Assembly (NCBI GenBank): GCA_963842085.1
Contig: CAWJET010000001.1
Span: 672,001-736,000, forward strand
Direction: 5' to 3'
DNA: 64,000 bases
Source of the DNA: an uncultured delta proteobacterium
Lineage (GTDB): Bacteria; Desulfobacterota; Binatia; Binatales; Binataceae
How positions within the stretch are numbered: position 1 is the first letter of the stretch; each line of letters opens with the position of its first letter. The position numbers and the translations under genes were made by a program. Under the pieces are notes generated by a model. The model did not search any database. It was not told the origin of the DNA and saw only the letters and a program-made list of their open reading frames with translations. Shown here piece after piece: positions 1 to 64,000 of the stretch.

Positions 1-24
1 CTCTTCGATTCCTCCTGTGTCGGG

Positions 25-2352
25 TTAGAACTTGTATTGCAAACTCATATAAGCGGTGTTTCCGGTGAAAGGTGTCCAGTTGGAGTTGCCCAGGAACACC
101 GACTGAGGCGACGCCGCCATCCAGGGTGTCAACCGGTCGTAGCCGAAGTCATTCTCGCCAAAGTTGCTGAAAAGGTAGCCGATGGTCAGCGCCATGTTCT
201 TACGGAAAGGATAGCGGTAGGTGACAATCAACTCGTGGAAGCGCGAACCGACGTCCGGGAAACTCGTCGCTGGGCCAAGGGCGGCATCGCCATTTGCGTG
301 CGTTGCGTCATTCGTAACCGTGTAGTTGTACTGCGCTTGTATGGTCGAGGCGTTCGGTAGCACCTGGTTGGCGGGTATCGTGGCGTTAAAACCAACGTCA
401 ATTGAATTGCCCTGCTCACGACCGTAGCTAGTCCAAGTCTGACCAGGGCAAGTTGCGGGAGTTTGATGCTCGGGAACGGACGGACACTTTGGCTCACCCA
501 CGCCGCCCGGCTGGCGCTGGAAGGAGTTGAGATTCCAGTCCGTGGCGGTCCACGACCAGTCAGCATGCAGGTTTAGTCCCGCGAGCGGGGTCCAATTCAT
601 GCCGACGGAGGGGGTGTAGTCGGACCAGTGCTGCAGACCGAAGTCCGAGGACGGATATGAGTAATCGTCGTAGTCCATCTCGGCATAGAGCGTCAGCGGT
701 TTGAGCCACGGATTTTCTTCCAGCCAGGGGTTGCCTTCCCCGGCTTGAAAGGGCTGGGCGTCCGAATACAGCGAGAACTGATTGACGTGCACTGAGGCCT
801 CGTCGAAGCGGGTCAATTGACTGAACTCGGTTAAGCCGCCGTTCTGATTAACCAGACTCGTGCGATTGTTGTTATAGCCGGGAGAGTCACGGTCGGCATA
901 CTGGTACGAACCCCGCAACTCAAGCCATTCGTAGGGAGTCCAATCCAGCACCGGACCATACGAGGTCGTGTCTTGCTGCAGCACCATCATGCCGCCGTTG
1001 TGATTAGTCTGAATGTTGCCGACCAGACTGGCCACCATCGTCTCGGTTATGTTGTAGCTCGCTTCGCCCTGGATGTTCTGTGTGGAAAAAGCGAAGGGAT
1101 AAGCGGTGGCGCTCCACAGGCTGGCCGTATCATTCAATGAAAATACGTCCTTGAAGGTCACAGCGGGATCATGGTTGTCGTAGTCGAAGTAGCTGTAGGT
1201 GGCCTTTAGCCGCAGGCGGTCCAGCGGCCGGCTGACGACGCTGAAGTTGGCGAAGAATGGCGACACGTCACCGCCCAAGCTCTGCCGGGGAAGCGCTTGG
1301 GAGGGCAAGGCACCGTTGATCGTGAACGGGATGAAGCCCTGGTTCTGAAGCCACCATCCGTAAGAGACGCTGCCCATGAGGTGCGTGTCCATCGGCAGGT
1401 TGAGACCGGCGGTAGCCTCGAAAGTATGAGCCTCGTTGTCGGGGTAGGTGAAGTCGCGGCCGTTGCAGGGCCCAATGCCAGCGGAGCCCCCACCCGAGTA
1501 AATCGGAGAGTCAACGCAAGAACCGCCGGGGCCAGTCATTTCGCCCCAGGTGTTGGGGTTCTGCCAGGTAAGTGTGCTGTACTGGTTCTTGAAGAATGAG
1601 CCCTGATACTGAAGCCCGAGCAGCCAGGTTCCGTTAGCCCACTGCACGCCGACGCCGTAATTGTAAGTGTCGTACTCGATCGGCCGCGAAAGCTCGGTGA
1701 TATTGTACGCACCGGGGTTAGGACCGAACATTTCGCCATACTGGTTGTTGCCGCTTGGGTTCTGGAAATTGAAGTATGCCGAGTAGGTCCACTGGGGCGT
1801 AGGCGTGTAGCGGATGTTCAGGTTGGCGATCCCCTCCAACAGGCTGAGTGACAGCGGCTGGTCAGTCTTGTTTAGCCAGGAGGCGATGTTCGGACCCACG
1901 GTCGGCGTAGGCGCCGCTGGCTTCGAGGGCAGAGTGAAGTTGCCACCATTTTGCTGGTAAGGGCTCTCGGCAATGTCGTCGCTCAGAAAATGCGGAATTT
2001 CCTGCCACTGCGCATCGACATCCAGCAGGCCGTATTCCCCGAAATGGAGGTCGTACAATTCGTTGGTCTGGCCAACGTTGAGGGCGTGGAAGTCCGCGAA
2101 CGTCCGGCCCTCCTTGTCCTGAAGCAGTAACTTCAGCTCGGGCGATATTATCTGCTGCGCGAGGTCCTGATATTCGCGGAACTTGGCGACGTTGGTGGCC
2201 GGTACATTCTGCAGAAAAGCTCCGACCTCGGCCGAGCCCGTTGCGGTGTAATTGCTGCCGACGTTGACCTGGGCGGCGACGAACCGGGGTGTCAGCGTGA
2301 GCACTGTTAGAGCGATGACGAACGGTCGAAATATGAAACGCGGTAAATTCAT
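25..2352 (-). CDS. mtrB: MtrB/PioB-family decaheme-associated outer-membrane beta-barrel
   Basis: 775 aa; signal peptide; AKFREY motif near the N-terminus; aromatic-rich alternating strands; C-terminal YKF; directly downstream of a decaheme cytochrome; GAGGAGG RBS. Confidence 0.9.
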   Translation of the reverse strand: MNLPRFIFRPFVIALTVLTLTPRFVAAQVNVGSNYTATGSAEVGAFLQNVPATNVAKFREYQDLAQQIISPELKLLLQDKEGRTFADFHALNVGQTNELYDLHFGEYGLLDVDAQWQEIPHFLSDDIAESPYQQNGGNFTLPSKPAAPTPTVGPNIASWLNKTDQPLSLSLLEGIANLNIRYTPTPQWTYSAYFNFQNPSGNNQYGEMFGPNPGAYNITELSRPIEYDTYNYGVGVQWANGTWLLGLQYQGSFFKNQYSTLTWQNPNTWGEMTGPGGSCVDSPIYSGGGSAGIGPCNGRDFTYPDNEAHTFEATAGLNLPMDTHLMGSVSYGWWLQNQGFIPFTINGALPSQALPRQSLGGDVSPFFANFSVVSRPLDRLRLKATYSYFDYDNHDPAVTFKDVFSLNDTASLWSATAYPFAFSTQNIQGEASYNITETMVASLVGNIQTNHNGGMMVLQQDTTSYGPVLDWTPYEWLELRGSYQYADRDSPGYNNNRTSLVNQNGGLTEFSQLTRFDEASVHVNQFSLYSDAQPFQAGEGNPWLEENPWLKPLTLYAEMDYDDYSYPSSDFGLQHWSDYTPSVGMNWTPLAGLNLHADWSWTATDWNLNSFQRQPGGVGEPKCPSVPEHQTPATCPGQTWTSYGREQGNSIDVGFNATIPANQVLPNASTIQAQYNYTVTNDATHANGDAALGPATSFPDVGSRFHELIVTYRYPFRKNMALTIGYLFSNFGENDFGYDRLTPWMAASPQSVFLGNSNWTPFTGNTAYMSLQYKF

Positions 2353-2385
2353 CGACCTGTTCCTCCTCGTAAACCTTGGCTGCGC

Positions 2386-3465
2386 TCACCGAGTCAAGTC
2401 CACGCCACCGGGTGCATTTGATCCGTGAATCGCCGAATGACAATTGGTGCAAGCCTGGCTGAAGACAAATACCGTGCCCCGGCCAGACGGCGTGCCCGGA
2501 TGGAACGTCCCGATGTGGCACTGCTGGCACAACCGGGGCGGTCGCATCTTAAGCATCGAGCGGTTTATCGCACCGTGCGGGTCATGGCAGTTCAGGCAGT
2601 CCTGCACGACCGGTGGATGCATCCATAGGAACGGGCCGCGCTTCTCGGCGTGACAGGTGTAACAGGTCTCATTGACGGTGGCGCGCACCAGTTGATTAGG
2701 ATAAGGGCCGCCGTGTGGGTTGTGACAGTCGGTGCAGGTCATGAGTCCCTCGAACAGCGGCATGTGCGAGGGCAGCGTCATTTGCATCTTCTGCTTCAGG
2801 TGACAGCGCAAGCAGACCTGGGTCTCCGGGCGAGTGATGATGAAAGGATTCGACTCCATCGCCGACGCGAGCTGAAAGCGGGGACTTATCTGGCGCATAA
2901 TGGTGTGGCAGTCGGTGCAGCGTAAGCCGCGAAAGGCGTGAGTGCTTGCGTGCCAAAAGGCCTGCGCTCCGTTGTTGTGGCAATTCAGGCAGGCCGCGTT
3001 TTGCTGATCTGCCGCTTCCCCGGAATCGGCTCGGAAACTGATTACCCCGCCAGTACTAGGGCCGTGCATCACTTCGTCAGGCTTCTCATTTCGCCCCATA
3101 GCTTGAGCCATCGCGCCGACATAGCGACTGCCGGGTCCATGACAGGATTCGCATCCCCGCCCTTGCGCCTCGTCGCGAGGATGCTCGAGCATGATCTTGC
3201 CCATCATGGTCTGGCTAAATTCGTGTGTTACTCCTTGATGGCAGCTTTCACAGACTTTGTCACCCAGGTAAGTCGCAAGCGGCGCGGATTGGGCTGGAGT
3301 TACGGATTGCCCATTCGGCTGCGGTGAAGGCGCGACCGGCGTACTCGATGCGGCCGGCGGGGAGGCAGACGCCGCGGCGGCGGCGCCGCATCGATAACAG
3401 ACGAACACCACCCCGACCAGGACAAGGATAGCGATTCGCGGAAATCGCTTGAGGAAAGCAGTCAT
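2386..3465 (-). CDS. mtrA: MtrA/MtoA/DmsE-family periplasmic decaheme cytochrome c
   Basis: 10 CxxCH motifs counted; AEKRGPFLWMHPPV and CHSAIHGSNAP family motifs; start moved to MTAFLKR (signal peptide). Confidence 0.93.
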   Translation of the reverse strand: MTAFLKRFPRIAILVLVGVVFVCYRCGAAAAASASPPAASSTPVAPSPQPNGQSVTPAQSAPLATYLGDKVCESCHQGVTHEFSQTMMGKIMLEHPRDEAQGRGCESCHGPGSRYVGAMAQAMGRNEKPDEVMHGPSTGGVISFRADSGEAADQQNAACLNCHNNGAQAFWHASTHAFRGLRCTDCHTIMRQISPRFQLASAMESNPFIITRPETQVCLRCHLKQKMQMTLPSHMPLFEGLMTCTDCHNPHGGPYPNQLVRATVNETCYTCHAEKRGPFLWMHPPVVQDCLNCHDPHGAINRSMLKMRPPRLCQQCHIGTFHPGTPSGRGTVFVFSQACTNCHSAIHGSNAPGGVDLTR

Positions 3466-3508
3466 GGATGCGTACGGTCCCCGCGGCAAATTATCAGTAT
3501 TCTTGGTC

Positions 3509-4264
3509 CTACCGCAACTCGCCGCCGAGGGTGCGATGACGGCCTTGGTTGGCATCGTAACGTTGGTCGCCGCGCAGGTCCGCCAGCCTGCTAGAGAGCC
3601 ACGACAGCCACTCGTCCATTCCCTGGTTATCGCGTGCCGAAACCAACAGCAGGCGCGGCTGGGGCATCACCCTGGCGAGAGCGTCCTCGAATGATTGCGT
3701 GTGCACGTCTGGCAGATGCGGCAGCAGGTCGGCCTTGGTCAGCACGACCAGGTCGGCGCTGCGGAACATCACCGGGTACTTAAGCGGCTTGTCCTCGCCT
3801 TCAGTCACCGCCAGCGCGACTACATTCACGCGCTGACCCAGGTCGTAGACAGCCGGACAAACAAGATTGCCGACATTTTCGATGAAGAGTACGTCGCGAT
3901 CCTGCCAAGCGATGTCATGCAGGCCTCGATGCACCATCGCCGCGTCGAGATGGCAGGTTGACCCGGTCGTGATAGTGGCGGCCGGGATGCCGGCCGCGCG
4001 TAGGCGCTCGCCATCGTGGTCGGTGGCGAGATCGCCGCTGAGCGCGGCCAGCTTGACGCCGCGCGGAGCGAGAGCGCGCGCCGTCGCTTCGATGAGCGCT
4101 GTCTTACCTGAGCCCGGCGAGCCCATGAGATTTATCGCGAGCACGCCAGCAGAGGCGAAATGCTCGCGGTTGTGACGCGCTGCACTCTCATTCGCCTTGA
4201 GAATCCGCTCATGAAGGTCCACCGTGACGACTCGTTCGTCACCACAGCCGCAGGTCTGGCACAT
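3509..4264 (-). CDS. hypB: Hydrogenase nickel-insertion GTPase HypB
   Basis: MCQTCGC N-terminus, GSPGSGKT P-loop, CHLDA, ENVGNLVCPA, EGEDKPLKYP. Confidence 0.97.
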   Translation of the reverse strand: MCQTCGCGDERVVTVDLHERILKANESAARHNREHFASAGVLAINLMGSPGSGKTALIEATARALAPRGVKLAALSGDLATDHDGERLRAAGIPAATITTGSTCHLDAAMVHRGLHDIAWQDRDVLFIENVGNLVCPAVYDLGQRVNVVALAVTEGEDKPLKYPVMFRSADLVVLTKADLLPHLPDVHTQSFEDALARVMPQPRLLLVSARDNQGMDEWLSWLSSRLADLRGDQRYDANQGRHRTLGGELR

Positions 4265-4605
4265 CAGTTCACCTCCATCTCGATTCTGGTCAGCAGGATT
4301 TCATCCCCCTGGGCCAGGCATGCCGCGCCGCCGCACCCTACGCAGCGAAGCGCTCCATGCCGGGGAAGCTCGCAGCCGCACTGGCTGCACTTCCATACCG
4401 CCAGGACCGGCTCGATGGAAAGTGCTGCCTCTGCGCAAACTGTGCGCTCGCGGAAGATCTCATACGCGGTGGCGAGCAGGTCGCGATCGACGCCCGAAAG
4501 CTCGCCGACGCGCACGCAGACCCGGCGCACGGCGGTTGCGCCACGCGAGCGCGCCGTCGTGTCAACCTGCTCTATCAGCGCGCCTATAACCGAATACTCG
4601 TGCAC
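4264..4605 (-). CDS. hypA: Hydrogenase nickel metallochaperone HypA
   Basis: MHEYS N-terminus, two CxxC motifs, GDE motif. Confidence 0.95.
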   Translation of the reverse strand: MHEYSVIGALIEQVDTTARSRGATAVRRVCVRVGELSGVDRDLLATAYEIFRERTVCAEAALSIEPVLAVWKCSQCGCELPRHGALRCVGCGGAACLAQGDEILLTRIEMEVN

Positions 4606-4617
4606 CTACAATCCCTC

Positions 4618-5481
4618 TCACGCGCCGTTGAATTTCGGCGTCCGCTTCGCAATAAACGCCGCGAGTCCGTCGGCAAAGTCCGGCCCATTGGCGACTCGCG
4701 TCAGGCTCTCGAGTTCGCCATCGAGATGGCGATCGAGCATGTCCATGCCGCACGCCTGGTTGATGAGGGCCTTGGCCTCTGCCCAGGCGCGCGTGGGTCC
4801 CGCGGCCAGGCGCTCAACCAAGGCGAAGGTTTCAGCCTCGAATGTTTCATTGGGATGTACTGCCGTGACCAGCCCGATTTCCAGAGCGCGTCTCGCATCC
4901 AGCCGCGGGCTAAGGAACACGAGTTCCAGCGCACGCCTGAGTCCGAGCAGGCGCGGGAGCAGGAAGGTCGAGCTTTCGGCGCCGGTCAGCCCGGTCCGGC
5001 CGTAAGCCCATTCGAAGCTGGCGCGCTCGGAAGCGATGACCAGGTCGCACGCCATCGCGATTCCGAAACCGCCGGCCGCTGCAATCCCGTCCACCGCCGC
5101 CACGAACGGCTTTGCTGCCCGCCGGATCTCGGAGATGGTGCTGTGGATATACTCGACAATTTCCTTCAGCACTTCGCCGAAGCCCGCGCTTTGAGTTGTC
5201 GCCTCCGGTTTGAGGTAGTCGAGTTCGCGCTCATTCCCACCCGTTCGCACATATTTGAGATCGGCGCCGCTGCAAAATACGCCGCCCGAGCCGCGAATCA
5301 CCACCGCGCGCACTGACTCATCGCGCGCCAGCCGCAAACCCGCGCGCCGCAGATCCTGAGCGGTCGCAACGTCGAGCGAGTTGAAGTGCTCACGACGGTC
5401 GATGGTGATGACGCCCACGCCTGCGCGTGTGTCACACAGAACGTGTGGCGACGGGCGACGAGTTGGCTCTTTGACTTCCAT
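4618..5481 (-). CDS. Enoyl-CoA hydratase/isomerase (crotonase) family protein resembling the HypX C-terminal domain
   Basis: FCSGADL, KPFVAAVDGIAAAGG, ACDLVIAS crotonase motifs; AYGRTGLTGAESSTFLLPR; lies between hypE and hypA. Confidence 0.85.
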   Translation of the reverse strand: MEVKEPTRRPSPHVLCDTRAGVGVITIDRREHFNSLDVATAQDLRRAGLRLARDESVRAVVIRGSGGVFCSGADLKYVRTGGNERELDYLKPEATTQSAGFGEVLKEIVEYIHSTISEIRRAAKPFVAAVDGIAAAGGFGIAMACDLVIASERASFEWAYGRTGLTGAESSTFLLPRLLGLRRALELVFLSPRLDARRALEIGLVTAVHPNETFEAETFALVERLAAGPTRAWAEAKALINQACGMDMLDRHLDGELESLTRVANGPDFADGLAAFIAKRTPKFNGA

Positions 5482-5489
5482 GGTACTGC

Positions 5490-6521
5490 TCAGCAAATGC
5501 GCGGCAACGGTTCGCCTTCAGGTTCGGAGAGCAAGCGGCGGCCGAAGCCAGTGTCGAGAATCAGGCGCCCGGGCCGCTCTGCCGTGCAGGTCGCGACGAT
5601 CGCGGCGTTGCGGCCGAGCGGATGAGCGCGCAGGGCGTTAAGTACGCGCTCCGCGGATTCCGCGCGCACCCCGATGAGCGCCTTGCCCTCGTTGGCCACC
5701 ATCAGCGGGTCGATCCCAAGCAGCTCAGCCGCGGCGCGCACACCGGCGTTCAGCGGCACGCTTGGGCCGTTGAGCACGATCCCGACGCCGGCCTTTTGCG
5801 CCATTTCGCAAAGCGCGCTGACCACGCCGCCGCGCGTCGGATCCTTCATCGCAACCACGCCGTCGCCACCTGCGTCGAGCGCCTGGCGGACCATCATATT
5901 GAGAGGCGCCACATCCGACCGCAGATCGCCTTCGAGCGCGAGTTCGTGCCGGCACGCCATCACCGCGAGTCCGTGATCGCCGGCGGTTCCGCTGAGAATG
6001 ATCAGGTCGCCCGGCTTTAGGCCGGAATCGGGAACAACGCGGCGCGAGAGCGCGATGCCCGTCGTATTGAGCACGAGCCCGTCGATCTCGCCGCGGCCCA
6101 TGACCTTTGTGTCGCCGGTTAGAATCCGCGCGTCCGCCTCGCGGCAGGCAGCCTCGATTGAGTCGCGGACGCGTTCGAGGTCAGCGCGGGAAAACCCTTC
6201 TTCGACCACCACCGCGCAGGTGAGCGCCAGAACGTCGGTCGCACCCATCATCGCCAAGTCGTTGACAGTACCGGCGACCGCCAGCCGCCCGATATCGCCG
6301 CCGGGGAAAAAGATCGGACTGATCACGTGCGAGTCGGTGGTGATGACCAGCCATTGGTCCCCGAGCGCGATGGCCGCGCCGTCGTCCATTGCTGCCAGAC
6401 CGATTCCCGGCCCCGGCACGCCGTCCAACCGGTCGACGAAGAGTTCCTTGATGAGCGCGCGCATCGCGCGTCCACCGGCTCCATGCTTGAGCCCGATTCT
6501 GCTGTCTTCTTCGTCGACCAT
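5490..6521 (-). CDS. hypE: Hydrogenase maturation protein HypE
   Basis: HGAGG, TTDSHV, GTVNDLAM, DPTRGG, ANEGK, C-terminal PRIC. Confidence 0.97.
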   Translation of the reverse strand: MVDEEDSRIGLKHGAGGRAMRALIKELFVDRLDGVPGPGIGLAAMDDGAAIALGDQWLVITTDSHVISPIFFPGGDIGRLAVAGTVNDLAMMGATDVLALTCAVVVEEGFSRADLERVRDSIEAACREADARILTGDTKVMGRGEIDGLVLNTTGIALSRRVVPDSGLKPGDLIILSGTAGDHGLAVMACRHELALEGDLRSDVAPLNMMVRQALDAGGDGVVAMKDPTRGGVVSALCEMAQKAGVGIVLNGPSVPLNAGVRAAAELLGIDPLMVANEGKALIGVRAESAERVLNALRAHPLGRNAAIVATCTAERPGRLILDTGFGRRLLSEPEGEPLPRIC

Positions 6522-6531
6522 GGCGTCAGTT

Positions 6532-7665
6532 TCAACTACCCAAATCGGGCCTGCCTCCGTACTCCAGCCAGATGCGGCAAGTCCCTTCACTGCTCACCAT
6601 GCATGCGCCCACCGGATGGTCCGGCAAGCATTTGGTGCCGAAGAGCGGGCAGGCGCTCGGCGTTGCGATACCGGCCATGATGTCGCCGCATATGCACTGC
6701 GCGGCAAGCCGGGGCGGTGCGTACGACCACAGGCCGGTGAGGTCGATCTTGAAGCGCCGGCGTGCGTCGACCTGCGCCCATTCGTCGCGCAAGCGCAGGT
6801 TGCCGTTGGGCACGTGCGCAATTCCGCGCCATCGACCGCCGATCGACCGAAACACCCGCCACAACGCCTCCTGAGCATTGCGGTTTCCCTCGCGCGTGAC
6901 GCACCGCGGATAGGCGTTGACCACGGCCGCACGGCGATCACGAATCAGCTCGAGCAGGCGTGCGAGTCCGGCCAGAATATCGAGCGGTTCGAAGCCGGCC
7001 ACTACGACGGGTATATGATGATGCTCGACGAAACGCTCGAAGACTCCCCATCCAGTGATGGCGGCTGCGTGGCCCGCCGCAAGAAACCCTTCGACCCGTG
7101 TCGCAGGCATTTCGGCGACTATCTCCATCACCGGCGGGATGTACTTGTGAGCGGAGAGAACCGAGAAGTTGGATGGCGTGCCGGCCAGCAGGGCCGCCGC
7201 GGTGGCGACGGCTGTGGTCTCGAAGCCGCTGGCGAAGAACACCAGCTCTTCATCAATGCGGCGCGCCAGTTCCACCGCCTGCGACACGCTGTAGACGACG
7301 TCCACGCGCGCGCCATCCGCCCTCGCGTCTGCCAGCGACTTGACGCTTCCGGGCACGCGCAGCATGTCGCCGTAGGTCGCAATTCTCACTCCTGCAAGCG
7401 CAAGCGCGACCGCCTCGTCAACCTCGGGCAGATCGGTCACGCATACCGGACAGCCCGGTCCCATGATCACGTCGAGCGCGCGGGGCAAGCTGGCCCGCAA
7501 GCCGAAGCGCGCGATTGCCTGCTCGTGGCTTCCGCACACGTGCATCACTGAGATTGGCGCGCGGCCGATAGATTCGCACAGCCGGCCGAGCAGCGCGGTG
7601 AGCTCGCGTCCGCGCCGGGGATCGCGGAACTCGAGCACGCGGCCGTTCATCTGGCTGTCATCCAT
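6532..7665 (-). CDS. hypD: Hydrogenase maturation protein HypD
   Basis: CGSHE, GPGCPVC, GFETT, GACMVSSEGTC. Confidence 0.97.
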   Translation of the reverse strand: MDDSQMNGRVLEFRDPRRGRELTALLGRLCESIGRAPISVMHVCGSHEQAIARFGLRASLPRALDVIMGPGCPVCVTDLPEVDEAVALALAGVRIATYGDMLRVPGSVKSLADARADGARVDVVYSVSQAVELARRIDEELVFFASGFETTAVATAAALLAGTPSNFSVLSAHKYIPPVMEIVAEMPATRVEGFLAAGHAAAITGWGVFERFVEHHHIPVVVAGFEPLDILAGLARLLELIRDRRAAVVNAYPRCVTREGNRNAQEALWRVFRSIGGRWRGIAHVPNGNLRLRDEWAQVDARRRFKIDLTGLWSYAPPRLAAQCICGDIMAGIATPSACPLFGTKCLPDHPVGACMVSSEGTCRIWLEYGGRPDLGS

Positions 7666-7948
7666 CTTTTTTTCTCTCGCCAGCCGCAATTTCGCCGCGC
7701 ACGTCGGCCGCCATCAAATCCTCGCGCTCGGCTTCGCGCAGCAATTCCTCGTAAAGGGCAAGGGTGGCTTCGACCTCCGCGGCGGGAATCTTGCGGATCG
7801 CGTAACCGACATGATTGAGCACGTAGTCGCCGGGACCGACCGGCTCGTCAACGATGTCGAGCAGGACCTCCTTGCGCACGCCCCAGAAATCGACGGTCGC
7901 GACGGAACCTGAAACTCCGACCACTCTGCCCGGTACACCGAGGCACAT
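7658..7948 (-). CDS. hypC: Hydrogenase chaperone HypC
   Basis: MCLGVPG start overlapping the hypF stop (TGATG); GDYVLNHVGYAI. Confidence 0.96.
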   Translation of the reverse strand: MCLGVPGRVVGVSGSVATVDFWGVRKEVLLDIVDEPVGPGDYVLNHVGYAIRKIPAAEVEATLALYEELLREAEREDLMAADVRGEIAAGERKKDG

Positions 7949-10320
7949 CAGAGGCGGCCTCCCTTCGATTCGCGCACGCGTGCCGCGGCGACCATCGCTT
8001 GCCCGAGTGCGATACCGCCGTCTCCGGCCGGGACCTCGCGCGGCAAAAAAACCTGGGTAACGCCGGCCAGGGCGTCGAAGATTCCTTGCGCGAGCCGCGG
8101 ATTCTGAAAGCATCCGCCGCTCAGCACGACCGGGACTTGTCCGTGCTCTGCGAGCGCCGAGCGCACCGTCGCTGCTGTTCCTTCAATCAATGTGTTGTGA
8201 AAGCGCGCCGCGATCCGGCGGCGATCGGCGCCCGCGATAACTTCATGGACAATCCTGCGAACCATCGGCCGCAGATCCAGGCTCCACGGCTGCTGATTGC
8301 GATGGAGGGAAAATTCATAGACCCCGGTTTCACGGGGATCGGCGAGATTGTTGAGCATCATAGCGACCTGCCCTTCGTAGGCGGCATGCTGCTGCGCGAA
8401 GACCAGCGCACCAATCGCGTCGAAGTAGCGGCCGATGCCGTGCGCGCTTGCTGTATTCAGTCCGCTTGCGATCATGCGCCTTACGGTCGTCGCGGCGCCT
8501 GCATCGATCCGCGAGAAAAGCCCGAGCCGCTCGAATTCGTTAAACGACCCGCCGAAGGCATCCTCGATCAGCGCGAGCGCTAGCCGCCAGACCTCGCGCA
8601 CCGCGCGATCGCCGCCCGCCAGCGCGACCGGCCGAATCGTCGCAATCCGCTCGAAGCCGGCGAAATCCGCGAGCATCAACTCGCCGCCCCACATCGCGCC
8701 ATCGCTCCCGAGCCCCGACCCATCGAATGCGACCCCGAGAACCGGACCCGCAAGGCCGTGTTCCGCCATCGCACTCGCAACATGCGCATGATGATGCTGC
8801 ACCGCGACGGTAACGCACCCCTTGCGCCCCACCGCATAACGGGTCGAGAGATAATCAGGATGCAGGTCGTGCGCGATTATCTCGGGCTTCACGCCGACGA
8901 AGCCTTCCATCCTTGCGATCGACTCCTCAAAAGCCTCGTAGGTCTCGAGACCGTCGAGATCGCCGATGTGCGGACCGAACCAGATCGAATCCCCGCTGCC
9001 CAGGCAGAACGCATTTTTGAGTTGCGCTCCGACGGCCAGGACCGGTCGCTCGAATGGCGGATCGATTGGCACAGGACGTGGCACATAACCTCGCGAGCGG
9101 CGCAGCACGGTTGGAGCGCCTGCGATCATGCGCGCAACCGAGTCGTCGCATCGGGTCACGATTTCACGGTCGTGGATCAGAAAGAGGTCAGCAATCCCTC
9201 CCAGCCGAAGGAGCGCCTCATCGTTGCGATAGGCGATAGGTTCATCCGACCGGTTTCCCGACGTCATCACCAGCGGTCTCTGCGCTGCCGCCAGAAGCAG
9301 GTGATGCAACGGCGTGTACGCGAGCATGACGCCGACGAGCGGGGTTTCCGGCGCGACCTCGGCAGCGAGACCCGCATCCGGATGCCGGTGGGCGAGAACG
9401 ATCGGCCGCTCGGGCGAGGACAACAGTGCTCGCTCCGTGGGACCAAGAACGGCGAGGCGCTCGGCGTCTTCGAGCTCACGCACCATGACGGCGAACGGCT
9501 TTTCATCGCGATGTTTGCGGATGCGCAGCCGTGCGACCGCGGCCGCCGATGTGGCGTCGCAGGCGAGGTGAAACCCGCCAAGACCCTTGAGCGCGACGAT
9601 ACGCCCTTCGCGCACTGCGAGGGCCGCGTCGCCAATCGGGTGGCTCGATGCCAACTCGTCGCCCGCCGCTGCGAGCAGCCGCAGACTCGGGCCGCACTCG
9701 CGACAAGCGTTTGACTCCGCGTGAAAACGTCGATTACCGGGATCTCGGTACTCGCGCAGGCACTCGGCGCACATCTCGAACGCCGCCATCGTTGTCGCGC
9801 CGCGGTCGTAAGGGACATCACACGCGATCGTGAAGCGCGGGCCGCAGTTCGTGCAGTTGGTGAAGGCGTAACCGAAGCGGCGATCTCCGCGATCGAAGAT
9901 CTCGGCGACACATTCGCGACAGGTTGCCATGTCGGCGGGTATCGATACGCAGCGCTCCGCGCGCTGCTCGCTCGCGGCGATCTCGAAATGAGGCCGCTGC
10001 TCGAACTCCAGCAGGTTTGCCTGCACAGTCTTGAGTCGTGCCCGCGCAGGCGCCTCGGTAATCAGGCGACTGACAAAGCGGTCCAGCACTACGCGCGAAC
10101 CGAAGGCTTCTATAATGACGCCCGCCGCGTCGTTACGAACGCTGCCGGTCAGCCCCTCTTCACGCGCCAGCCGGTAGACGAAAGGCCGGAAGCCGACGCC
10201 CTGCGAAATTCCCGTCACTTTGATCTTGCGGCCCGCGAGTCCTGACACATCCATATCAGGGTCGACTGCATGGGACGGTGAGAAGCAGACGTCCGCGAGC
10301 TGTGGCTCCTCACCGTTCAT
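7948..10320 (-). CDS. hypF: Carbamoyltransferase HypF
   Basis: QGVGFRPFVY acylphosphatase domain, zinc fingers (CTNCGPR), KGLGGFHL, HHHAH, DGGIALGQ. Confidence 0.97.
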   Translation of the reverse strand: MNGEEPQLADVCFSPSHAVDPDMDVSGLAGRKIKVTGISQGVGFRPFVYRLAREEGLTGSVRNDAAGVIIEAFGSRVVLDRFVSRLITEAPARARLKTVQANLLEFEQRPHFEIAASEQRAERCVSIPADMATCRECVAEIFDRGDRRFGYAFTNCTNCGPRFTIACDVPYDRGATTMAAFEMCAECLREYRDPGNRRFHAESNACRECGPSLRLLAAAGDELASSHPIGDAALAVREGRIVALKGLGGFHLACDATSAAAVARLRIRKHRDEKPFAVMVRELEDAERLAVLGPTERALLSSPERPIVLAHRHPDAGLAAEVAPETPLVGVMLAYTPLHHLLLAAAQRPLVMTSGNRSDEPIAYRNDEALLRLGGIADLFLIHDREIVTRCDDSVARMIAGAPTVLRRSRGYVPRPVPIDPPFERPVLAVGAQLKNAFCLGSGDSIWFGPHIGDLDGLETYEAFEESIARMEGFVGVKPEIIAHDLHPDYLSTRYAVGRKGCVTVAVQHHHAHVASAMAEHGLAGPVLGVAFDGSGLGSDGAMWGGELMLADFAGFERIATIRPVALAGGDRAVREVWRLALALIEDAFGGSFNEFERLGLFSRIDAGAATTVRRMIASGLNTASAHGIGRYFDAIGALVFAQQHAAYEGQVAMMLNNLADPRETGVYEFSLHRNQQPWSLDLRPMVRRIVHEVIAGADRRRIAARFHNTLIEGTAATVRSALAEHGQVPVVLSGGCFQNPRLAQGIFDALAGVTQVFLPREVPAGDGGIALGQAMVAAARVRESKGGRL

Positions 10321-10724
10321 GTCTCACCCAGCGTGTGGATGTACGCGACCAGGTCCCAGATCTGGCGGTCGGTGAGCGTCGACCACGACGGCATCGCGGC
10401 CCCCTGGACGCCGTCATGAATCGCCCGATAAGTCTGCCACGCGTTCGCCGAATCGGACCATGGCGGGACTGTGAGATTGCCCGGCGGCGGCTCCATTCCC
10501 ATGCTGCGGACGCCGTGCCCGTCGCCTCTCTCGCCGTGGCAAATTACGCAATTCTGCATGAAGAGCGCGCGTCCTCTTTCTCTCGCCTCGCGCGACGCAA
10601 AGAGCCCGGATGGAGCCTGCGCTGCGCCGGGCGGTCTACCGCTCCTGCTGCACCCGATTATCGCGCACAACATCCCCAGCGCAGCTGTCGCGACCCTCCG
10701 CGCCACTCTTCGGCGACAGTTCAT
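10317..10724 (-). CDS. Monoheme cytochrome c, probable lipoprotein
   Basis: Single CVICH, distal AMP methionine, IIGC lipobox-like signal; start uncertain because of overlap with the protease ORF. Confidence 0.85.
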   Translation of the reverse strand: MNCRRRVARRVATAALGMLCAIIGCSRSGRPPGAAQAPSGLFASREARERGRALFMQNCVICHGERGDGHGVRSMGMEPPPGNLTVPPWSDSANAWQTYRAIHDGVQGAAMPSWSTLTDRQIWDLVAYIHTLGET

Positions 10725-11187
10725 ATCCAAGACCTCGAGCCTCACGCACTATCGCCTCGACCAGCCCCTCCAATCCCGCGTCGACAGGATCGGAACGCTC
10801 AATACTCAAATCCATTGTTTCCGGCACCAGTCCCAGCAAGGTGACCGAGGTTGGAAAAGAGTCGATGAGTCGCGCGGCGTCGAAAAGATCTGCAACCCCA
10901 ACCTGGTGAGGGGACAGGCGCTCGCGGACTGCGGGTGGCACCTCGTCTCCGTCGATTCGGACCAGTGTTCCCGGCGGAGCATCGACGCGAACCGCATCTA
11001 CCAGAATCACGTGTTCCGACTCGGCAAACAGCCCAAGCAGTGCGAGCCCAAGCGTGCCGCCATCTGCAACCCGAACCCGTGGCGGAATATTGTAATTGCG
11101 TTCGAGCCGAGCCACTGCGGCGGCGCCGAGTCCGTCGTCGCGAAGCAGTATATTGCCAAGCCCGAGAACCAATAATTCGTCAGGCAT
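10636..11187 (-). CDS. hyaD: Hydrogenase maturation endopeptidase (HyaD/HupD family)
   Basis: GLGNILLRDDGLG, DGGTLG, DAV, SPHQVG. Confidence 0.95.
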   Translation of the reverse strand: MPDELLVLGLGNILLRDDGLGAAAVARLERNYNIPPRVRVADGGTLGLALLGLFAESEHVILVDAVRVDAPPGTLVRIDGDEVPPAVRERLSPHQVGVADLFDAARLIDSFPTSVTLLGLVPETMDLSIERSDPVDAGLEGLVEAIVREARGLGYELSPKSGAEGRDSCAGDVVRDNRVQQER

Positions 11188-11896
11188 CGCGTTTCCTCTC
11201 CGCGACGCCTTCCGGGCCTACGCGCTTGTACCCCGAAAATATCGAATCGATGATCCCGCTGCGCTCCGTCATAGAAAAAAGAGTCGCCGAGTACACGTGA
11301 TGAATCATGAAGATCAGGAGCAACCACATCCCGACATGATGGACCAGGCGCACCATCTGAAGTCCGCCGAAAATCGGGATCAGGAACCCGAAGAACTGAA
11401 AAGGCGAGTTCACTCCGGCATAGACGGTATAGAGAGCGAGACCGGTGCCGATCATTGTGAAGTAGATCAAGAAGATAACTGCGTAGGTTGCACCGGCCAT
11501 CCCGCTGTGGCCGGCGTACGGCTCCGGGTCGCGGCGCACAAAGCCATAAAAGCGCATCGACTGCCAGATGCTGCTAAAGCGTTCGCGCGTGACCGGAATG
11601 AACTGGTGCCAACGCGCATAGTAATTGCCGGCGAACATCCAGTAGACACGCACAAATACCGACAAACTGAAGACGACGGCCGCATACAGGTGGATCAGGC
11701 GCATGGTGCCCATAACGAAGTGATCGCGGGCGGGCCCACTGACTGCGATAAACGGATGACCTATATAGAAGCCCGTAACCGCAAGCACTGCGATCGAAAG
11801 AACGATCAGCCAGTGCGTGATGCGCACCGGCAGTTCCCAGGCATAGACAAGGCCGGAGCCGGGCGGCTCCGGCACAGGCCGCGGCAGTGCGCTCAC
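11180..11896 (-). CDS. hyaC: [NiFe]-hydrogenase cytochrome b subunit
   Basis: WELPVRITHW, four hydrophobic helices, His ligands (IHL, VHH, HHVY); GTG start overlaps the large-subunit stop. Confidence 0.93.
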   Translation of the reverse strand: MSALPRPVPEPPGSGLVYAWELPVRITHWLIVLSIAVLAVTGFYIGHPFIAVSGPARDHFVMGTMRLIHLYAAVVFSLSVFVRVYWMFAGNYYARWHQFIPVTRERFSSIWQSMRFYGFVRRDPEPYAGHSGMAGATYAVIFLIYFTMIGTGLALYTVYAGVNSPFQFFGFLIPIFGGLQMVRLVHHVGMWLLLIFMIHHVYSATLFSMTERSGIIDSIFSGYKRVGPEGVAERKRDA

Positions 11897-13602
11897 AGGA
11901 CCTTGACGCGGGCCAACTCGCGCCTCCTGGCGTCCACCACGTGAACGCCGCACGCCATGCACGGATCGAATGAGTGCACCGTGCGGAGTATTTCGAGTGG
12001 TTGATCCGGCTTCGCCACCGGAGTGCCGACGAGCGACGCCTCGTAAGGACCCGGCTGGTTCGCATGGTCCCGCGGGCCGGCATTCCAGGTGCTCGGCACG
12101 ACACACTGGTAGTTCACGATCTGGCCGTTGCTGATGTGAACCCAGTGGCCGAGAGACCCGCGCGGCGCTTCGTGAAAGCCGGCGCCGTAACAGTCGGCGG
12201 GCCAGCTCTCCGGCTCCCATTTCGAGTTGTCCTGGATACGGTAGTCACGGCGCGCCATGTTCTCGCCCAGGGCGGTTACCCAGTCGCCCATCTTTTCCAC
12301 CACGACCTGAGTCTCAATGGCGCGCGCCGCCACTCGCCCCAAGGTCGAGAACAGCGCTTGCGGTCCAACGCCGAGCGCCGCCAGGGCTTTGTCAACCAGT
12401 TGCTTGACCTGCGCCGGCCGGCCCGACACGTACGCGACCAGCATGCGCGCGAGCGGCCCAACCTCCATCGGCGCACCCTCATAGCGCGGTGATTTGAGCC
12501 AACTGTACTTCTCCGCCAGCACCAGTCGTTCGTACGGCGGCTTGGGTCCGGTGTAATGCGGGTCGGTTTCCCCCTTGTACGGATGTAGCGCTTCGCTGTC
12601 GCCGCCTGAATATTCGTACCAGGAATGTGCGACCTGCTCCGTGATCTTTCCCTGGTCAACCGGCTCGACCTTTGAAATATCGCGCCCCCGGATTATCCCG
12701 GATGGCATCCATAGCTCAGGATTTTCGCTGTCGTCCTCGGGATAATCGCCATACACCATGTAGTTGCCGACGCCCGCGCCGATCGAAGCCCAATCCTTAT
12801 AGAATGATGCGACTGCCAGGACGTCGGGCAAATAGACACGCTTGACGAAGTCGCGGCCTTCGGCGATGAGCTTGTCGAGCGCCGAGATCGTGTCGGCGTT
12901 GAGCGCGGCTTGCGAGTCGGGATCAACCGGCGTCGCCATGCCACCGACCAGGAAACTTTGCAGGTGCGGATTTTTTCCGCCCAGGATCGCATGGATCTTG
13001 ATGAAGCGCCGCTGCCAGTCGAGCGCCTCCAGATAATGCGCAACCGCCATCAGATTCGCCTCGGGCGGCAGGCGGTACGCCGGATGACCCCAGTAGGCGT
13101 TAGCGAAGGGCCCAAGCTGGCCGCGCTGAACGAACGTACTGATCCGGTCGCGTACTCCCGAAAAATACTTTGCACTCGACAGCGACCAGTCTGAGATCGA
13201 CTGGGCAAGCGTGGCGGTCTTGGCCGGATCGGCCTTGAGCGCCGAGGTGATATCGACCCAGTCGAGTGCATGCAGATGGTAGAAATGGATCACGTGGTCG
13301 TGGACGCACTGCGCCGCGATGATGAGGTTGCGCAGCAGCCGCGCGTTGGGCGGCGGTTGCGCGCCGATTGCGTGCTCGACGGCGCGAATCGAGGCGATCG
13401 CGTGAACTGTGGTGCAAACTCCGCAGATGCGTTGGGTGAAGACCCATGCGTCACGCGGATCTCGCCCCTTGAGAATGATCTCGATGCCGCGAAACATCGT
13501 CGACGACGACCAGGCCTCATTCACCTTGCCGCCATCGACTTCGGCTTCTATTCGGAGATGCCCTTCGATGCGCGTTATCGGATCAACGACGACGTGGGTC
13601 AT
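11893..13602 (-). CDS. hyaB: Group 1 [NiFe]-hydrogenase large subunit
   Basis: DPITRIEGH; L1 QRICGVCTTVH; L2 SFDPCMACGVH plus cleavable C-terminal tail. Confidence 0.97.
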   Translation of the reverse strand: MTHVVVDPITRIEGHLRIEAEVDGGKVNEAWSSSTMFRGIEIILKGRDPRDAWVFTQRICGVCTTVHAIASIRAVEHAIGAQPPPNARLLRNLIIAAQCVHDHVIHFYHLHALDWVDITSALKADPAKTATLAQSISDWSLSSAKYFSGVRDRISTFVQRGQLGPFANAYWGHPAYRLPPEANLMAVAHYLEALDWQRRFIKIHAILGGKNPHLQSFLVGGMATPVDPDSQAALNADTISALDKLIAEGRDFVKRVYLPDVLAVASFYKDWASIGAGVGNYMVYGDYPEDDSENPELWMPSGIIRGRDISKVEPVDQGKITEQVAHSWYEYSGGDSEALHPYKGETDPHYTGPKPPYERLVLAEKYSWLKSPRYEGAPMEVGPLARMLVAYVSGRPAQVKQLVDKALAALGVGPQALFSTLGRVAARAIETQVVVEKMGDWVTALGENMARRDYRIQDNSKWEPESWPADCYGAGFHEAPRGSLGHWVHISNGQIVNYQCVVPSTWNAGPRDHANQPGPYEASLVGTPVAKPDQPLEILRTVHSFDPCMACGVHVVDARRRELARVKVL

Positions 13603-14710
13603 GCTCGGGGCCCTCTGAACTGCTCTTGGAACCGGCCGGCTCGGTTCCCGTGTGATGCCGCACGATCTGGCCGACACCATGGGCGACCGACGCCGCGCCC
13701 ACAATTCCCGCCGCGGCCAAGCCAATCCGATCGAGGTTGGCGTTCACGTTGAATCCAGGAACATTGGGCAAGCGCCGATAGAAAGGCGTCATGGTGTCCC
13801 AGAAATTCGGCTCCGCACAGCCGACACACGGATGGCCGCAGCCGATCGGCCAGTTCGTGCCCTCATTCCATCGCACTTCCGGACAGTTTTGCGAGGTCGC
13901 GGGCCCTTTGCATCCCATCTTGTACAGGCAGGCGCCGTTCCGATGGGCTTCGTCGCCCCAAGCCTCGACGTACTGTCCGGCATCGAAGTGTGCGCGCCGT
14001 TCGCAGTTGTCGTGGATGAGTTTTCCGTAGGCGAAAAGCGGACGCCGGTACCGATCCAGTGGCGGCCACTGCTTCATGGTCATGTAGTAAACAATTAGCG
14101 CCGTTATGTTCTCGGCGTTCATCGGGCATGCTGACATATTGATCAGGTTGTTGACGCCCGGCACCGCATCGCCGACCGAGACCGCGCCGGTCGGGTTGGG
14201 GCGCGCCGCCGGTATCCCGCCGAAGGTCGCGCAGGTGCCGACCGCGATCGTTGCCGCAGCCTTGCCGCACACTTCGCGCGCGATCTGCAAAGCGCTGCGA
14301 CCGCCGATGGTGCAATAGGCTCCGTCGGCACCTGTGGGAATCGCTCCTTCAACCAGGGCTATGTACTTTCCCGCGAAGTCGCGAACCGTGCTGTCAAGCG
14401 CGCTCTCAGCTTGAAAGCCGGCTGCAGCCATCAGGGTTTCGTGGTAGTTCAGCGAAATCGAATCCAGGATGAGGTCACCGACGGTCGGGTGACTCGCGCG
14501 CAAAAACGACTCCGTGTTACCGGCACAGTCCTGAAACTCGAGCCAGACGAGAACGGGCTTCGGCGCCATCTCGATATTTGCGGCAATCATGCTGGCCGCC
14601 GTCTCCGGCATCGCCAGCAGCGTCGCCATCGAGGCACAGAATTTCAGGAAATCGCGGCGTGACACGCCGCGGTACGCGAGCTCTTTACCCAGCCAGCTAT
14701 TGGACGCCAT
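13583..14710 (-). CDS. hyaA: Group 1 [NiFe]-hydrogenase small subunit (Tat-exported, membrane-anchored)
   Basis: SRRDFLK Tat motif, DCAGN proximal motif, HDNC, CLYKMGCKGP, HPCVGC, C-terminal anchor with His; AGGAGG RBS. Confidence 0.97.
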   Translation of the reverse strand: MASNSWLGKELAYRGVSRRDFLKFCASMATLLAMPETAASMIAANIEMAPKPVLVWLEFQDCAGNTESFLRASHPTVGDLILDSISLNYHETLMAAAGFQAESALDSTVRDFAGKYIALVEGAIPTGADGAYCTIGGRSALQIAREVCGKAAATIAVGTCATFGGIPAARPNPTGAVSVGDAVPGVNNLINMSACPMNAENITALIVYYMTMKQWPPLDRYRRPLFAYGKLIHDNCERRAHFDAGQYVEAWGDEAHRNGACLYKMGCKGPATSQNCPEVRWNEGTNWPIGCGHPCVGCAEPNFWDTMTPFYRRLPNVPGFNVNANLDRIGLAAAGIVGAASVAHGVGQIVRHHTGTEPAGSKSSSEGPEHDPRRR

Positions 14711-14791
14711 CGGCGGTCCTCCTGCTAGAACAACCCGGTGGTTGGAGTCTCGTGGCGTGCTGCGCACGCCGCACCCTCTGTGAATAGGCGA

Positions 14792-14820
14792 CCTATACTC
14801 TCGCGAGAATTAATTTGCAA
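14792..14820 (-). promoter_or_regulatory. Possible sigma70-type promoter of the hydrogenase-mtrAB operon
   Basis: TTGCAA-17 nt-TATAGG on the minus strand about 80 nt upstream of the small-subunit start. Confidence 0.35.
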
Positions 14821-14908
14821 ACTCACGCGCGGCGATCTTGCGCTAACCTCTTCGATTCAGCGCCGTGCGCTGAATCCCGAGGCGCGAGGGACTTAGCGAT
14901 TGGGATAA

Positions 14909-15094
14909 CTACTCAGGTGTCGCGCCACCTTGTTTGAGCTCGTTTTCCGCCTGCAGCCAATCGTCCAGTTCGCTGCCTGGGCCGCCATTGCGGGCGCAAT
15001 ATATCTCGTAGGCGCGGCTACGGATGTCGTCTTCCGGCAGCTGCGGCTTCTGTCCGAGGACCGGCTTCTGGTTGGCCTCTTTTTTCTCTGCCAT
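14909..15094 (-). CDS. DUF2934-family small protein
   Basis: IRSRAYEIY...DDWLQAENEL signature; AAGGAG RBS. Confidence 0.85.
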   Translation of the reverse strand: MAEKKEANQKPVLGQKPQLPEDDIRSRAYEIYCARNGGPGSELDDWLQAENELKQGGATPE

Positions 15095-15405
15095 TTTTGG
15101 TCTCCTTCTTGTTGCCGCCCACCTTTGAGTTACTGCACGGCGGTCAACGTTGCTTCCGATCGGCCCATCCAGCAGAGTCGGTGTATCCAAAGGATGCAGA
15201 TTCGATTCACGTCTCATGCCGATCGACTAAGTCTGATTACGAACCATGTTCAGTACAAAAGGAGTTATGTTCAAGGCCGATTCCGTTACATCGGGAACGA
15301 ACCTCCGGTTGTTTTCACCCGTGGTTTGTCGTTACATCCGGCGACTGCGCTCGACGCCACCGATTTGACGGGGGCGCGTTTCTGGACTTATAGGACACTG
15401 AGGTC

Positions 15406-16155
15406 ATGGCACCACCCGCGTCACGCAACGCATCGATCAGGCAGAGCGCGGCCAGGCCGCCCCAACCTCGCGCAATAAGCGCCGAGAACCTGGGTAAATT
15501 GGAAGGACTGTCGGGCCTGCCGCTACGCAAACTTGAAGCCTTGCGCGCCAGGATGAGGATTCGCCAGTTCTCCAAACGCTCGATCATCTATGAGGAGGGT
15601 GAATCAGAACGCGCCGTCTACGTCCTGCTGTCGGGAATCGCCCGGCTTATCTGTCTCAGTCGAAAACGGAAACGCAACCTGCTCGAGGTGCTGGGACCCG
15701 GCGACGTGATCGAGATTCCGTCATTGTTGCCCGATATTCATCATAAGCTCACCTGCGAGACGTTCACGGATTGTCAAATTGGGCTGATCAGCCCAAGCGA
15801 GCTGGTCGAGGGCATCGTCGGCATTCCACTGCGCGAGTTCAACGAGGCGCTCAATTTGACGGTCGGCCGATGGTGGACGCTTTTGGAGCGCCATTCAAAC
15901 TTTCTCGATCAAACCGTTCGCGAGAGAATCGCAATCGCGTTGCTCGACCTCGGCCGGAAGTTCGGTCGGCGAGACGGGCGCCGGATCGTCATAGATGTGG
16001 ATCTGAGTGGTCAGGACATCGCGGACCTGGTGGAGTGCTCGCGGCCGAAAGCGAGCGAGTGCCTCAAGAAGCTGGTTGCCGAAGGCGTTGTCATGCGCGA
16101 ACACCGCCGTTTCATCATCGATTCGGCGAAAATTGAGACTAGCCTGCGATCCTGA
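15406..16155 (+). CDS. Crp/Fnr-family transcriptional regulator
   Basis: cNMP-binding-like domain (IYEEGE...VYVLLSG...GPGDVI) and C-terminal HTH (LSGQDIADLVECSRPKAS); start uncertain. Confidence 0.88.
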   Translation: MAPPASRNASIRQSAARPPQPRAISAENLGKLEGLSGLPLRKLEALRARMRIRQFSKRSIIYEEGESERAVYVLLSGIARLICLSRKRKRNLLEVLGPGDVIEIPSLLPDIHHKLTCETFTDCQIGLISPSELVEGIVGIPLREFNEALNLTVGRWWTLLERHSNFLDQTVRERIAIALLDLGRKFGRRDGRRIVIDVDLSGQDIADLVECSRPKASECLKKLVAEGVVMREHRRFIIDSAKIETSLRS

Positions 16156-16214
16156 CGCTCCATGGCCGGCATCGGGATGACTGCGGACTGCGACCGCTGT
16201 TCGCACGAGGAAGG

Positions 16215-16230
16215 TGGCAGGTGTTTTGCT
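16215..16230 (+). promoter_or_regulatory. Putative sigma54 (-24/-12) promoter upstream of the USP-CBS genes
   Basis: TGGCAGGTGTTTTGCT matches TGGCACG-N4-TTGCW with one mismatch and correct GG/GC spacing. Confidence 0.55.
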
Positions 16231-16302
16231 AGTTACGCGCAAGCTGGCGTTTGGTCTACAATCCAAGCTGAGCCTGAAGCGAGTAATCCATAATTGACTA
16301 CA

Positions 16303-17160
16303 ATGTTCCGTAAGATTCTTTGCCCGGTCGACTTCAGCGATAACTCGATGGCGGTGCTTCGCCAGGCGGCCAAGCTCGCTCGAAGGCACGACGCGCTGTT
16401 GTACCTGATGCACGTAGAGTTTGTACCGATGGGTAACCTCGTTGAACTTGCCCAGGACGTCACGCTTTCGACGGAACCTGGCAAGCTCCGACTCGAGCAG
16501 GTCGCGCGCAAACTTCTGCCCAGGGTGAGACACGAGGTTGTCGTGCAGTTTGGACGGCCCGCCGAGCTAATCGAAAAGGCCGCAAAGGATCTTGACGTCG
16601 ATCTGATTGTGATGGCGACCCATGGGCGGACCGGCATCGATCGTCTGTTTCTTGGGAGTGTCGCCGAACACGTTGTTCGCCGCTCGGTGACTTCGGTCTT
16701 GAGCTTCGGTCCCGCAACCGCTATCCGAACACTAAAGAAGATTCTTTGCCCGGTTGCCTTCGATCCAAACTCCATCGCCGCGCTTCGTTTTGGATGGAGC
16801 CTCGCCCAGGAGTACCGGGCCGCGATGAGTTTGCTCCATGTAGTTCCTCTGCCCTTCGAGCCCTCAGAAGTCCCTGCAGAGCCCCCGATACCTGAGTGGG
16901 AGCAAGACGCCCGCGCGGAACTGGCAAAGGTGGCAGCCGAAAATCTCGGCCCCAAAGCCAGGTGCAAACTGGTGGTGCGACGTGGAGACCCGGCTGGCGC
17001 GATACTCGAAGTCGAAAAGGAACTGCGGCCCGATCTGATCGTTATGGCTACCCATGGACGGACCGGATTGAGCCATCTGGTTTTGGGAAGCGTGGCGGAG
17101 CGCACGGTGCGCGAATCGACCGTTCCGGTCTTGACGGTCCGGAGACAACACTCGGCCTAA
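16303..17160 (+). CDS. Tandem-domain universal stress protein
   Basis: Two KILCPVxF...DLIVMATHGRTG...LGSVAE repeats. Confidence 0.95.
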   Translation: MFRKILCPVDFSDNSMAVLRQAAKLARRHDALLYLMHVEFVPMGNLVELAQDVTLSTEPGKLRLEQVARKLLPRVRHEVVVQFGRPAELIEKAAKDLDVDLIVMATHGRTGIDRLFLGSVAEHVVRRSVTSVLSFGPATAIRTLKKILCPVAFDPNSIAALRFGWSLAQEYRAAMSLLHVVPLPFEPSEVPAEPPIPEWEQDARAELAKVAAENLGPKARCKLVVRRGDPAGAILEVEKELRPDLIVMATHGRTGLSHLVLGSVAERTVRESTVPVLTVRRQHSA

Positions 17161-17234
17161 TCGGTATTGGTGCTCCGAGCCTTGAAAGCCGTTGGCGCTT
17201 GGCAAGAACGCGTGATGCATGGAGGCGCGCGCCC

Positions 17235-17708
17235 ATGAAGGTCGAGCAAATCATGAATCGCAACGTCAGGTTCTGCCGCCCGCAGGACTCACTTAGCAAT
17301 GCGGCGCAAATGATGTGGGACGAGGCTTGCGGTGCGGTTCCGGTCGTGGACGAGCAATCCAGGCCTATCGGTTTCCTGACCGACCGCGACATATGTATGG
17401 CCGCCTATACGCAAGGCAAGCCGCTGGGAGAGTTGCGGGTCGAGCTAGCCATGGCTCGGAAGGTCGTGACCTGCCGAGCTGAAGATGATTTACGCAAGGC
17501 GGCCGTACTGATGCAGCAGAACCACACGCGCCGGCTTCCGGTGATCGATCGGGACGGAACACTGGTCGGGTTGCTATCGCTGGACGATCTTGCCTGCGAG
17601 GCCGCCAGGGCACTTCGCGGCAGGGCCAACGAGGAACTGAGAAACCTGGTGCTGGAGGTGCACCTGGCGATTAATCGCGGACGCATACTCCTCCATCCGC
17701 CGGTTTGA
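17235..17708 (+). CDS. CBS-domain protein
   Basis: MKVEQIM, CGAVPVVD, GFLTDRDI, RRLPVID, GLLSLDD; GGAGG RBS. Confidence 0.92.
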   Translation: MKVEQIMNRNVRFCRPQDSLSNAAQMMWDEACGAVPVVDEQSRPIGFLTDRDICMAAYTQGKPLGELRVELAMARKVVTCRAEDDLRKAAVLMQQNHTRRLPVIDRDGTLVGLLSLDDLACEAARALRGRANEELRNLVLEVHLAINRGRILLHPPV

Positions 17709-17886
17709 TGAACCTCTTGAGTTACTCCTGTCGCTGGGCGATCCGTTCACGTTCGTTACGCGCCCTATGTTAAACCGGGCGTCGGGTTTTCACCTTTGTC
17801 TGGACTACTTTATCTGACTGCCTTCTTCTTCAGTCACCTGAAGTAAGGTAATCACGAAGGCCATGGCTTACGTGCCCTGGTCAGCC

Positions 17887-19227
17887 CTATCTGCTAAAGG
17901 CGGCGGCAATTTTGCGGTCTGCATTCCTCGCCTGTTCTGCGCCTGACTCCAGCGCCGAAAGGCGCCTCTCGAACGACGCACGCTGCGCCCGCTCCCGGTC
18001 GTGGTCCGTCTTCAGTTCGGTGATCTCCCGGCGGGCGGAGGTCATTTGGTCGCTGACCTTTTTGAGTCGCTGCGCCAATCGCGCGTTCTCAATAGTCTGT
18101 TTCTGCAGCTCATTCAGGAGCATTGCGCTAAGCATAGAATAGCGGACCGTCTCGACCTTGCCGTCCGCTCCGTACGTCACCAACTCCCGATACACCCGAG
18201 CGACTTCCTCCGCGACCAAACCGTACTGTAGCGTTCCACTTTGGTCGTTCTGGTAGCGGAACGTCACCGGGCGCAGTTTCATCAGTCCCCGGCTCGCCGC
18301 CCCCATGTCTTGGATGTCGCGCTTGAAACGCGCCGAAGATACGACGACACCGAGCTGGCCTGCGCTGTTGACCACTACCTCCGTTCCCGACGTGACGTTT
18401 GTACCGCTGATGCCCGCCACGTAGGTGGCGGTCTGGCTGCCGCTCGTGCCAATCCGAATGATGTTCGAGTCGGCTGCGAAACCACTATTGCCGATATCGA
18501 TGTTGCTGCTGCCTGTGGTCAGACCTGCGCCGGCCGTCGCGCCCAGAGCGATGTTGTAGGAGCCGGTGGGTTCAAGCTTCAGGGCCAAATATCCGACGGC
18601 GGTATTGAAGCTACCTGTGGTGTTGCTCTGGAGGGCGTCCATTCCAGAGGCAGTATTGGAGGCGCCGGTGGTGTTCTTCTGGAGGGTATTCATTCCGCTT
18701 GCCGTGTTAGCGGAGCCAGTCGTGTCGGCGAAGAGGGCATCCGCTCCGCTCGCCGTGTTGTAGAGGCCGCTCGTGTTCTTGAAAAGCGCCTCCTTTCCCG
18801 TCGCGGTATTGTAGCTGCCGGTGCTATTGCTGTTGAGACTTTGCCATCCGGTGGCGGTATTTTGAATCCCCGTGGTATTGGCATATAAGGCGCCCGCTCC
18901 GGTTGCGGTATTGTCGTAGCCCTGGGTGTTACTGTACAGGGCGTACCCTCCAGAAGCGGTATTGGAGCTGCCCGTCGTGTTGGCCTGCAGGGTGTTTGCC
19001 CCGATCGCCGTATTGACACTGCCGGTGCTGTTGGCGTTGAGGGCGTAGGCTCCGAGCCGGGTATCATCTGCGCGAGTCCTATCGGCCGCCTGCGCTCCGG
19101 TCCCGAGCTCGGTGGGGGATTGGGCGGCTGCGGTGCCCGCACCAAAGACCGCAATGACCAATAGCGCCGCGACAGAAAGACCAGTACTCCTTGCGCGGGC
19201 TTCGACTAAATGTCTCGTAAGCATCAT
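17887..19227 (-). CDS. Secreted repeat fibre protein with C-terminal intramolecular chaperone (peptidase S74-like) domain
   Basis: Signal peptide; about 12 tandem 14-aa NTAxGxxALxxNTT-type repeats; SSARFKRDI...LRPVTFRY...GLVAEEV; coiled-coil tail. Confidence 0.82.
   Translation of the reverse strand: MMLTRHLVEARARSTGLSVAALLVIAVFGAGTAAAQSPTELGTGAQAADRTRADDTRLGAYALNANSTGSVNTAIGANTLQANTTGSSNTASGGYALYSNTQGYDNTATGAGALYANTTGIQNTATGWQSLNSNSTGSYNTATGKEALFKNTSGLYNTASGADALFADTTGSANTASGMNTLQKNTTGASNTASGMDALQSNTTGSFNTAVGYLALKLEPTGSYNIALGATAGAGLTTGSSNIDIGNSGFAADSNIIRIGTSGSQTATYVAGISGTNVTSGTEVVVNSAGQLGVVVSSARFKRDIQDMGAASRGLMKLRPVTFRYQNDQSGTLQYGLVAEEVARVYRELVTYGADGKVETVRYSMLSAMLLNELQKQTIENARLAQRLKKVSDQMTSARREITELKTDHDRERAQRASFERRLSALESGAEQARNADRKIAAAFSR
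18560..19060 (-). repeat. Degenerate 42-bp coding tandem repeat within the fibre gene
   Basis: Recurring NTA(T/S)G units every 14 codons; boundaries approximate. Confidence 0.75.
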
Positions 19228-19798
19228 CGCTGACCCTCCAGCTTCATGAGCGCATTTTTACTGGAATTTCCGTGTCGACACCTCGGATAAGAATGCCTAT
19301 AGGCAACTCCGCACCTGTAGCGCGGTCGGGTTTTCCCTTGGTCTCGACTGAAACTGGTTTATGAAAGCCGGCCAGTTCGATCGTTTCGACCGCGCCGGAA
19401 GCCTGATCCGGACACAATAATCTACCAAAAAGCGGCCCTAGTTGAGAATCCGCAATCGCGCGATGCTCAGGGTTTTGTTCGGCGGTGGCGCCGCCGGATT
19501 GTCGGGCTCTTGACTGGCGGTTCATCTACGCCGTTCTCGCGCCCAAGTACGGCTGGATATGGAAGCAAAGTGAGCCCCCTCCGGCGCTTGGTCGATGCGC
19601 AACGTGATGGGTCGGAGGTTCACTTTGGGCGAGCGGAATGCTAGTCTTCTCGGTGTCACAATCCACCGCAGGTCATCTCCGCGTCATCGAAACCTCTAAT
19701 GGTACACGCGTGGATCAAGTTTTGAGAAGCCCCCCGGTTGAGATACCGGCCGTCGGAATTACGCTGTATACACACCGAGCTTCGAAACGGAATACCGC

Positions 19799-20779
19799 TT
19801 GACGACCACCGATCCGAGGATGCGCTTTTTCATTTTTGCGCTACGCACCGCAACCGAGGCCGCGGCTCAGGCGGCCTTCGAATGGATCGGACGCGGCGAC
19901 AAGGAGATGGGGGATAAAGCCGCGGTCACCGCGCTGCGCCGAGTGCTCAACCAGCTTCCGATCGACGGCACGATCGTGATCGGAGAAGGCGAGAAGGATG
20001 AGGCGCCTCAGCTCTACAACGGCGAGCGAGTCGGCAATCCCGACGCACCCGAGAAACTCGACATCGCCGTCGATCCGGTCGAGGGAACGAGCTACCTGGC
20101 GATGGGTCTTAGCAACGCCATGGTGGTGATCGCGATGGCGCCGCGCGGTACAATGTTCAGCCCCGGACCCGCATTTTACATGGAAAAGTTCGCAGCACCG
20201 CCTGCCGCCAAGGGGCAAATCGACATGGCCTGGCCGGTCGAGCGCAAGCTCAAAAAGCTCGCCGAGATCCTCGGCAAGCCCGTTTCGAAGCTGACCGTCT
20301 TCGTCCTGGAAAAGCCGCGGCACCGCCGGCTAGTCGAGGAGATCTATGCGGCCGGTGCCCGCGTGATGCAGTATCCGGCCGGTGATGTGGCTGGCGCATT
20401 GATGGCCGCGATTCCGGATTCAGCGGTGGACGCGCTGATGGGCACCGGCGGAACGCCCGAGGGAATCCTGACGGCCTGCGCGATCCGCGCGCTCGGAGCC
20501 GAGTTCATGGGACGGCTCGACCCGCAGCTTGCAACCGAAGCTGCGGTTGTGAAGCAGGCGGGGATGGACACCCAACGGTGGTATCGTGTGGAGGAACTGG
20601 TGCGTTCGCCCGAGACGCTGTTCTGCGCGACCGGGATCACGTCGGGACTGCTGCTTGATGGCATCGAGCGCGCCGAGACATATGATCGCTTACAGACCCT
20701 GATGATCTCCGGCATTACAGGAGAGCGCCAGATTCTGACGAGCTACCTGCCGACCGCGGCATCATTGAAGACCGCTTAG
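19799..20779 (+). CDS. glpX: Class II fructose-1,6-/sedoheptulose-1,7-bisphosphatase GlpX
   Basis: GEGEKDEAP, DPVEGT, YMEK, GGTPEG, ATGITSG. Confidence 0.95.
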   Translation: MTTTDPRMRFFIFALRTATEAAAQAAFEWIGRGDKEMGDKAAVTALRRVLNQLPIDGTIVIGEGEKDEAPQLYNGERVGNPDAPEKLDIAVDPVEGTSYLAMGLSNAMVVIAMAPRGTMFSPGPAFYMEKFAAPPAAKGQIDMAWPVERKLKKLAEILGKPVSKLTVFVLEKPRHRRLVEEIYAAGARVMQYPAGDVAGALMAAIPDSAVDALMGTGGTPEGILTACAIRALGAEFMGRLDPQLATEAAVVKQAGMDTQRWYRVEELVRSPETLFCATGITSGLLLDGIERAETYDRLQTLMISGITGERQILTSYLPTAASLKTA

Positions 20780-20794
20780 GAGGAGAAAATTGTA

Positions 20795-21730
20795 ATGCCT
20801 GAAAAGCGCGTCCCGCACCCCATCATGCTCGGTGTGGTCGGCGACTCAGCAGCGGGAAAGACCACTCTCTCCGAAGGTATTGCCTCGATTCTCCGCTCCG
20901 ACCGGGTCGTCGTAATGTGCGCTGACGACTACCACAGGTATTCGCGCGAGGAGCGCCGGATAAATGGCATCTCCGCGCTCGATCCCAAGGGAAACTACAT
21001 CGATATCCTGGAAGAGCACCTGCAGTTGCTGCGCCTGGGGCGTCCGATCCTGAAACCGGTCTACAACCATTCCGACGGGACGCTGGGTGCGCCGGAGTAC
21101 GTCGAACCGAAGCCCTACATCATCATCGAAGGGTTGCTCGGGTACACGACCCGCGCCATGCGCGACTGTTACGACGTCAAAATTTACCTCGAACCCGAAG
21201 AGGAGCTCCGCATCCTATGGAAGATTCAGCGTGACACAGCAAAGCGCGGCTACGAACGCGAGCAGGTGCTCGAGGAAATTGAAAAGCGCAAGCCTTTTAC
21301 CCAGGCGTATATCCATCCGCAGCGGCTGTTCGCCGACGTGGTAGTTTGTTTCCATCGGCCGGAGCACCCCACGGAGGGCTACCAGCATCTGAGCGTGCGG
21401 CATATCCTGCGTCCGACACTGCCTCATCCGGACCTCTCACCCGTGCTCAGCGATGTTGCCAATCCGGGACTTCGGATCGAGCTTGCCCGCGACAAGGACG
21501 GCAAGCCGGTTGATATCCTCGATATCGAGGGGAACATTACCGACCTTCGGGCGGAGCGCTTGGAAAAGCTGCTCTGGGAACTGATTCCAGAAGCGAGCCA
21601 CCTACGCGACAACGTAGGCTCGTTCGTTGACAAGAATGAACAGAAATCCAAAAGCCATCCGCTGGCGCTCACGCAGCTGCTGCTCACCTATTACATGGTC
21701 AAGGCGGCGCTCGGCGTCCACGTGATTTGA
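20795..21730 (+). CDS. prk: Phosphoribulokinase
   Basis: GDSAAGKTT P-loop, DDYH, KPVYNH, WKIQRDTAKRG, YIHPQR; cbb operon context. Confidence 0.92.
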   Translation: MPEKRVPHPIMLGVVGDSAAGKTTLSEGIASILRSDRVVVMCADDYHRYSREERRINGISALDPKGNYIDILEEHLQLLRLGRPILKPVYNHSDGTLGAPEYVEPKPYIIIEGLLGYTTRAMRDCYDVKIYLEPEEELRILWKIQRDTAKRGYEREQVLEEIEKRKPFTQAYIHPQRLFADVVVCFHRPEHPTEGYQHLSVRHILRPTLPHPDLSPVLSDVANPGLRIELARDKDGKPVDILDIEGNITDLRAERLEKLLWELIPEASHLRDNVGSFVDKNEQKSKSHPLALTQLLLTYYMVKAALGVHVI

Positions 21731-21805
21731 GCAGGGCTTCGGATTTCCACCGGATCCAGGTCAGCTTGAGGGCGGCAAACCGACACCGAGGCGGAGGATA
21801 AAGCG

Positions 21806-24377
<2,572 letters not shown>

Positions 24378-24392
24378 CGGAGGAGCCGGATC

Positions 24393-24812
24393 ATGAGAAT
24401 TACACAGGGAGCGTTCTCGTTCCTTCCCGATTTCACGGAAGACGAAGTCCGCGCGCAGCTCGAGTATTGCCTGCGCAACGGATGGGCAATAAACATCGAG
24501 TACACGGACGATCCGCATCCGCGCAACAGCTACTGGGAGTTGTGGGGACAGCCGATGTTCGATCAGAAGGATGCGGCCGCCGTGCTGGCTGAACTGGATG
24601 AGTGCCGCAAGGTACACCCGAACCATTACATAAAGATTAACGCCTTCGACTCGTCCAAGGGGCGCGAGTCGATTGCGCTCTCCTTCATTGTCAACCGGCC
24701 CCGCAAGGAGCCTGGCTTCGTTCTGGTCCGGCAGGAGGGGACAGGCCGCACAGTCCGCTATACTATTCGCAGCTACGCCACCGACCGGCCCGAAGGCGAA
24801 CGATACGATTGA
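24393..24812 (+). CDS. cbbS: RuBisCO small subunit, red-type
   Basis: [19 protein letters not shown], red-type C-terminal extension. Confidence 0.97.
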
Positions 24813-24821
24813 TGACGGCGT

Positions 24822-25799
24822 GTGCAAGAGCAGAAGCGACAATTGACCGCCACAACTGACGACAAGTCGGCAGCCGAGGATAAGCCTGCCACCCTGACGG
24901 CGCGGCCCAACTTGGAAGCGCCGGTAAACCTGGGCGAGGCGATGCGCGACGCCCGCGTGACCGAGGTGCTGGACCGTCTCGACCGGGAATTGGTCGGCTT
25001 GAAGCCCGTCAAGGCCCGGGTCCGGGAGATCGCCGCGCTTCTGCTCGTCGAGCGTGTGCGCGCAAGCGCCGGCCTGACCTCGACTCCGCCGAGCCTGCAC
25101 ATGTCGTTTACCGGCAATCCCGGCACCGGCAAGACGACGGTTGCGATGAGAATGGCCGAGATTCTGCATCGCCTCGGCTTCGTGCGCAAAGGACACGTCG
25201 TGGCGGTGACGCGCGATGATCTCGTCGGCCAGTACATCGGGCATACCGCGCCCAAGACCAAGGAAGTGCTCAAGCGCGCCATGGGCGGAGTGCTGTTCAT
25301 CGACGAGGCGTACTATCTCTACCGGGCCGAGAACGAGCGCGACTACGGCCAGGAAGCGATAGGAATCCTGATGCAGGTGATGGAGAATCAGCGCGAGGAT
25401 TTGGTGGTCATCCTGGCGGGTTACCGGGATCGCATGGATGCTTTCTTTCGCAGCAACCCCGGCCTCTCGTCACGCATCGCGCACCACATCGACTTTCCCG
25501 ATTACACGGCCGACGAACTAATGGAGATTGCGCAAATAATGCTGGCCGAGCAGAACTACCGGTTCAGCGAGGCGGGCGAGGCGGCATTTCGCCAGTATAT
25601 CACCAAGCGCATGACCCAGCCGCAATTTGCCAACGCGCGCAGCGTCCGCAACGCGCTCGACCGCGCTCGGCTGCGGCAGGCCACGAGGCTGCTTTCGCTT
25701 CCGGACAGCAAGCTGACGCTCAAGGATCTCATGACCATCGAAGCCGAGGAAATCCTGGCAAGCCGGGTCATGGCCGTGCCTGACACACCCATCACCTGA
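24822..25799 (+). CDS. cbbX: CbbX AAA+ RuBisCO activase
   Basis: [39 protein letters not shown]. Confidence 0.96.
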
Positions 25800-25946
25800 T
25801 CCAATCCCGAGTAGAACGCTCAGAATCGCTCCCTCGATTCTGTCCGGAGCTTCGCCCGGCTGTGCCTCCTCAAGACTTGATCCGGCAAGCGGAGAACGGA
25901 AAGGCTCAACTGTTACTGGGCCATAGTGCGGCCGGATGGCCGGCGC

Positions 25947-26846
25947 CTACGGTTCGGCGCGGAACACTCCCATCGCGCCGTTGTACTCATGCACCCGATT
26001 TAGATCCATGAATCGATACTCGCCCGGCTCGCTCACTTTGAACTCGAACACCGCGCCGGTGCTTGGGCCAACTGCGAAGTTGTCAGTCCCGTGAATCTGG
26101 TTGGCTGGATTTCCGCCGAAATAGACACTGCTGAATATGGCGCCGGCAACGTGAAACGTGGAGGTCAGGCTCGGACCGGCATTGACGAAGAATACTCGTA
26201 CCAACCTTCCCACTTTGATCAAAATCGGGTGCTCGGCGCCAGCTTTATTCAGCTGGCCATTGAACACTACAAAGGTTGGGCGTGCCTGCAGCATCGCGGT
26301 GAAGTCGGGAATAATCCGTCCGTTAGCGCGAGGTGTGCCGTAAAACTCACTCTGAACGAGGGTCATTTCCTGCGCCGGGCCCGATGGCCATCCATCTTTA
26401 GGATCCACGATAACAGCTCCATACATTCCGCGGCCGATGTGATCCAAAATAGGAATTCCGTTGCAGTGGTAGACAAAGACACCCGGCACGTCCGCACGAA
26501 ACTTATACCGCAGCGGAGCTTTGGTATTACCGCCGAAGTGCTCCGAAGAAATTTGAGCCGCAGGGATATTAAGGCCATGCGCGTCCCCCGTTTGGTTGAG
26601 TAATTCGACGTTGACCTCGTCGCCCTCGCGAAGCCTCAGTTCCGGTCCCGGAATGATACCGTCGAAGGTCCAGGCGTCGTAGGTCATTCCGTCTCCGATA
26701 TCGATACCTTTCTTTTCGACCGTCACGGTGAAGGTCTTGGTCGGTGCCTGAGCCCAAGCCGGCCCCCACACCATGGCAAAGACCATCGCGATCGCACCCA
26801 AGATCACGTTTCTTATGTCGCGGCCGGCGACCGAGTCTGCGTCCAT
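25947..26846 (-). CDS. Two-domain NirK-like cupredoxin/multicopper protein with degenerate type-2 Cu site
   Basis: WTFDGIIPGP, YHC...H...GMYG, VFNG, NAGP, FHVAG; signal peptide; two T2Cu histidines absent. Confidence 0.85.
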   Translation of the reverse strand: MDADSVAGRDIRNVILGAIAMVFAMVWGPAWAQAPTKTFTVTVEKKGIDIGDGMTYDAWTFDGIIPGPELRLREGDEVNVELLNQTGDAHGLNIPAAQISSEHFGGNTKAPLRYKFRADVPGVFVYHCNGIPILDHIGRGMYGAVIVDPKDGWPSGPAQEMTLVQSEFYGTPRANGRIIPDFTAMLQARPTFVVFNGQLNKAGAEHPILIKVGRLVRVFFVNAGPSLTSTFHVAGAIFSSVYFGGNPANQIHGTDNFAVGPSTGAVFEFKVSEPGEYRFMDLNRVHEYNGAMGVFRAEP

Positions 26847-26875
26847 ACCTTTGCTTCCCTTGCGAATCGCTGTGC

Positions 26876-27874
26876 TCACTTCGTCTTGCAGAAGTGCCTG
26901 ACGTATGCGCGCAGGCTGCGGATCTGGTCGTCGGTCAGCGCTTCTCCCCATGACGGCATGTCATTGCTGCGGCCGACCGAAGCACTGCCGCCCTTGATCT
27001 CATGGAACACGAAGTCGTCCGAGTCCCTCGCCATAATCTTGCAGTCGTGGAAGTTGCGCGGGTGGGTGGCAAGTGACAAGCCGTCAGGCCCGTCACCAAA
27101 ACCCTGCGGGCCATGACATCGCGAGCAGGTCTCTACAAACATCTCCTCGGTGGGGATGGTCTCTTCTGCGGCTGCACCTGGTGCGCTCTCGACCGCCCCG
27201 GCGGTGGGCTTGGGCAAGTTCTGGTTACTCCATTGCTGATAGTCCGCAGGCGTCAGAACTTTCAGGATACCTTTCATCGCGAAGTGCGAGATTCCGCAAA
27301 GCTGGGAGCACCCGATTTCATAGGTGCCCGGACGCGTTACCTCGAACCACGTGGGAATCTCCCGGCCGGGGAGGACGTCCTGTCTAAGGCGCAACTGCGG
27401 CACGTAAAAACTGTGGATCACGTCCTTCGACGTCATGAGCAAGCGGACTACCTGACCCGCGGGAACGATCAAAGTCGTAGTTTGGACCAGGTTGTGCGGG
27501 CCGAACTTGCCGTCGGGACCCGGATAAATGAACTCCCATCCGAACTGGAACGCCTCCAACTTTACCGTTAGCCCCGGAGCCGGACTTTGCTCCTTGACCA
27601 GATCCCAGACCGGCTTTGCCCGAACGTCGATCACGACGTCAAGGAAGGCGACAACGACGACCGGGACCAGCACCCATGCCAACTCGCGCAGTGACTTGCC
27701 GGGCACAAAGGCCGCTCGTCCACCCGCTCGACGACGGTACAAGATGAGGAACGCCAGAAGCGTACCCTCGGCCAGGATGAACGCCGTACCGACGATGTAG
27801 ATGACCAGCTTGATTACCGAGTCGATGCTCGGCCCGAACGTCGAAACGTCCGGTGGGAGCCACCCAAGGATCAT
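26876..27874 (-). CDS. coxB: Cytochrome c oxidase subunit II fused to a C-terminal cytochrome c (second copy)
   Basis: Two TM helices, DVIHSF, CSQLCGISHFAM CuA motif, CSRCH heme with distal DMP methionine. Confidence 0.92.
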   Translation of the reverse strand: MILGWLPPDVSTFGPSIDSVIKLVIYIVGTAFILAEGTLLAFLILYRRRAGGRAAFVPGKSLRELAWVLVPVVVVAFLDVVIDVRAKPVWDLVKEQSPAPGLTVKLEAFQFGWEFIYPGPDGKFGPHNLVQTTTLIVPAGQVVRLLMTSKDVIHSFYVPQLRLRQDVLPGREIPTWFEVTRPGTYEIGCSQLCGISHFAMKGILKVLTPADYQQWSNQNLPKPTAGAVESAPGAAAEETIPTEEMFVETCSRCHGPQGFGDGPDGLSLATHPRNFHDCKIMARDSDDFVFHEIKGGSASVGRSNDMPSWGEALTDDQIRSLRAYVRHFCKTK

Positions 27875-27978
27875 TTGAGCTCACCCCCGTCCAGCGTCAC
27901 ATGAAAGTCGGGGGAGCGGTGTTACAGTCGCTCCATACCCCGGACATTGAGCCCAGACCTCACTCTTAGCCCGAGCGC

Positions 27979-28683
27979 TTAGCCCTTCGGCTTCATTGAG
28001 AAATTGGCGGTCGCCGTCGCGCCGTCTTTCACGTCAACTTTCTGATTCTCCGTGCCAAGCTTCTCCTGCCACACTTCCACCGTATAGTCACCCGGCGGCA
28101 CATCCTTGATCTCGTAGTTGCCCTTGTCGTCGGTCACCGCGAAGTACGGGGTGTCGGTCGCGACCCACCACCCGCGCATCCAGCTATGCGCATCGCAGGT
28201 GACCTTGATCACTTCGGGCTGATCGATCTTATGCTTGATCTCTTTCTTGAACTTGGGCTGAGCCGTGTTGAACGACGGATTCGCGGTCGAATAGGTGTGG
28301 ATGTTGTGCAGAATCCCGTCTGAGTTGATGATGTCCACGGTGCTGCCGGCCGGGAACGCGAGCACGTGTGGCACGTAGTCGCATCCCTTCTGGTCGAACT
28401 TCACTTCGGCGGGCTTCAGCTCGCCCTTGGCGCCTTTCACGACCACCACTGCGTTCGCGATTCCGCCGCTGGGATCAACGATCAAATCCTCGGTGAAGTG
28501 CGGATGGAGACCGCAGACGTCCTTATCCTTGGTCACCTCGACCGGCTTGCGTGCGGGCGGCGTGCCGTCGTACTTGACGATTCCGCTGATCGTGCCGCCG
28601 GCGGCGCTCACGAGGCTGGCGCTAACGCTGAGGCTGAGCGCGATTCCCGCACACGCCGCCAGTACAAGTGGAAGCTTTTTCAT
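27979..28683 (-). CDS. Exported cupredoxin-like / carboxypeptidase-regulatory-like domain protein
   Basis: Signal peptide; DQKGC.Y.PHV, HNIH, CDAHSWM (His/Cys/His/Met T1Cu-like set). Confidence 0.8.
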   Translation of the reverse strand: MKKLPLVLAACAGIALSLSVSASLVSAAGGTISGIVKYDGTPPARKPVEVTKDKDVCGLHPHFTEDLIVDPSGGIANAVVVVKGAKGELKPAEVKFDQKGCDYVPHVLAFPAGSTVDIINSDGILHNIHTYSTANPSFNTAQPKFKKEIKHKIDQPEVIKVTCDAHSWMRGWWVATDTPYFAVTDDKGNYEIKDVPPGDYTVEVWQEKLGTENQKVDVKDGATATANFSMKPKG

Positions 28684-28724
28684 TAGCACTCCTCCTGCGA
28701 AATCATTCGTATTTCTCACGTCGC

Positions 28725-29423
28725 CTAGATCTTCGGATCGGTGTGCGCGAGCAGCTCGCGCATCTCGCGCATAATCCTGCCATAGTCGGGCTTGCCGAAG
28801 ATTCCCGAGCCTGAGACGAACACGTTGGCGCCGGCAGCCTTGACGTCCGCGATATTGTCGAGCTTCACGCCGCCGTCGATCTCGACGTCGAGACTGAGTC
28901 CGCGCCGCTTCAACTCGCGCCGGACGTAGCGCAACTTGTCCAGCGCGGCCGGGATAAACTCCTGGCCGCCGAATCCCGGGTGCACGCTCATCACAAGGAT
29001 CATGTCGAGATGCTCGGCAAAGGGCAGCACGCGGCCGGCGTCGGTCTCGGGATTGATTCCCACTGACGCGCGTGCGCCGAGGTCATGGATTCGCTTGGCC
29101 ATCGCGGGAATGTCGGGGCAGACCTCGCAATGCACCGAAATTGAATTGGCGCCCGCCTTCACAAAGGCTTCGACGTAGCGCGCCGGCTCGGAGATCATCA
29201 GGTGCGCGTCGAGCGGAAGTTTCGTAATCTTGCGGACCGCTCCCAGCACCGGAATTCCAATCGAGAGGTTGGGCACGAAGTGCCCGTCCATCACGTCGAA
29301 ATGAATCAAGTCAGCGCCCGCCTGCTCGACCGCGCGAATTTCCTCGCCCAGCCGCGCGAAGTCAGCGGACAGTATCGACGGCGCGAGTCTGTCAACAGGA
29401 TCCGCGTTGGAGGACTTGTTCAT
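28725..29423 (-). CDS. rpe: Ribulose-phosphate 3-epimerase
   Basis: APSILSADF, HFDVMDGHFVPN, DAHLMI, MSVHPGFGGQ, EIDGG. Confidence 0.97.
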   Translation of the reverse strand: MNKSSNADPVDRLAPSILSADFARLGEEIRAVEQAGADLIHFDVMDGHFVPNLSIGIPVLGAVRKITKLPLDAHLMISEPARYVEAFVKAGANSISVHCEVCPDIPAMAKRIHDLGARASVGINPETDAGRVLPFAEHLDMILVMSVHPGFGGQEFIPAALDKLRYVRRELKRRGLSLDVEIDGGVKLDNIADVKAAGANVFVSGSGIFGKPDYGRIMREMRELLAHTDPKI

Positions 29424-29493
29424 CGGCTTTTGATCGCGTCAGGCTACTCTTTCGCTGCCTGACTGCTTCAACTGCGGCTACCAGGCGCGCGGA

Positions 29494-30489
29494 TCAGACC
29501 TTGTCGAGCACCATCGCCAGCAGCACCACCGGCAGGTACGCAAGCGAAACCTTCATGACTCGCTGCGCCGCGGCGGCACTGGTGGAACCTCCCAGCACGA
29601 GTTGCAGGCAACGAAATAGCAACACCGCTCCAAGTACAACGGCGACCGGCACGTAAAGGAGTCCGGCAAACCTCATCAGGGCCGGCATCAGACCAACCAG
29701 GAGCAACGCCAAGGCCGCCGCTACAGTCAGTAAATTGGCGGGGTCGCCATAGCGGCCCCGCTCCGGCAGCATGTGGATACCTGCGCGCGCATAGTCGCGT
29801 CGATAGAGGCGCGCGATCGAGAGCGAATGCGGCAACTGCCACAGGAACATGATGGCGAAAAGTATCAGCGGCTCGCCGCCCAGGCCGTTGCGCGCCGCCG
29901 CCCAGCCGATCACCGGCGGCAGAGCGCCGGGAACCGCGCCAATGACGTGGCAGAGCCAGGTGACTCGCTTCATCGGGGTGTATGCACCCAGATAAAGCGC
30001 CGCGATGGCGCCGGTAACCATTGCGCTCAGCGGATTGACTTTCAACCAAAGATATAAAATCCCGGCGAGCGCGGTAACCACGCCGAACATCAGCGCGTCG
30101 ATCGGCCGCAACCGGCCTGAAGGCAGCGGCCGATGGCGCGTCCGCTCCATCCGGGCGTCCGTGTCGCGCTCGGCGTATTCGTTCAGCGCCAGCGTTCCGC
30201 CGGCCGCCAATGCGGTGCCGATCACCAGGTTAAGCGCCAGCACGAACCCGAACTGCTCGCCGCTTCCCATGTAGAAGCCCGCGAGCGTGGTGATAAGCAC
30301 CATCGTGAGCACGCGCGGCTTGGCCAATTCGAAATAGGCGGCTGCGTACTCGCTCACCGACGGCGCGGCACACAGTGCCACCTCTTCCACCGTCGCGGCT
30401 TTCAGGTTCAGGCGCTGAGAGGGCGTTATAGTTCCCGCCCCCTCAGTGAGCGATGCCAATCGTTCCGACGCTGGAAGGTTCTGGAACAC
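29494..30489 (-). CDS. cyoE: Protoheme IX farnesyltransferase (heme o synthase)
   Basis: LAKPR, ERDTDARMERTRHRPLPSG, YTPMKR, GALPPVIGW, DYARAG; start uncertain. Confidence 0.94.
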   Translation of the reverse strand: MFQNLPASERLASLTEGAGTITPSQRLNLKAATVEEVALCAAPSVSEYAAAYFELAKPRVLTMVLITTLAGFYMGSGEQFGFVLALNLVIGTALAAGGTLALNEYAERDTDARMERTRHRPLPSGRLRPIDALMFGVVTALAGILYLWLKVNPLSAMVTGAIAALYLGAYTPMKRVTWLCHVIGAVPGALPPVIGWAAARNGLGGEPLILFAIMFLWQLPHSLSIARLYRRDYARAGIHMLPERGRYGDPANLLTVAAALALLLVGLMPALMRFAGLLYVPVAVVLGAVLLFRCLQLVLGGSTSAAAAQRVMKVSLAYLPVVLLAMVLDKV

Positions 30490-30493
30490 GCCG

Positions 30494-30811
30494 TTAACGC
30501 GCCGTCTTCAGATACTCCAATATTGCATCCTCATCGTGCGGCGGCAGGTTCTCCATCGTGCGCATATGCATGATGATTTGATCCCACTGGTACGGAGCGA
30601 ACTCGGCGGGATTTCGAGCGTTGTGACAGTGGTTGCAATAGATTGGCCACAACGCCTGGCCCTCGTGGAACAGCTCAAGATGCCGCTTTTGCTGTTCCGG
30701 AGTGGGCCCCGTCGGGCCTGCAGCCTGCGCGCCCACCGCAGCAGCCAGCAGCACGAGCGACATCATTCCGGCCTTGGCAATCAGTGATTTCATCGTCGTC
30801 GGCCTCTTCAA
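30494..30811 (-). CDS. Small exported monoheme cytochrome c
   Basis: Signal peptide; CNHCH; W...HMR distal ligand region. Confidence 0.85.
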   Translation of the reverse strand: MKRPTTMKSLIAKAGMMSLVLLAAAVGAQAAGPTGPTPEQQKRHLELFHEGQALWPIYCNHCHNARNPAEFAPYQWDQIIMHMRTMENLPPHDEDAILEYLKTAR

Positions 30812-30814
30812 GGT

Positions 30815-32407
30815 TCAGAAACCAATTGATAGCTGCGTCATCACCGCGACATCGTTCGCCGTTGCGTTGATGCCGGTCGCGGTCGGGGTGGAGGCCGATC
30901 CTACGAAGTTGTAGAGCGTCCCGCCCCTTTCCGGAAGCTCCCAGTCAACCTCGGACTGCCAGACAATCGATGGCGCTATCCAGTAGTCGAGCGCCAGGGC
31001 GACCTCGCGCGCGTGCGGGCTATAGACGGAGGGCGATCCGTTGAAAGTGAAAATCGGTACGGGGCTGATGTCGTTCGCCAGAATGGCACGTTGATTCACG
31101 CCCGAGTAGCGCACCAGGAATTCAGTCTTGTCGAACCTCTGCTCCAGAAAGTCTCCAAGGTAGGGATGCGGAATGCCATAGAGGAAGTAACCGAACATCG
31201 CATACCAGCCCTCCCGGTTCTCATGCCCGCAGCAACCGGGATACATAGCCGCTCCCGTAAGCGAGGGCATTTGACGGTAGGTCTGCGCCCACTCGCCTCG
31301 GGTGCGGAACGGTCCGACGCGATAGGCGTAGCCCACGTCCCAGGCGTTGTACCAGAGCCCGTCGAGCCACTTGCCATTGTAGGTTGACGCCATCAGTTCA
31401 AGCCGTCCCCAATCCGCGCTGATGGGTATCGGGAACAGCCTGAAGCGCGCACCGAAACCCTTGCCATTCGTCGCAATGTTAGTACCGGTGAGCGGATTGA
31501 GTGCCTCACCGATTACCGGGTTGGGAATCGCATCCACGCCGGGCGACGATTCGAAACTCGGCCCGGAATCAATCCATACAGTGTAGTCAACGTCCTGCCC
31601 CATCTTTCCCCACTGGATACCGCCGCGCGCCTGCAGTCCCATAGCCGAGGGGGGAGCGATCGATTCAGCACCGAACATCAGCGGCGCCGTTATGAAAGGA
31701 TTGATCCAGCTGGGGCTCTGGTCCTCGAACCAGTCTCCTAAGGGCGTGTCGAACACCCCGACGAGCAGTTCCAGAGGAAACTCCTGTCCAGCCGGAAAGA
31801 TCTGAAGATTGGCGAGGCTTGGACCCACGTCGGAAATTCCACCCGGTTGGAGGGTAGCGCCGATGCTGCCGTAGAACTGGATCCAGTCATTAAGCCTGAG
31901 CATCGGGTTAACTTCGAAGTCAAGCACCGGTTGATTCATCGCGGCTTCGCGGTCGAAGTAGAAGCCGGCAGAGACGCCACCAACCATCGTGAAGGTATGT
32001 TGGCCGAGAAAGGCGTTTATGCGGTCGCCAAAACCGAGCGGCCCGAGCTGGGAATAGATGGTCTTCTGAATCTGGCCGACCTGCTTCTCAGTTTGAGCGT
32101 TAGTAGTCTGGAAACTAGTCTGCAGAGCGGTCTGGTTTTGCTGGAGATGCTGATTCGACTCCTGGAGTTCCCTGACTGCATCCTCGAGTTTCTCGATATG
32201 TTTGCGTTCGGCGTCAATTTCCTCGAGCAGACGCCGGTACTCAGTCGCTTTTTTCGATCTCGCGCTCGGCGGATCATCCGCCGTGCTTGGCTTCGAGATA
32301 GACGATTCATCCGCGCGCACGCTTCGTGGCGGCAACAGCATCAGCATCACCGCGATCGAAGCCAGTGTCCCCACGATCACCAGATGACTCACGCGCCTCA
32401 TACTCAT
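30815..32407 (-). CDS. Putative outer-membrane porin with N-terminal coiled coil
   Basis: Signal peptide, coiled coil, then aromatic/Gly-rich amphipathic strands, terminal Phe (LSIGF); no CxxCH. Confidence 0.75.
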   Translation of the reverse strand: MSMRRVSHLVIVGTLASIAVMLMLLPPRSVRADESSISKPSTADDPPSARSKKATEYRRLLEEIDAERKHIEKLEDAVRELQESNQHLQQNQTALQTSFQTTNAQTEKQVGQIQKTIYSQLGPLGFGDRINAFLGQHTFTMVGGVSAGFYFDREAAMNQPVLDFEVNPMLRLNDWIQFYGSIGATLQPGGISDVGPSLANLQIFPAGQEFPLELLVGVFDTPLGDWFEDQSPSWINPFITAPLMFGAESIAPPSAMGLQARGGIQWGKMGQDVDYTVWIDSGPSFESSPGVDAIPNPVIGEALNPLTGTNIATNGKGFGARFRLFPIPISADWGRLELMASTYNGKWLDGLWYNAWDVGYAYRVGPFRTRGEWAQTYRQMPSLTGAAMYPGCCGHENREGWYAMFGYFLYGIPHPYLGDFLEQRFDKTEFLVRYSGVNQRAILANDISPVPIFTFNGSPSVYSPHAREVALALDYWIAPSIVWQSEVDWELPERGGTLYNFVGSASTPTATGINATANDVAVMTQLSIGF

Positions 32408-32496
32408 CCTCCCCAGGCTTGCGCCTGAAAAATATGCCAGCAGCGACGAATCGCGTTACCGCCACCGATCCCCATCGGCAGCAGTCGCGGTCCTAG

Positions 32497-32615
32497 CAGG
32501 TTGCGGAAAAACTCAATGAAAGACGATTTCGGCGAAGAGTAAGCATTACTACGATCACGAGAATGCGTCTTGGATCAATGTCATCAGGAGTCAAAAACCC
32601 TTTTTCCGCAACCTG
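32497..32615. mobile_element. MITE (119 bp), IS5/IS1182-like ends
   Basis: Perfect 15-bp terminal inverted repeats CAGGTTGCGGAAAAA / TTTTTCCGCAACCTG, flanked on both sides by CTAG. Confidence 0.85.
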
Positions 32616-32623
32616 CTAGTGCC

Positions 32624-33013
32624 TCATTGCGCTACATCGATTTCGCCCTTCATTCCTTCCTTCACGTGCGTCGTGCAGAAGTACTTGTAAGTCCCGGGAA
32701 CCTTGAACGTGTAGCTGAAGTCTTCGCCCCCGTTCAGGTAACCGGAGTCCCACGTCTCCGCCCCCGCCGGCACCGATGCCCAGCTTGCGTCCGGCGCCTG
32801 GGACGGATCGCTGGTCGCGGTGTGGATGGTTTCGCCCTTGTTCACCCACTTTATAGTATCGCCGACTTTGACCTTCACCGGGTCGGGAACGAATTTCGCC
32901 GGCGTGTCGAACATCTTTACCTCCACGGTTTCCGCGAATGCCGGCATCGCGAGACCCAGCGACAACACACATGCGACCAGCAATCCCCTGCCAAGTAGCT
33001 GCATCTTTTTCAT
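32624..33013 (-). CDS. Plastocyanin/azurin-family blue copper protein
   Basis: Signal peptide; HTAT and YFCTTHVKEGMKG T1Cu ligands. Confidence 0.92.
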   Translation of the reverse strand: MKKMQLLGRGLLVACVLSLGLAMPAFAETVEVKMFDTPAKFVPDPVKVKVGDTIKWVNKGETIHTATSDPSQAPDASWASVPAGAETWDSGYLNGGEDFSYTFKVPGTYKYFCTTHVKEGMKGEIDVAQ

Positions 33014-33348
33014 ATTTTCCTCCAGCGCATCCAGGTTCCATTTGTGTTACCGCTGTTTGTGACAACTAAAGGCTCACCAGGACTCTCGATCGAGCCCGCT
33101 GTTTCCAAATACAGGCTCGTATCCGTTAGTTCTGATTTCTCGGAATAGGCGTGGAACGCGTATAGCGTTATTGCCCCGATAATTCCCCAAGCGAGGGCTA
33201 TCATGAAAAAAGCGCTCACCAGATAAGCGTGCAGGACGCCCGGTCCCGATGACCCAAAGCATAGCGGGCATGCATAGGCCGCAGGAGTGCAGACGAGCAC
33301 CGCCGAGATCGCAAGGGCGGCTGACTTAACTGAAGTAGACCAGCGCAT
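33010..33348 (-). CDS. Small membrane protein with CxxC after the signal peptide
   Basis: AYA-CPLC-FG followed by one TM helix; overlaps both neighbours in the operon. Confidence 0.6.
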   Translation of the reverse strand: MRWSTSVKSAALAISAVLVCTPAAYACPLCFGSSGPGVLHAYLVSAFFMIALAWGIIGAITLYAFHAYSEKSELTDTSLYLETAGSIESPGEPLVVTNSGNTNGTWMRWRKI

Positions 33349-33961
33349 AAATTACAGGCCAGAGAATCACCACGAATGACCAATACACCGAACACGCAAC
33401 CACACCGCGGAAGTCCACGTCGTATCGTCCTCGCCAGACCCGCTTCGCCACGAACGCGAGCACTGCCACCGCCACCACAAGATGTAGCGCGTGGGCGCCA
33501 ACGATCAGATAGAACATTCCGCCGTATACACTCGATGTCATCGTCAGCCCGAACCGAATTAGATGCGCCCATTCGCTGCCCTGAATGGCAAGGAACAGGG
33601 TGCCAAGCGCGAATGTTGCTCCCATCCACCGCATCGCGCCTGCCTTGTTGTGCTGGCGCAGGGCGCGCACCACGTTCCACATCGTCAGCCCGCTCAGGAC
33701 GAGAAGGCTGGTGTTGAATCCGGTCACGGCGAGCGGAAGGCGCGGTTGGTTCGCCGGCGGCCAAAATGGCGCTGACGCGCGCGAGACGAGAAATGCGCTG
33801 ATCAGACCCGCGAAGAGCATTACCTCGGAGCCTACGAATATCAGCACACCGAGCGTCGGATCGACGCCCTTTGGCGACCCCGCAGGACCCGACCTGCCGC
33901 CGCCGAACGCGGTGCCGCGTTTTAGAGTAGAAACCGTTCGAAGCGGAGTTGCCGCAGCCAA
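33326..33961 (-). CDS. coxC: Cytochrome c oxidase subunit III family protein (second)
   Basis: SEVMLFAGLISAF, NTSLLVLS, GAHALH, YWSFV. Confidence 0.88.
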   Translation of the reverse strand: MAAATPLRTVSTLKRGTAFGGGRSGPAGSPKGVDPTLGVLIFVGSEVMLFAGLISAFLVSRASAPFWPPANQPRLPLAVTGFNTSLLVLSGLTMWNVVRALRQHNKAGAMRWMGATFALGTLFLAIQGSEWAHLIRFGLTMTSSVYGGMFYLIVGAHALHLVVAVAVLAFVAKRVWRGRYDVDFRGVVACSVYWSFVVILWPVIYALVYFS

Positions 33962-33977
33962 GCGCTGACTCCTTATC

Positions 33978-34268
33978 CTACGGATGCATCGCGACGTCCG
34001 GAATGAACACCAAGGCCATCACAATCACCAGCGCCACCGGAAGCAGCGCCAGGGTATAAATCAGTACGTCTTCCGAGCGCAGGCGCATATAGTATCGTCC
34101 AATGACGTAGACCTGCGCTGCCGCCGCGGCAAATATGACCCACAGCGCCAGGCTTCGTGGCAGGCCCCGTGCCACGGTCAGGGCGCCCACCAGCAAAAGA
34201 ACAACCAGCAGTATCCAGGTTCTCAAAGAGTCCGAAGCATTGAATTCGGCTTGTTCCATCGGCGACAC
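33978..34268 (-). CDS. Cytochrome c oxidase subunit IV family protein
   Basis: Three TM helices, YYMRLRSE motif; lies between the two subunit III genes. Confidence 0.75.
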   Translation of the reverse strand: MSPMEQAEFNASDSLRTWILLVVLLLVGALTVARGLPRSLALWVIFAAAAAQVYVIGRYYMRLRSEDVLIYTLALLPVALVIVMALVFIPDVAMHP

Positions 34269-34883
34269 CTATCCGGCGGTGGGCGCCAAATACACCAGGG
34301 CAAAAAGCAGCACCCACACCGTCTCGACGAAATACCAATACAGGCACACGTATTTGAGCTTGCGCTCCAACCAACCGGCCGGAGTGCTGGGGCTCACCAT
34401 CAACATCAGTCCGAAGATCACCACGACTCCGGCCAGCAGATGAAGTACATGCAGCCCGGTCATCACATAGTAGAAGCTCCAGAAGAGCGCAGCGAGCGGA
34501 GTAAACCCTTCGCGAAAATCGCCGGCGTATTCGAAGGCCTTGATCACCAGGAAGAGCGTGCCCAGCAGCACAGTGGCGCTCAGGTAACGCTTCACTCGCG
34601 CCGAATCCTGGACGCGCGCGGCGCCTTGCGCGAGCGCGGCGGTCAGGCTGCTCGCAAACAGAACGAAGGTGTTGATCGCCCCCAGCCGCCAGTTGACGTG
34701 CGCGCCGGCGGCTCCCCATCCGCCATGGGAGACCCCCATCAGAATAAAGACACCCATGAGCCCGCCGAAGAGCATTGTTTCGCCGGCGAAGAACACCCAC
34801 ATTCCGAGCTTGCCGATCTCAAAACTGGTCGGTACCTCGTGCGCCGCATGTGCGATCCCGATTTCGGCTGCTGAGTTTGCCAT
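34269..34883 (-). CDS. coxC: Cytochrome c oxidase subunit III family protein
   Basis: KLGMWVFFAGETMLFGG, NTFVLFASS, TGLHVLH, LYWYFVE. Confidence 0.9.
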   Translation of the reverse strand: MANSAAEIGIAHAAHEVPTSFEIGKLGMWVFFAGETMLFGGLMGVFILMGVSHGGWGAAGAHVNWRLGAINTFVLFASSLTAALAQGAARVQDSARVKRYLSATVLLGTLFLVIKAFEYAGDFREGFTPLAALFWSFYYVMTGLHVLHLLAGVVVIFGLMLMVSPSTPAGWLERKLKYVCLYWYFVETVWVLLFALVYLAPTAG

Positions 34884-34893
34884 AAGTTTGCGC

Positions 34894-36600
34894 TCACCCC
34901 TGCGCGGCGCCTGCCTCCACCGCTGCGGCTTGCGGAACCCAATCCTGTTTCATCCCGGGCACACTGTACTCGTATGGCCCGCACACGACTGTCGGTATGG
35001 TGTGGAAGTTCTCATGCGGCGGCGGCGAATCGGTGGCCCATTCAAGCGTGGTGGCATTCCAAGGATTCGCAGGAGCCTTCGCGCCACGGAACATGCTCAT
35101 GAAAAAGTTCAGCAGGAACGGGACCTGCCCAGCTATTATGATGAGCAGCCCGATCGTTGCGATCACGTGGAGCGGCTGAAGCGGCTTGTAGTAGTGGTAA
35201 ACGGACGACAAATAGATTCGGCGCTGTCCGCCGCCCAACCCGATCAAGAACAGCGGAATAAATACCGTGTTGAAACCGATCCAGGTGAAAGCGAAGTGGA
35301 TCCTTCCCAGGGTCTCATTCATCATCCGGCCGAACATCTTCGGGAACCAGAAGTAGATCCCGCCAAATCCCGCGATAACGGCGGTCGGCACGAGCGTGTT
35401 GTGGAAATGCGCGATTACAAAATAGGTGTCGTGCAGGTAGATATCCGACGCATCCGTCCCCAGCGGAATGCCGGTTACCCCGCCCAGCAGGAAATTAGCC
35501 AGGGCGCCCAGCGCAAACAGCATCGCCGTGGTGTACGTGATCTGGCCGCGCCATAGCGTCGCGATCATCGCAAACAGCATCACCGCGAACGGAATGGAAA
35601 TCGCGATCGTGGTCGCGCTGAAAGGCTCTGCCAGCGTCGGGTTCATCCCGCTCACGAACATGTGGTGAGCCCACACCGTGAAGCTCAGGATTCCGGCTGC
35701 AATCACCGACCACACAATCATGCGATAGCCAAAAATCGGCTTGCGGCTGAATACCGGGAGGATCTCCATCACGATGCCGAGCCCCGGTACCGCCACGACA
35801 TACACCTCGGGATGGCCGAAGAACCAGAACAGGTGCTGCCATAGCAGCGGGTCGGCTCCTTTTTCCGGCAGGAAGAAGCCCGTGCCCACCATCCGATCGA
35901 GCAACAACATCACCACGCCGGCGATGAGCGGGCCCACACTCAGCATGAACATCACGCTCGCTACCAGTTCTGCCCACACCAGCAGCGGCATTCGCCAGAT
36001 CGTCATCCCGGGAGCGCGCATCGCGATCGCGGTGGTGAGGAAGTTGATGCCGCCCATCAGGACCGAAGCGAAATCGATCGCCACGGCGAGCAGCCAAAGG
36101 TTTCCGCCCCAGTAATTTCCGGGCAGGAACTTTGCCCCGTCCGACAGCGGAACGTAGTTCGTCCAGCCCGCGCGCGACGCGCCGCCCGGGACGAAAAACG
36201 AAAGCAGCAAGAGGACCGAAGCGACGAAAATAGTCCAGTACGAGGCCATGTTGAGCCGCGGGAACGCCATGTCGCGCGCCCCGACCATCAGCGGGATCAG
36301 GAAATTGCCGAACGCGCCAAGCAGCACCGGCATCGCCACGAAGAAGACCATTGTGGTTCCGTGCATCGTGACGACTTCGTAATACTGCAGTGCACTTACT
36401 TTTCCCCAGAGCGGAACCGAGGTGCGGGGCCAGGCAAGCTGCCAGCGGAAGACGTACGACAAGAACACGCCCACAAACCCCATGAACAAGCCCAGAAACA
36501 GGTACTGCTTGCCGATCACCTTGTGATCGACAGAAAATACGTACTGCCACCAAAAGCTCATCTTCTCGTGAGCCTCGACGGACTGCGCCATCTCGCTCAT
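34894..36600 (-). CDS. coxA: Heme-copper oxidase subunit I, A-family (GHPEVY) with altered K-channel
   Basis: DHKVIG, MHG, DMAFPRLN, GHPEVY, WAHHMF, HDTYFVIAHFH, RR; all six His ligands present. Confidence 0.96.
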   Translation of the reverse strand: MSEMAQSVEAHEKMSFWWQYVFSVDHKVIGKQYLFLGLFMGFVGVFLSYVFRWQLAWPRTSVPLWGKVSALQYYEVVTMHGTTMVFFVAMPVLLGAFGNFLIPLMVGARDMAFPRLNMASYWTIFVASVLLLLSFFVPGGASRAGWTNYVPLSDGAKFLPGNYWGGNLWLLAVAIDFASVLMGGINFLTTAIAMRAPGMTIWRMPLLVWAELVASVMFMLSVGPLIAGVVMLLLDRMVGTGFFLPEKGADPLLWQHLFWFFGHPEVYVVAVPGLGIVMEILPVFSRKPIFGYRMIVWSVIAAGILSFTVWAHHMFVSGMNPTLAEPFSATTIAISIPFAVMLFAMIATLWRGQITYTTAMLFALGALANFLLGGVTGIPLGTDASDIYLHDTYFVIAHFHNTLVPTAVIAGFGGIYFWFPKMFGRMMNETLGRIHFAFTWIGFNTVFIPLFLIGLGGGQRRIYLSSVYHYYKPLQPLHVIATIGLLIIIAGQVPFLLNFFMSMFRGAKAPANPWNATTLEWATDSPPPHENFHTIPTVVCGPYEYSVPGMKQDWVPQAAAVEAGAAQG

Positions 36601-36603
36601 CGC

Positions 36604-37341
36604 CTATCCCTCCTTCCCGTTTGCCGGCGATCGCGCACCTGATGCGCTCTTGCCCGTGCCGGCGGCGGCGGACTTGGACCAATGCTGGTTAACCCATTGC
36701 TGATAGTCCTCGGGCGTCAGAACTTTCAGGATACCTTTCATCGCGAAGTGCGAGATCCCGCAAAGCTGGGAGCATCCGATTTCATATGTGCCGGGCTGCG
36801 TCGCCTCGAACCATGCGGGAATCTCCCGGCCCGGAAGGACGTCCTGTCTAAGACGCAACTGCGGTACGTAAAAACTGTGGATCACGTCCTTCGACGTCAT
36901 CAGCAAGCGGACCACCTGGCCCGTGGGAACGGTCAAAGTCGTTGTTTGGACCAGGTCGTCGTGCGTGCCGAACTGGCCGTCAGGACCCGGATACGTGAAC
37001 TCCCATCCGAACTGGAACGCATCCAACTTTACCGTCAGCCCCGGAGCCGGACTTTGCTCCTTAACCAGTTCCCAGACCGGCTTTGCCCGAACGTCGATCG
37101 CCACATCAAGGAAGATGACGACAATGACGGGGATCAGCACCCATGCGAGCTGGCGCAGCGAATCGCCACGCACAAAGAATGCGTGCTGGCCCTCGCGGCG
37201 ACGGTAGAAGATGACGAACGCCAAGAGCGTACCCTCGGCCAGGATGAGCGCCGTACCGACTATGGAGATGACGAGCCTGATCACCGAGTCAATGTTTGGC
37301 CCGAACGTCGAAATGTCTTGTGGAAGCCAGCCGAAGATCAT
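36604..37341 (-). CDS. coxB: Cytochrome c oxidase subunit II
   Basis: Two TM helices; DVIHSF and CSQLCGISHFAM CuA motif. Confidence 0.94.
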   Translation of the reverse strand: MIFGWLPQDISTFGPNIDSVIRLVISIVGTALILAEGTLLAFVIFYRRREGQHAFFVRGDSLRQLAWVLIPVIVVIFLDVAIDVRAKPVWELVKEQSPAPGLTVKLDAFQFGWEFTYPGPDGQFGTHDDLVQTTTLTVPTGQVVRLLMTSKDVIHSFYVPQLRLRQDVLPGREIPAWFEATQPGTYEIGCSQLCGISHFAMKGILKVLTPEDYQQWVNQHWSKSAAAGTGKSASGARSPANGKEG

Positions 37342-37346
37342 GATGT

Positions 37347-38129
37347 TTACTCAGCCTGCGGCAAGCCTTGTCGTTTCGCAGGGGCGACTCCAAGGCCTGA
37401 GCACTCTCCCAGCTTCTCGCCGCGAACGGTGTTGCTGGAGGGGATTCCGGTGGCCGGCGGATTGTCGTCGTGACAGTCCAGGTTGCCGCCGATGTAATTT
37501 TGCGAGATGAGCCCCGACGCGACGGGATAGCCCGGCACGGTTATCGATCCCGCATTATTGTGGAACTCCAGCTTCCCGCCCATCTGGACTGCCCGGTTGC
37601 AAGCACTTGGATCCCCAATTACCCAAGGTGAATCGGACGAGCTCCCTTGGATTTGAACATCTCCGCCGATCCAGACATAGCAGAGGAAATTCGTCTTAAG
37701 ATCGCCGGTAGGGGGCGAAGTCGGCGGGAAACTCGTGGTATGAGACGCGGTCACGTTCCCGCCAACCGTGCTGTCCCCATACAGCCCGAGATATTTGGCG
37801 TGATCGGCCGTCAGGTTTCCCCGGATGTGCACGGTGCCGGCGATGAGGCCGCCCTCGACGGTGACGTTCCCCGTTACCGTGGTTCCTGCGAGCGTGCAGG
37901 CTGCTCCCGCGGGAACGTCTACGTTGCCATCGACTGTGACCGCACCCATTGTGACCTTACCAAACGAGCCGGTGCATGAGGTCACGGGTGCGGCGTTGGC
38001 GGCCGTAGCCGACAAGCCAACGACCACTGCTAGGCCAACCGTGCTGACCAGGTAACCCATCAGCTTGAGCATCGAGTCGATGCTCGGACCGAGCGTTGAA
38101 ACGTCTTGTGAATGCCTGGCTAGGATCAT
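37347..38129 (-). CDS. Exported Gly/Thr/Val-rich hypothetical protein (beta-helix-like) with coxB-derived N-terminus
   Basis: GGAGG RBS; DVSTLGPSIDS leader; repeated (V/I)xGN(V/L) units; several Cys; 5-bp gap to coxB. Confidence 0.65.
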   Translation of the reverse strand: MILARHSQDVSTLGPSIDSMLKLMGYLVSTVGLAVVVGLSATAANAAPVTSCTGSFGKVTMGAVTVDGNVDVPAGAACTLAGTTVTGNVTVEGGLIAGTVHIRGNLTADHAKYLGLYGDSTVGGNVTASHTTSFPPTSPPTGDLKTNFLCYVWIGGDVQIQGSSSDSPWVIGDPSACNRAVQMGGKLEFHNNAGSITVPGYPVASGLISQNYIGGNLDCHDDNPPATGIPSSNTVRGEKLGECSGLGVAPAKRQGLPQAE

Positions 38130-38832
38130 CGTCCTCCCCCGAACTGGATCCTGTGCGCGATCTGAACCGTGCGCTTTTGCCAAGAAGCAAACGCAGTGAT
38201 TGTTCAGATCGCCGGTGTCGCCTTCGTCGCTGAAGGCGCACCATACTTTTCGTTGCCTGCTCCTCCCCAAACCGAGCCACAAGGCAGACTGTCTACATTC
38301 GTGGCCAGTCTGCCAGGCAGGTCCTCGGTATATTGATCGATACTCGGCCCGCAGGTCGAAACGTCAGGCAACAGCCACCCGACCTTACAGATCCTCCCAT
38401 GCGGTAAATTTTGTTCGAACGGTTCTTTGCGGGACTGACGGGCAACTTCGAACATGCTCAACTCGTTCGCTGGTTTATGCAACTTCGTGTTTACGCATCT
38501 CGATAAAGCGCTTATACGCGCTTCCAAATAAAAAAGTCAAGCTGGATCAGACTAGAGCCAACACACTTTTTGCAGGCAGCTCCATTTCCCTCGGCATCGA
38601 GGAATCAGCACGGTAGATAAATTCTAGAATCACCCAAGACAAGAATGGCTGCTTGCTCTATCGCTGATGCCGCGAGCCCCGCGCGACAAGCCCGCTTCTC
38701 CAGCCCCCCGACGCCCCAGAAAATCCGCGGCTATGCCGGCTATCTCTAGTTTTGTTCCGCAGAGGCCGCGATAAATGATAAATGGACGACTGTGTGGCAA
38801 GGCTAAGCCGTTCGGCATCTGGCCCGAGACGC

Positions 38833-41265
38833 TCACTGGATGCCCTCCTGGAAGATGGTATCGCCGCTCTCTTCGTCTTTCCCGACCTGTGCGGGCGGCG
38901 GCGTCACCGCGATCGTCACCTTATCGATCATGCCGGTGAATTTGTTGTCGCCTTCTTTGTAGTCCTCGGTCACCGGCGTCGCGAGGTCTTCGCCAACGTC
39001 CTCGGTCTCATCGGCGGAAAAGACGAACGGGACGGTATTCTCGATTCGGCCCTCGGCCACCTTTTCCTCATTCACGTAGAGACGCCCGGTCCCTCCCTTA
39101 CCGACGCCTCCGCCGTCGTAAACGAATTCAAATCGCAGCGTGGCCGTGCCTGCCGGAACACGGTTGGGCGACTCAATCGTGTAGCGCTCCTTATTAAACC
39201 AGTTGTAGCAGTACTTGAGTTTGCCTTCCTTCATGTACAGGCTCCAGCCGGCGAACCTGCCGCCTTGGGCGAGAATCACGCCCTCCGCGCCGTCCTTAGG
39301 TATCTCGACCTGGGCGATGATGGTGTGTGAGCGATTCTTTATGTCGAGTGTCGCGTTTTCCATCATCGCGACCATTCCGGGATACAGTGTCAGCGACGTG
39401 CGGTCGCCCATTAATGATGGCCGGCCCGCCAACGCCGGAACCGCGCGTTCCGCCGCGCGGTCATCCAGCGGCAAGGCGTCGTATTTCTCAGCCTGGGCAA
39501 GGAAGAGTTGCTGAAGCTCCTTCAGCTTACCTGGGTATTTCGCCGCGAGGTCCTGCGACTGGCTGAAGTCGTCGTTGGTATTGTAGAGCTCCCATTTATC
39601 TTCGGTGAATTTCGGCAGCTTGACCATTCCGGTTTCCCACGGCGTCCGATGTTTCGTGACCGCGGTCCAGCCGTTCGAATAGATGCCGCGATTCCCGAAC
39701 ATCTCAAAGTATTGCGTGGTGTGCCGGGTTGGGGCCGCGGCGCTGGCGAAGGTGTAAACCATGCTCACGCCTTCCATCGGCTTCTGCTTGATGCCGTCGA
39801 CCGTTTTCGGCTGCGGGAGCTTCGCCGCCTCGAGGATGGTCGGCGTAATATCGATCACGTGATGCCACTGGGTTCTGATGCCGCCCGCATCCCTGATGCG
39901 CGCCGGCCATGAGATGACCATACCGTTGCGCGTGCCGCCGTAGTGTGAAGCGACCTGCTTGGTCCATTGGAAGGGTGTGTCGCCCGCCAGAGCCCATCCT
40001 ACCGGGATATGTGGAAACGTCATGGGGCCGCCTATCTCGTCGAGTTGCTTGACCACGTTCTCCGTCGTGTCAGAAACCCCATTAAGTGTCGCGATCTCAT
40101 TGAGCGTGCCCGTGAGGCCACCCTCAGCGCTCATCCCGTTGTCCCCGGCGATATAAATCACGATGGTGTTGTCAGATTCTCCGATATCTTTGAGACTGTC
40201 GAGCAGTCTGCCAACTTCGTGGTCAGTGTATTCACCAAATCCGGCATAGTTCTCCATCAGGCGAGCCGCGACGCGCTTCTCGTCGGTGCTGAGCTCATCC
40301 CAGTGCTTGACGCCTGGCGCCCACGGAGCGAGCTGGGTTGTATGGGGCACAACCCCCAACTGCTTCTGTCGCGCGAGTGTCGCCTCCCGGTACTTGTCCC
40401 AGCCCTCATCGAATCTGCCCCGGTACTTGTCGCGCCATTCCTTCGGGGTGTGGTGCGGCGCATGAAGCGCGCCGGGCGCGAAATAGACGAAAAAGGGCTT
40501 ATCGGGCGTCATCGTATGCTGAAAACGCATCCAAGCGATCGCATGGTCGGTCATATCGGTCATGAAGTTGTAGCCAGGCGTGTGTGCCGGCTCAACGACC
40601 GTTGTGCCGTCGTAGATCAATGGCGCCCACTGGTTCGTCTCACCGCCAAGGAATCCGTAGAACTTCTCGAAACCGTCGCCGATCGGCCACTGTGTGAATG
40701 GTCCTGAGACGCTGACCTCCCACGCCGGGGTCTGGTGCATCTTGCCGAAGGCCGCCGTATTGTACCCATTCATTTTAAGAATCTGGGCGATCGTGGCGGC
40801 CTCATTCGGCCTGATCGACGAGTAGCCTGGCGCGCTGGTCGCGAGTTCAGTGATCGCTCCCATGCCCACCGAGTGATGGTTGCGCCCGGTGAGTAGCGCC
40901 TGGCGGGTCGGCGAGCAAAGGGCCGCTGTATGAAACTGCGTGTAGCGCAGCCCGCTTTTCGCGAGTGAATCCAGCGTGGGCATGTTGATGCCGCCGCCGA
41001 AGGTGCTCGGCGCACCGAAGCCAATATCATCGAGCAGAATTACGACTACGTTGGGCGCACCCGCGGGCGGCCGCAGTGGCTCGATCGGCGGAAACTTCGC
41101 GTCGCGCGCATCCAGCGGAATTTTGCCGGGATACTTGTAGTGCATGTCCGGTATCGGCAATTGAGTGCGATCGATTTGTTGAGCGTAGGCGGGAAGCACC
41201 CTCGCTGCGATGCCCAGACACAGACTAACTCCGAGAACCAGAACCAGTTTTTTCATCTTTGCCAT
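38833..41265 (-). CDS. Exported arylsulfatase
   Basis: PNVVVILLDD, CSPTRQALLTGR formylglycine motif, GKMH, HAPHH, GDNG. Confidence 0.95.
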   Translation of the reverse strand: MAKMKKLVLVLGVSLCLGIAARVLPAYAQQIDRTQLPIPDMHYKYPGKIPLDARDAKFPPIEPLRPPAGAPNVVVILLDDIGFGAPSTFGGGINMPTLDSLAKSGLRYTQFHTAALCSPTRQALLTGRNHHSVGMGAITELATSAPGYSSIRPNEAATIAQILKMNGYNTAAFGKMHQTPAWEVSVSGPFTQWPIGDGFEKFYGFLGGETNQWAPLIYDGTTVVEPAHTPGYNFMTDMTDHAIAWMRFQHTMTPDKPFFVYFAPGALHAPHHTPKEWRDKYRGRFDEGWDKYREATLARQKQLGVVPHTTQLAPWAPGVKHWDELSTDEKRVAARLMENYAGFGEYTDHEVGRLLDSLKDIGESDNTIVIYIAGDNGMSAEGGLTGTLNEIATLNGVSDTTENVVKQLDEIGGPMTFPHIPVGWALAGDTPFQWTKQVASHYGGTRNGMVISWPARIRDAGGIRTQWHHVIDITPTILEAAKLPQPKTVDGIKQKPMEGVSMVYTFASAAAPTRHTTQYFEMFGNRGIYSNGWTAVTKHRTPWETGMVKLPKFTEDKWELYNTNDDFSQSQDLAAKYPGKLKELQQLFLAQAEKYDALPLDDRAAERAVPALAGRPSLMGDRTSLTLYPGMVAMMENATLDIKNRSHTIIAQVEIPKDGAEGVILAQGGRFAGWSLYMKEGKLKYCYNWFNKERYTIESPNRVPAGTATLRFEFVYDGGGVGKGGTGRLYVNEEKVAEGRIENTVPFVFSADETEDVGEDLATPVTEDYKEGDNKFTGMIDKVTIAVTPPPAQVGKDEESGDTIFQEGIQ

Positions 41266-41346
41266 CCGCTCCTCTAGCAGCAACCCAAACGAGAGACAGG
41301 CTCGTTCGCAGGTGCCGACGGTACACTACTCGTTGCCGAAACCTCG

Positions 41347-41535
41347 TCATACGCGCTCTACATCCGCGTTCTGCCAGGGTGATCGTGGTGCGGTAACGAG
41401 CTGGGTGATGCCCATCGCTTCGACCCGGGCAGCAGAAGTACGAGCCATACGACGCATCGCGATCGCCGCAGCAGATACCGAGGCGCCGTGTCCCACGGGA
41501 ACGCTTCGGTCACTCGGTGCGTAAGCCAAGTTGAA
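41347..41535 (-). pseudogene. Frameshifted fragment of an integrase-core (rve) transposase
   Basis: EAFPWDTAPRYLLR in one frame and TAPRSPWQNADVERV in another. Confidence 0.8.
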
Positions 41536-41541
41536 GTGGGT

Positions 41542-42279
41542 TCAGCGTCCCTTGTACACCGGTTTGCGCTTCTCGCGCGCAGCCCGCATGCCCTCGCCAG
41601 CGTCCTCGCTCTCGCGCACGGCACCGAGATCGCGAGTGGCACGTCCCAACAGCTCCGACGGGCCCTTGGGCAGAATCGATTCGGTGACGAACCGCTTGAT
41701 GGTGCTGAGCACAAGCGGCGCGCTTTCGGCGAGCTCGCGCGCCATCGCTACCGCCTCATCGACCTGCCGCCCGTTGGCGACCACGCGATTTACCAGCCCG
41801 ACCTCGTAGGCGCGCCGCGCGTCGAGCGTCGCGCCGAGCAGCATCACTTCCATCGCAACCTTGTGCGGGATGCGCGCGGCGAGCCCGGCGATCATCCCGC
41901 CGGTGAAGCCGAGGCGAGCCTCGGGATATGAGAACCTGGCGCTCTCGCTTGCGACGCACAGGTCGCACGTCATCACCGCGACCAGCGCGCCGCCGATGCA
42001 CCAGCCGCTCACCGCGGCGATGATCGGTTTGTCGGTGGTGATGCCCACGGTCGGGATGCAGCGCCAGAGCTCGGGCAGGTCGGTGAAATCGGCACCGGCG
42101 GAGAACGCCTCGTCGCCGGCGCCGGTCAGTACCGCGACGCGCTGCCCGGAGGCGTCGAAGGCCGCGAAGGCGGACTGCAAATCTATCGCGACCTGCTTGT
42201 TGATCGCGTTGCGGCGATCGGGGCGGTCGATCGAAATGATCGAAACGGGGCCTTCCTGGCGGACTTCGACGTCGCTCAT
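41542..42279 (-). CDS. Enoyl-CoA hydratase/isomerase family protein
   Basis: AFSAGADF, KPIIAAVSGWCIGG, PEARLG. Confidence 0.9.
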   Translation of the reverse strand: MSDVEVRQEGPVSIISIDRPDRRNAINKQVAIDLQSAFAAFDASGQRVAVLTGAGDEAFSAGADFTDLPELWRCIPTVGITTDKPIIAAVSGWCIGGALVAVMTCDLCVASESARFSYPEARLGFTGGMIAGLAARIPHKVAMEVMLLGATLDARRAYEVGLVNRVVANGRQVDEAVAMARELAESAPLVLSTIKRFVTESILPKGPSELLGRATRDLGAVRESEDAGEGMRAAREKRKPVYKGR

Positions 42280-42449
42280 GCAACCGATGTACGAGAATCG
42301 CGGCGCGAGCGCAAACGCGTTTCAGTCCGCCGACATGATCTTTGCGCAGACCGCTTCCGCGATGACCTCGGCTCGCAGACCTCGAATGACTTGACATCGG
42401 CCCCAGAGCGCATTCGAGTGTCGGCTGAATGGCACCCTCATCCTCGCGC

Positions 42450-43361
42450 CTATTGTTCGCGGCCACGAAGAATCGCGGCCATCGTGGTCGCGTTCATAAT
42501 TCCGAAATTCTGGTAGCAGTTGTTGAAGATCACGTACGCACGCTTGACGCCTCGTTCTTCCAGATTTTGCAGACCTTTGGCGAGCGACTGAAGCTCGCGT
42601 TCGGAGTACAGGTATTTGAAGCGCTCGGCGGCCGTGATGTTCCGCTTGAACCAGCTGTCAAGATTCCTCCCGTGAAAGCGCATGTACACCTGGTCGCCGG
42701 TCGCCTCTACAAATGAGGGTACGATCGAATTGTCCGCGGGCGCATCGATCGAGGTGTAGTACAGACCACGCGATCGCAGGAACTTCATCGTCTCGGCACG
42801 CTGCCCTTTGCCGCGAACCCAGCTGGGATGGCGGAACTCGATTGCGATTGACGCCCCGGGCAGCCGTTCCGGAAGGCTCGCGAGGTAATCAAAATTCGAA
42901 GGCTTGGCGATGAAGTACGGCGGAAGCTGGAAAGCGACCATTCCGAGTTTGCCCGCTTCGCGCAGCGGCGCAATCGCACTCCAGAACATCTGGAACGCCA
43001 GATCGACGACCTCGCGGGAAGGCCTCGTCAGCCGGCGTTCCGCGCGTTGCTCAGCCGGCAACATCTCGCGCATCTCCTTGGGAAGCCGAGAGATTTCCGC
43101 CGCATGCTGCGTCATCAGCGCGAACGTCTTGATGTTGAAGAGGAACCCCGCGGGAGTGCGCTCCGACCAGAGCTTCGCATTGCGTTCCGAAGGCAGCGCG
43201 TAATATGTCGAGTCAACCTCGACTGTGTTGAACCGTTCCGCATAGAAGCGCAGACGCTCTTCGGCGGTGCGGACAGAAGGCGGATAAAACAGGTCTGAAT
43301 TGACCAGCGACGCGTCGGTCCAGGATGCCGTACCAATCCGAAATTCAACCGCAGCGCTCAT
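42450..43361 (-). CDS. DUF72 family protein
   Basis: IGTASW, VEVDSTYY, FQLPP, IEFRH, RFHGRN, FNNC. Confidence 0.92.
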   Translation of the reverse strand: MSAAVEFRIGTASWTDASLVNSDLFYPPSVRTAEERLRFYAERFNTVEVDSTYYALPSERNAKLWSERTPAGFLFNIKTFALMTQHAAEISRLPKEMREMLPAEQRAERRLTRPSREVVDLAFQMFWSAIAPLREAGKLGMVAFQLPPYFIAKPSNFDYLASLPERLPGASIAIEFRHPSWVRGKGQRAETMKFLRSRGLYYTSIDAPADNSIVPSFVEATGDQVYMRFHGRNLDSWFKRNITAAERFKYLYSERELQSLAKGLQNLEERGVKRAYVIFNNCYQNFGIMNATTMAAILRGREQ

Positions 43362-43581
43362 CCACGATAGTTTAACAGACCATCGGGACTCTGCGGGCGT
43401 TCTGCACACCGATTTGTGCCGATCTAGGTAGAATCGATGGGCCTATGATCTCCTGCGAAATTAGTACGACCGGGATGCCGTGCCGGTCGGCGTTTTCCGA
43501 TCGCTGTCATGCGCGAGCCGCTGGATACCTCGCCCGGCGCAGGTGAGGGCGCCGATACTTTGAGCGCTACGAAGCCGAGAC

Positions 43582-44748
43582 TCAGTATGAGCGCGGAAGT
43601 CCGAGAACGTGCTCGGCAACTGAATTGAGGACCATCTCTTGCGAGACGGGCGCGATTTTAGTCAGCCGACATTCGCGGAAATAGCGCTCAACATCGTAGT
43701 CGCGAATATATCCATAGCCGCCTAGCGTCTGCACTGCCCGATCGCACGCCTCGAAGCCTGCATCGGCGGCGCGCAACTTTGCGATGTTCGCTTCCGCGCC
43801 GCATGGTCTGCCGTGATCGAACAGCCACGCCGCCTTCAGCATCATCAGTTCCGCAACTTCCAGCTTTGAATACGCATCAGCCAGCGGATGCGCGATCGCC
43901 TGGTTCTGCCCGATCGGACGGCTGAACACGACGCGTTCTTTTGCGTACCGGACCGCCTTCGAGAGCGCCACGCGTCCCATACCGATCGCTTCCGCCGCAA
44001 CCAGGATCCGTTCGGGATTCAGCCCATCAAGGAGGCAGTGAAAACCGCGCCCTTCCCTGCCGACCAGGTCGCCGGCTGGAACCTTCAGGTTGTCGACGAA
44101 GAGCATGTTGGTATCCACCGCCGCGCGGCCAAGCTTGTGCAGCTCGCGCACCTCGACCGCGGACGGATCGAGATCCGCAAAAAACAAACTCATTCCGTCG
44201 GTCTTCTTCTCGACTTTCTCGAACGGCGTCGTACGCGTCAGCAGCAGCATCTTGTGCGCCTCGCGCGCCTTGGTCGTGAAAACCTTCCTACCGTTGATTA
44301 GATAACAGTCACCCTCGCGGCGAGCCGAGGTCTTGATGTGGGTGATGTCATTGCCCGCGTCTGGTTCGGTAATCGAAAACGCGACCTGGATCTCACCGCT
44401 CACCACTTTCGGCAAATAGCGGCGCTTCTGTTCGTCGGTTCCGTGAAAGACGAGCGGACTGACACCGAAAATTGAGAGGTGAATCGCGCTAGCACCGGCC
44501 ATCGCGGCACCCGACGCGGCGACTTCGCGCAGAACCAGAGCCGCTTCCGTGATCCCGAGGCCACTACGGCCGTACTCCTCCGGTATTGCGACTCCCAGGT
44601 ATCCTGCCTTCGCGACTGCGGCGAAAAAGTCGTGGGGAAACTCCGCTCGCGCATCGCGCTCGCGCCAATATTCGTCGGGATACTCCGCACAGAGTGCACG
44701 CACCTGCCGGATTATTTCTTCCTGGGCAGGCGTGAGTTCAAAGTCCAA
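43582..44748 (-). CDS. Acyl-CoA dehydrogenase
   Basis: FSITEPDAG, NGRKVF, LNPER, GGYGY. Confidence 0.95.
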   Translation of the reverse strand: MDFELTPAQEEIIRQVRALCAEYPDEYWRERDARAEFPHDFFAAVAKAGYLGVAIPEEYGRSGLGITEAALVLREVAASGAAMAGASAIHLSIFGVSPLVFHGTDEQKRRYLPKVVSGEIQVAFSITEPDAGNDITHIKTSARREGDCYLINGRKVFTTKAREAHKMLLLTRTTPFEKVEKKTDGMSLFFADLDPSAVEVRELHKLGRAAVDTNMLFVDNLKVPAGDLVGREGRGFHCLLDGLNPERILVAAEAIGMGRVALSKAVRYAKERVVFSRPIGQNQAIAHPLADAYSKLEVAELMMLKAAWLFDHGRPCGAEANIAKLRAADAGFEACDRAVQTLGGYGYIRDYDVERYFRECRLTKIAPVSQEMVLNSVAEHVLGLPRSY

Positions 44749-44785
44749 TTCTGTTCTCCGTGGAAGGCATTTGGGATTCGTTGTG

Positions 44786-45655
44786 TCAGAATTTTCGCGC
44801 TTCCACCGACGCGAGGACGCGGCGGGCTTGCTTTAGATGTGGCATGTCGAGCATCTTGCCATCCAGCGCCACCGTACCGACCCCCGCTGAAAACGCCTCG
44901 ACGACCCGGCGTGCATGTGCAATATCTTCGGCGGAGTGGGTGAAGGCGAGGTTGATTGGCTCTACCTGATCGGGATAGATCGCAACCTTACCGGTGAATC
45001 CTGCGCGTCGTGCGGCTTGCGACTCGCGCGACAACCCCTCGGAATCCCTGAAGTTCGTGTACACAGTATCGATCGGTTCAATCCCGGCAGCGACTGCAGC
45101 TAGCAGGCATAGCGATCGCGCCAACTTGTATGTGAACTCGAGCTGCCCGTCCTCGTCACGGTTGGTACTTGCACCAAGCGCCGCCGAAAGATCTTCGGCT
45201 CCCCAAGTCAGGCCCCACAGTCGATCGCTGCATCCGGCAAACCCGCCGAGATTGAACAGCGCTGGCGCGGTTTCGGTCGCAACCGCCATTACCCGAATCG
45301 AATCGGCCACGACGCCCTCGCGCACCTCCAGCGCGGACAAATAGTGATCAAGCAGCACCGCGTCCAACGCCGACGTGGTCTTTGGCAGCAGAATTCCATC
45401 GGGCGCGCCGCCAACGGTTGCCGCGAGGTCAGGGAGCGCCTTCTCGGTCGACAACGGATTGATTCGAACCCACAGCTGAGTACGAGTGCGATCGCGATGG
45501 CTGTCCAGGTATTCGCGCACCATCTTGCGCGCAGCCTCGATACGATCTGCGGAGACCGCGTCCTCCAGATCGAGCACCAGTGCGTCGGCGGCCGAATTTT
45601 CGGCCTTGGCGAGTTTGCGCTCGCTGTCACCGGGCACAAAAAGAAACGAGCGCAT
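44786..45655 (-). CDS. CitE/malyl-CoA lyase-like (HpcH/HpaI aldolase family) protein
   Basis: RSFLFVPGD, LDLEDAV, VRIN, GAEDL, GKMLDMP. Confidence 0.9.
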   Translation of the reverse strand: MRSFLFVPGDSERKLAKAENSAADALVLDLEDAVSADRIEAARKMVREYLDSHRDRTRTQLWVRINPLSTEKALPDLAATVGGAPDGILLPKTTSALDAVLLDHYLSALEVREGVVADSIRVMAVATETAPALFNLGGFAGCSDRLWGLTWGAEDLSAALGASTNRDEDGQLEFTYKLARSLCLLAAVAAGIEPIDTVYTNFRDSEGLSRESQAARRAGFTGKVAIYPDQVEPINLAFTHSAEDIAHARRVVEAFSAGVGTVALDGKMLDMPHLKQARRVLASVEARKF

Positions 45656-45657
45656 CG

Positions 45658-46113
45658 TCACTGCCTCTTGTTTTTTCGCATCAATGCCGAGCGTTTGCAG
45701 AATGCCACTTCCTGATCGCGCTGATTGAAGCACCGATGCTCGAACACGATGATGCCCGCATCCGGCCGCGACTTGCTTTCGCGCATCCCCGCAACGCGAG
45801 TCTGCGCCCTGAGGGTGTCGCCGATAAACACCGGGTTCGCGAATCTTACATCGGTCATGCCGAGATTCGCGATCGTCGTGCCGAGCGTCGTGTCGCCCAC
45901 CGACAATCCGATCATCAGACCCAGCGTGAAGATGCTGTTGACGATGCGTTGTCCGAATTCCGTGTTCTTGGTAAATTCCGCGTCAAGATGCAGCGGCTGC
46001 GGATTGTGCGTCAGCGCGGTAAATAGCAGATTGTCAGTCTCGGTCACGGTTCTGGTGATCGGATGTAGAAACACGCGGCCAACTTCGAATTCGTCGTAAA
46101 ATAGCCCGCTCAT
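45658..46113 (-). CDS. MaoC-family dehydratase
   Basis: RTVTETDN, NPQPLHLD, PVFIGDT. Confidence 0.92.
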   Translation of the reverse strand: MSGLFYDEFEVGRVFLHPITRTVTETDNLLFTALTHNPQPLHLDAEFTKNTEFGQRIVNSIFTLGLMIGLSVGDTTLGTTIANLGMTDVRFANPVFIGDTLRAQTRVAGMRESKSRPDAGIIVFEHRCFNQRDQEVAFCKRSALMRKNKRQ

Positions 46114-46220
46114 CGGCTACTCCCGGCATTGCGCGATTCCGGCAGGCTGGTCCGCCGGAAATTTTTCCAGATGCTCGGACACAATTTTGTGCCGCTCGAT
46201 TTGCGGAACGTGACTAATGT

Positions 46221-46664
46221 TCAAGCCCTGCGCAGCCGGACAGCATCTCCGACCTTAATCTTTCCGCCGGCGAGCACGCGGCAACTCACTCCGGCGCGCC
46301 AATCGGGCTCCAGAGCCTTGCGCAGCCCGGCTTGCTGGATATCCATCACACGGCACGGTGGATTCTCGCCCCCTATTTCCAAGAGCACGTCGGCGACTGA
46401 GATCACTGCCCCTTCTGTGTCGCGCAGATCTATCCCGCCCAATACGAGATTAGCTCGTCGTTTGGTCCAGGGGACTTCCATTCCAAGATCTTGGCACGCG
46501 TCGCGCCAGGAATCGGCGCTGATGACGGTCACCTGCCTATCCGGCACGTTTCCGTGACAGTCGCCCTCTACGCCTGCCTCGATCGTGACCAGCACTTCGT
46601 TCACTGTCTCCATTGCTTCGCGCGGCTTTGACCGCCTCGCGATGCCGAGCAGCTCTCCGTTCAT
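46221..46664 (-). CDS. MOSC-domain protein
   Basis: GVEGD, RQVT, RRANL, PCRVM, G.I.VGD. Confidence 0.85.
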   Translation of the reverse strand: MNGELLGIARRSKPREAMETVNEVLVTIEAGVEGDCHGNVPDRQVTVISADSWRDACQDLGMEVPWTKRRANLVLGGIDLRDTEGAVISVADVLLEIGGENPPCRVMDIQQAGLRKALEPDWRAGVSCRVLAGGKIKVGDAVRLRRA

Positions 46665-46724
46665 CGCGATGGTCGCCCTGTCCATGCGCTACAGTATTCA
46701 GCCACAGTTGGGGTGCGTCAATCC

Positions 46725-46872
46725 ATCAAGGGTTCGATAACGCGATTGGAAGCCTAAAGCTGTCGACCAAGTCTCTCAGCCGCTGCTTTGCATCTCCGAT
46801 CACAGATACCCCGTCGCCGACGAGAATTGTGTCGAAGTCGAGCGCAAGCAATTGCTGAAGGCTGCGCCGCCA
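46725..46872 (-). pseudogene. Orphan C-terminal fragment of a probable MBL-fold protein
   Basis: Reads RRSLQQLLALDFDTILVGDGVSVIGDAKQRL with an in-frame stop just upstream and no start. Confidence 0.45.
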
Positions 46873-47000
46873 ATCTTAATCCCGCGCGAGCGTGCGATTC
46901 CAACGCTCGCCCTAGCAGTTGGCAGCGGGCTGACACGCGACTATTGATACAAGACGCCCGCGTCGAGCAGGCGAGCATCAGACCAACGGGGAGAGAAATC

Positions 47001-47861
47001 ATGGGCAAACTCGAAAAGAAGGTTGCAGTCATTACTGGTGCGGCGAGCGGAATCGGCCGCGCCACCGCAATACGGTTCGCAGGCGAGGGCGCTGCAGTCG
47101 TCATCGCTGACCTCAATCGCGAGGGTGGCGAGGCTGCGGTGCGCGACTGCAAGGAGAACGGCGGCAGCGCAGTCTTCCAGCTCACCGACGTCTCTAGTGA
47201 AGAAAATATCAAGAGCGCTGTCGATCGCGCGGTCAAGGAATTTGGACGCCTCGACGTCATCTATAACAATGCCGGTCTGGGCGGCGCGGTCGGGCCGCTC
47301 GAGAAGACCAGTGCGGAAAACTGGGACCGCAGCTTCTCGATCCTGCTGCGCGCAGTATTTCTTGGCATCAAGCACGCAGTGCCTCAGATGCGTAAGACAG
47401 GCGGCGGTTCGATCATCTCAACCGCCTCGATCGCCGGACTGCGCGGTGCTGCCGGGTTACACGCGTACTGTGCCGCCAAGGCTGGAGTGATCAGCCTGAC
47501 CCGCTCGGCTTCGATCGAACTGGCCAAGGACAAGATTCGCGTCAATTGCATCTGCCCCGGACTTATAGCGACACCGCTGACGTACAATCGCATCCCCGGC
47601 GGCGAACAAGCCGCGACACAACTCTTTGCAGCGTTCCAGCCATGGCCGCGTGCGGGACGCCCCGAAGATATCGCGGCGATGGCGTTGTTTCTGGCCAGCG
47701 ACGACTCGGAGTTCGTCAGCGGACAGGCAATGGTGGTCGATGGCGCCGTGACGTCGGGAATGGGCGCGGGCAGCCTGGCGCGAGGCTCTCAAGCGGCGCC
47801 GCCGTCGCTCCTCGACGACGAATGGTCGGGGCCTTCATTCCAGATGAAGCGCCCGTCGTAG
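47001..47861 (+). CDS. Short-chain dehydrogenase/reductase
   Basis: TGAASGIG, NNAG, YCAAK, VNCICPG. Confidence 0.95.
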   Translation: MGKLEKKVAVITGAASGIGRATAIRFAGEGAAVVIADLNREGGEAAVRDCKENGGSAVFQLTDVSSEENIKSAVDRAVKEFGRLDVIYNNAGLGGAVGPLEKTSAENWDRSFSILLRAVFLGIKHAVPQMRKTGGGSIISTASIAGLRGAAGLHAYCAAKAGVISLTRSASIELAKDKIRVNCICPGLIATPLTYNRIPGGEQAATQLFAAFQPWPRAGRPEDIAAMALFLASDDSEFVSGQAMVVDGAVTSGMGAGSLARGSQAAPPSLLDDEWSGPSFQMKRPS

Positions 47862-48031
47862 GTGCATCATGACTCTTTTTCCACCGAGGGCATTTGATCA
47901 CCGCGCACGTCTTGGTGCTGAGCCGCAAGGCAATCGTGATGATAGAGAATCGTTCCTTCGATCACGCGCTGGGCTATCTCAGTCTTCAAGCTTCCGGATG
48001 TCGGTTTTGGTTGCTTAGCCCGATGGATACT

Positions 48032-49222
48032 TCAGGAACGAAGCATTTTCGGACCGAAGAAGGCCAGCCAAACCGCCGAGCCCACAATCCACACGGCGGC
48101 CGCCCATCCAAGATGAACGTAGTAGGTATTACTGGCGTCGGCTGCCAGCCTCGCGCTCAGAGCAATCAGGAAGGCTGCGCCCAACATAATCACGGCTAGC
48201 GGACGACCGAGGGCGAGTTGCTCCATGTTCAGATGGCTCATCACGACGTGGCTGCCCACTCCAAAGGCCAGCAAGCTGAAGCCGCCAATATAAAGGATGT
48301 GCATGGCTGGCACGCGATAGTCGGGCCAGATTGCCGAGGCAATCAATCCCACTGGCATGAGCCACACCGCCAGCCACACCAGCTTGCGATGCGCGCCCGG
48401 CTTGCCCGGGAGTCGCAGTGCGCCGCCACCGAATCCCAACCCGATCGCTACTACCATCGCGCGCAGCAGAGGGCCGCTTCGTTCAAAGCCATGCTGCTCG
48501 AGCAGCAAGCTCGCGAAGATCGCAATTCCGGCTGCTGCATATGCCAAGGCCTTCCAGGTTTCACGAGGCCCGGAGCCAAGGTCTGGAGGTGGAGGCGCGC
48601 CGCCCATGAGCGGCAGGACGAGACTGCCGATGCCGATCGCGAGGCAGAGAAATACGCCCTGCTCGACCAGCAGCACACCGAGATAGCCAGTGGATGGAAG
48701 CACGGCGTTCGCGTCGGCCGCGGCAATCAGGGCGGCGCCAGCCAGTCCCTGCAAGGCAGCGATCGGCAATAGCACAAAGGCGGCCGGCGGGCGGCGGCCC
48801 GCCTCGCCCGCCCGAAATCGACGCAGCGCAAACTGCATGAGCAGCACGAACAGCGCTGCGTACGCGATTTCGGCTGAAATCCACGAGTCGAGGATCGCGG
48901 CGCCAGTAGTCACCATCAGCGCTATCGCAAACGCTGCCATCTCCATTCGCCCAACTAGGGGTGATTGCGTTCGGCGCGGCAGCGCCGTGAGAAGAAACCC
49001 TATGGCAAACGCCATCATGAATGCCTGCATTTGCACCAGGCCGTGAAAGCGGCACGAGTAGGTCGCCGTGACTCCGGTGGCGTAAAGCAGCCAGTGGCCT
49101 ACACCGATCCATGCAAACAAAACGCCGAGCGGAAAAAACAGCCGGAACGGTTCGCTCCGCCAGCGCGAGATGGCCGCAGCCGGCGCGGGCGAAACACCTT
49201 CGGCATTTTCCAGCAGCGTCAT
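48032..49222 (-). CDS. nnrS: NnrS-family membrane protein
   Basis: PFRLFF, H...GFLLTALPR, HILYIGGFS, SH motif; multi-TM. Confidence 0.78.
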   Translation of the reverse strand: MTLLENAEGVSPAPAAAISRWRSEPFRLFFPLGVLFAWIGVGHWLLYATGVTATYSCRFHGLVQMQAFMMAFAIGFLLTALPRRTQSPLVGRMEMAAFAIALMVTTGAAILDSWISAEIAYAALFVLLMQFALRRFRAGEAGRRPPAAFVLLPIAALQGLAGAALIAAADANAVLPSTGYLGVLLVEQGVFLCLAIGIGSLVLPLMGGAPPPPDLGSGPRETWKALAYAAAGIAIFASLLLEQHGFERSGPLLRAMVVAIGLGFGGGALRLPGKPGAHRKLVWLAVWLMPVGLIASAIWPDYRVPAMHILYIGGFSLLAFGVGSHVVMSHLNMEQLALGRPLAVIMLGAAFLIALSARLAADASNTYYVHLGWAAAVWIVGSAVWLAFFGPKMLRS

Positions 49223-49308
49223 TGAATCTGATTGTCAACGCATTCGATTCAGTTTGCCAGAACGACGAAGTTTGAAGTGGATTCTGTTTCTGACTAGTTT
49301 CTTCTGCA

Positions 49309-49470
49309 TCAGGCTGCCAGACGTTCGTAGCGATGATGCAAGCCACCGACCTGGGGAATGGAGACGACTCTTCCGACCCTTTGTGGCGTGGTCGGGCGCG
49401 GCTGTGGGCAATCCTTCTCGAGCGAAAGATGGGTGCGGGTGCGTTTGTGGTTCCTCAAAACCTCATCCGC
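49309..49470 (-). pseudogene. C-terminal relic of an integrase-core transposase
   Basis: RTHLSLEKDCP...VGGLHHRYERLAA-stop. Confidence 0.8.
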
Positions 49471-49543
49471 GCGCAAGGAGACTCGGGAGACTGGCGGGAG
49501 TCTCGCGGAGCTTGAACCTCCCGGGGCCATGATGGAAGGCTGA

Positions 49544-50947
49544 GTGCTTATGGCACCGGAGCCGGAGCGTTACGAACCGACCCTCGATTCAGTCCGGAGC
49601 CATCCTCTGCCCGACTGGTATCAGGACGCGAAGCTCGGGATCTTCGTGCACTGGGGCCTGTACTCCGTACCGGGCTGGGCGGCCTCTCGAAGAGATCCCT
49701 ATAGCATCATTGCCGAGCGCGGCTTCGACGCGTACTTCCGCGAGAACCCTTACGCCGAGTGGTACCTGAACACCTTGAAGTTTGAAGACGGTCCCACTCG
49801 CGCCTACCATAATCGCACCTTCGGCGAGCACTTCTCGTACGAAGACTTCCAGCCCATCTTCGAGAGCGAGGCGCGCAAGTGGGCGCCTGACGACTGGGCG
49901 CAGTTGTTTCACAAGGCGGGTGCAGCCTACGTCGTGCTGACCGCCAAGCACACCGACGGCTGCCTGTTGTGGCCGAGCAAGGTCGGCAATCTGGGCCGCC
50001 CGGGATATCATTCGACGCGCGATCCCGTGGGCGAGTTCGCAGCCGCAATGCGAGCGCGAGGTCTCCGCGCCGGACTCTACTACACCGGGGGCATGGACTG
50101 GCTGCTGAACCCAGATCGCATCGACGCGCCCGAAAAGATCTACTCGACGATCCTCGACGGGCCGCAGTACGTCGAATACGCCAACGCCCACTGGCGCGAG
50201 CTAATCGATCGTTATCATCCGTCGGTGATGTGGGGCGACATCATGTACCCGCCCGGCGCGAACACACTGGAACTGTTTTCCTATTACTACAATCGCGTGC
50301 CGGACGGCGTGATCAACGATCGCTTCGCCACACAGTTCACTCCGCCGCGCCGCCCGAGCCTGCAGCCGCCCGGCGTTCACTACGACTTCGTCACTCCCGA
50401 GTACACTTCCTTCGACGAGATACAGACTGAGAAGTGGGAAACCTGTCGGGGTATCGGCTGCTCCTTCGGTTACAACCGCATCGACGACGAAACCAGCTAC
50501 CTCACCGCCGCCGCGGTTGTCCGCATGCTGATCGACATCGTGAGCAAGAACGGCAACCTCCTGCTCAACGTCGGCCCACGCGCCGATGGCAGCATCCACG
50601 AGCTACAGCGCAAATGCCTGCATGGACTAGGCGCCTGGCTGGACGTCAACGGCGAGGCCATCCGCGCCACCCGTCCATGGAGCCGAGCCGAGTCAACGAC
50701 CTCGGACGGAGTCCAAGTCCGCTTCACCCGCAAGCAAGACGCGCTGTACGCGATACTGCTTGACACCCCGCGCGAAGCTGAGGTGCGCATTCGACACTTG
50801 CACGCGGCTGCCGGCGCCGACGTGCGCTTGCTCGGTATCGACCAGCGCCTGCAGTGGCGCAACAGCGGCGACGATCTGATCGTCCGCCTTCCCCCGCCGC
50901 TTGCCGATAGCCCCGCGCACGCCCTCCGAATGCCGTTGCCTACATGA
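49544..50947 (+). CDS. Alpha-L-fucosidase (GH29)
   Basis: DAKLGIFVHWGLYSVP, YAEWY, WGD nucleophile, SKNGNLLLNVGP. Confidence 0.93.
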   Translation: MLMAPEPERYEPTLDSVRSHPLPDWYQDAKLGIFVHWGLYSVPGWAASRRDPYSIIAERGFDAYFRENPYAEWYLNTLKFEDGPTRAYHNRTFGEHFSYEDFQPIFESEARKWAPDDWAQLFHKAGAAYVVLTAKHTDGCLLWPSKVGNLGRPGYHSTRDPVGEFAAAMRARGLRAGLYYTGGMDWLLNPDRIDAPEKIYSTILDGPQYVEYANAHWRELIDRYHPSVMWGDIMYPPGANTLELFSYYYNRVPDGVINDRFATQFTPPRRPSLQPPGVHYDFVTPEYTSFDEIQTEKWETCRGIGCSFGYNRIDDETSYLTAAAVVRMLIDIVSKNGNLLLNVGPRADGSIHELQRKCLHGLGAWLDVNGEAIRATRPWSRAESTTSDGVQVRFTRKQDALYAILLDTPREAEVRIRHLHAAAGADVRLLGIDQRLQWRNSGDDLIVRLPPPLADSPAHALRMPLPT

Positions 50948-51000
50948 CGAGTGTTAGCGCGCGCCGTCGCTGCGCACGTCGTGATCGAGCCACACTCGTG

Positions 51001-51047
51001 CCTGTTCGAAACCTGAATCCGGACGTATTGATGATGGCGCCCGCCGC
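51001..51047 (-). pseudogene. Very short C-terminal relic of the same transposase family
   Basis: GGRHHQYVRI on the minus strand. Confidence 0.5.
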
Positions 51048-51125
51048 TTGTCGAAGATCGTCTGCATTGATTCAAGTCGGCCGAGGGCGCACTGTCTTTT
51101 CGCAAGCCCAAAAGGAGGTCCGTTT

Positions 51126-51680
51126 ATGAGCCGGATTTTCGGAGAAATGCGGCAGATCGCGTTCGTCGTGCGTGATCTCGAAAAAGCGCTCGACTATTGG
51201 ACGCACACGCTCGGCGTCGGTCCCTTCTTCATGATGCGCGATATTGTGCCGGACAACTATCGCTATCGGGGCAGACCTGTGCCGCCACCACGAGTATCTA
51301 TTGCGTTAGGTTTTTCGGGCGAGTTCCAGGTGGAGATCATCCAACAGCACGACGACCAGCCAAGCGCCTATTGCGATTACCTCGCTGCCGGTCACGAAGG
51401 CTTCCAGCACGTCTCCTCATGGGTGACGCGCGCCGAATACGATCGCGCCGTGCCGGAACTCGTCCGCTCCGGCCTATCCGTGGCGCATGAGGGCGCGATC
51501 CCAGGCAGTGGTATCCGGTTCATCTACTTCGCAACTGATTCCATGCCGGGCGGCCCTCTCTACGAGATTTCGGAAGCTAAGGAACCCTCCATTTACCCGA
51601 CAATGATGAAGATTCGCGACCTCGCGCGGGTTTGGGACGGCCACGAACCGATTCGCGATTTCGCAACTCTGATGCGCTGA
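51126..51680 (+). CDS. VOC/glyoxalase-family protein
   Basis: QIAFVVRDLE, LGVGPF, EIIQQ, GFQHV; AGGAGG RBS. Confidence 0.88.
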   Translation: MSRIFGEMRQIAFVVRDLEKALDYWTHTLGVGPFFMMRDIVPDNYRYRGRPVPPPRVSIALGFSGEFQVEIIQQHDDQPSAYCDYLAAGHEGFQHVSSWVTRAEYDRAVPELVRSGLSVAHEGAIPGSGIRFIYFATDSMPGGPLYEISEAKEPSIYPTMMKIRDLARVWDGHEPIRDFATLMR

Positions 51681-51801
51681 AGGATGCAGTCCCGAGAGGG
51701 CGGTGCGATGCGTTGGCTCCGAGTTTACGGTGCAAGTGAGCGGCCGTGTTCGTGTACACGGCAACGATCGGTTGAATCCCAATTTAGCGAGGACAGTAAC
51801 A

Positions 51802-52674
51802 ATGAAGATCGGAGTTTCAGTGCCTCTGACCGCAGTCTCAGGCGATCCAGGCGCGATCGCGCATGAGGCGGAGAACCTCGGCTTCGAATCCATCTGGAGC
51901 GTCGAACATTCCTGCGTGCCTTCGGGCTACACCACTCATTATCCCCGATCGACCGACGGTAAGGTCCCCGCGATGTACGCCCAGCTTTCCGAGACGTGGG
52001 TGGTGCTCGCAATCGCAGCCGCGGCAACGAAGCAAATCAAGCTTGGCACCGGCATCCTGCTACTGGCTCAGCACAACGTGATCGAGACGGCGCGTGCGGC
52101 CGCAACCCTCGATCTCTATTCAGGCGGGCGGCTGATCCTGGGCGTCGGAGCGGGTTGGTTCCGCGAGGAAGCCGAAGTTATGGGCGTACGGTTCGAACAG
52201 CGCTGGAAGCATTTGCGCGAGTCGGTCGAGGCGCTGCGCATCCTCTGGACGCAGGAAGAAGCGAGCTACGCAGGCGAAATAATCAAGTTTCCCGCACTGC
52301 GCGTCGGTCCCAAGCCGGTGCAGAAGCCATGTCCGCCGATCATGCTCGGCGCGCACGATCCGAAGTATGCGCTCAGGCGGGTTGCGCGCTATGCCGACGG
52401 CTGGATGCCGGGCGGACTCTCACCAGACAAAGCAATGGAATTCATTCCGCAGATCAAGCGGATGGCGCGCGAGTACGGTCGCGATCCCGAGCAACTGCAG
52501 TTCTCAGTGGCACTCGCGACGCGCGGGGACGAGCCAACTGCTGACACTCTCAAGCGTTACCAATCGGCTGGGGTGAGCCGCATCATCATAATGGCCACCG
52601 CGGCGGCGGCGGGTGACGGAGTCAAGGCAATCCGTGCCATCGCACCATTGGTCGAGCGCGCAGCGAAGGTTTGA
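51802..52674 (+). CDS. LLM-class (possibly F420-dependent) oxidoreductase
   Basis: GFESIWSVEH, LGTGI, SGGRLILGVGAGW, PKPVQKP, ADGW. Confidence 0.9.
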   Translation: MKIGVSVPLTAVSGDPGAIAHEAENLGFESIWSVEHSCVPSGYTTHYPRSTDGKVPAMYAQLSETWVVLAIAAAATKQIKLGTGILLLAQHNVIETARAAATLDLYSGGRLILGVGAGWFREEAEVMGVRFEQRWKHLRESVEALRILWTQEEASYAGEIIKFPALRVGPKPVQKPCPPIMLGAHDPKYALRRVARYADGWMPGGLSPDKAMEFIPQIKRMAREYGRDPEQLQFSVALATRGDEPTADTLKRYQSAGVSRIIIMATAAAAGDGVKAIRAIAPLVERAAKV

Positions 52675-52727
52675 AATTGGCGTACGTCAGGAACCTCGAA
52701 GAGCAAAAGTGAGAGGAGAACTCTACG

Positions 52728-52865
52728 ATGGGCAGACCCGATGGCAACGCAGCGATCACCGGCGCGGCAAGCGGAATCGGCCGCAGCACTGCTTGTCCCA
52801 ATTCTCAACCGTGGTCTCGTCGATCGGCCCGCCCGCGCCGCCAAGGCCGGCGTTGTTATCCATGA
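52728..52865 (+). pseudogene. Internally deleted SDR remnant
   Basis: RBS then MGRPDGNAAITGAASGIGRSTA, followed shortly by out-of-frame AAKAGVV. Confidence 0.65.
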
Positions 52866-52914
52866 TGGGGAAGTCGCGAGCCGATCGCGTATAGACGTCA
52901 GGAGGTGACCGCCG

Positions 52915-53265
52915 ATGGATTTTGGCAAATTTAGTTTTGGCTCAATTGAAATCGACGGCAAAGCATACGAACATGACGTGGTAATCGACCGCGGAAGGAT
53001 TCACAAGCGCAAGAAAAAAGTCTCGCGGAGATTCCGCGAGCAGTTCGGGCATACTCCGCTTTCGCTGGAAGAGGAAATCCCCTGGAAATGTCGGCGACTG
53101 ATAGTCGGTTCCGGAAAGTACGGCGCGCTCCCGGTGATGGACGAAGTGAAACTCGAGGCGCAGCGGCGCGACGTGGATATTGTGATTCTCCCGACGGACG
53201 CGGCGATTAAGGAGCTCGGCAAGAATCCGGCGAAAACGAATGCGATCCTCCAAGTGACGTGCTGA
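52915..53265 (+). CDS. Mth938-like domain protein
   Basis: FGSIEIDG.YEHDVVI, IVGSG, C-terminal xVTC. Confidence 0.82.
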   Translation: MDFGKFSFGSIEIDGKAYEHDVVIDRGRIHKRKKKVSRRFREQFGHTPLSLEEEIPWKCRRLIVGSGKYGALPVMDEVKLEAQRRDVDIVILPTDAAIKELGKNPAKTNAILQVTC

Positions 53266-53295
53266 ATGGTCCACCCGCGAAAGAGGTTCCCCGCG

Positions 53296-53772
53296 ATGGC
53301 ACTGAAGCTGACTTCTCCCGCCTTCAAGAATCAGGGCGAGATACCTCCCGTCTACACCTGCGACGGAAACGATCTTTCTCCCGCCCTGACCTGGTCGAAC
53401 ATTCCTGAAGGAACGCAAAACCTCGCTTTAATCGCAGACGACCCGGACGCCCCCGATCCGGCTGCGCCAAAAATGACCTGGGTGCATTGGGTACTCTACA
53501 ACCTTCCGCCCGTGCTCGATGGCCTGCCCGAGGCGGCCGGTTCCGCCAAATTGCCAACCGGTACCCTGGCTGGCGTAAATGACTGGAAGCGCACCGGTTA
53601 CGGCGGGCCGTGTCCCCCGATCGGACGTCACCGGTATTTTTTCAAGCTATATGCGTTGGACAGGGTGCTGCCTGACCTCAATCGGCCAACCAAAGCAAAA
53701 CTTGAAGCGGCGATGAAAGGTCATATCCTGGCCCAAGCGACGCTGATCGGAACCTATCAGCGCGAGCGTTGA
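53296..53772 (+). CDS. YbhB/YbcL Raf-kinase-inhibitor-like (PEBP) protein
   Basis: LTSPAF, DDPDAP, WVHW, GPCPP, HRYFF. Confidence 0.94.
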   Translation: MALKLTSPAFKNQGEIPPVYTCDGNDLSPALTWSNIPEGTQNLALIADDPDAPDPAAPKMTWVHWVLYNLPPVLDGLPEAAGSAKLPTGTLAGVNDWKRTGYGGPCPPIGRHRYFFKLYALDRVLPDLNRPTKAKLEAAMKGHILAQATLIGTYQRER

Positions 53773-53831
53773 GGTGTTGTCGGCGGGATTCCCTTTTGCG
53801 CAATCGAACTGCCACGGAAGGAGTGCTGAAG

Positions 53832-55442
53832 ATGCCGGCGGACACAATCTCGCGAACAGGCGTTTACTACGCGCTCAAGCTGGATAAGGACGTGCAAATT
53901 CCGATGCGCGATGGCGCCTACGTCGTGGCCGATGTGTTCCGCCCTGGGAACGACGGCCTGTTTCCCATCATCATGACGATGGGCCCCTACTCCAAAGACA
54001 TCCACTTCCGCGACTGGAACCCGAGCGTGGACTACGAGCATCTGCCCGAGCGCGGTCCTTACATGCACTGGGAGACGGTCAACCCCGACTGGTGGGTGCC
54101 GCAGGGCTACGTCGTGATTCGCGTTGACGGCCGTGGCACCGGCAAGTCGCCCGGGAGCGTGCGCCGGCTCTCGGACGAGGAGGCGCGAGACTTCTACGAC
54201 GCCGTCGAATGGTCGGCGGCTCAGCGGTGGAGCAACGGCAAGGTGGCGGTGATGGGCATCTCGTACTTCGCGATGAATGCGTGGCGCGTAGCCGCTCAGC
54301 AACCGCCGCATCTGGCGGCGATCGTGCCCTGGGAAGGCGCAGTGGACACGTATCGCGACGCGGGCCGTCACGGCGGCATCTACTCCAACGGCTTCAACCA
54401 ACGCTGGGCCCGCCATGTGCGGAGTCACGAGGCAGGCGCGGCGCGACCTCCAGCAGATGCCGTCGAGCGCGCCGTACCTCCGGAACTCTTTACGGAGAGC
54501 GCGTACAACGTTCCCGACCTCAGTCGGATCCGGGTGCCGCTTCTCTCGGCCGGCAATTGGGGCGGCGCCGCCCTGCACTTGCGCGGCAACGTCGAAGGCT
54601 TCCTCGGCGCCGGCTCCGAACACAAGTTCCTGGAGATTCACAGCGGCAATCACATCGTCCCGTTCTATTCGCTGGAGGGCCGTCTGCTCCAGAAGCGGTT
54701 CCTGGATCAGTGGCTGCACGACGTCGACACCGGCATCCTGCGCGAGCCTCGCGTGCGCCTGGCAATCCGCCGCGGCGGCGATCGCTACGTCTGGCGGTAC
54801 GAGAACGAATGGCCGATCGGCCGCACGCAGTGGACGCCGCTCTACCTGGACGCCGCGAAAGGCACAATGAGCCGTGATCGATTGGCAAATGCTGGCGAGA
54901 CGCGCTTCACGGCCGAAGCCGGAAAGCCCCGCGATGAGGCGCACGCTGTATTCGTCGGCCCTACGTTCGAGCAAGAGACCGAGTTCACCGGTCCTGTCAT
55001 GCTGAAGCTGTGGATCTCATCGACCAGTGACGACGCCGACCTGTTCGCCATTGTCCGAAAGATCGGACGCGACGGGCGCGAGGTGATGTTCCCGGGACAG
55101 AACCAGCCTGCTATCCCGACTGCTCTGGGATGGCTGCGCGCCTCGCATCGCAAGCTTGATCCGGCAAGGTCAACACCCTACCGCCCCTACCACTCTCACG
55201 ATGAGATCCAGAAGCTGGAGCCCGGCGCGATCGTGCCGGTTGAGATTGAGATCTGGCCGACGAGCGTCGTCTTCGAACGTGGCGACCGCTTGGTGCTCGA
55301 GGTCGCGTCAGAGGACGATCCGCGTATGGAGCCCTTCCTGCACAACGACCCGATCGATCGCAGGCGGGGCGGCATCACTAAGATTCACGCCGGTGGAGGA
55401 TACGACTCCTATCTGCTCATGCCCCTGATCCCGCCGCGCTGA
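53832..55442 (+). CDS. CocE/NonD-family hydrolase
   Basis: IPMRDG, DGRGTGKS, GISY nucleophile, GWLRASHR. Confidence 0.92.
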   Translation: MPADTISRTGVYYALKLDKDVQIPMRDGAYVVADVFRPGNDGLFPIIMTMGPYSKDIHFRDWNPSVDYEHLPERGPYMHWETVNPDWWVPQGYVVIRVDGRGTGKSPGSVRRLSDEEARDFYDAVEWSAAQRWSNGKVAVMGISYFAMNAWRVAAQQPPHLAAIVPWEGAVDTYRDAGRHGGIYSNGFNQRWARHVRSHEAGAARPPADAVERAVPPELFTESAYNVPDLSRIRVPLLSAGNWGGAALHLRGNVEGFLGAGSEHKFLEIHSGNHIVPFYSLEGRLLQKRFLDQWLHDVDTGILREPRVRLAIRRGGDRYVWRYENEWPIGRTQWTPLYLDAAKGTMSRDRLANAGETRFTAEAGKPRDEAHAVFVGPTFEQETEFTGPVMLKLWISSTSDDADLFAIVRKIGRDGREVMFPGQNQPAIPTALGWLRASHRKLDPARSTPYRPYHSHDEIQKLEPGAIVPVEIEIWPTSVVFERGDRLVLEVASEDDPRMEPFLHNDPIDRRRGGITKIHAGGGYDSYLLMPLIPPR

Positions 55443-55459
55443 GCTGCACCGGCGGTTAG

Positions 55460-57070
55460 TCAAACCGCCCAAGCGGTCAGGCGGTTGCTCTCATCGCCGT
55501 TGCGCAGGCCACGCCTTGTTGCTTCAATTCCTTTGTCTGTTGATAATCGCCACCCACCTAGCGCTTGAACCGTCAGTGCAAAAAATGTCGAGAGATCATG
55601 GTCGGGGCGCATTGCGGCGGCGGCAATGCCACGCAGCATGCCCCCAAAGACCCATTGATGCAGGAGGAAGGACAGATACCAGTAGAGAAGTCCGAACAGC
55701 CCCACGGGGTCAAAAATCGCAGTCTGCCTGATGGTCGCGCCGGTCTTGGTCGACTCAACTTCAAAGTCGAGCCAGGCGCGGCCCGGCACCTTCATCTCTG
55801 CCGCGAGAGTCAGTTTGCGGTCCGGCTCGAAAGCGGAGACGCGCCAAAAATCAACGTGGTCGCCGACCGCTATCGTCGTGTCATTGGAGCGCCCGCGCCG
55901 CATGCCAGGGCCGCCTAGCAGGCGGTCGACAAGCGCGCGCACTTCCCACAGCCGGTGGCCGTAATACCAACCCACGGTGCCGCCAATGCTTTGTATCGGC
56001 GCGAATGCCCGCGCCGGGGGAACGTTCACCTCTACTGCCTGCTAAACGATCAGGCGGTTGCCGATGCGGACGCCGCCCCAAGGGGAGTTGGAGGGCGCCG
56101 CGGACAGCGCGTGGGACCAACGAGTTGCCGAAAATTCGAAGTCCTCGTCGCGTAGCGCATCGGCAACGGCTTTTTGGATTCCGGCAGGCCGTATTGAAAA
56201 CATTCGCAGCGCCAGGTCGTTGGAGACGACCGTCGCGTGCCGCACGCTTTCGACCAGCTCCCGTCCCACGCGCGCCTGCAGAGGGGTTACCAGCTTCAAC
56301 CACCAGCTGGAGAGCCGTGGCGTCAGCACCGGGACCCGGATCATCGCGCGCTTCAATCCGCGCTGTTGGGCGTATTCGCGGATGATGCCCGCATACGACA
56401 CCCGCTCGGCACCGCCGATTTCGAATACGCAACTGGCTGTGGTGCTTAGATCAAGCGCAGCCACGAGATAGCGAATGGCATCGTTGATCGATATCGGCTG
56501 CGCCTGCATAGTCACCCAGCGGGGCATAATCATCAAGAGAAGGCGCTCGGCGAGCGCACGAACCATTTCGAATGAAAGGCTGCCGCCGCCGATAATTGCC
56601 GAAGCGCGGAACTCGATCACCTGCGTACTGGAAGCACGCAACAATTCTCCCACTTCGTGTCGGCTGCGCAGATGCGGCGAGAGCGAACGGCTGGAGCTTC
56701 CCAGGCCACCTAGATAGATAATCCGCCGGACTCCCGCTGCGCGTGCCGCCTCGGCAAAATTACGCGCACCTTCGCGATCCGCGCTTTCAAAAGATCGCTC
56801 CGAGTTCATTGAATGGACGAGATAGTAGGCGGTATCGACGCCGCGCATCGCGGCATCGATGCTCTCGCGATCGAGTACATCGGCGCGCACAACTGTGGTC
56901 TTTTGTGCGCGGCTGGCGATTGCTTCCGGACGGCGGCCCGCACAGCGCACGCGATGCCCCTCCGCCTCGAGCGCTCTCAGCAATCGGCTGCCGACATAGC
57001 CGCTCGCACCGGTCAGAAGAATCAGGCGCTCCGAACCATCCGACGAGGTCTTTGGTCGAATTGACATTTT
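55460..57070 (-). pseudogene. NAD(P)-binding SDR plus DUF2867 protein (YbjT-like), interrupted by an in-frame TAG at 56042-56044
   Basis: TGASGYVG, YYLVHSM, then AEMKVPGRAWL; the two ORFs are in the same frame separated by one amber codon. Confidence 0.8.
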
Positions 57071-57107
57071 CATTCTCGCGGTGCGAGCGGCTCCAGTCCC
57101 GGGCCCA

Positions 57108-57320
57108 CTATTCGCGGGAGACGACAACGGGCAGCACGACCAACTGGTAAAAACCAGACAGTCCGACCAGCCCGTAGACCAACGAACTGAGCGCCGAGGT
57201 CTGGCCGAAGCTCATGCCGAGCAGTGCGGCCACCAGGTCGAGGTGAGCGAGTGCAACCAGGCCCCAGTTGAGAGCCCCGACAATTACGAGCACCGCCGCG
57301 ATGATTTTAAGCGTTTTCAT
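57108..57320 (-). CDS. DUF378 (YuzA-like) membrane protein
   Basis: VIVGALNWGLV...DLVA...VYGLVG. Confidence 0.9.
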   Translation of the reverse strand: MKTLKIIAAVLVIVGALNWGLVALAHLDLVAALLGMSFGQTSALSSLVYGLVGLSGFYQLVVLPVVVSRE

Positions 57321-57513
57321 TTTCTCCACGACTCCTTTCCTGTTTTCGCGCTTTAGCCTGCCCTCTTGCTTTAAGGTTCTGCGATCGCGTACTTGTGATG
57401 ATAGAGAAAATATTTTTAACTGTGAAGACAGAACAAGCTCTTGGATAAAAGTTATTTAACTGAAGAGACAAAAGAGCGGCCTTCGTTGCTTGGGACTCAA
57501 ACGGATTGAAGAG

Positions 57514-58098
57514 ATGCTCTCGGACACGCTGAAAGAAGGGCTCCAGAAATACGCGATCGGCGAGAAGCTCCGGCGGCTTAGGCTCCGGAAGAAGGTGGGG
57601 CTCGTCGAACTCGGCCGCCACACCGGCCTTTCGCCCGCGATGCTTTCAAAGGTGGAGCGTGGCAGGCTATTTCCGACGCTGCCGACTCTGCTCAGGATCG
57701 CGATGGTTTTCAACGTCGAGCTCGAACACTTCTTCACCGATAGCCGGCACGTAGTGGCCGTTGCCCGTAAGAAGGACCGGCTGGCTTTCGATGAAAAGTT
57801 AGGCGGCGATGAGGTCGTCTACCGCTTCGAATGCCTCGACTTCGAGGCCGGGGACCGAAAACTCAACGCTTTCTATGCCGAATTCCCGAAGGCTGCAGCG
57901 GGGCGCCTGCGCACTCACGAGCACGATGGCGTGGAATTCATCTACGTGCTTTCCGGCACTCTCAGCGTGAAGATCGGCGAGGAGGAGAACAAGCTGCGCA
58001 AGGAGGATGCGATCTATTTTGATTCCAGCGTAACTCACAGTTATCGGACGGTCGGGAACGCTCCCTGCTCGGCTGTGGTTGTAACGCTGGCGCCATAA
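57514..58098 (+). CDS. XRE-family HTH regulator with cupin domain
   Basis: IGEKLRRLR...LSKVERG...PTL; HEHDGVEFIYVLSG; YFDS. Confidence 0.92.
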   Translation: MLSDTLKEGLQKYAIGEKLRRLRLRKKVGLVELGRHTGLSPAMLSKVERGRLFPTLPTLLRIAMVFNVELEHFFTDSRHVVAVARKKDRLAFDEKLGGDEVVYRFECLDFEAGDRKLNAFYAEFPKAAAGRLRTHEHDGVEFIYVLSGTLSVKIGEEENKLRKEDAIYFDSSVTHSYRTVGNAPCSAVVVTLAP

Positions 58099-58147
58099 GC
58101 AGACTATTTCGCTCCGGAATTTGTCTCGCCTGTTTGAAACCGAAAAG

Positions 58148-59533
58148 ATGACTTCACTGGACAAGCTCGCCGACGATCCCCGCATAGGAGTGCGCAATGG
58201 AGGGGGCATCGATCCGCGCGGCAGATGTGTCGTCTGCCGGATGCGGCGATCGCAACGTGCGCTCGACAATCCCGCGCTTGAAACCGCAATCACCGCAGCG
58301 AACGTGCTTGAGCAGCCGGTAGTGGTCTTTTTTGGCCTGCTTGCGCGCCATCCGTTGGCGAATCTCCGCCACTACGCCTTCATGCTGGAGGGCTTGGCGG
58401 AAACGGCCCAGCAGATGGTGAAGAGGAAAATCGGCTTTGTGGCCCGGATCTGCTCCGGCGCAAGCTCGAATCGGGAGTTCGCGCGATTCTGCGCAGAGGT
58501 CCGTCCTTCGCTGGTGATTTGCGATGAAGATCCAGCCCGTCGCCCTCCGAAATGGAAACGGGAGACGTTGCTTTATCCATCCGCGCCGCTGTGGAGTGTC
58601 GATGCGGATGTGGTCGTCCCCTCGAGATTGCTGGAAAAAGAGCAGTTCGCAGCGCGCACAATACGTCCCCGGATCCGCGTGCGGCTCGCGCAGTTCCTCA
58701 AGCCGGTTGGAAATCGTGCGGTGCGCGTGCCCTGGAAGGGCGACCGCGGAATGCGTTCGCTGCCGTTAGCGCCCGAACTCGCCGATCGACTTCATCTCGA
58801 TCGTTTCGTCGGTCCCGCCGGCGGCTTTCATGCCGGCCCCCAGGCTGCGCTGATGGCGCTGCGTCGGTTTACCCGTGATCGTCTGCGGGCCTACGCCACC
58901 AACCGCAACCATCCGGAAATCGACGCAACTAGCCAGCTCTCGCCCTATCTTCATTTTGGTCAGATCGGGCCACATACTGTGGCTCTCGCGGTCCGTGACT
59001 CAGCGGCGCCAGTCCGCGACCGCGAAGCATTTCTGGAAGAGATGATCGTGCGGCGCGAACTGGCGGTTAATTTTGTGCGTTACAATCCGCACTTCAAGAG
59101 CCTCGCGAGCATCGAGCCATGGGCCCAGCGCACCCTCGAGGAACATGCCGGTGATAAACGTGTGTATCTCTATAGCGAAAGGCAACTCGCTAACGCCGAG
59201 ACGCACGACCCGCTGTGGAATGCCGCACAACGACAAATGGTCACTTCCGGGTGGATGCACGGGTACCTGCGCATGTACTGGGCTAAAAAGATTCTGGAGT
59301 GGAGTCCGGCGGCGGACGAGGCATACGACATTTGTGTGAGGCTCAACGATCGCTATGAGCTCGACGGGCGCGATCCTAACGGCTATGCCGGCATTGCATG
59401 GGCGATTGGCGGCAAGCACGACCGCGCCTGGGGTCCCGAACGGCCTGTTTAGGGCAAAATTCGCTACATGTCGTTCGCCAGCACCGCGCGCAAGTTCAGT
59501 AGCCGTGCGTATATCGAGAAGTGGAACGGGTAG
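58148..59533 (+). pseudogene. phr: Class II CPD photolyase, interrupted by an in-frame TAG at 59450-59452
   Basis: SQLSPYLHFGQI, MHGYLRMYWAKKILEW, LDGRDPNG, HDRAW; after the TAG the frame continues GKIRYMS...RKF to a stop at 59531-59533. Confidence 0.85.
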
Positions 59534-60513
59534 CACACAGCAGGGCCCTCTACGCCAGTGAGGAACCGATCAGGATCGGAGTCTCATCGTGCCTGCTCGG
59601 CGCCAAGGTCCGCTTCGACGGCGGCCACAAGCGCAGCGATTTCCTGGTCGATACGCTAGGCAGTTTCGTTGAGTTTGTTCCCGTCTGCCCGGAATTGGAG
59701 ATTGGGCTGGGCGTTCCGCGTGAAACTCTGCGACTCGTCCGCGACGGCACAGCTCAGGCGACAAGACTGGTAGCGAATCAAACCGCCATCGACCATACCA
59801 AGGCGATGAACTCATACGCGGAACGCCGGGTTGTGGCGCTCGGACGGGAGGGACTTTCCGGCTACATCCTGAAGAAGGACTCGCCGAGTTGCGGCATGGA
59901 GCGGGTGCGCGTCTACGGGTCCTCCGGGATGCCCACACGCGACGGATCAGGTTTGTTCGCGGCGGCGTTGATGCGTCGGTACCCCAGTTTGCCGGTGGAG
60001 GAAGAAGGGCGGCTGAACGATCCGTACCTGCGCGAGAACTTCGTCGAGCGGGTGTTCGCCTACCGGCGCCTGCGCTCTTTCTTCGCCTCGCGATGGACGC
60101 TCGGCGGACTGGTTCGGTTCCACACCATGCATAAGCTCAGCTTGATGGCGCACTCGCCCAAGGCTTACGGTGAACTGGGCCGATTCGTCGCCTACGCGAA
60201 ACGAATGGCCAGGGACGACGTACCCGAGCTCTACGAGTCCGCATTCATGGAAGCGCTGAAAAAGCTGGCGACCACGGCGCGTCACCGCAATGTGCTGCAG
60301 CACATGCTCGGCTATCTCCGGCCGCATCTGGATCAGGATTCACGCGACGAGCTCGTCACACTGATTGAAGATTACGGGCGCGGACTGGTGCCGCTGATCG
60401 TGCCAATCGCGCTCTTCCGGCACTACGTGCGAAAGTTTGACGTCGCTTATTTGCGCGGACAGGTTTATCTCGAACCGCATCCGAAAGAGCTGATGCTCCG
60501 CAATCACGTCTGA
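59521..60513 (+). CDS. DUF523/DUF1722 (YbgA-like) protein
   Basis: GVSSCLLG.VRFDGGHK, CPE, SPSCG, EEEGRL, YLEPHP; start uncertain. Confidence 0.9.
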   Translation: MERVAHSRALYASEEPIRIGVSSCLLGAKVRFDGGHKRSDFLVDTLGSFVEFVPVCPELEIGLGVPRETLRLVRDGTAQATRLVANQTAIDHTKAMNSYAERRVVALGREGLSGYILKKDSPSCGMERVRVYGSSGMPTRDGSGLFAAALMRRYPSLPVEEEGRLNDPYLRENFVERVFAYRRLRSFFASRWTLGGLVRFHTMHKLSLMAHSPKAYGELGRFVAYAKRMARDDVPELYESAFMEALKKLATTARHRNVLQHMLGYLRPHLDQDSRDELVTLIEDYGRGLVPLIVPIALFRHYVRKFDVAYLRGQVYLEPHPKELMLRNHV

Positions 60514-60743
60514 CGGTGGGCGATTTTTGGTTCGAGCTGACCCCGACGTTAGCAACGACCTCTGCTACACCGTCGGCGAGGTTAGAGACGAGGCACGACT
60601 AAAGCGAATTTATGCTTGCGAAGTTTTATTACTACCTTGTCACGGCTGTGGAAGCTCTATTTTCGACGGATCGGCGGGTTTTTCCGGCTTTTGGACTGAC
60701 CTTCATGATTGGTTTCCCTTCGGATGCGAACCACTCCAATCAG

Positions 60744-63239
60744 CTATGTGAGGGGACAAGGCTCAACGTTCCAGATGTCCCTCGCGTACTCCGCGATGGT
60801 ACGGTCGCTGGAGAACTTACCGGACCCGGCCACGTTCAGGATCGCCTTGCGTGACCATTCTTCTGGATCTGCATACAACTCGACGAGCCTGCGGTCCGCG
60901 TCCAGATACGATCTGAGGTCCGCCAGATGCATGTAGTAATCGCCATGCGTAAGGAGGGTGTCCCGCAACGGCTCGAACACGCCACGCTCATTGGGGCTGA
61001 AGTGATCGGAAAAGATCAGGTCCAACGCGGCACGCGTCTCGGGCTCATTGTCATAGTGCCAATGTGGGTTGTACCGGCTTCGGCTATCGGCCACCTGCTG
61101 GGCTGTGAGGCCAAACAAGAAGAAGTTTTCTTCACCCGCTTGCTGCGCCATTTCGATAGTAGCTCCGTCGCGGGTGCCGATAGTCAGAGCTCCGTTCATC
61201 ATGAACTTCATATTGCTGGTGCCGCTGGCTTCGTAACCTGCGGTTGAAATCTGATTGGAAACGTCGCTGGCGGGAATCAGCCGTTCCGCCAGCGAAACGT
61301 CGTACTCAGGGACAAACACGACTTTGATTTGACCTCGCATCGTGGGGTCGTTGTCGATCTTATCGGCCATATTGTTAATGAACTTTATGATGAGCTTGGC
61401 GAGCTGGTAGCCTGGCGCAGCCTTCCCGGCGAAGAAGAAGGTTCGCGGCTGTATCTGCGCATTGGGGTTTTCCAGCAGTCGGTTGTACAGCACCACTATG
61501 CGGAGGGCGTTCAGTAGCTGTCGCTTGTATTCGTGGATGCGTTTAACCTGGCTATCGAAAATTGAATCTGGATCTACCGTTACCCCGAACTTCGATTTGA
61601 GCCAGTCAACAAACCGGACTTTCGTTTGACGAGTGGCTTGACGGAAGTTGTCGCGAAAGGCTCCGTTCCCGGCAAGCGGTTTTAGTTTGCTCAACTGACT
61701 CAGGTCGGTAATCCAGCCGTCGCCGATTGCATCCGTAATGGTGCGGGCCAGCGCCGGATTTGCCAGCAGCAACCAGCGCCGCGGCGTGACGCCGTTGGTC
61801 TTGTTGTTGAAGCGTTCGGGAAACAACTCGGCCAGATCTTTAACCGTCGTGGTGCGCAGTAATTGAGAGTGAATCTCGGCTACACCGTTGGTGCTGTGCG
61901 ACCCGACGATCGCCAGGTTGGCCATCCGTACGTGCTTGTTCGCGCCTTCCTCGATCAGCCTGATCCTGGCGGCACGGCCGTCGTCATCCGGAAAGCGGCT
62001 ACGAACGTCATCGAGCAACCGCCGATTGATTTCGAATATGATCTCCAGATTGCGCGGTATAAGTATCTGAAACCACTCAACCGGCCATTTTTCGAGAGCT
62101 TCGGGCAGGAGCGTATGGTTGGTGTACGCGAGCGTTCTGCGCGTCAGGTCCCAGGCCTCGTCCCAGCCGAGCTTCGCTTGGTCGAGCAGAATCCGCATCA
62201 ACTCCGGCACCGCCATCGCTGGATGTGTGTCGTTGAGCTGTATCGCTACTTTCTCAGGAAGGGCGCTCCAATCGGGATTGTCGTGCCGGAACCGTCGCAC
62301 AATATCGGCAAGCGCGCAGGCGACCAGAAAGTACTCCTGTACGAAGCGCAGGCCCTGTCCCAAACTGGTAGAGTCGTCTGGATAGAGGACTCGGGTGAGG
62401 GATTCAGCCCCCAACCTCTCTGCGACGGCGGCGACGAAATCGCCGTGGCTGAACTCTTGAAAGTTGAACTCGTCTGGAGCGGCGGCGGCCCACAGTCTTA
62501 GCGTGTTTATGGTCTTGCCGCCGTAGCCAACCACCGGACGATCAAAGGGAATCCCTATCAGCGTCGAAGGCCGATCGCTGACCGGATGTAGCGCTCCCCC
62601 GCGGAGCTCAATGGAGCAGTTGAGCTGCAGTTCGACTCTTTCATGCGGACGAGCCACTTCCCAAGGGTCCGGGCGACGCAGCCAATTGTCCGGGCGTTCC
62701 CACTGCCAGCCATCTCGAATTGATTGCTTGAACATCCCATATTCGTAGCGCAGCCCATAGCCCATGGCTGGCAACTGCATCGTCGCCATCGAATCCAGGA
62801 AGCAGGCCGCAAGACGGCCGAGGCCTCCATTGCCGAGACCGGCGTCCGGCTCCTGGTCCAGCACGCCCATCCAATCAAGATTTTTTTCTTTGATGAGTTG
62901 CTTGGCGATGGGATCGAGCAGCAGATTTTGAACATTGTGGGCGAGCGAGCGACCGAGAAGAAACTCTATCGACAAATAATAGACACGTTTTGGATTCCTG
63001 CCCTCGTAGGTTTGCTCGGTCTGGATCCAACGTTGAGAGAGTACGTCGCGTACGGATCGCGCGATGGCTTCAAACCGATTGCGCGCGTCGGCGACCTTTA
63101 TGTCCGTAACACTGTCGAAAAGAAGATGTCGCTCATAGAGCGCCTCATCCGCTCCGACGAATTTCACCGGACCACATCCATACTGCGCCAGGAGCTTGGC
63201 TATGGTCTCGGGGCTCACCGCTCTCACAATAGTTGCCAC
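60744..63239 (-). CDS. glgP: Glycogen/starch/alpha-glucan phosphorylase
   Basis: GLGNGGLGRLAACF, KRIHEYKRQ, EASGTSNMKFMMNG PLP-lysine motif. Confidence 0.97.
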   Translation of the reverse strand: MATIVRAVSPETIAKLLAQYGCGPVKFVGADEALYERHLLFDSVTDIKVADARNRFEAIARSVRDVLSQRWIQTEQTYEGRNPKRVYYLSIEFLLGRSLAHNVQNLLLDPIAKQLIKEKNLDWMGVLDQEPDAGLGNGGLGRLAACFLDSMATMQLPAMGYGLRYEYGMFKQSIRDGWQWERPDNWLRRPDPWEVARPHERVELQLNCSIELRGGALHPVSDRPSTLIGIPFDRPVVGYGGKTINTLRLWAAAAPDEFNFQEFSHGDFVAAVAERLGAESLTRVLYPDDSTSLGQGLRFVQEYFLVACALADIVRRFRHDNPDWSALPEKVAIQLNDTHPAMAVPELMRILLDQAKLGWDEAWDLTRRTLAYTNHTLLPEALEKWPVEWFQILIPRNLEIIFEINRRLLDDVRSRFPDDDGRAARIRLIEEGANKHVRMANLAIVGSHSTNGVAEIHSQLLRTTTVKDLAELFPERFNNKTNGVTPRRWLLLANPALARTITDAIGDGWITDLSQLSKLKPLAGNGAFRDNFRQATRQTKVRFVDWLKSKFGVTVDPDSIFDSQVKRIHEYKRQLLNALRIVVLYNRLLENPNAQIQPRTFFFAGKAAPGYQLAKLIIKFINNMADKIDNDPTMRGQIKVVFVPEYDVSLAERLIPASDVSNQISTAGYEASGTSNMKFMMNGALTIGTRDGATIEMAQQAGEENFFLFGLTAQQVADSRSRYNPHWHYDNEPETRAALDLIFSDHFSPNERGVFEPLRDTLLTHGDYYMHLADLRSYLDADRRLVELYADPEEWSRKAILNVAGSGKFSSDRTIAEYARDIWNVEPCPLT

Positions 63240-63295
63240 TTCTCTTCCCTTGTAATTGATCGTCGCGTTCGTAACGGCAGTTCGGCAGCTCGTTC

Positions 63296-63895
63296 TTAGT
63301 GATCCATGAGATGGTGCAAATCATTCCAAAACTTGATTACCGGCCGCGTCAGATCATTTTCATAGCTAAGCGCGCTCAGGCTCGCAGTGCTCAGTAGAAA
63401 ATGTTCCCCAGCCTGCGGTTCGAAGCCCAGCCAGCGTGCCGCTAGTACGCGGAGAAAGTGCCCACTCGAAAAAATCAGAACGTCCTCCTGGAGCGCCCGC
63501 ACACGGCCAACCACACGATCAGCTCTTGCTCCAACCTCGGCGACCGACTCGCCCCCGGGGCAGCCGTCGCGAAATAGCTTCCATCCAGGGCGCTTGGCAC
63601 GGATCTCCTGAGTGCGAAGTCCCTCGTATTCACCGTAATTCCATTCGACCAAGTCGCGATCGACCTCGGCTTGAGCGCCGAACCCAGCCAGCTCACATGT
63701 GCGGCGCGCTCGTTGTAGTGGACTGGTAAATACCTTGGCGAAGAACCGTCTTTGGAGCTGGTTACCGAGGTGGCGGGCGTTACTTTGTCCGCGCTCGGTC
63801 AGAGGAAGATCAGTAAGCCCCGTATGCTGACCCGAGAGACTCCACGCCGTCTCGCCGTGCCTCGCGATGTAAAGCGTCGGGAGCATTTCATTCAT
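63296..63895 (-). CDS. Histidine phosphatase (phosphoglycerate mutase) family protein
   Basis: RHGETAW, SPLQRA, EWNYGEYEG, GGES. Confidence 0.92.
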   Translation of the reverse strand: MNEMLPTLYIARHGETAWSLSGQHTGLTDLPLTERGQSNARHLGNQLQRRFFAKVFTSPLQRARRTCELAGFGAQAEVDRDLVEWNYGEYEGLRTQEIRAKRPGWKLFRDGCPGGESVAEVGARADRVVGRVRALQEDVLIFSSGHFLRVLAARWLGFEPQAGEHFLLSTASLSALSYENDLTRPVIKFWNDLHHLMDH

Positions 63896-63916
63896 CGGTC
63901 GGTTCCTTCGGAAACT

Positions 63917-64000
63917 TCAGAACGGCCACTGCCAGTCCGTGATGTCCATCGGATCGATACCGAACTGGTGCGCGTGGTTTTTGCTTTTTATCTGCTGGTT
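63917..64000 (-). CDS. xfp: 3' end of a probable phosphoketolase (partial)
   Basis: Reads NQQIKSKNHAHQFGIDPMDITDWQWPF-stop, resembling phosphoketolase C-termini; only 27 codons visible. Confidence 0.55.
   Translation of the reverse strand, partial: NQQIKSKNHAHQFGIDPMDITDWQWPF

Follow-up and report, generated by a model that had tools for sequence, protein, structure and literature searches.

Within a window of 64,000 nucleotides (the whole stretch of DNA that was analysed), derived from a soil bacterium of the Binatia, a heme-copper oxidase is encoded which has the fold and the active site of the A family (A1 type), while the residues of the K-pathway are absent. The enzyme is predicted to be a working CuA-type O2 reductase of the A1 class, in which the textbook K-pathway is gone and the protons of this route may be delivered via buried carboxylates specific to its clade, with Glu36 of subunit II as the likeliest candidate. 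This is the reading that we tentatively adopt, and we rate it slightly short of an even chance.

Of the proton routes in O2-reducing heme-copper oxidases, only the K-pathway is commonly held to be shared by all. Natural Lys-free enzymes of the A family are exceptions to the rule that its lysine is essential, and no A1-type example is known to have been characterised. The Binatia clade is useful in this respect: it is otherwise canonical, in some genomes no further oxidase was found, and its sister clade places the candidate carboxylate differently. Given these three traits, a small number of point mutants could be used to test directly what replaces the lysine.

Subunit I and the Missing K-Pathway Residues

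The gene for subunit I, coxI, and the codons of the relevant positions were located as follows:

34894-36600, minus strand: coxI, A1-type heme-copper oxidase subunit I of 568 aa, without the Lys, Thr and Ser of the K-pathway
35578-35580, minus strand: codon of Met341, the equivalent of K362
35587-35589, minus strand: codon of Phe338, the equivalent of T359
35767-35769, minus strand: codon of Met278, the equivalent of S299
35800-35814, minus strand: H263-P-E265-V-Y267 (CuB His, D-pathway Glu and cross-linked Tyr), unaltered

CoxI matches PF00115 (E 3.1e-137), and its score of 599 bits against the NCBIfam equivalog TIGR02891 is below the cut-off of 670.75. The closest solved chain by sequence is the mycobacterial CtaD (7rh6_R; HMMER, E 2.1e-126, gapless alignment), on which ISIPFAVMLF of coxI aligns with IAVPTGIKFF and GIVMEI with GIVSEI. 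The R. sphaeroides numbering was obtained from the alignment offsets to 1m56_A (query 75-536 corresponding to chain 97-555), and the residues were assigned to the K- and D-pathways by the customary scheme for these enzymes. The AlphaFold2 (AF2) model of coxI reached a pLDDT of 86.2 and a pTM of 0.90.

A first-pass annotation of this DNA had reported Met, Phe and Met at the sites of K362, T359 and S299, with the first Met codon at 35578-35580; the substitutions were borne out by the alignment to the solved CtaD and by direct reading of the three codons, and the coordinate is right. Direct reading of the residues also agreed with its statement that the D-channel residues, the cross-linked Tyr and the metal ligands are unaltered. 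All six His that bind heme a, heme a3 or CuB (H80, H263, H312, H313, H398 and H400) are present and invariant in our alignment A1, and the helix VI motif GHPEVY is kept with E265, the equivalent of E286, and the cross-linked Tyr267. The D-pathway entry is formed by D110, N99 and N117 (equivalents of D132, N121 and N139; 118/118 clade members), and the Arg pair is retained as R460 and R461.

Misalignment as the cause of the missing lysine was ruled out by the gapless alignments around helices VI to VIII. No compensating Lys was identified near the K-pathway; among the ionisable residues in the helices of subunit I, only D/E176 and H478 are both conserved and specific to the clade, with R293 and R351 sitting at the cytoplasmic helix ends. 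Misalignment, a nearby Lys and orthologues retaining the Lys had been named beforehand as findings that would speak against the loss, and none of the three was encountered.

Conservation, Selection and Distribution

Lys and Thr are absent from all 121 close homologues (62-100% identity), so that the whole clade shares the substitutions, as the first-pass annotation had proposed to check. At the Lys site Met, Leu or Ile is found and at the Thr site Phe; Ser occurs at the S299 site in 0/121, and GHPEVY in 121/121. Counted over 118 clade members, the K362 site is occupied by M (48), L (37) or I (33), whereas all 55 canonical representatives have K; the T359 site is F in 118/118, compared to T (51), S (3) or V (1) in the canonical set; and the S299 site is L (73), M (22), Q (20), F (2) or C (1), compared to S in 54/55. 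A dN/dS of 0.13 was determined against the nearest orthologue, from genome G163 (dS 0.45), and values of 0.25-0.28 against four orthologues farther away. The losses thus occur together and throughout the clade, in a gene under purifying selection, and the earlier view that they do not reflect random decay was upheld.

Five heme-copper oxidases are encoded in the host genome, the other four being three Lys-bearing A-type enzymes and one B-type enzyme, the latter a separate gene (L005) reading GHPIVY. The distribution of the Lys-free enzyme is patchy, an orthologue being present in one of nine other genomes of the same genus (a count that includes the unpublished G225). Both observations would fit a crippled or non-catalytic paralogue heading for loss and tolerated thanks to the four other oxidases. 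However, besides the low dN/dS and the complete set of ligands, conservation extends over 121/121 homologues down to 62% identity, the five-gene core operon is kept, and the Lys-free coxI is the sole PF00115 match in two of 15 other carrier genomes, G182 (99% complete) and G254 (94% complete); in G182, a cytochrome bd was also not found. A decaying paralogue is already contradicted by the conservation data and is considered highly improbable. The operon sequence was seen in seven DNA runs of soil or sediment from two studies, and the same run listing contains no RNA run carrying it.

In the phylogeny, the Lys-free clade (15 rows) has 100% SH-aLRT support and is placed among Lys-bearing relatives, in which FastTree concurs. 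The K-pathway Lys has been lost recurrently in A-family oxidases, with at least seven changes on 142 rows, and the Lys-free representatives of the A2 type that were included fall in clades other than that of the host.

Subunit II and the Buried Glu36

Immediately adjacent to coxI, the gene for subunit II was identified:

36604-37341, minus strand: coxII, CuA subunit II of 245 aa, without a cytochrome c domain (PF00116)
37234-37236, minus strand: Glu36 of coxII, buried, in transmembrane helix 1
37150-37152, minus strand: Gln64 of coxII, where R. sphaeroides subunit II has Glu
37009-37011, minus strand: Phe111 of coxII

The CuA site is represented by H155 and the motif CSQLCGISHFAM. Gln64 occupies the site of the R. 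sphaeroides subunit II Glu that reads Ala in the mutant chain 6ci0_B, which we take to be E101(II), the entry of the K-pathway. This loss goes beyond those that had been annotated before, and it is not clade-wide: of the 118 sequences aligned at this position, 64 have E and 54 have Q, and the other 2 of the 120 are gapped. Position 111, presumably the site of the electron-entry Trp, is F in 116/120 homologues.

Glu36 is present in 103 of 118 homologues and absent from 15. In five subunit II partners of Lys-bearing subunits I, from the host and its relatives, M, T or Q was read by eye at this position. In a model of the complex of subunits I and II, residue 36 contacts positions 368 and 371 of subunit I in helix IX, and neighbouring residues of helix 1 contact positions 346 and 349 in helix VIII. 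The model scored 0.91, compared to 0.00 for the best control, with at least 97% of the contacts agreeing over three runs and a partner pLDDT of at least 84; 58 of 80 solved complexes attained the mark applied, as did 2 of 110 mismatched pairs. Since the two subunits are a textbook pair, the model may have passed owing to its resemblance to solved oxidases.

At the predicted contact face, helix IX differs from the canonical enzymes. At position 366, 111/118 clade members have G or A, where 49/55 canonical representatives have F; at position 368, A (108/118) stands against mostly F, V, L or I (47/55); and at position 369, T, N or S (115/118) against mostly L or M (43/55). In terms of the modelled complex, helix IX is remodelled exactly where Glu36 is predicted to make contact.

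The buried Glu of subunit II is thus a possible compensating residue for the missing Lys, not itself being a Lys. In the reductive half-cycle, buried carboxylates specific to the clade would take over the supply of the protons that otherwise come through the K-pathway. The likeliest carrier would be Glu36, which in the model is packed on the remodelled face of helices VIII and IX, as deep in the membrane as the missing Lys; a K-type route would in this way have been rebuilt in trans. Counting against such a role are the clade-1 loci of G297 and G160, which have Gln36 and no Glu in helix VIII, and the hydrophobic nature of positions 338 and 341 of subunit I themselves. A simple shift of the Glu from position 64 to position 36 of subunit II had been hinted at by 21 sequences; among 120 sequences, the combination with Glu at both positions is the commonest (56/120), and this idea was rejected.

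The Sister Clade in the Binatia

A second clade of Binatia oxidases (clade 2, 57-58% identity) shares with clade 1 the five-gene operon, a Glu in helix IV and the absence of Lys, Thr and Ser at the K-pathway positions. In contrast to clade 1, it has a Glu at position 340 of subunit I, one residue before the Lys site, in 11/11 loci, and Gln at position 36 of subunit II in 6/6 loci; unlike in the host, the entry Glu and the QW motif of subunit II are retained. At the level of the sequences, Glu340 in helix VIII of clade 2 and Glu36 in subunit II of clade 1 form a complementary pattern. In the sister clade, the Glu beside the Lys position on helix VIII itself would take the place of Glu36.

In its full form, the proposal states that the Lys of the K-pathway is replaced by a buried Glu, located on subunit II (in trans) in clade 1 and on helix VIII (in cis) in clade 2, and that a second carboxylate is added atop the D-pathway; taken as a whole, we consider it doubtful, though a serious candidate. 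If true, the two sister clades would constitute a natural swap experiment on proton delivery in the reductive half-cycle of A-family enzymes, and a carboxylate-based K-route would exist within this family.

The Acid in Helix IV and the D-Pathway

The second carboxylate is encoded in coxI:

36073-36075, minus strand: codon of Asp176, a clade-specific buried acid in helix IV on the D-pathway face

Position 176 is E in 85 and D in 32 of 118 clade members, and acidic in 0/55 canonical representatives. In the AF2 model, Asp176 lies within the helix of residues 163-193, in blocks with a pLDDT of 93-95. Its distance from the P-side start of helix IV is 13 residues, and that of E265 from the beginning of helix VI is 14. 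We take Asp176 to be the equivalent of S197, presumably a member of the D-pathway. Judged from the model, Asp/Glu176 and E286 are about equally deep, and this new acid probably alters the working of the D-pathway.

A general rule by which loss of the Lys is accompanied by gain of the helix IV acid was not supported by independent contrasts, the two changes coinciding in 1-2 of 7, with none opposed (p at least 0.5); the raw co-occurrence of 37/64 versus 0/78 is inflated because of the relatedness among the rows.

With the K route closed, all substrate protons, and any that are pumped, might instead be carried by a D-pathway upgraded by the helix IV acid and polar residues, in an enzyme that is maybe non-pumping. 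D110, N99, N117, S120 and E265 are almost invariant in the clade (117-118 of 118 members), and D/E176 (117/118), T123 (114/118) and Q32 (117/118) are enriched compared to 0, 0 and 2 of 55 canonical representatives, while positions 338, 341 and 278 are all non-protonatable. Other Lys-free COX enzymes have been read alike, with the K-channel lost and the D-channel kept, in the part of the preprint by Degli Esposti available to us (bioRxiv 10.1101/2020.03.01.968255). However, for the engineered K362M variant, the accessible text of PMC7601700, citing Vygodina 1998, describes that the oxidase reaction is blocked and that the D-pathway cannot stand in for the K-pathway, while the peroxidase activity is kept, in agreement with the first-pass annotation, which had stated that O2 turnover is blocked and H2O2-supported activity spared. 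Delivery by the D-pathway alone also leaves the conserved buried Glu36 and the remodelling of helix IX unexplained, and the helix IV acid is found in sister clade 2 as well, as Glu, where a Glu is kept beside the Lys position. We regard this explanation as rather unlikely, though it deserves consideration next to the carboxylate route.

Comparison to Known Oxidases

With the canonical A1 aa3/caa3 oxidases (R. sphaeroides 1M56/2GSM, P. denitrificans 1AR1), coxI has in common the fold, the six His and GHPEVY, and the Binatia oxidase further shares the Asp/Asn entry of the D-pathway, the Arg pair and the CuA subunit II. It differs from them by Met/Phe/Met in place of K362/T359/S299, by the extra Asp in helix IV, by the buried Glu36, Phe111 and Gln at the entry Glu site in subunit II, and by two subunit III-like genes.

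The B-family ba3 oxidase of Thermus thermophilus contains a Lys-free analogue of the K-pathway that starts at Glu15 in the helix of subunit II. It is a precedent for a Lys-free K-type route via a transmembrane Glu of subunit II, as proposed for Glu36; however, ba3 is devoid of the D-pathway and of the helix VI Glu, both of which are present in coxI, so that the latter does not belong to the B family.

Within the A family, natural oxidases without a K-channel have already been described from iron oxidisers and archaea, as far as the sources at hand extend (bioRxiv 10.1101/2020.03.01.968255, PMC8239418, bioRxiv 10.64898/2026.01.22.701106), and the iron-oxidising chain of Acidithiobacillus, which contains such a COX, is reported to reduce O2 in the portion available of PMC4059628, citing Castelle 2008. 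The COX of the rus operon from Acidithiobacillus and relatives, as described in the accessible parts of bioRxiv 10.1101/2020.03.01.968255 and PMC8239418, resembles that of the host in having a hydrophobic residue in place of the Lys, a substituted entry Glu in subunit II and a retained D-channel; the gene order COX2-1-3-4 is common to both, soil variants duplicate COX3, and genes for a cupredoxin and a cytochrome c are nearby. By description, the rus-operon COX is of the A2 type, without the helix VI Glu, whereas host coxI has the A1 Glu in GHPEVY. The operons also differ, since in the host no Cyc2 fused porin-cytochrome is encoded, the cytochrome c is a separate gene, and a rusticyanin was not identified. 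Likewise by description, in the part of bioRxiv 10.64898/2026.01.22.701106 at hand, the COX of Ferrigenium straubiae is an A-family enzyme in which the K-channel is absent from subunits I and II, the consequence being left open; this organism is an iron oxidiser of the Gallionellaceae with a coxBA11C operon, in which the host differs.

A Lys-free A-family oxidase is therefore known as a kind, and the novelty claimed at first was overstated; an already described subfamily with normal O2 activity, which the first-pass annotation had named as a finding against its proposal, exists in part. What is new is the Binatia clade as a further member, together with two of its traits, the helix IV Asp/Glu that is specific to the clade and the buried Glu36 of subunit II. 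No paper was found on this clade or on its two carboxylates, and "binat" occurs 0 times in PMC8239418; the classifications of K- and D-channel variants in Supplementary Figure 7 of PMC8239418 and in S9-S11 of the preprint may list such forms.

The first-pass annotation had also considered different chemistry or a different proton routing. The second part stood, in that the parts of the enzyme handling protons are remodelled, at the helix IV acid, Glu36 and helix IX. The first part, by which the enzyme would mainly reduce NO or H2O2 instead of O2 and would not need the K-pathway, could draw on the peroxidase activity retained by K362M and on a NirK-like copper protein, encoded on the same strand some 8 kb farther downstream. 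However, the Tyr-His motif and the three CuB His are present in 121/121 homologues, and with this complete O2-reductase site different chemistry is unsupported. In the accessible text of PMC11214002, the NOR families are described as being without the cross-linked Tyr, and when coxI was compared to the features given there for cNOR, qNOR, eNOR, sNOR, gNOR and nNOR, it fell outside these families, having Tyr267 and the three CuB His. In addition, CDS-homology BLAST, run with queries other than the NirK-like gene, showed such a gene at 0/19 related loci, the product of the host gene seems by eye to be short of a copper ligand, and in G182 no terminal oxidase besides the Lys-free one was found. 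NO or peroxide reduction as the main activity is accordingly judged very unlikely.

Operon and Neighbouring Genes

Downstream of coxI, the following genes were identified:

34269-34883, minus strand: coxIIIa, subunit III-like, 204 aa (PF00510), in 19/19 related loci
33978-34268, minus strand: coxIV, prokaryotic subunit IV, 96 aa (PF03626)
33326-33961, minus strand: coxIIIb, second subunit III-like gene, 211 aa (PF00510), in 16/19 loci
33010-33348, minus strand: small CPLC-motif membrane protein, 112 aa, BLAST matches in 3/19 loci
32624-33013, minus strand: plastocyanin-like type-1 copper protein, 129 aa (PF00127), a genus-specific accessory gene
30815-32407, minus strand: porin-like outer-membrane protein, 530 aa, without CXXCH
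30494-30811, minus strand: cytochrome c with one heme (CNHCH), 105 aa, its gene lying translationally adjacent to that of the porin
29494-30489, minus strand: ctaB, heme O synthase (TIGR01473, 244 bits, above cut-off)

The five-gene core operon is conserved among the 19 related loci compared. BLAST matches to coxIV were obtained in 12/13 clade-1 loci and in 0/6 clade-2 loci, and for the 112-aa CPLC protein no family was identified by Pfam or NCBIfam profiles. The cupredoxin matches the plastocyanin profile at 9e-15 and that of rusticyanin only at 5.6e-4, and the NCBIfam cytochrome c matches of the 105-aa protein are weak.

Operation with a high-potential donor had been named by the first-pass annotation as a further, hypothetical option. 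The genes for the cupredoxin, porin and cytochrome c adjoin the oxidase in the host and in G163 only (1/19 other loci), and Calvin-cycle genes were likewise found at no other of the 19 loci than that of G163, by which a conserved link to either set was ruled out. About 8 kb downstream of the oxidase, on the same strand, lies the gene for the NirK-like protein, a two-domain copper protein in which one type-2 copper His is apparently missing (by eye).

An identification of the porin as a Cyc2 homologue was unsupported, as it has no heme motif and its likeness to Porin_O_P, a domain carried by 14-45% of the members of the nearest Atlas clusters, serves as a lead only. A second, paralogous pair of porin and cytochrome c genes is located on contig 2 of the host genome (G000:C2), where the porin paralogue matches PF07396.

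Identity of subunit I and loss of the K-pathway residues

Two neighbouring genes encode the subunits dealt with here:
34894-36600, reverse strand: coxI, heme-copper oxidase subunit I of 568 residues
36604-37341, reverse strand: coxII, upstream of coxI, CuA subunit II without a cytochrome c domain

The coxI product matches Pfam COX1 with an E value of 3e-137. Its score with the NCBIfam equivalog CtaD_CoxA is 599 bits, and since this is below the cut-off of 670.75 bits, it is a divergent CtaD_CoxA member by that yardstick. Among solved structures, mycobacterial CtaD chains match best (E 2e-126), ahead of R. sphaeroides 1m56_A (6e-114). Helices VI-VIII were aligned to the solved chains without gaps, with ISIPFAVMLF over IAVPTGIKFF and GIVMEI over GIVSEI. 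By direct codon reading, K362 corresponds to Met341 (codon 35578-35580), T359 to Phe338 and S299 to Met278, R. sphaeroides numbers being assigned from alignment offsets to the solved chains. The gapless alignment and the codons thus bear out the loss of K-pathway residues claimed in the first-pass annotation, including its Met codon coordinate. H80, H263, H312, H313, H398, H400, E265, Y267, D110, N99, N117 and R460/R461 are kept. For the assignment of residues to each pathway, we assume the textbook scheme.

At coxI residue 391 (35428-35430), the D412 equivalent, Gly is found in 71 of 118 proteins of clade 1, the group of Lys-free Binatia oxidases in which coxI falls. The CuA-motif Glu at coxII residue 192 is Gln in 59/120 subunit II sequences, including coxII itself. 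Both positions, which we take to be Mg/Mn-site ligands, are variable within the clade.

Conservation and the nature of the enzyme

In the query and its 120 closest matches (62-100% identity), the Lys is replaced by M, L or I and the Thr by Phe throughout (121/121); GHPEVY is invariant, and Ser does not occur at the S299 position. Compared with its nearest orthologue (89% identity, dS 0.45), coxI has a Nei-Gojobori dN/dS of 0.13; with four orthologues at 61-66% identity the ratio is 0.25-0.28. Decay is an unlikely reading, and the 121/121 conservation and the dN/dS of 0.13 speak against it.

Most likely, the coxI enzyme would be a functional O2 reductase in which the Lys-based K-pathway has been replaced, not merely deleted. 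NO or peroxide chemistry had also been proposed; the K362M phenotype, in which the engineered enzyme loses O2 turnover and keeps H2O2-supported activity, is confirmed in PMC7601700. NO or peroxide chemistry is considered unlikely. The earlier interpretation is partly supported, in its dismissal of decay and not in this proposal.

Lys-free oxidases in other organisms

As a kind, the Lys-free A-family oxidase is already known. A preprint (Degli Esposti et al., bioRxiv 10.1101/2020.03.01.968255) describes substitution of the COX1 Lys by a hydrophobic residue in acidophilic Fe(II) oxidisers, with the COX2 entry Glu lost and the D-channel kept, the same state in non-acidophiles such as Thioclava, and rus-like clusters with duplicated COX3 in soil bacteria. 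In its published version (PMC8239418), seven independent K-channel losses are given for the archaeal COX1 tree, and a 2026 preprint (bioRxiv 10.64898/2026.01.22.701106) reports a COX without K-channel for Ferrigenium straubiae. The Acidithiobacillus oxidase is placed within a functional Fe-oxidising, O2-reducing supercomplex in PMC4059628, citing Castelle 2008. No description of this Lys-free Binatia clade was found in the paper texts searched, and the Binatota genome paper mentions complex IV just generally.

A FastTree phylogeny of 142 rows included the nearest 50%-identity cluster representatives, the source-genome paralogues, and samples of clade 1 and of clade 2, its Binatia sister at 57-58% identity. 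In this sample, in which relatives of a Lys-free query are over-represented, 64 rows lack the Lys, and the label needs 8 changes, at least 7 of them forced by well-supported branches. Archaeal Lys-free enzymes have named members in Euryarchaeota, Desulfurococcales, Hydrothermarchaeota and Marsarchaeota; further ones are myxobacterial and Anaerolineae sequences and a large clade of I+III fusions of ~840 residues in which Gln or His stands in for the Lys. An IQ-TREE PMSF analysis of 47 rows joined clade 1, clade 2 and one more representative in a Binatia Lys-free clade with 100% SH-aLRT support. This clade falls within a 100%-supported group that also holds Lys-bearing clades, the order of branching inside the group not being resolved. 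If the root lies outside this group, the loss of Lys in Binatia would be derived.

Candidate compensating carboxylates

In the proposed mechanism, a buried carboxylate close to where the Lys once stood would be provided by subunit II in clade 1 and by helix VIII in clade 2, and the D-pathway would also be modified. At position 36, in transmembrane helix 1 of subunit II, Glu is present in 103 of 118 aligned homologues (120 sequences, 2 gapped). Subunit II partners of Lys-bearing enzymes contain M, T or Q there (five sequences from the source genome and relatives, by eye), and no acid was found in the aligned stretch of R. sphaeroides subunit II helix 1. When subunits I and II were modelled as a complex, residue 36 contacted subunit I residues 368 and 371 in helix IX, and subunit II residues 35, 38, 39 and 42 contacted 346 and 349 in helix VIII. 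The model scored 0.91 (best control 0.00), a mark reached by 58/80 solved complexes and 2/110 mismatched pairs, although, this being a textbook pair, its resemblance to solved oxidases may account for the pass. Three runs share at least 97% of contacts, with a partner pLDDT of at least 84. In the models, Glu36 lies ~10 and Met341 ~8 residues above the cytoplasmic boundary.

The modelled contact spot on helix IX is remodelled relative to 55 Lys-bearing canonical representatives with GHPEVY. Position 366 is G or A in 111/118 clade-1 proteins and F in 49/55 canonical ones, position 368 is A in 108/118 versus mostly F/V/L/I (47/55), and position 369 is T/N/S in 115/118 versus mostly L/M (43/55). 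W345 is replaced by Met in 109/118, and an Ala by Ser335 in 118/118.

For clade 2, Glu was identified at subunit I position 340, adjoining the Lys position, in 11/11 loci; its subunit II contains Gln at position 36 and retains the entry Glu and Trp (6/6 loci), a pattern complementary to that of clade 1. Replacement of the K-pathway has to be weighed against its main rival, an enzyme using the D-pathway only and possibly non-pumping. Glu36 is absent from 15/118 subunit II homologues, and two clade-1 loci contain Gln36 without a helix VIII Glu.

A second buried acid was identified in helix IV: of 118 full-length clade-1 proteins, 85 carry Glu and 32 carry Asp at position 176, which is acidic in 0/55 canonical representatives; clade 2 also has the acid. 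Helical periodicity puts it on the helix face shared by the S200 and N207 equivalents. In the AF2 model of subunit I (pLDDT 86.2, pTM 0.90), 13 residues separate it from the P-side start of helix IV, and 14 separate E265 from that of helix VI. Because of this helix face and comparable depth, the acid is predicted near the top of the D-pathway, in a region with further clade-specific polar residues (T123, 114/118; Q32, 117/118). The raw association of Lys loss with the acid, 37/64 rows versus 0/78, rests on two or three lineages; among seven independent contrasts, 1-2 pointed the same way and none the opposite way (p at least 0.5). The helix IV acid and subunit II Glu36 are two new candidate compensating carboxylates for clade 1, which makes the question of Lys compensation experimentally tractable.

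In the ~840-residue fusion clade (representatives P0141-P0265), a helix IV Glu is located one position after the Binatia acid, and the N207-equivalent Asn is changed to Glu in most members.

Subunit II and operon organization

Gln64 of coxII aligns with an R. sphaeroides subunit II Glu, mutated to Ala in the deposited chain 6ci0_B and presumably E101(II) at the K-pathway entrance. Among 118 aligned homologues, 64 have E and 54 have Q at position 64, so that this change is not clade-wide. Phe111 aligns with the first Trp of QWYW, which we take to be the electron-entry Trp.

Three further reading frames resemble coxII:
26876-27874, reverse strand: second subunit II gene, 80% identical to coxII (195/243 aligned), with a C-terminal cytochrome c domain (CSRCH) and Glu at positions 36 and 64
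37347-38282 and 38204-38527, both reverse strand: two frames upstream of coxII, starting with or containing coxII N-terminus-like stretches (...DVST.GPSID... motif)

The first could provide an alternative caa3-style subunit II of the coxI oxidase. The other two, judged by their motif, may be leftovers of a tandem coxII duplication; a family search with the 311-residue frame upstream of coxII gave no match.

On the same strand, coxI is followed by genes for a subunit III-like protein, subunit IV, a second subunit III-like protein and a small CPLC protein, and then for a plastocyanin-like cupredoxin, a porin-like outer-membrane protein, a mono-heme cytochrome c and heme O synthase. The heme A synthase gene is located elsewhere, adjoining a Lys-bearing paralogue. 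coxII-coxI-coxIIIa forms a core conserved in 19/19 related loci, with coxIIIb next in 16/19; coxIV was matched by BLAST in 12/13 clade-1 and 0/6 clade-2 loci. Cupredoxin, porin and cytochrome c genes beside the core were found only in the genome G163 among the 19 loci.

The porin and cytochrome c pair was rejected as a specific donor for the coxI oxidase. Its paralogue on contig 2 (L086, G000:C2:28000-47000, 6932-13870, forward strand; 46% and 49% identity) heads an operon for a GltD-like flavin/Fe-S protein, a Rieske protein, cytochrome b and cytochrome c, which makes the pair a general accessory to respiratory operons in this genome.

Organism and distribution

Named homologues of the coxI product belong to Candidatus Binataceae, Binatus and Binatia. 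The source genome (4.93 Mb, 2 contigs, 100% complete) contains five subunit I genes, coxI included; cytochrome bd was not found in it. The four paralogues are:
I+III fusion, IPTGVKIF
561-residue subunit I, VPTGIKIF
584-residue subunit I, VPSAIKTF
B-type subunit I, GHPIVY

In 201 genomes of the class, considering the best 30 loci, the clade-1 motif was verified in at least 18 genomes and the clade-2 motif in at least 11. The spread is patchy: among 9 other genomes of the genus, including the unpublished G225, only G163 has a coxI orthologue; in seven the best match is 48-50% identical, like the Lys-bearing paralogue of the source genome, and one has no match at the threshold. When 15 other carrier genomes were scanned with PF00115, the Lys-free gene was the sole match in G182 (99% complete, cytochrome bd also not found) and G254 (94% complete, 400 contigs), and the other 13 had at least two matches; the Lys-free oxidase is thus usually an extra one and can be the sole one. 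The 11 and 17 matches in G301 and G274 include many short adjacent pieces in different frames, suggesting frameshifts or fragmentation of oxidase genes, or else errors of assembly.

Wider gene neighbourhood

The oxidase string continues with rpe, a cupredoxin-like protein, the subunit II-cytochrome c paralogue and a NirK-like protein, and converges on a Calvin-cycle cluster:
19799-25799, forward strand: glpX, phosphoribulokinase (prk), class II aldolase (fba), RuBisCO large subunit (rbcL) and cbbX
25947-26951, reverse strand: NirK-like two-domain copper protein
27979-28719, reverse strand: secreted protein with a C-terminal CarboxypepD_reg domain
28725-29423, reverse strand: ribulose-phosphate 3-epimerase (rpe), inside the oxidase string

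This suggests an autotrophic member of the Binatia, and the two gene groups together hint at lithoautotrophy with copper-rich periplasmic carriers. In the other genomes examined, neither the string from rpe to the NirK-like gene nor the Calvin-cycle cluster is conserved alongside the oxidase, and the nearest orthologous locus, in G163, is without the Calvin-cycle arrangement. The NirK-like protein scores 150 bits with TIGR02376, below the cut-off of 296 bits; by eye, its type-1 copper motif (HC...H....M) is kept, and Pro occupies what is presumably the position of the first type-2 copper His. An apparent type-1 copper motif (H...C..H..M) is also present in the N-terminal half of the secreted protein.
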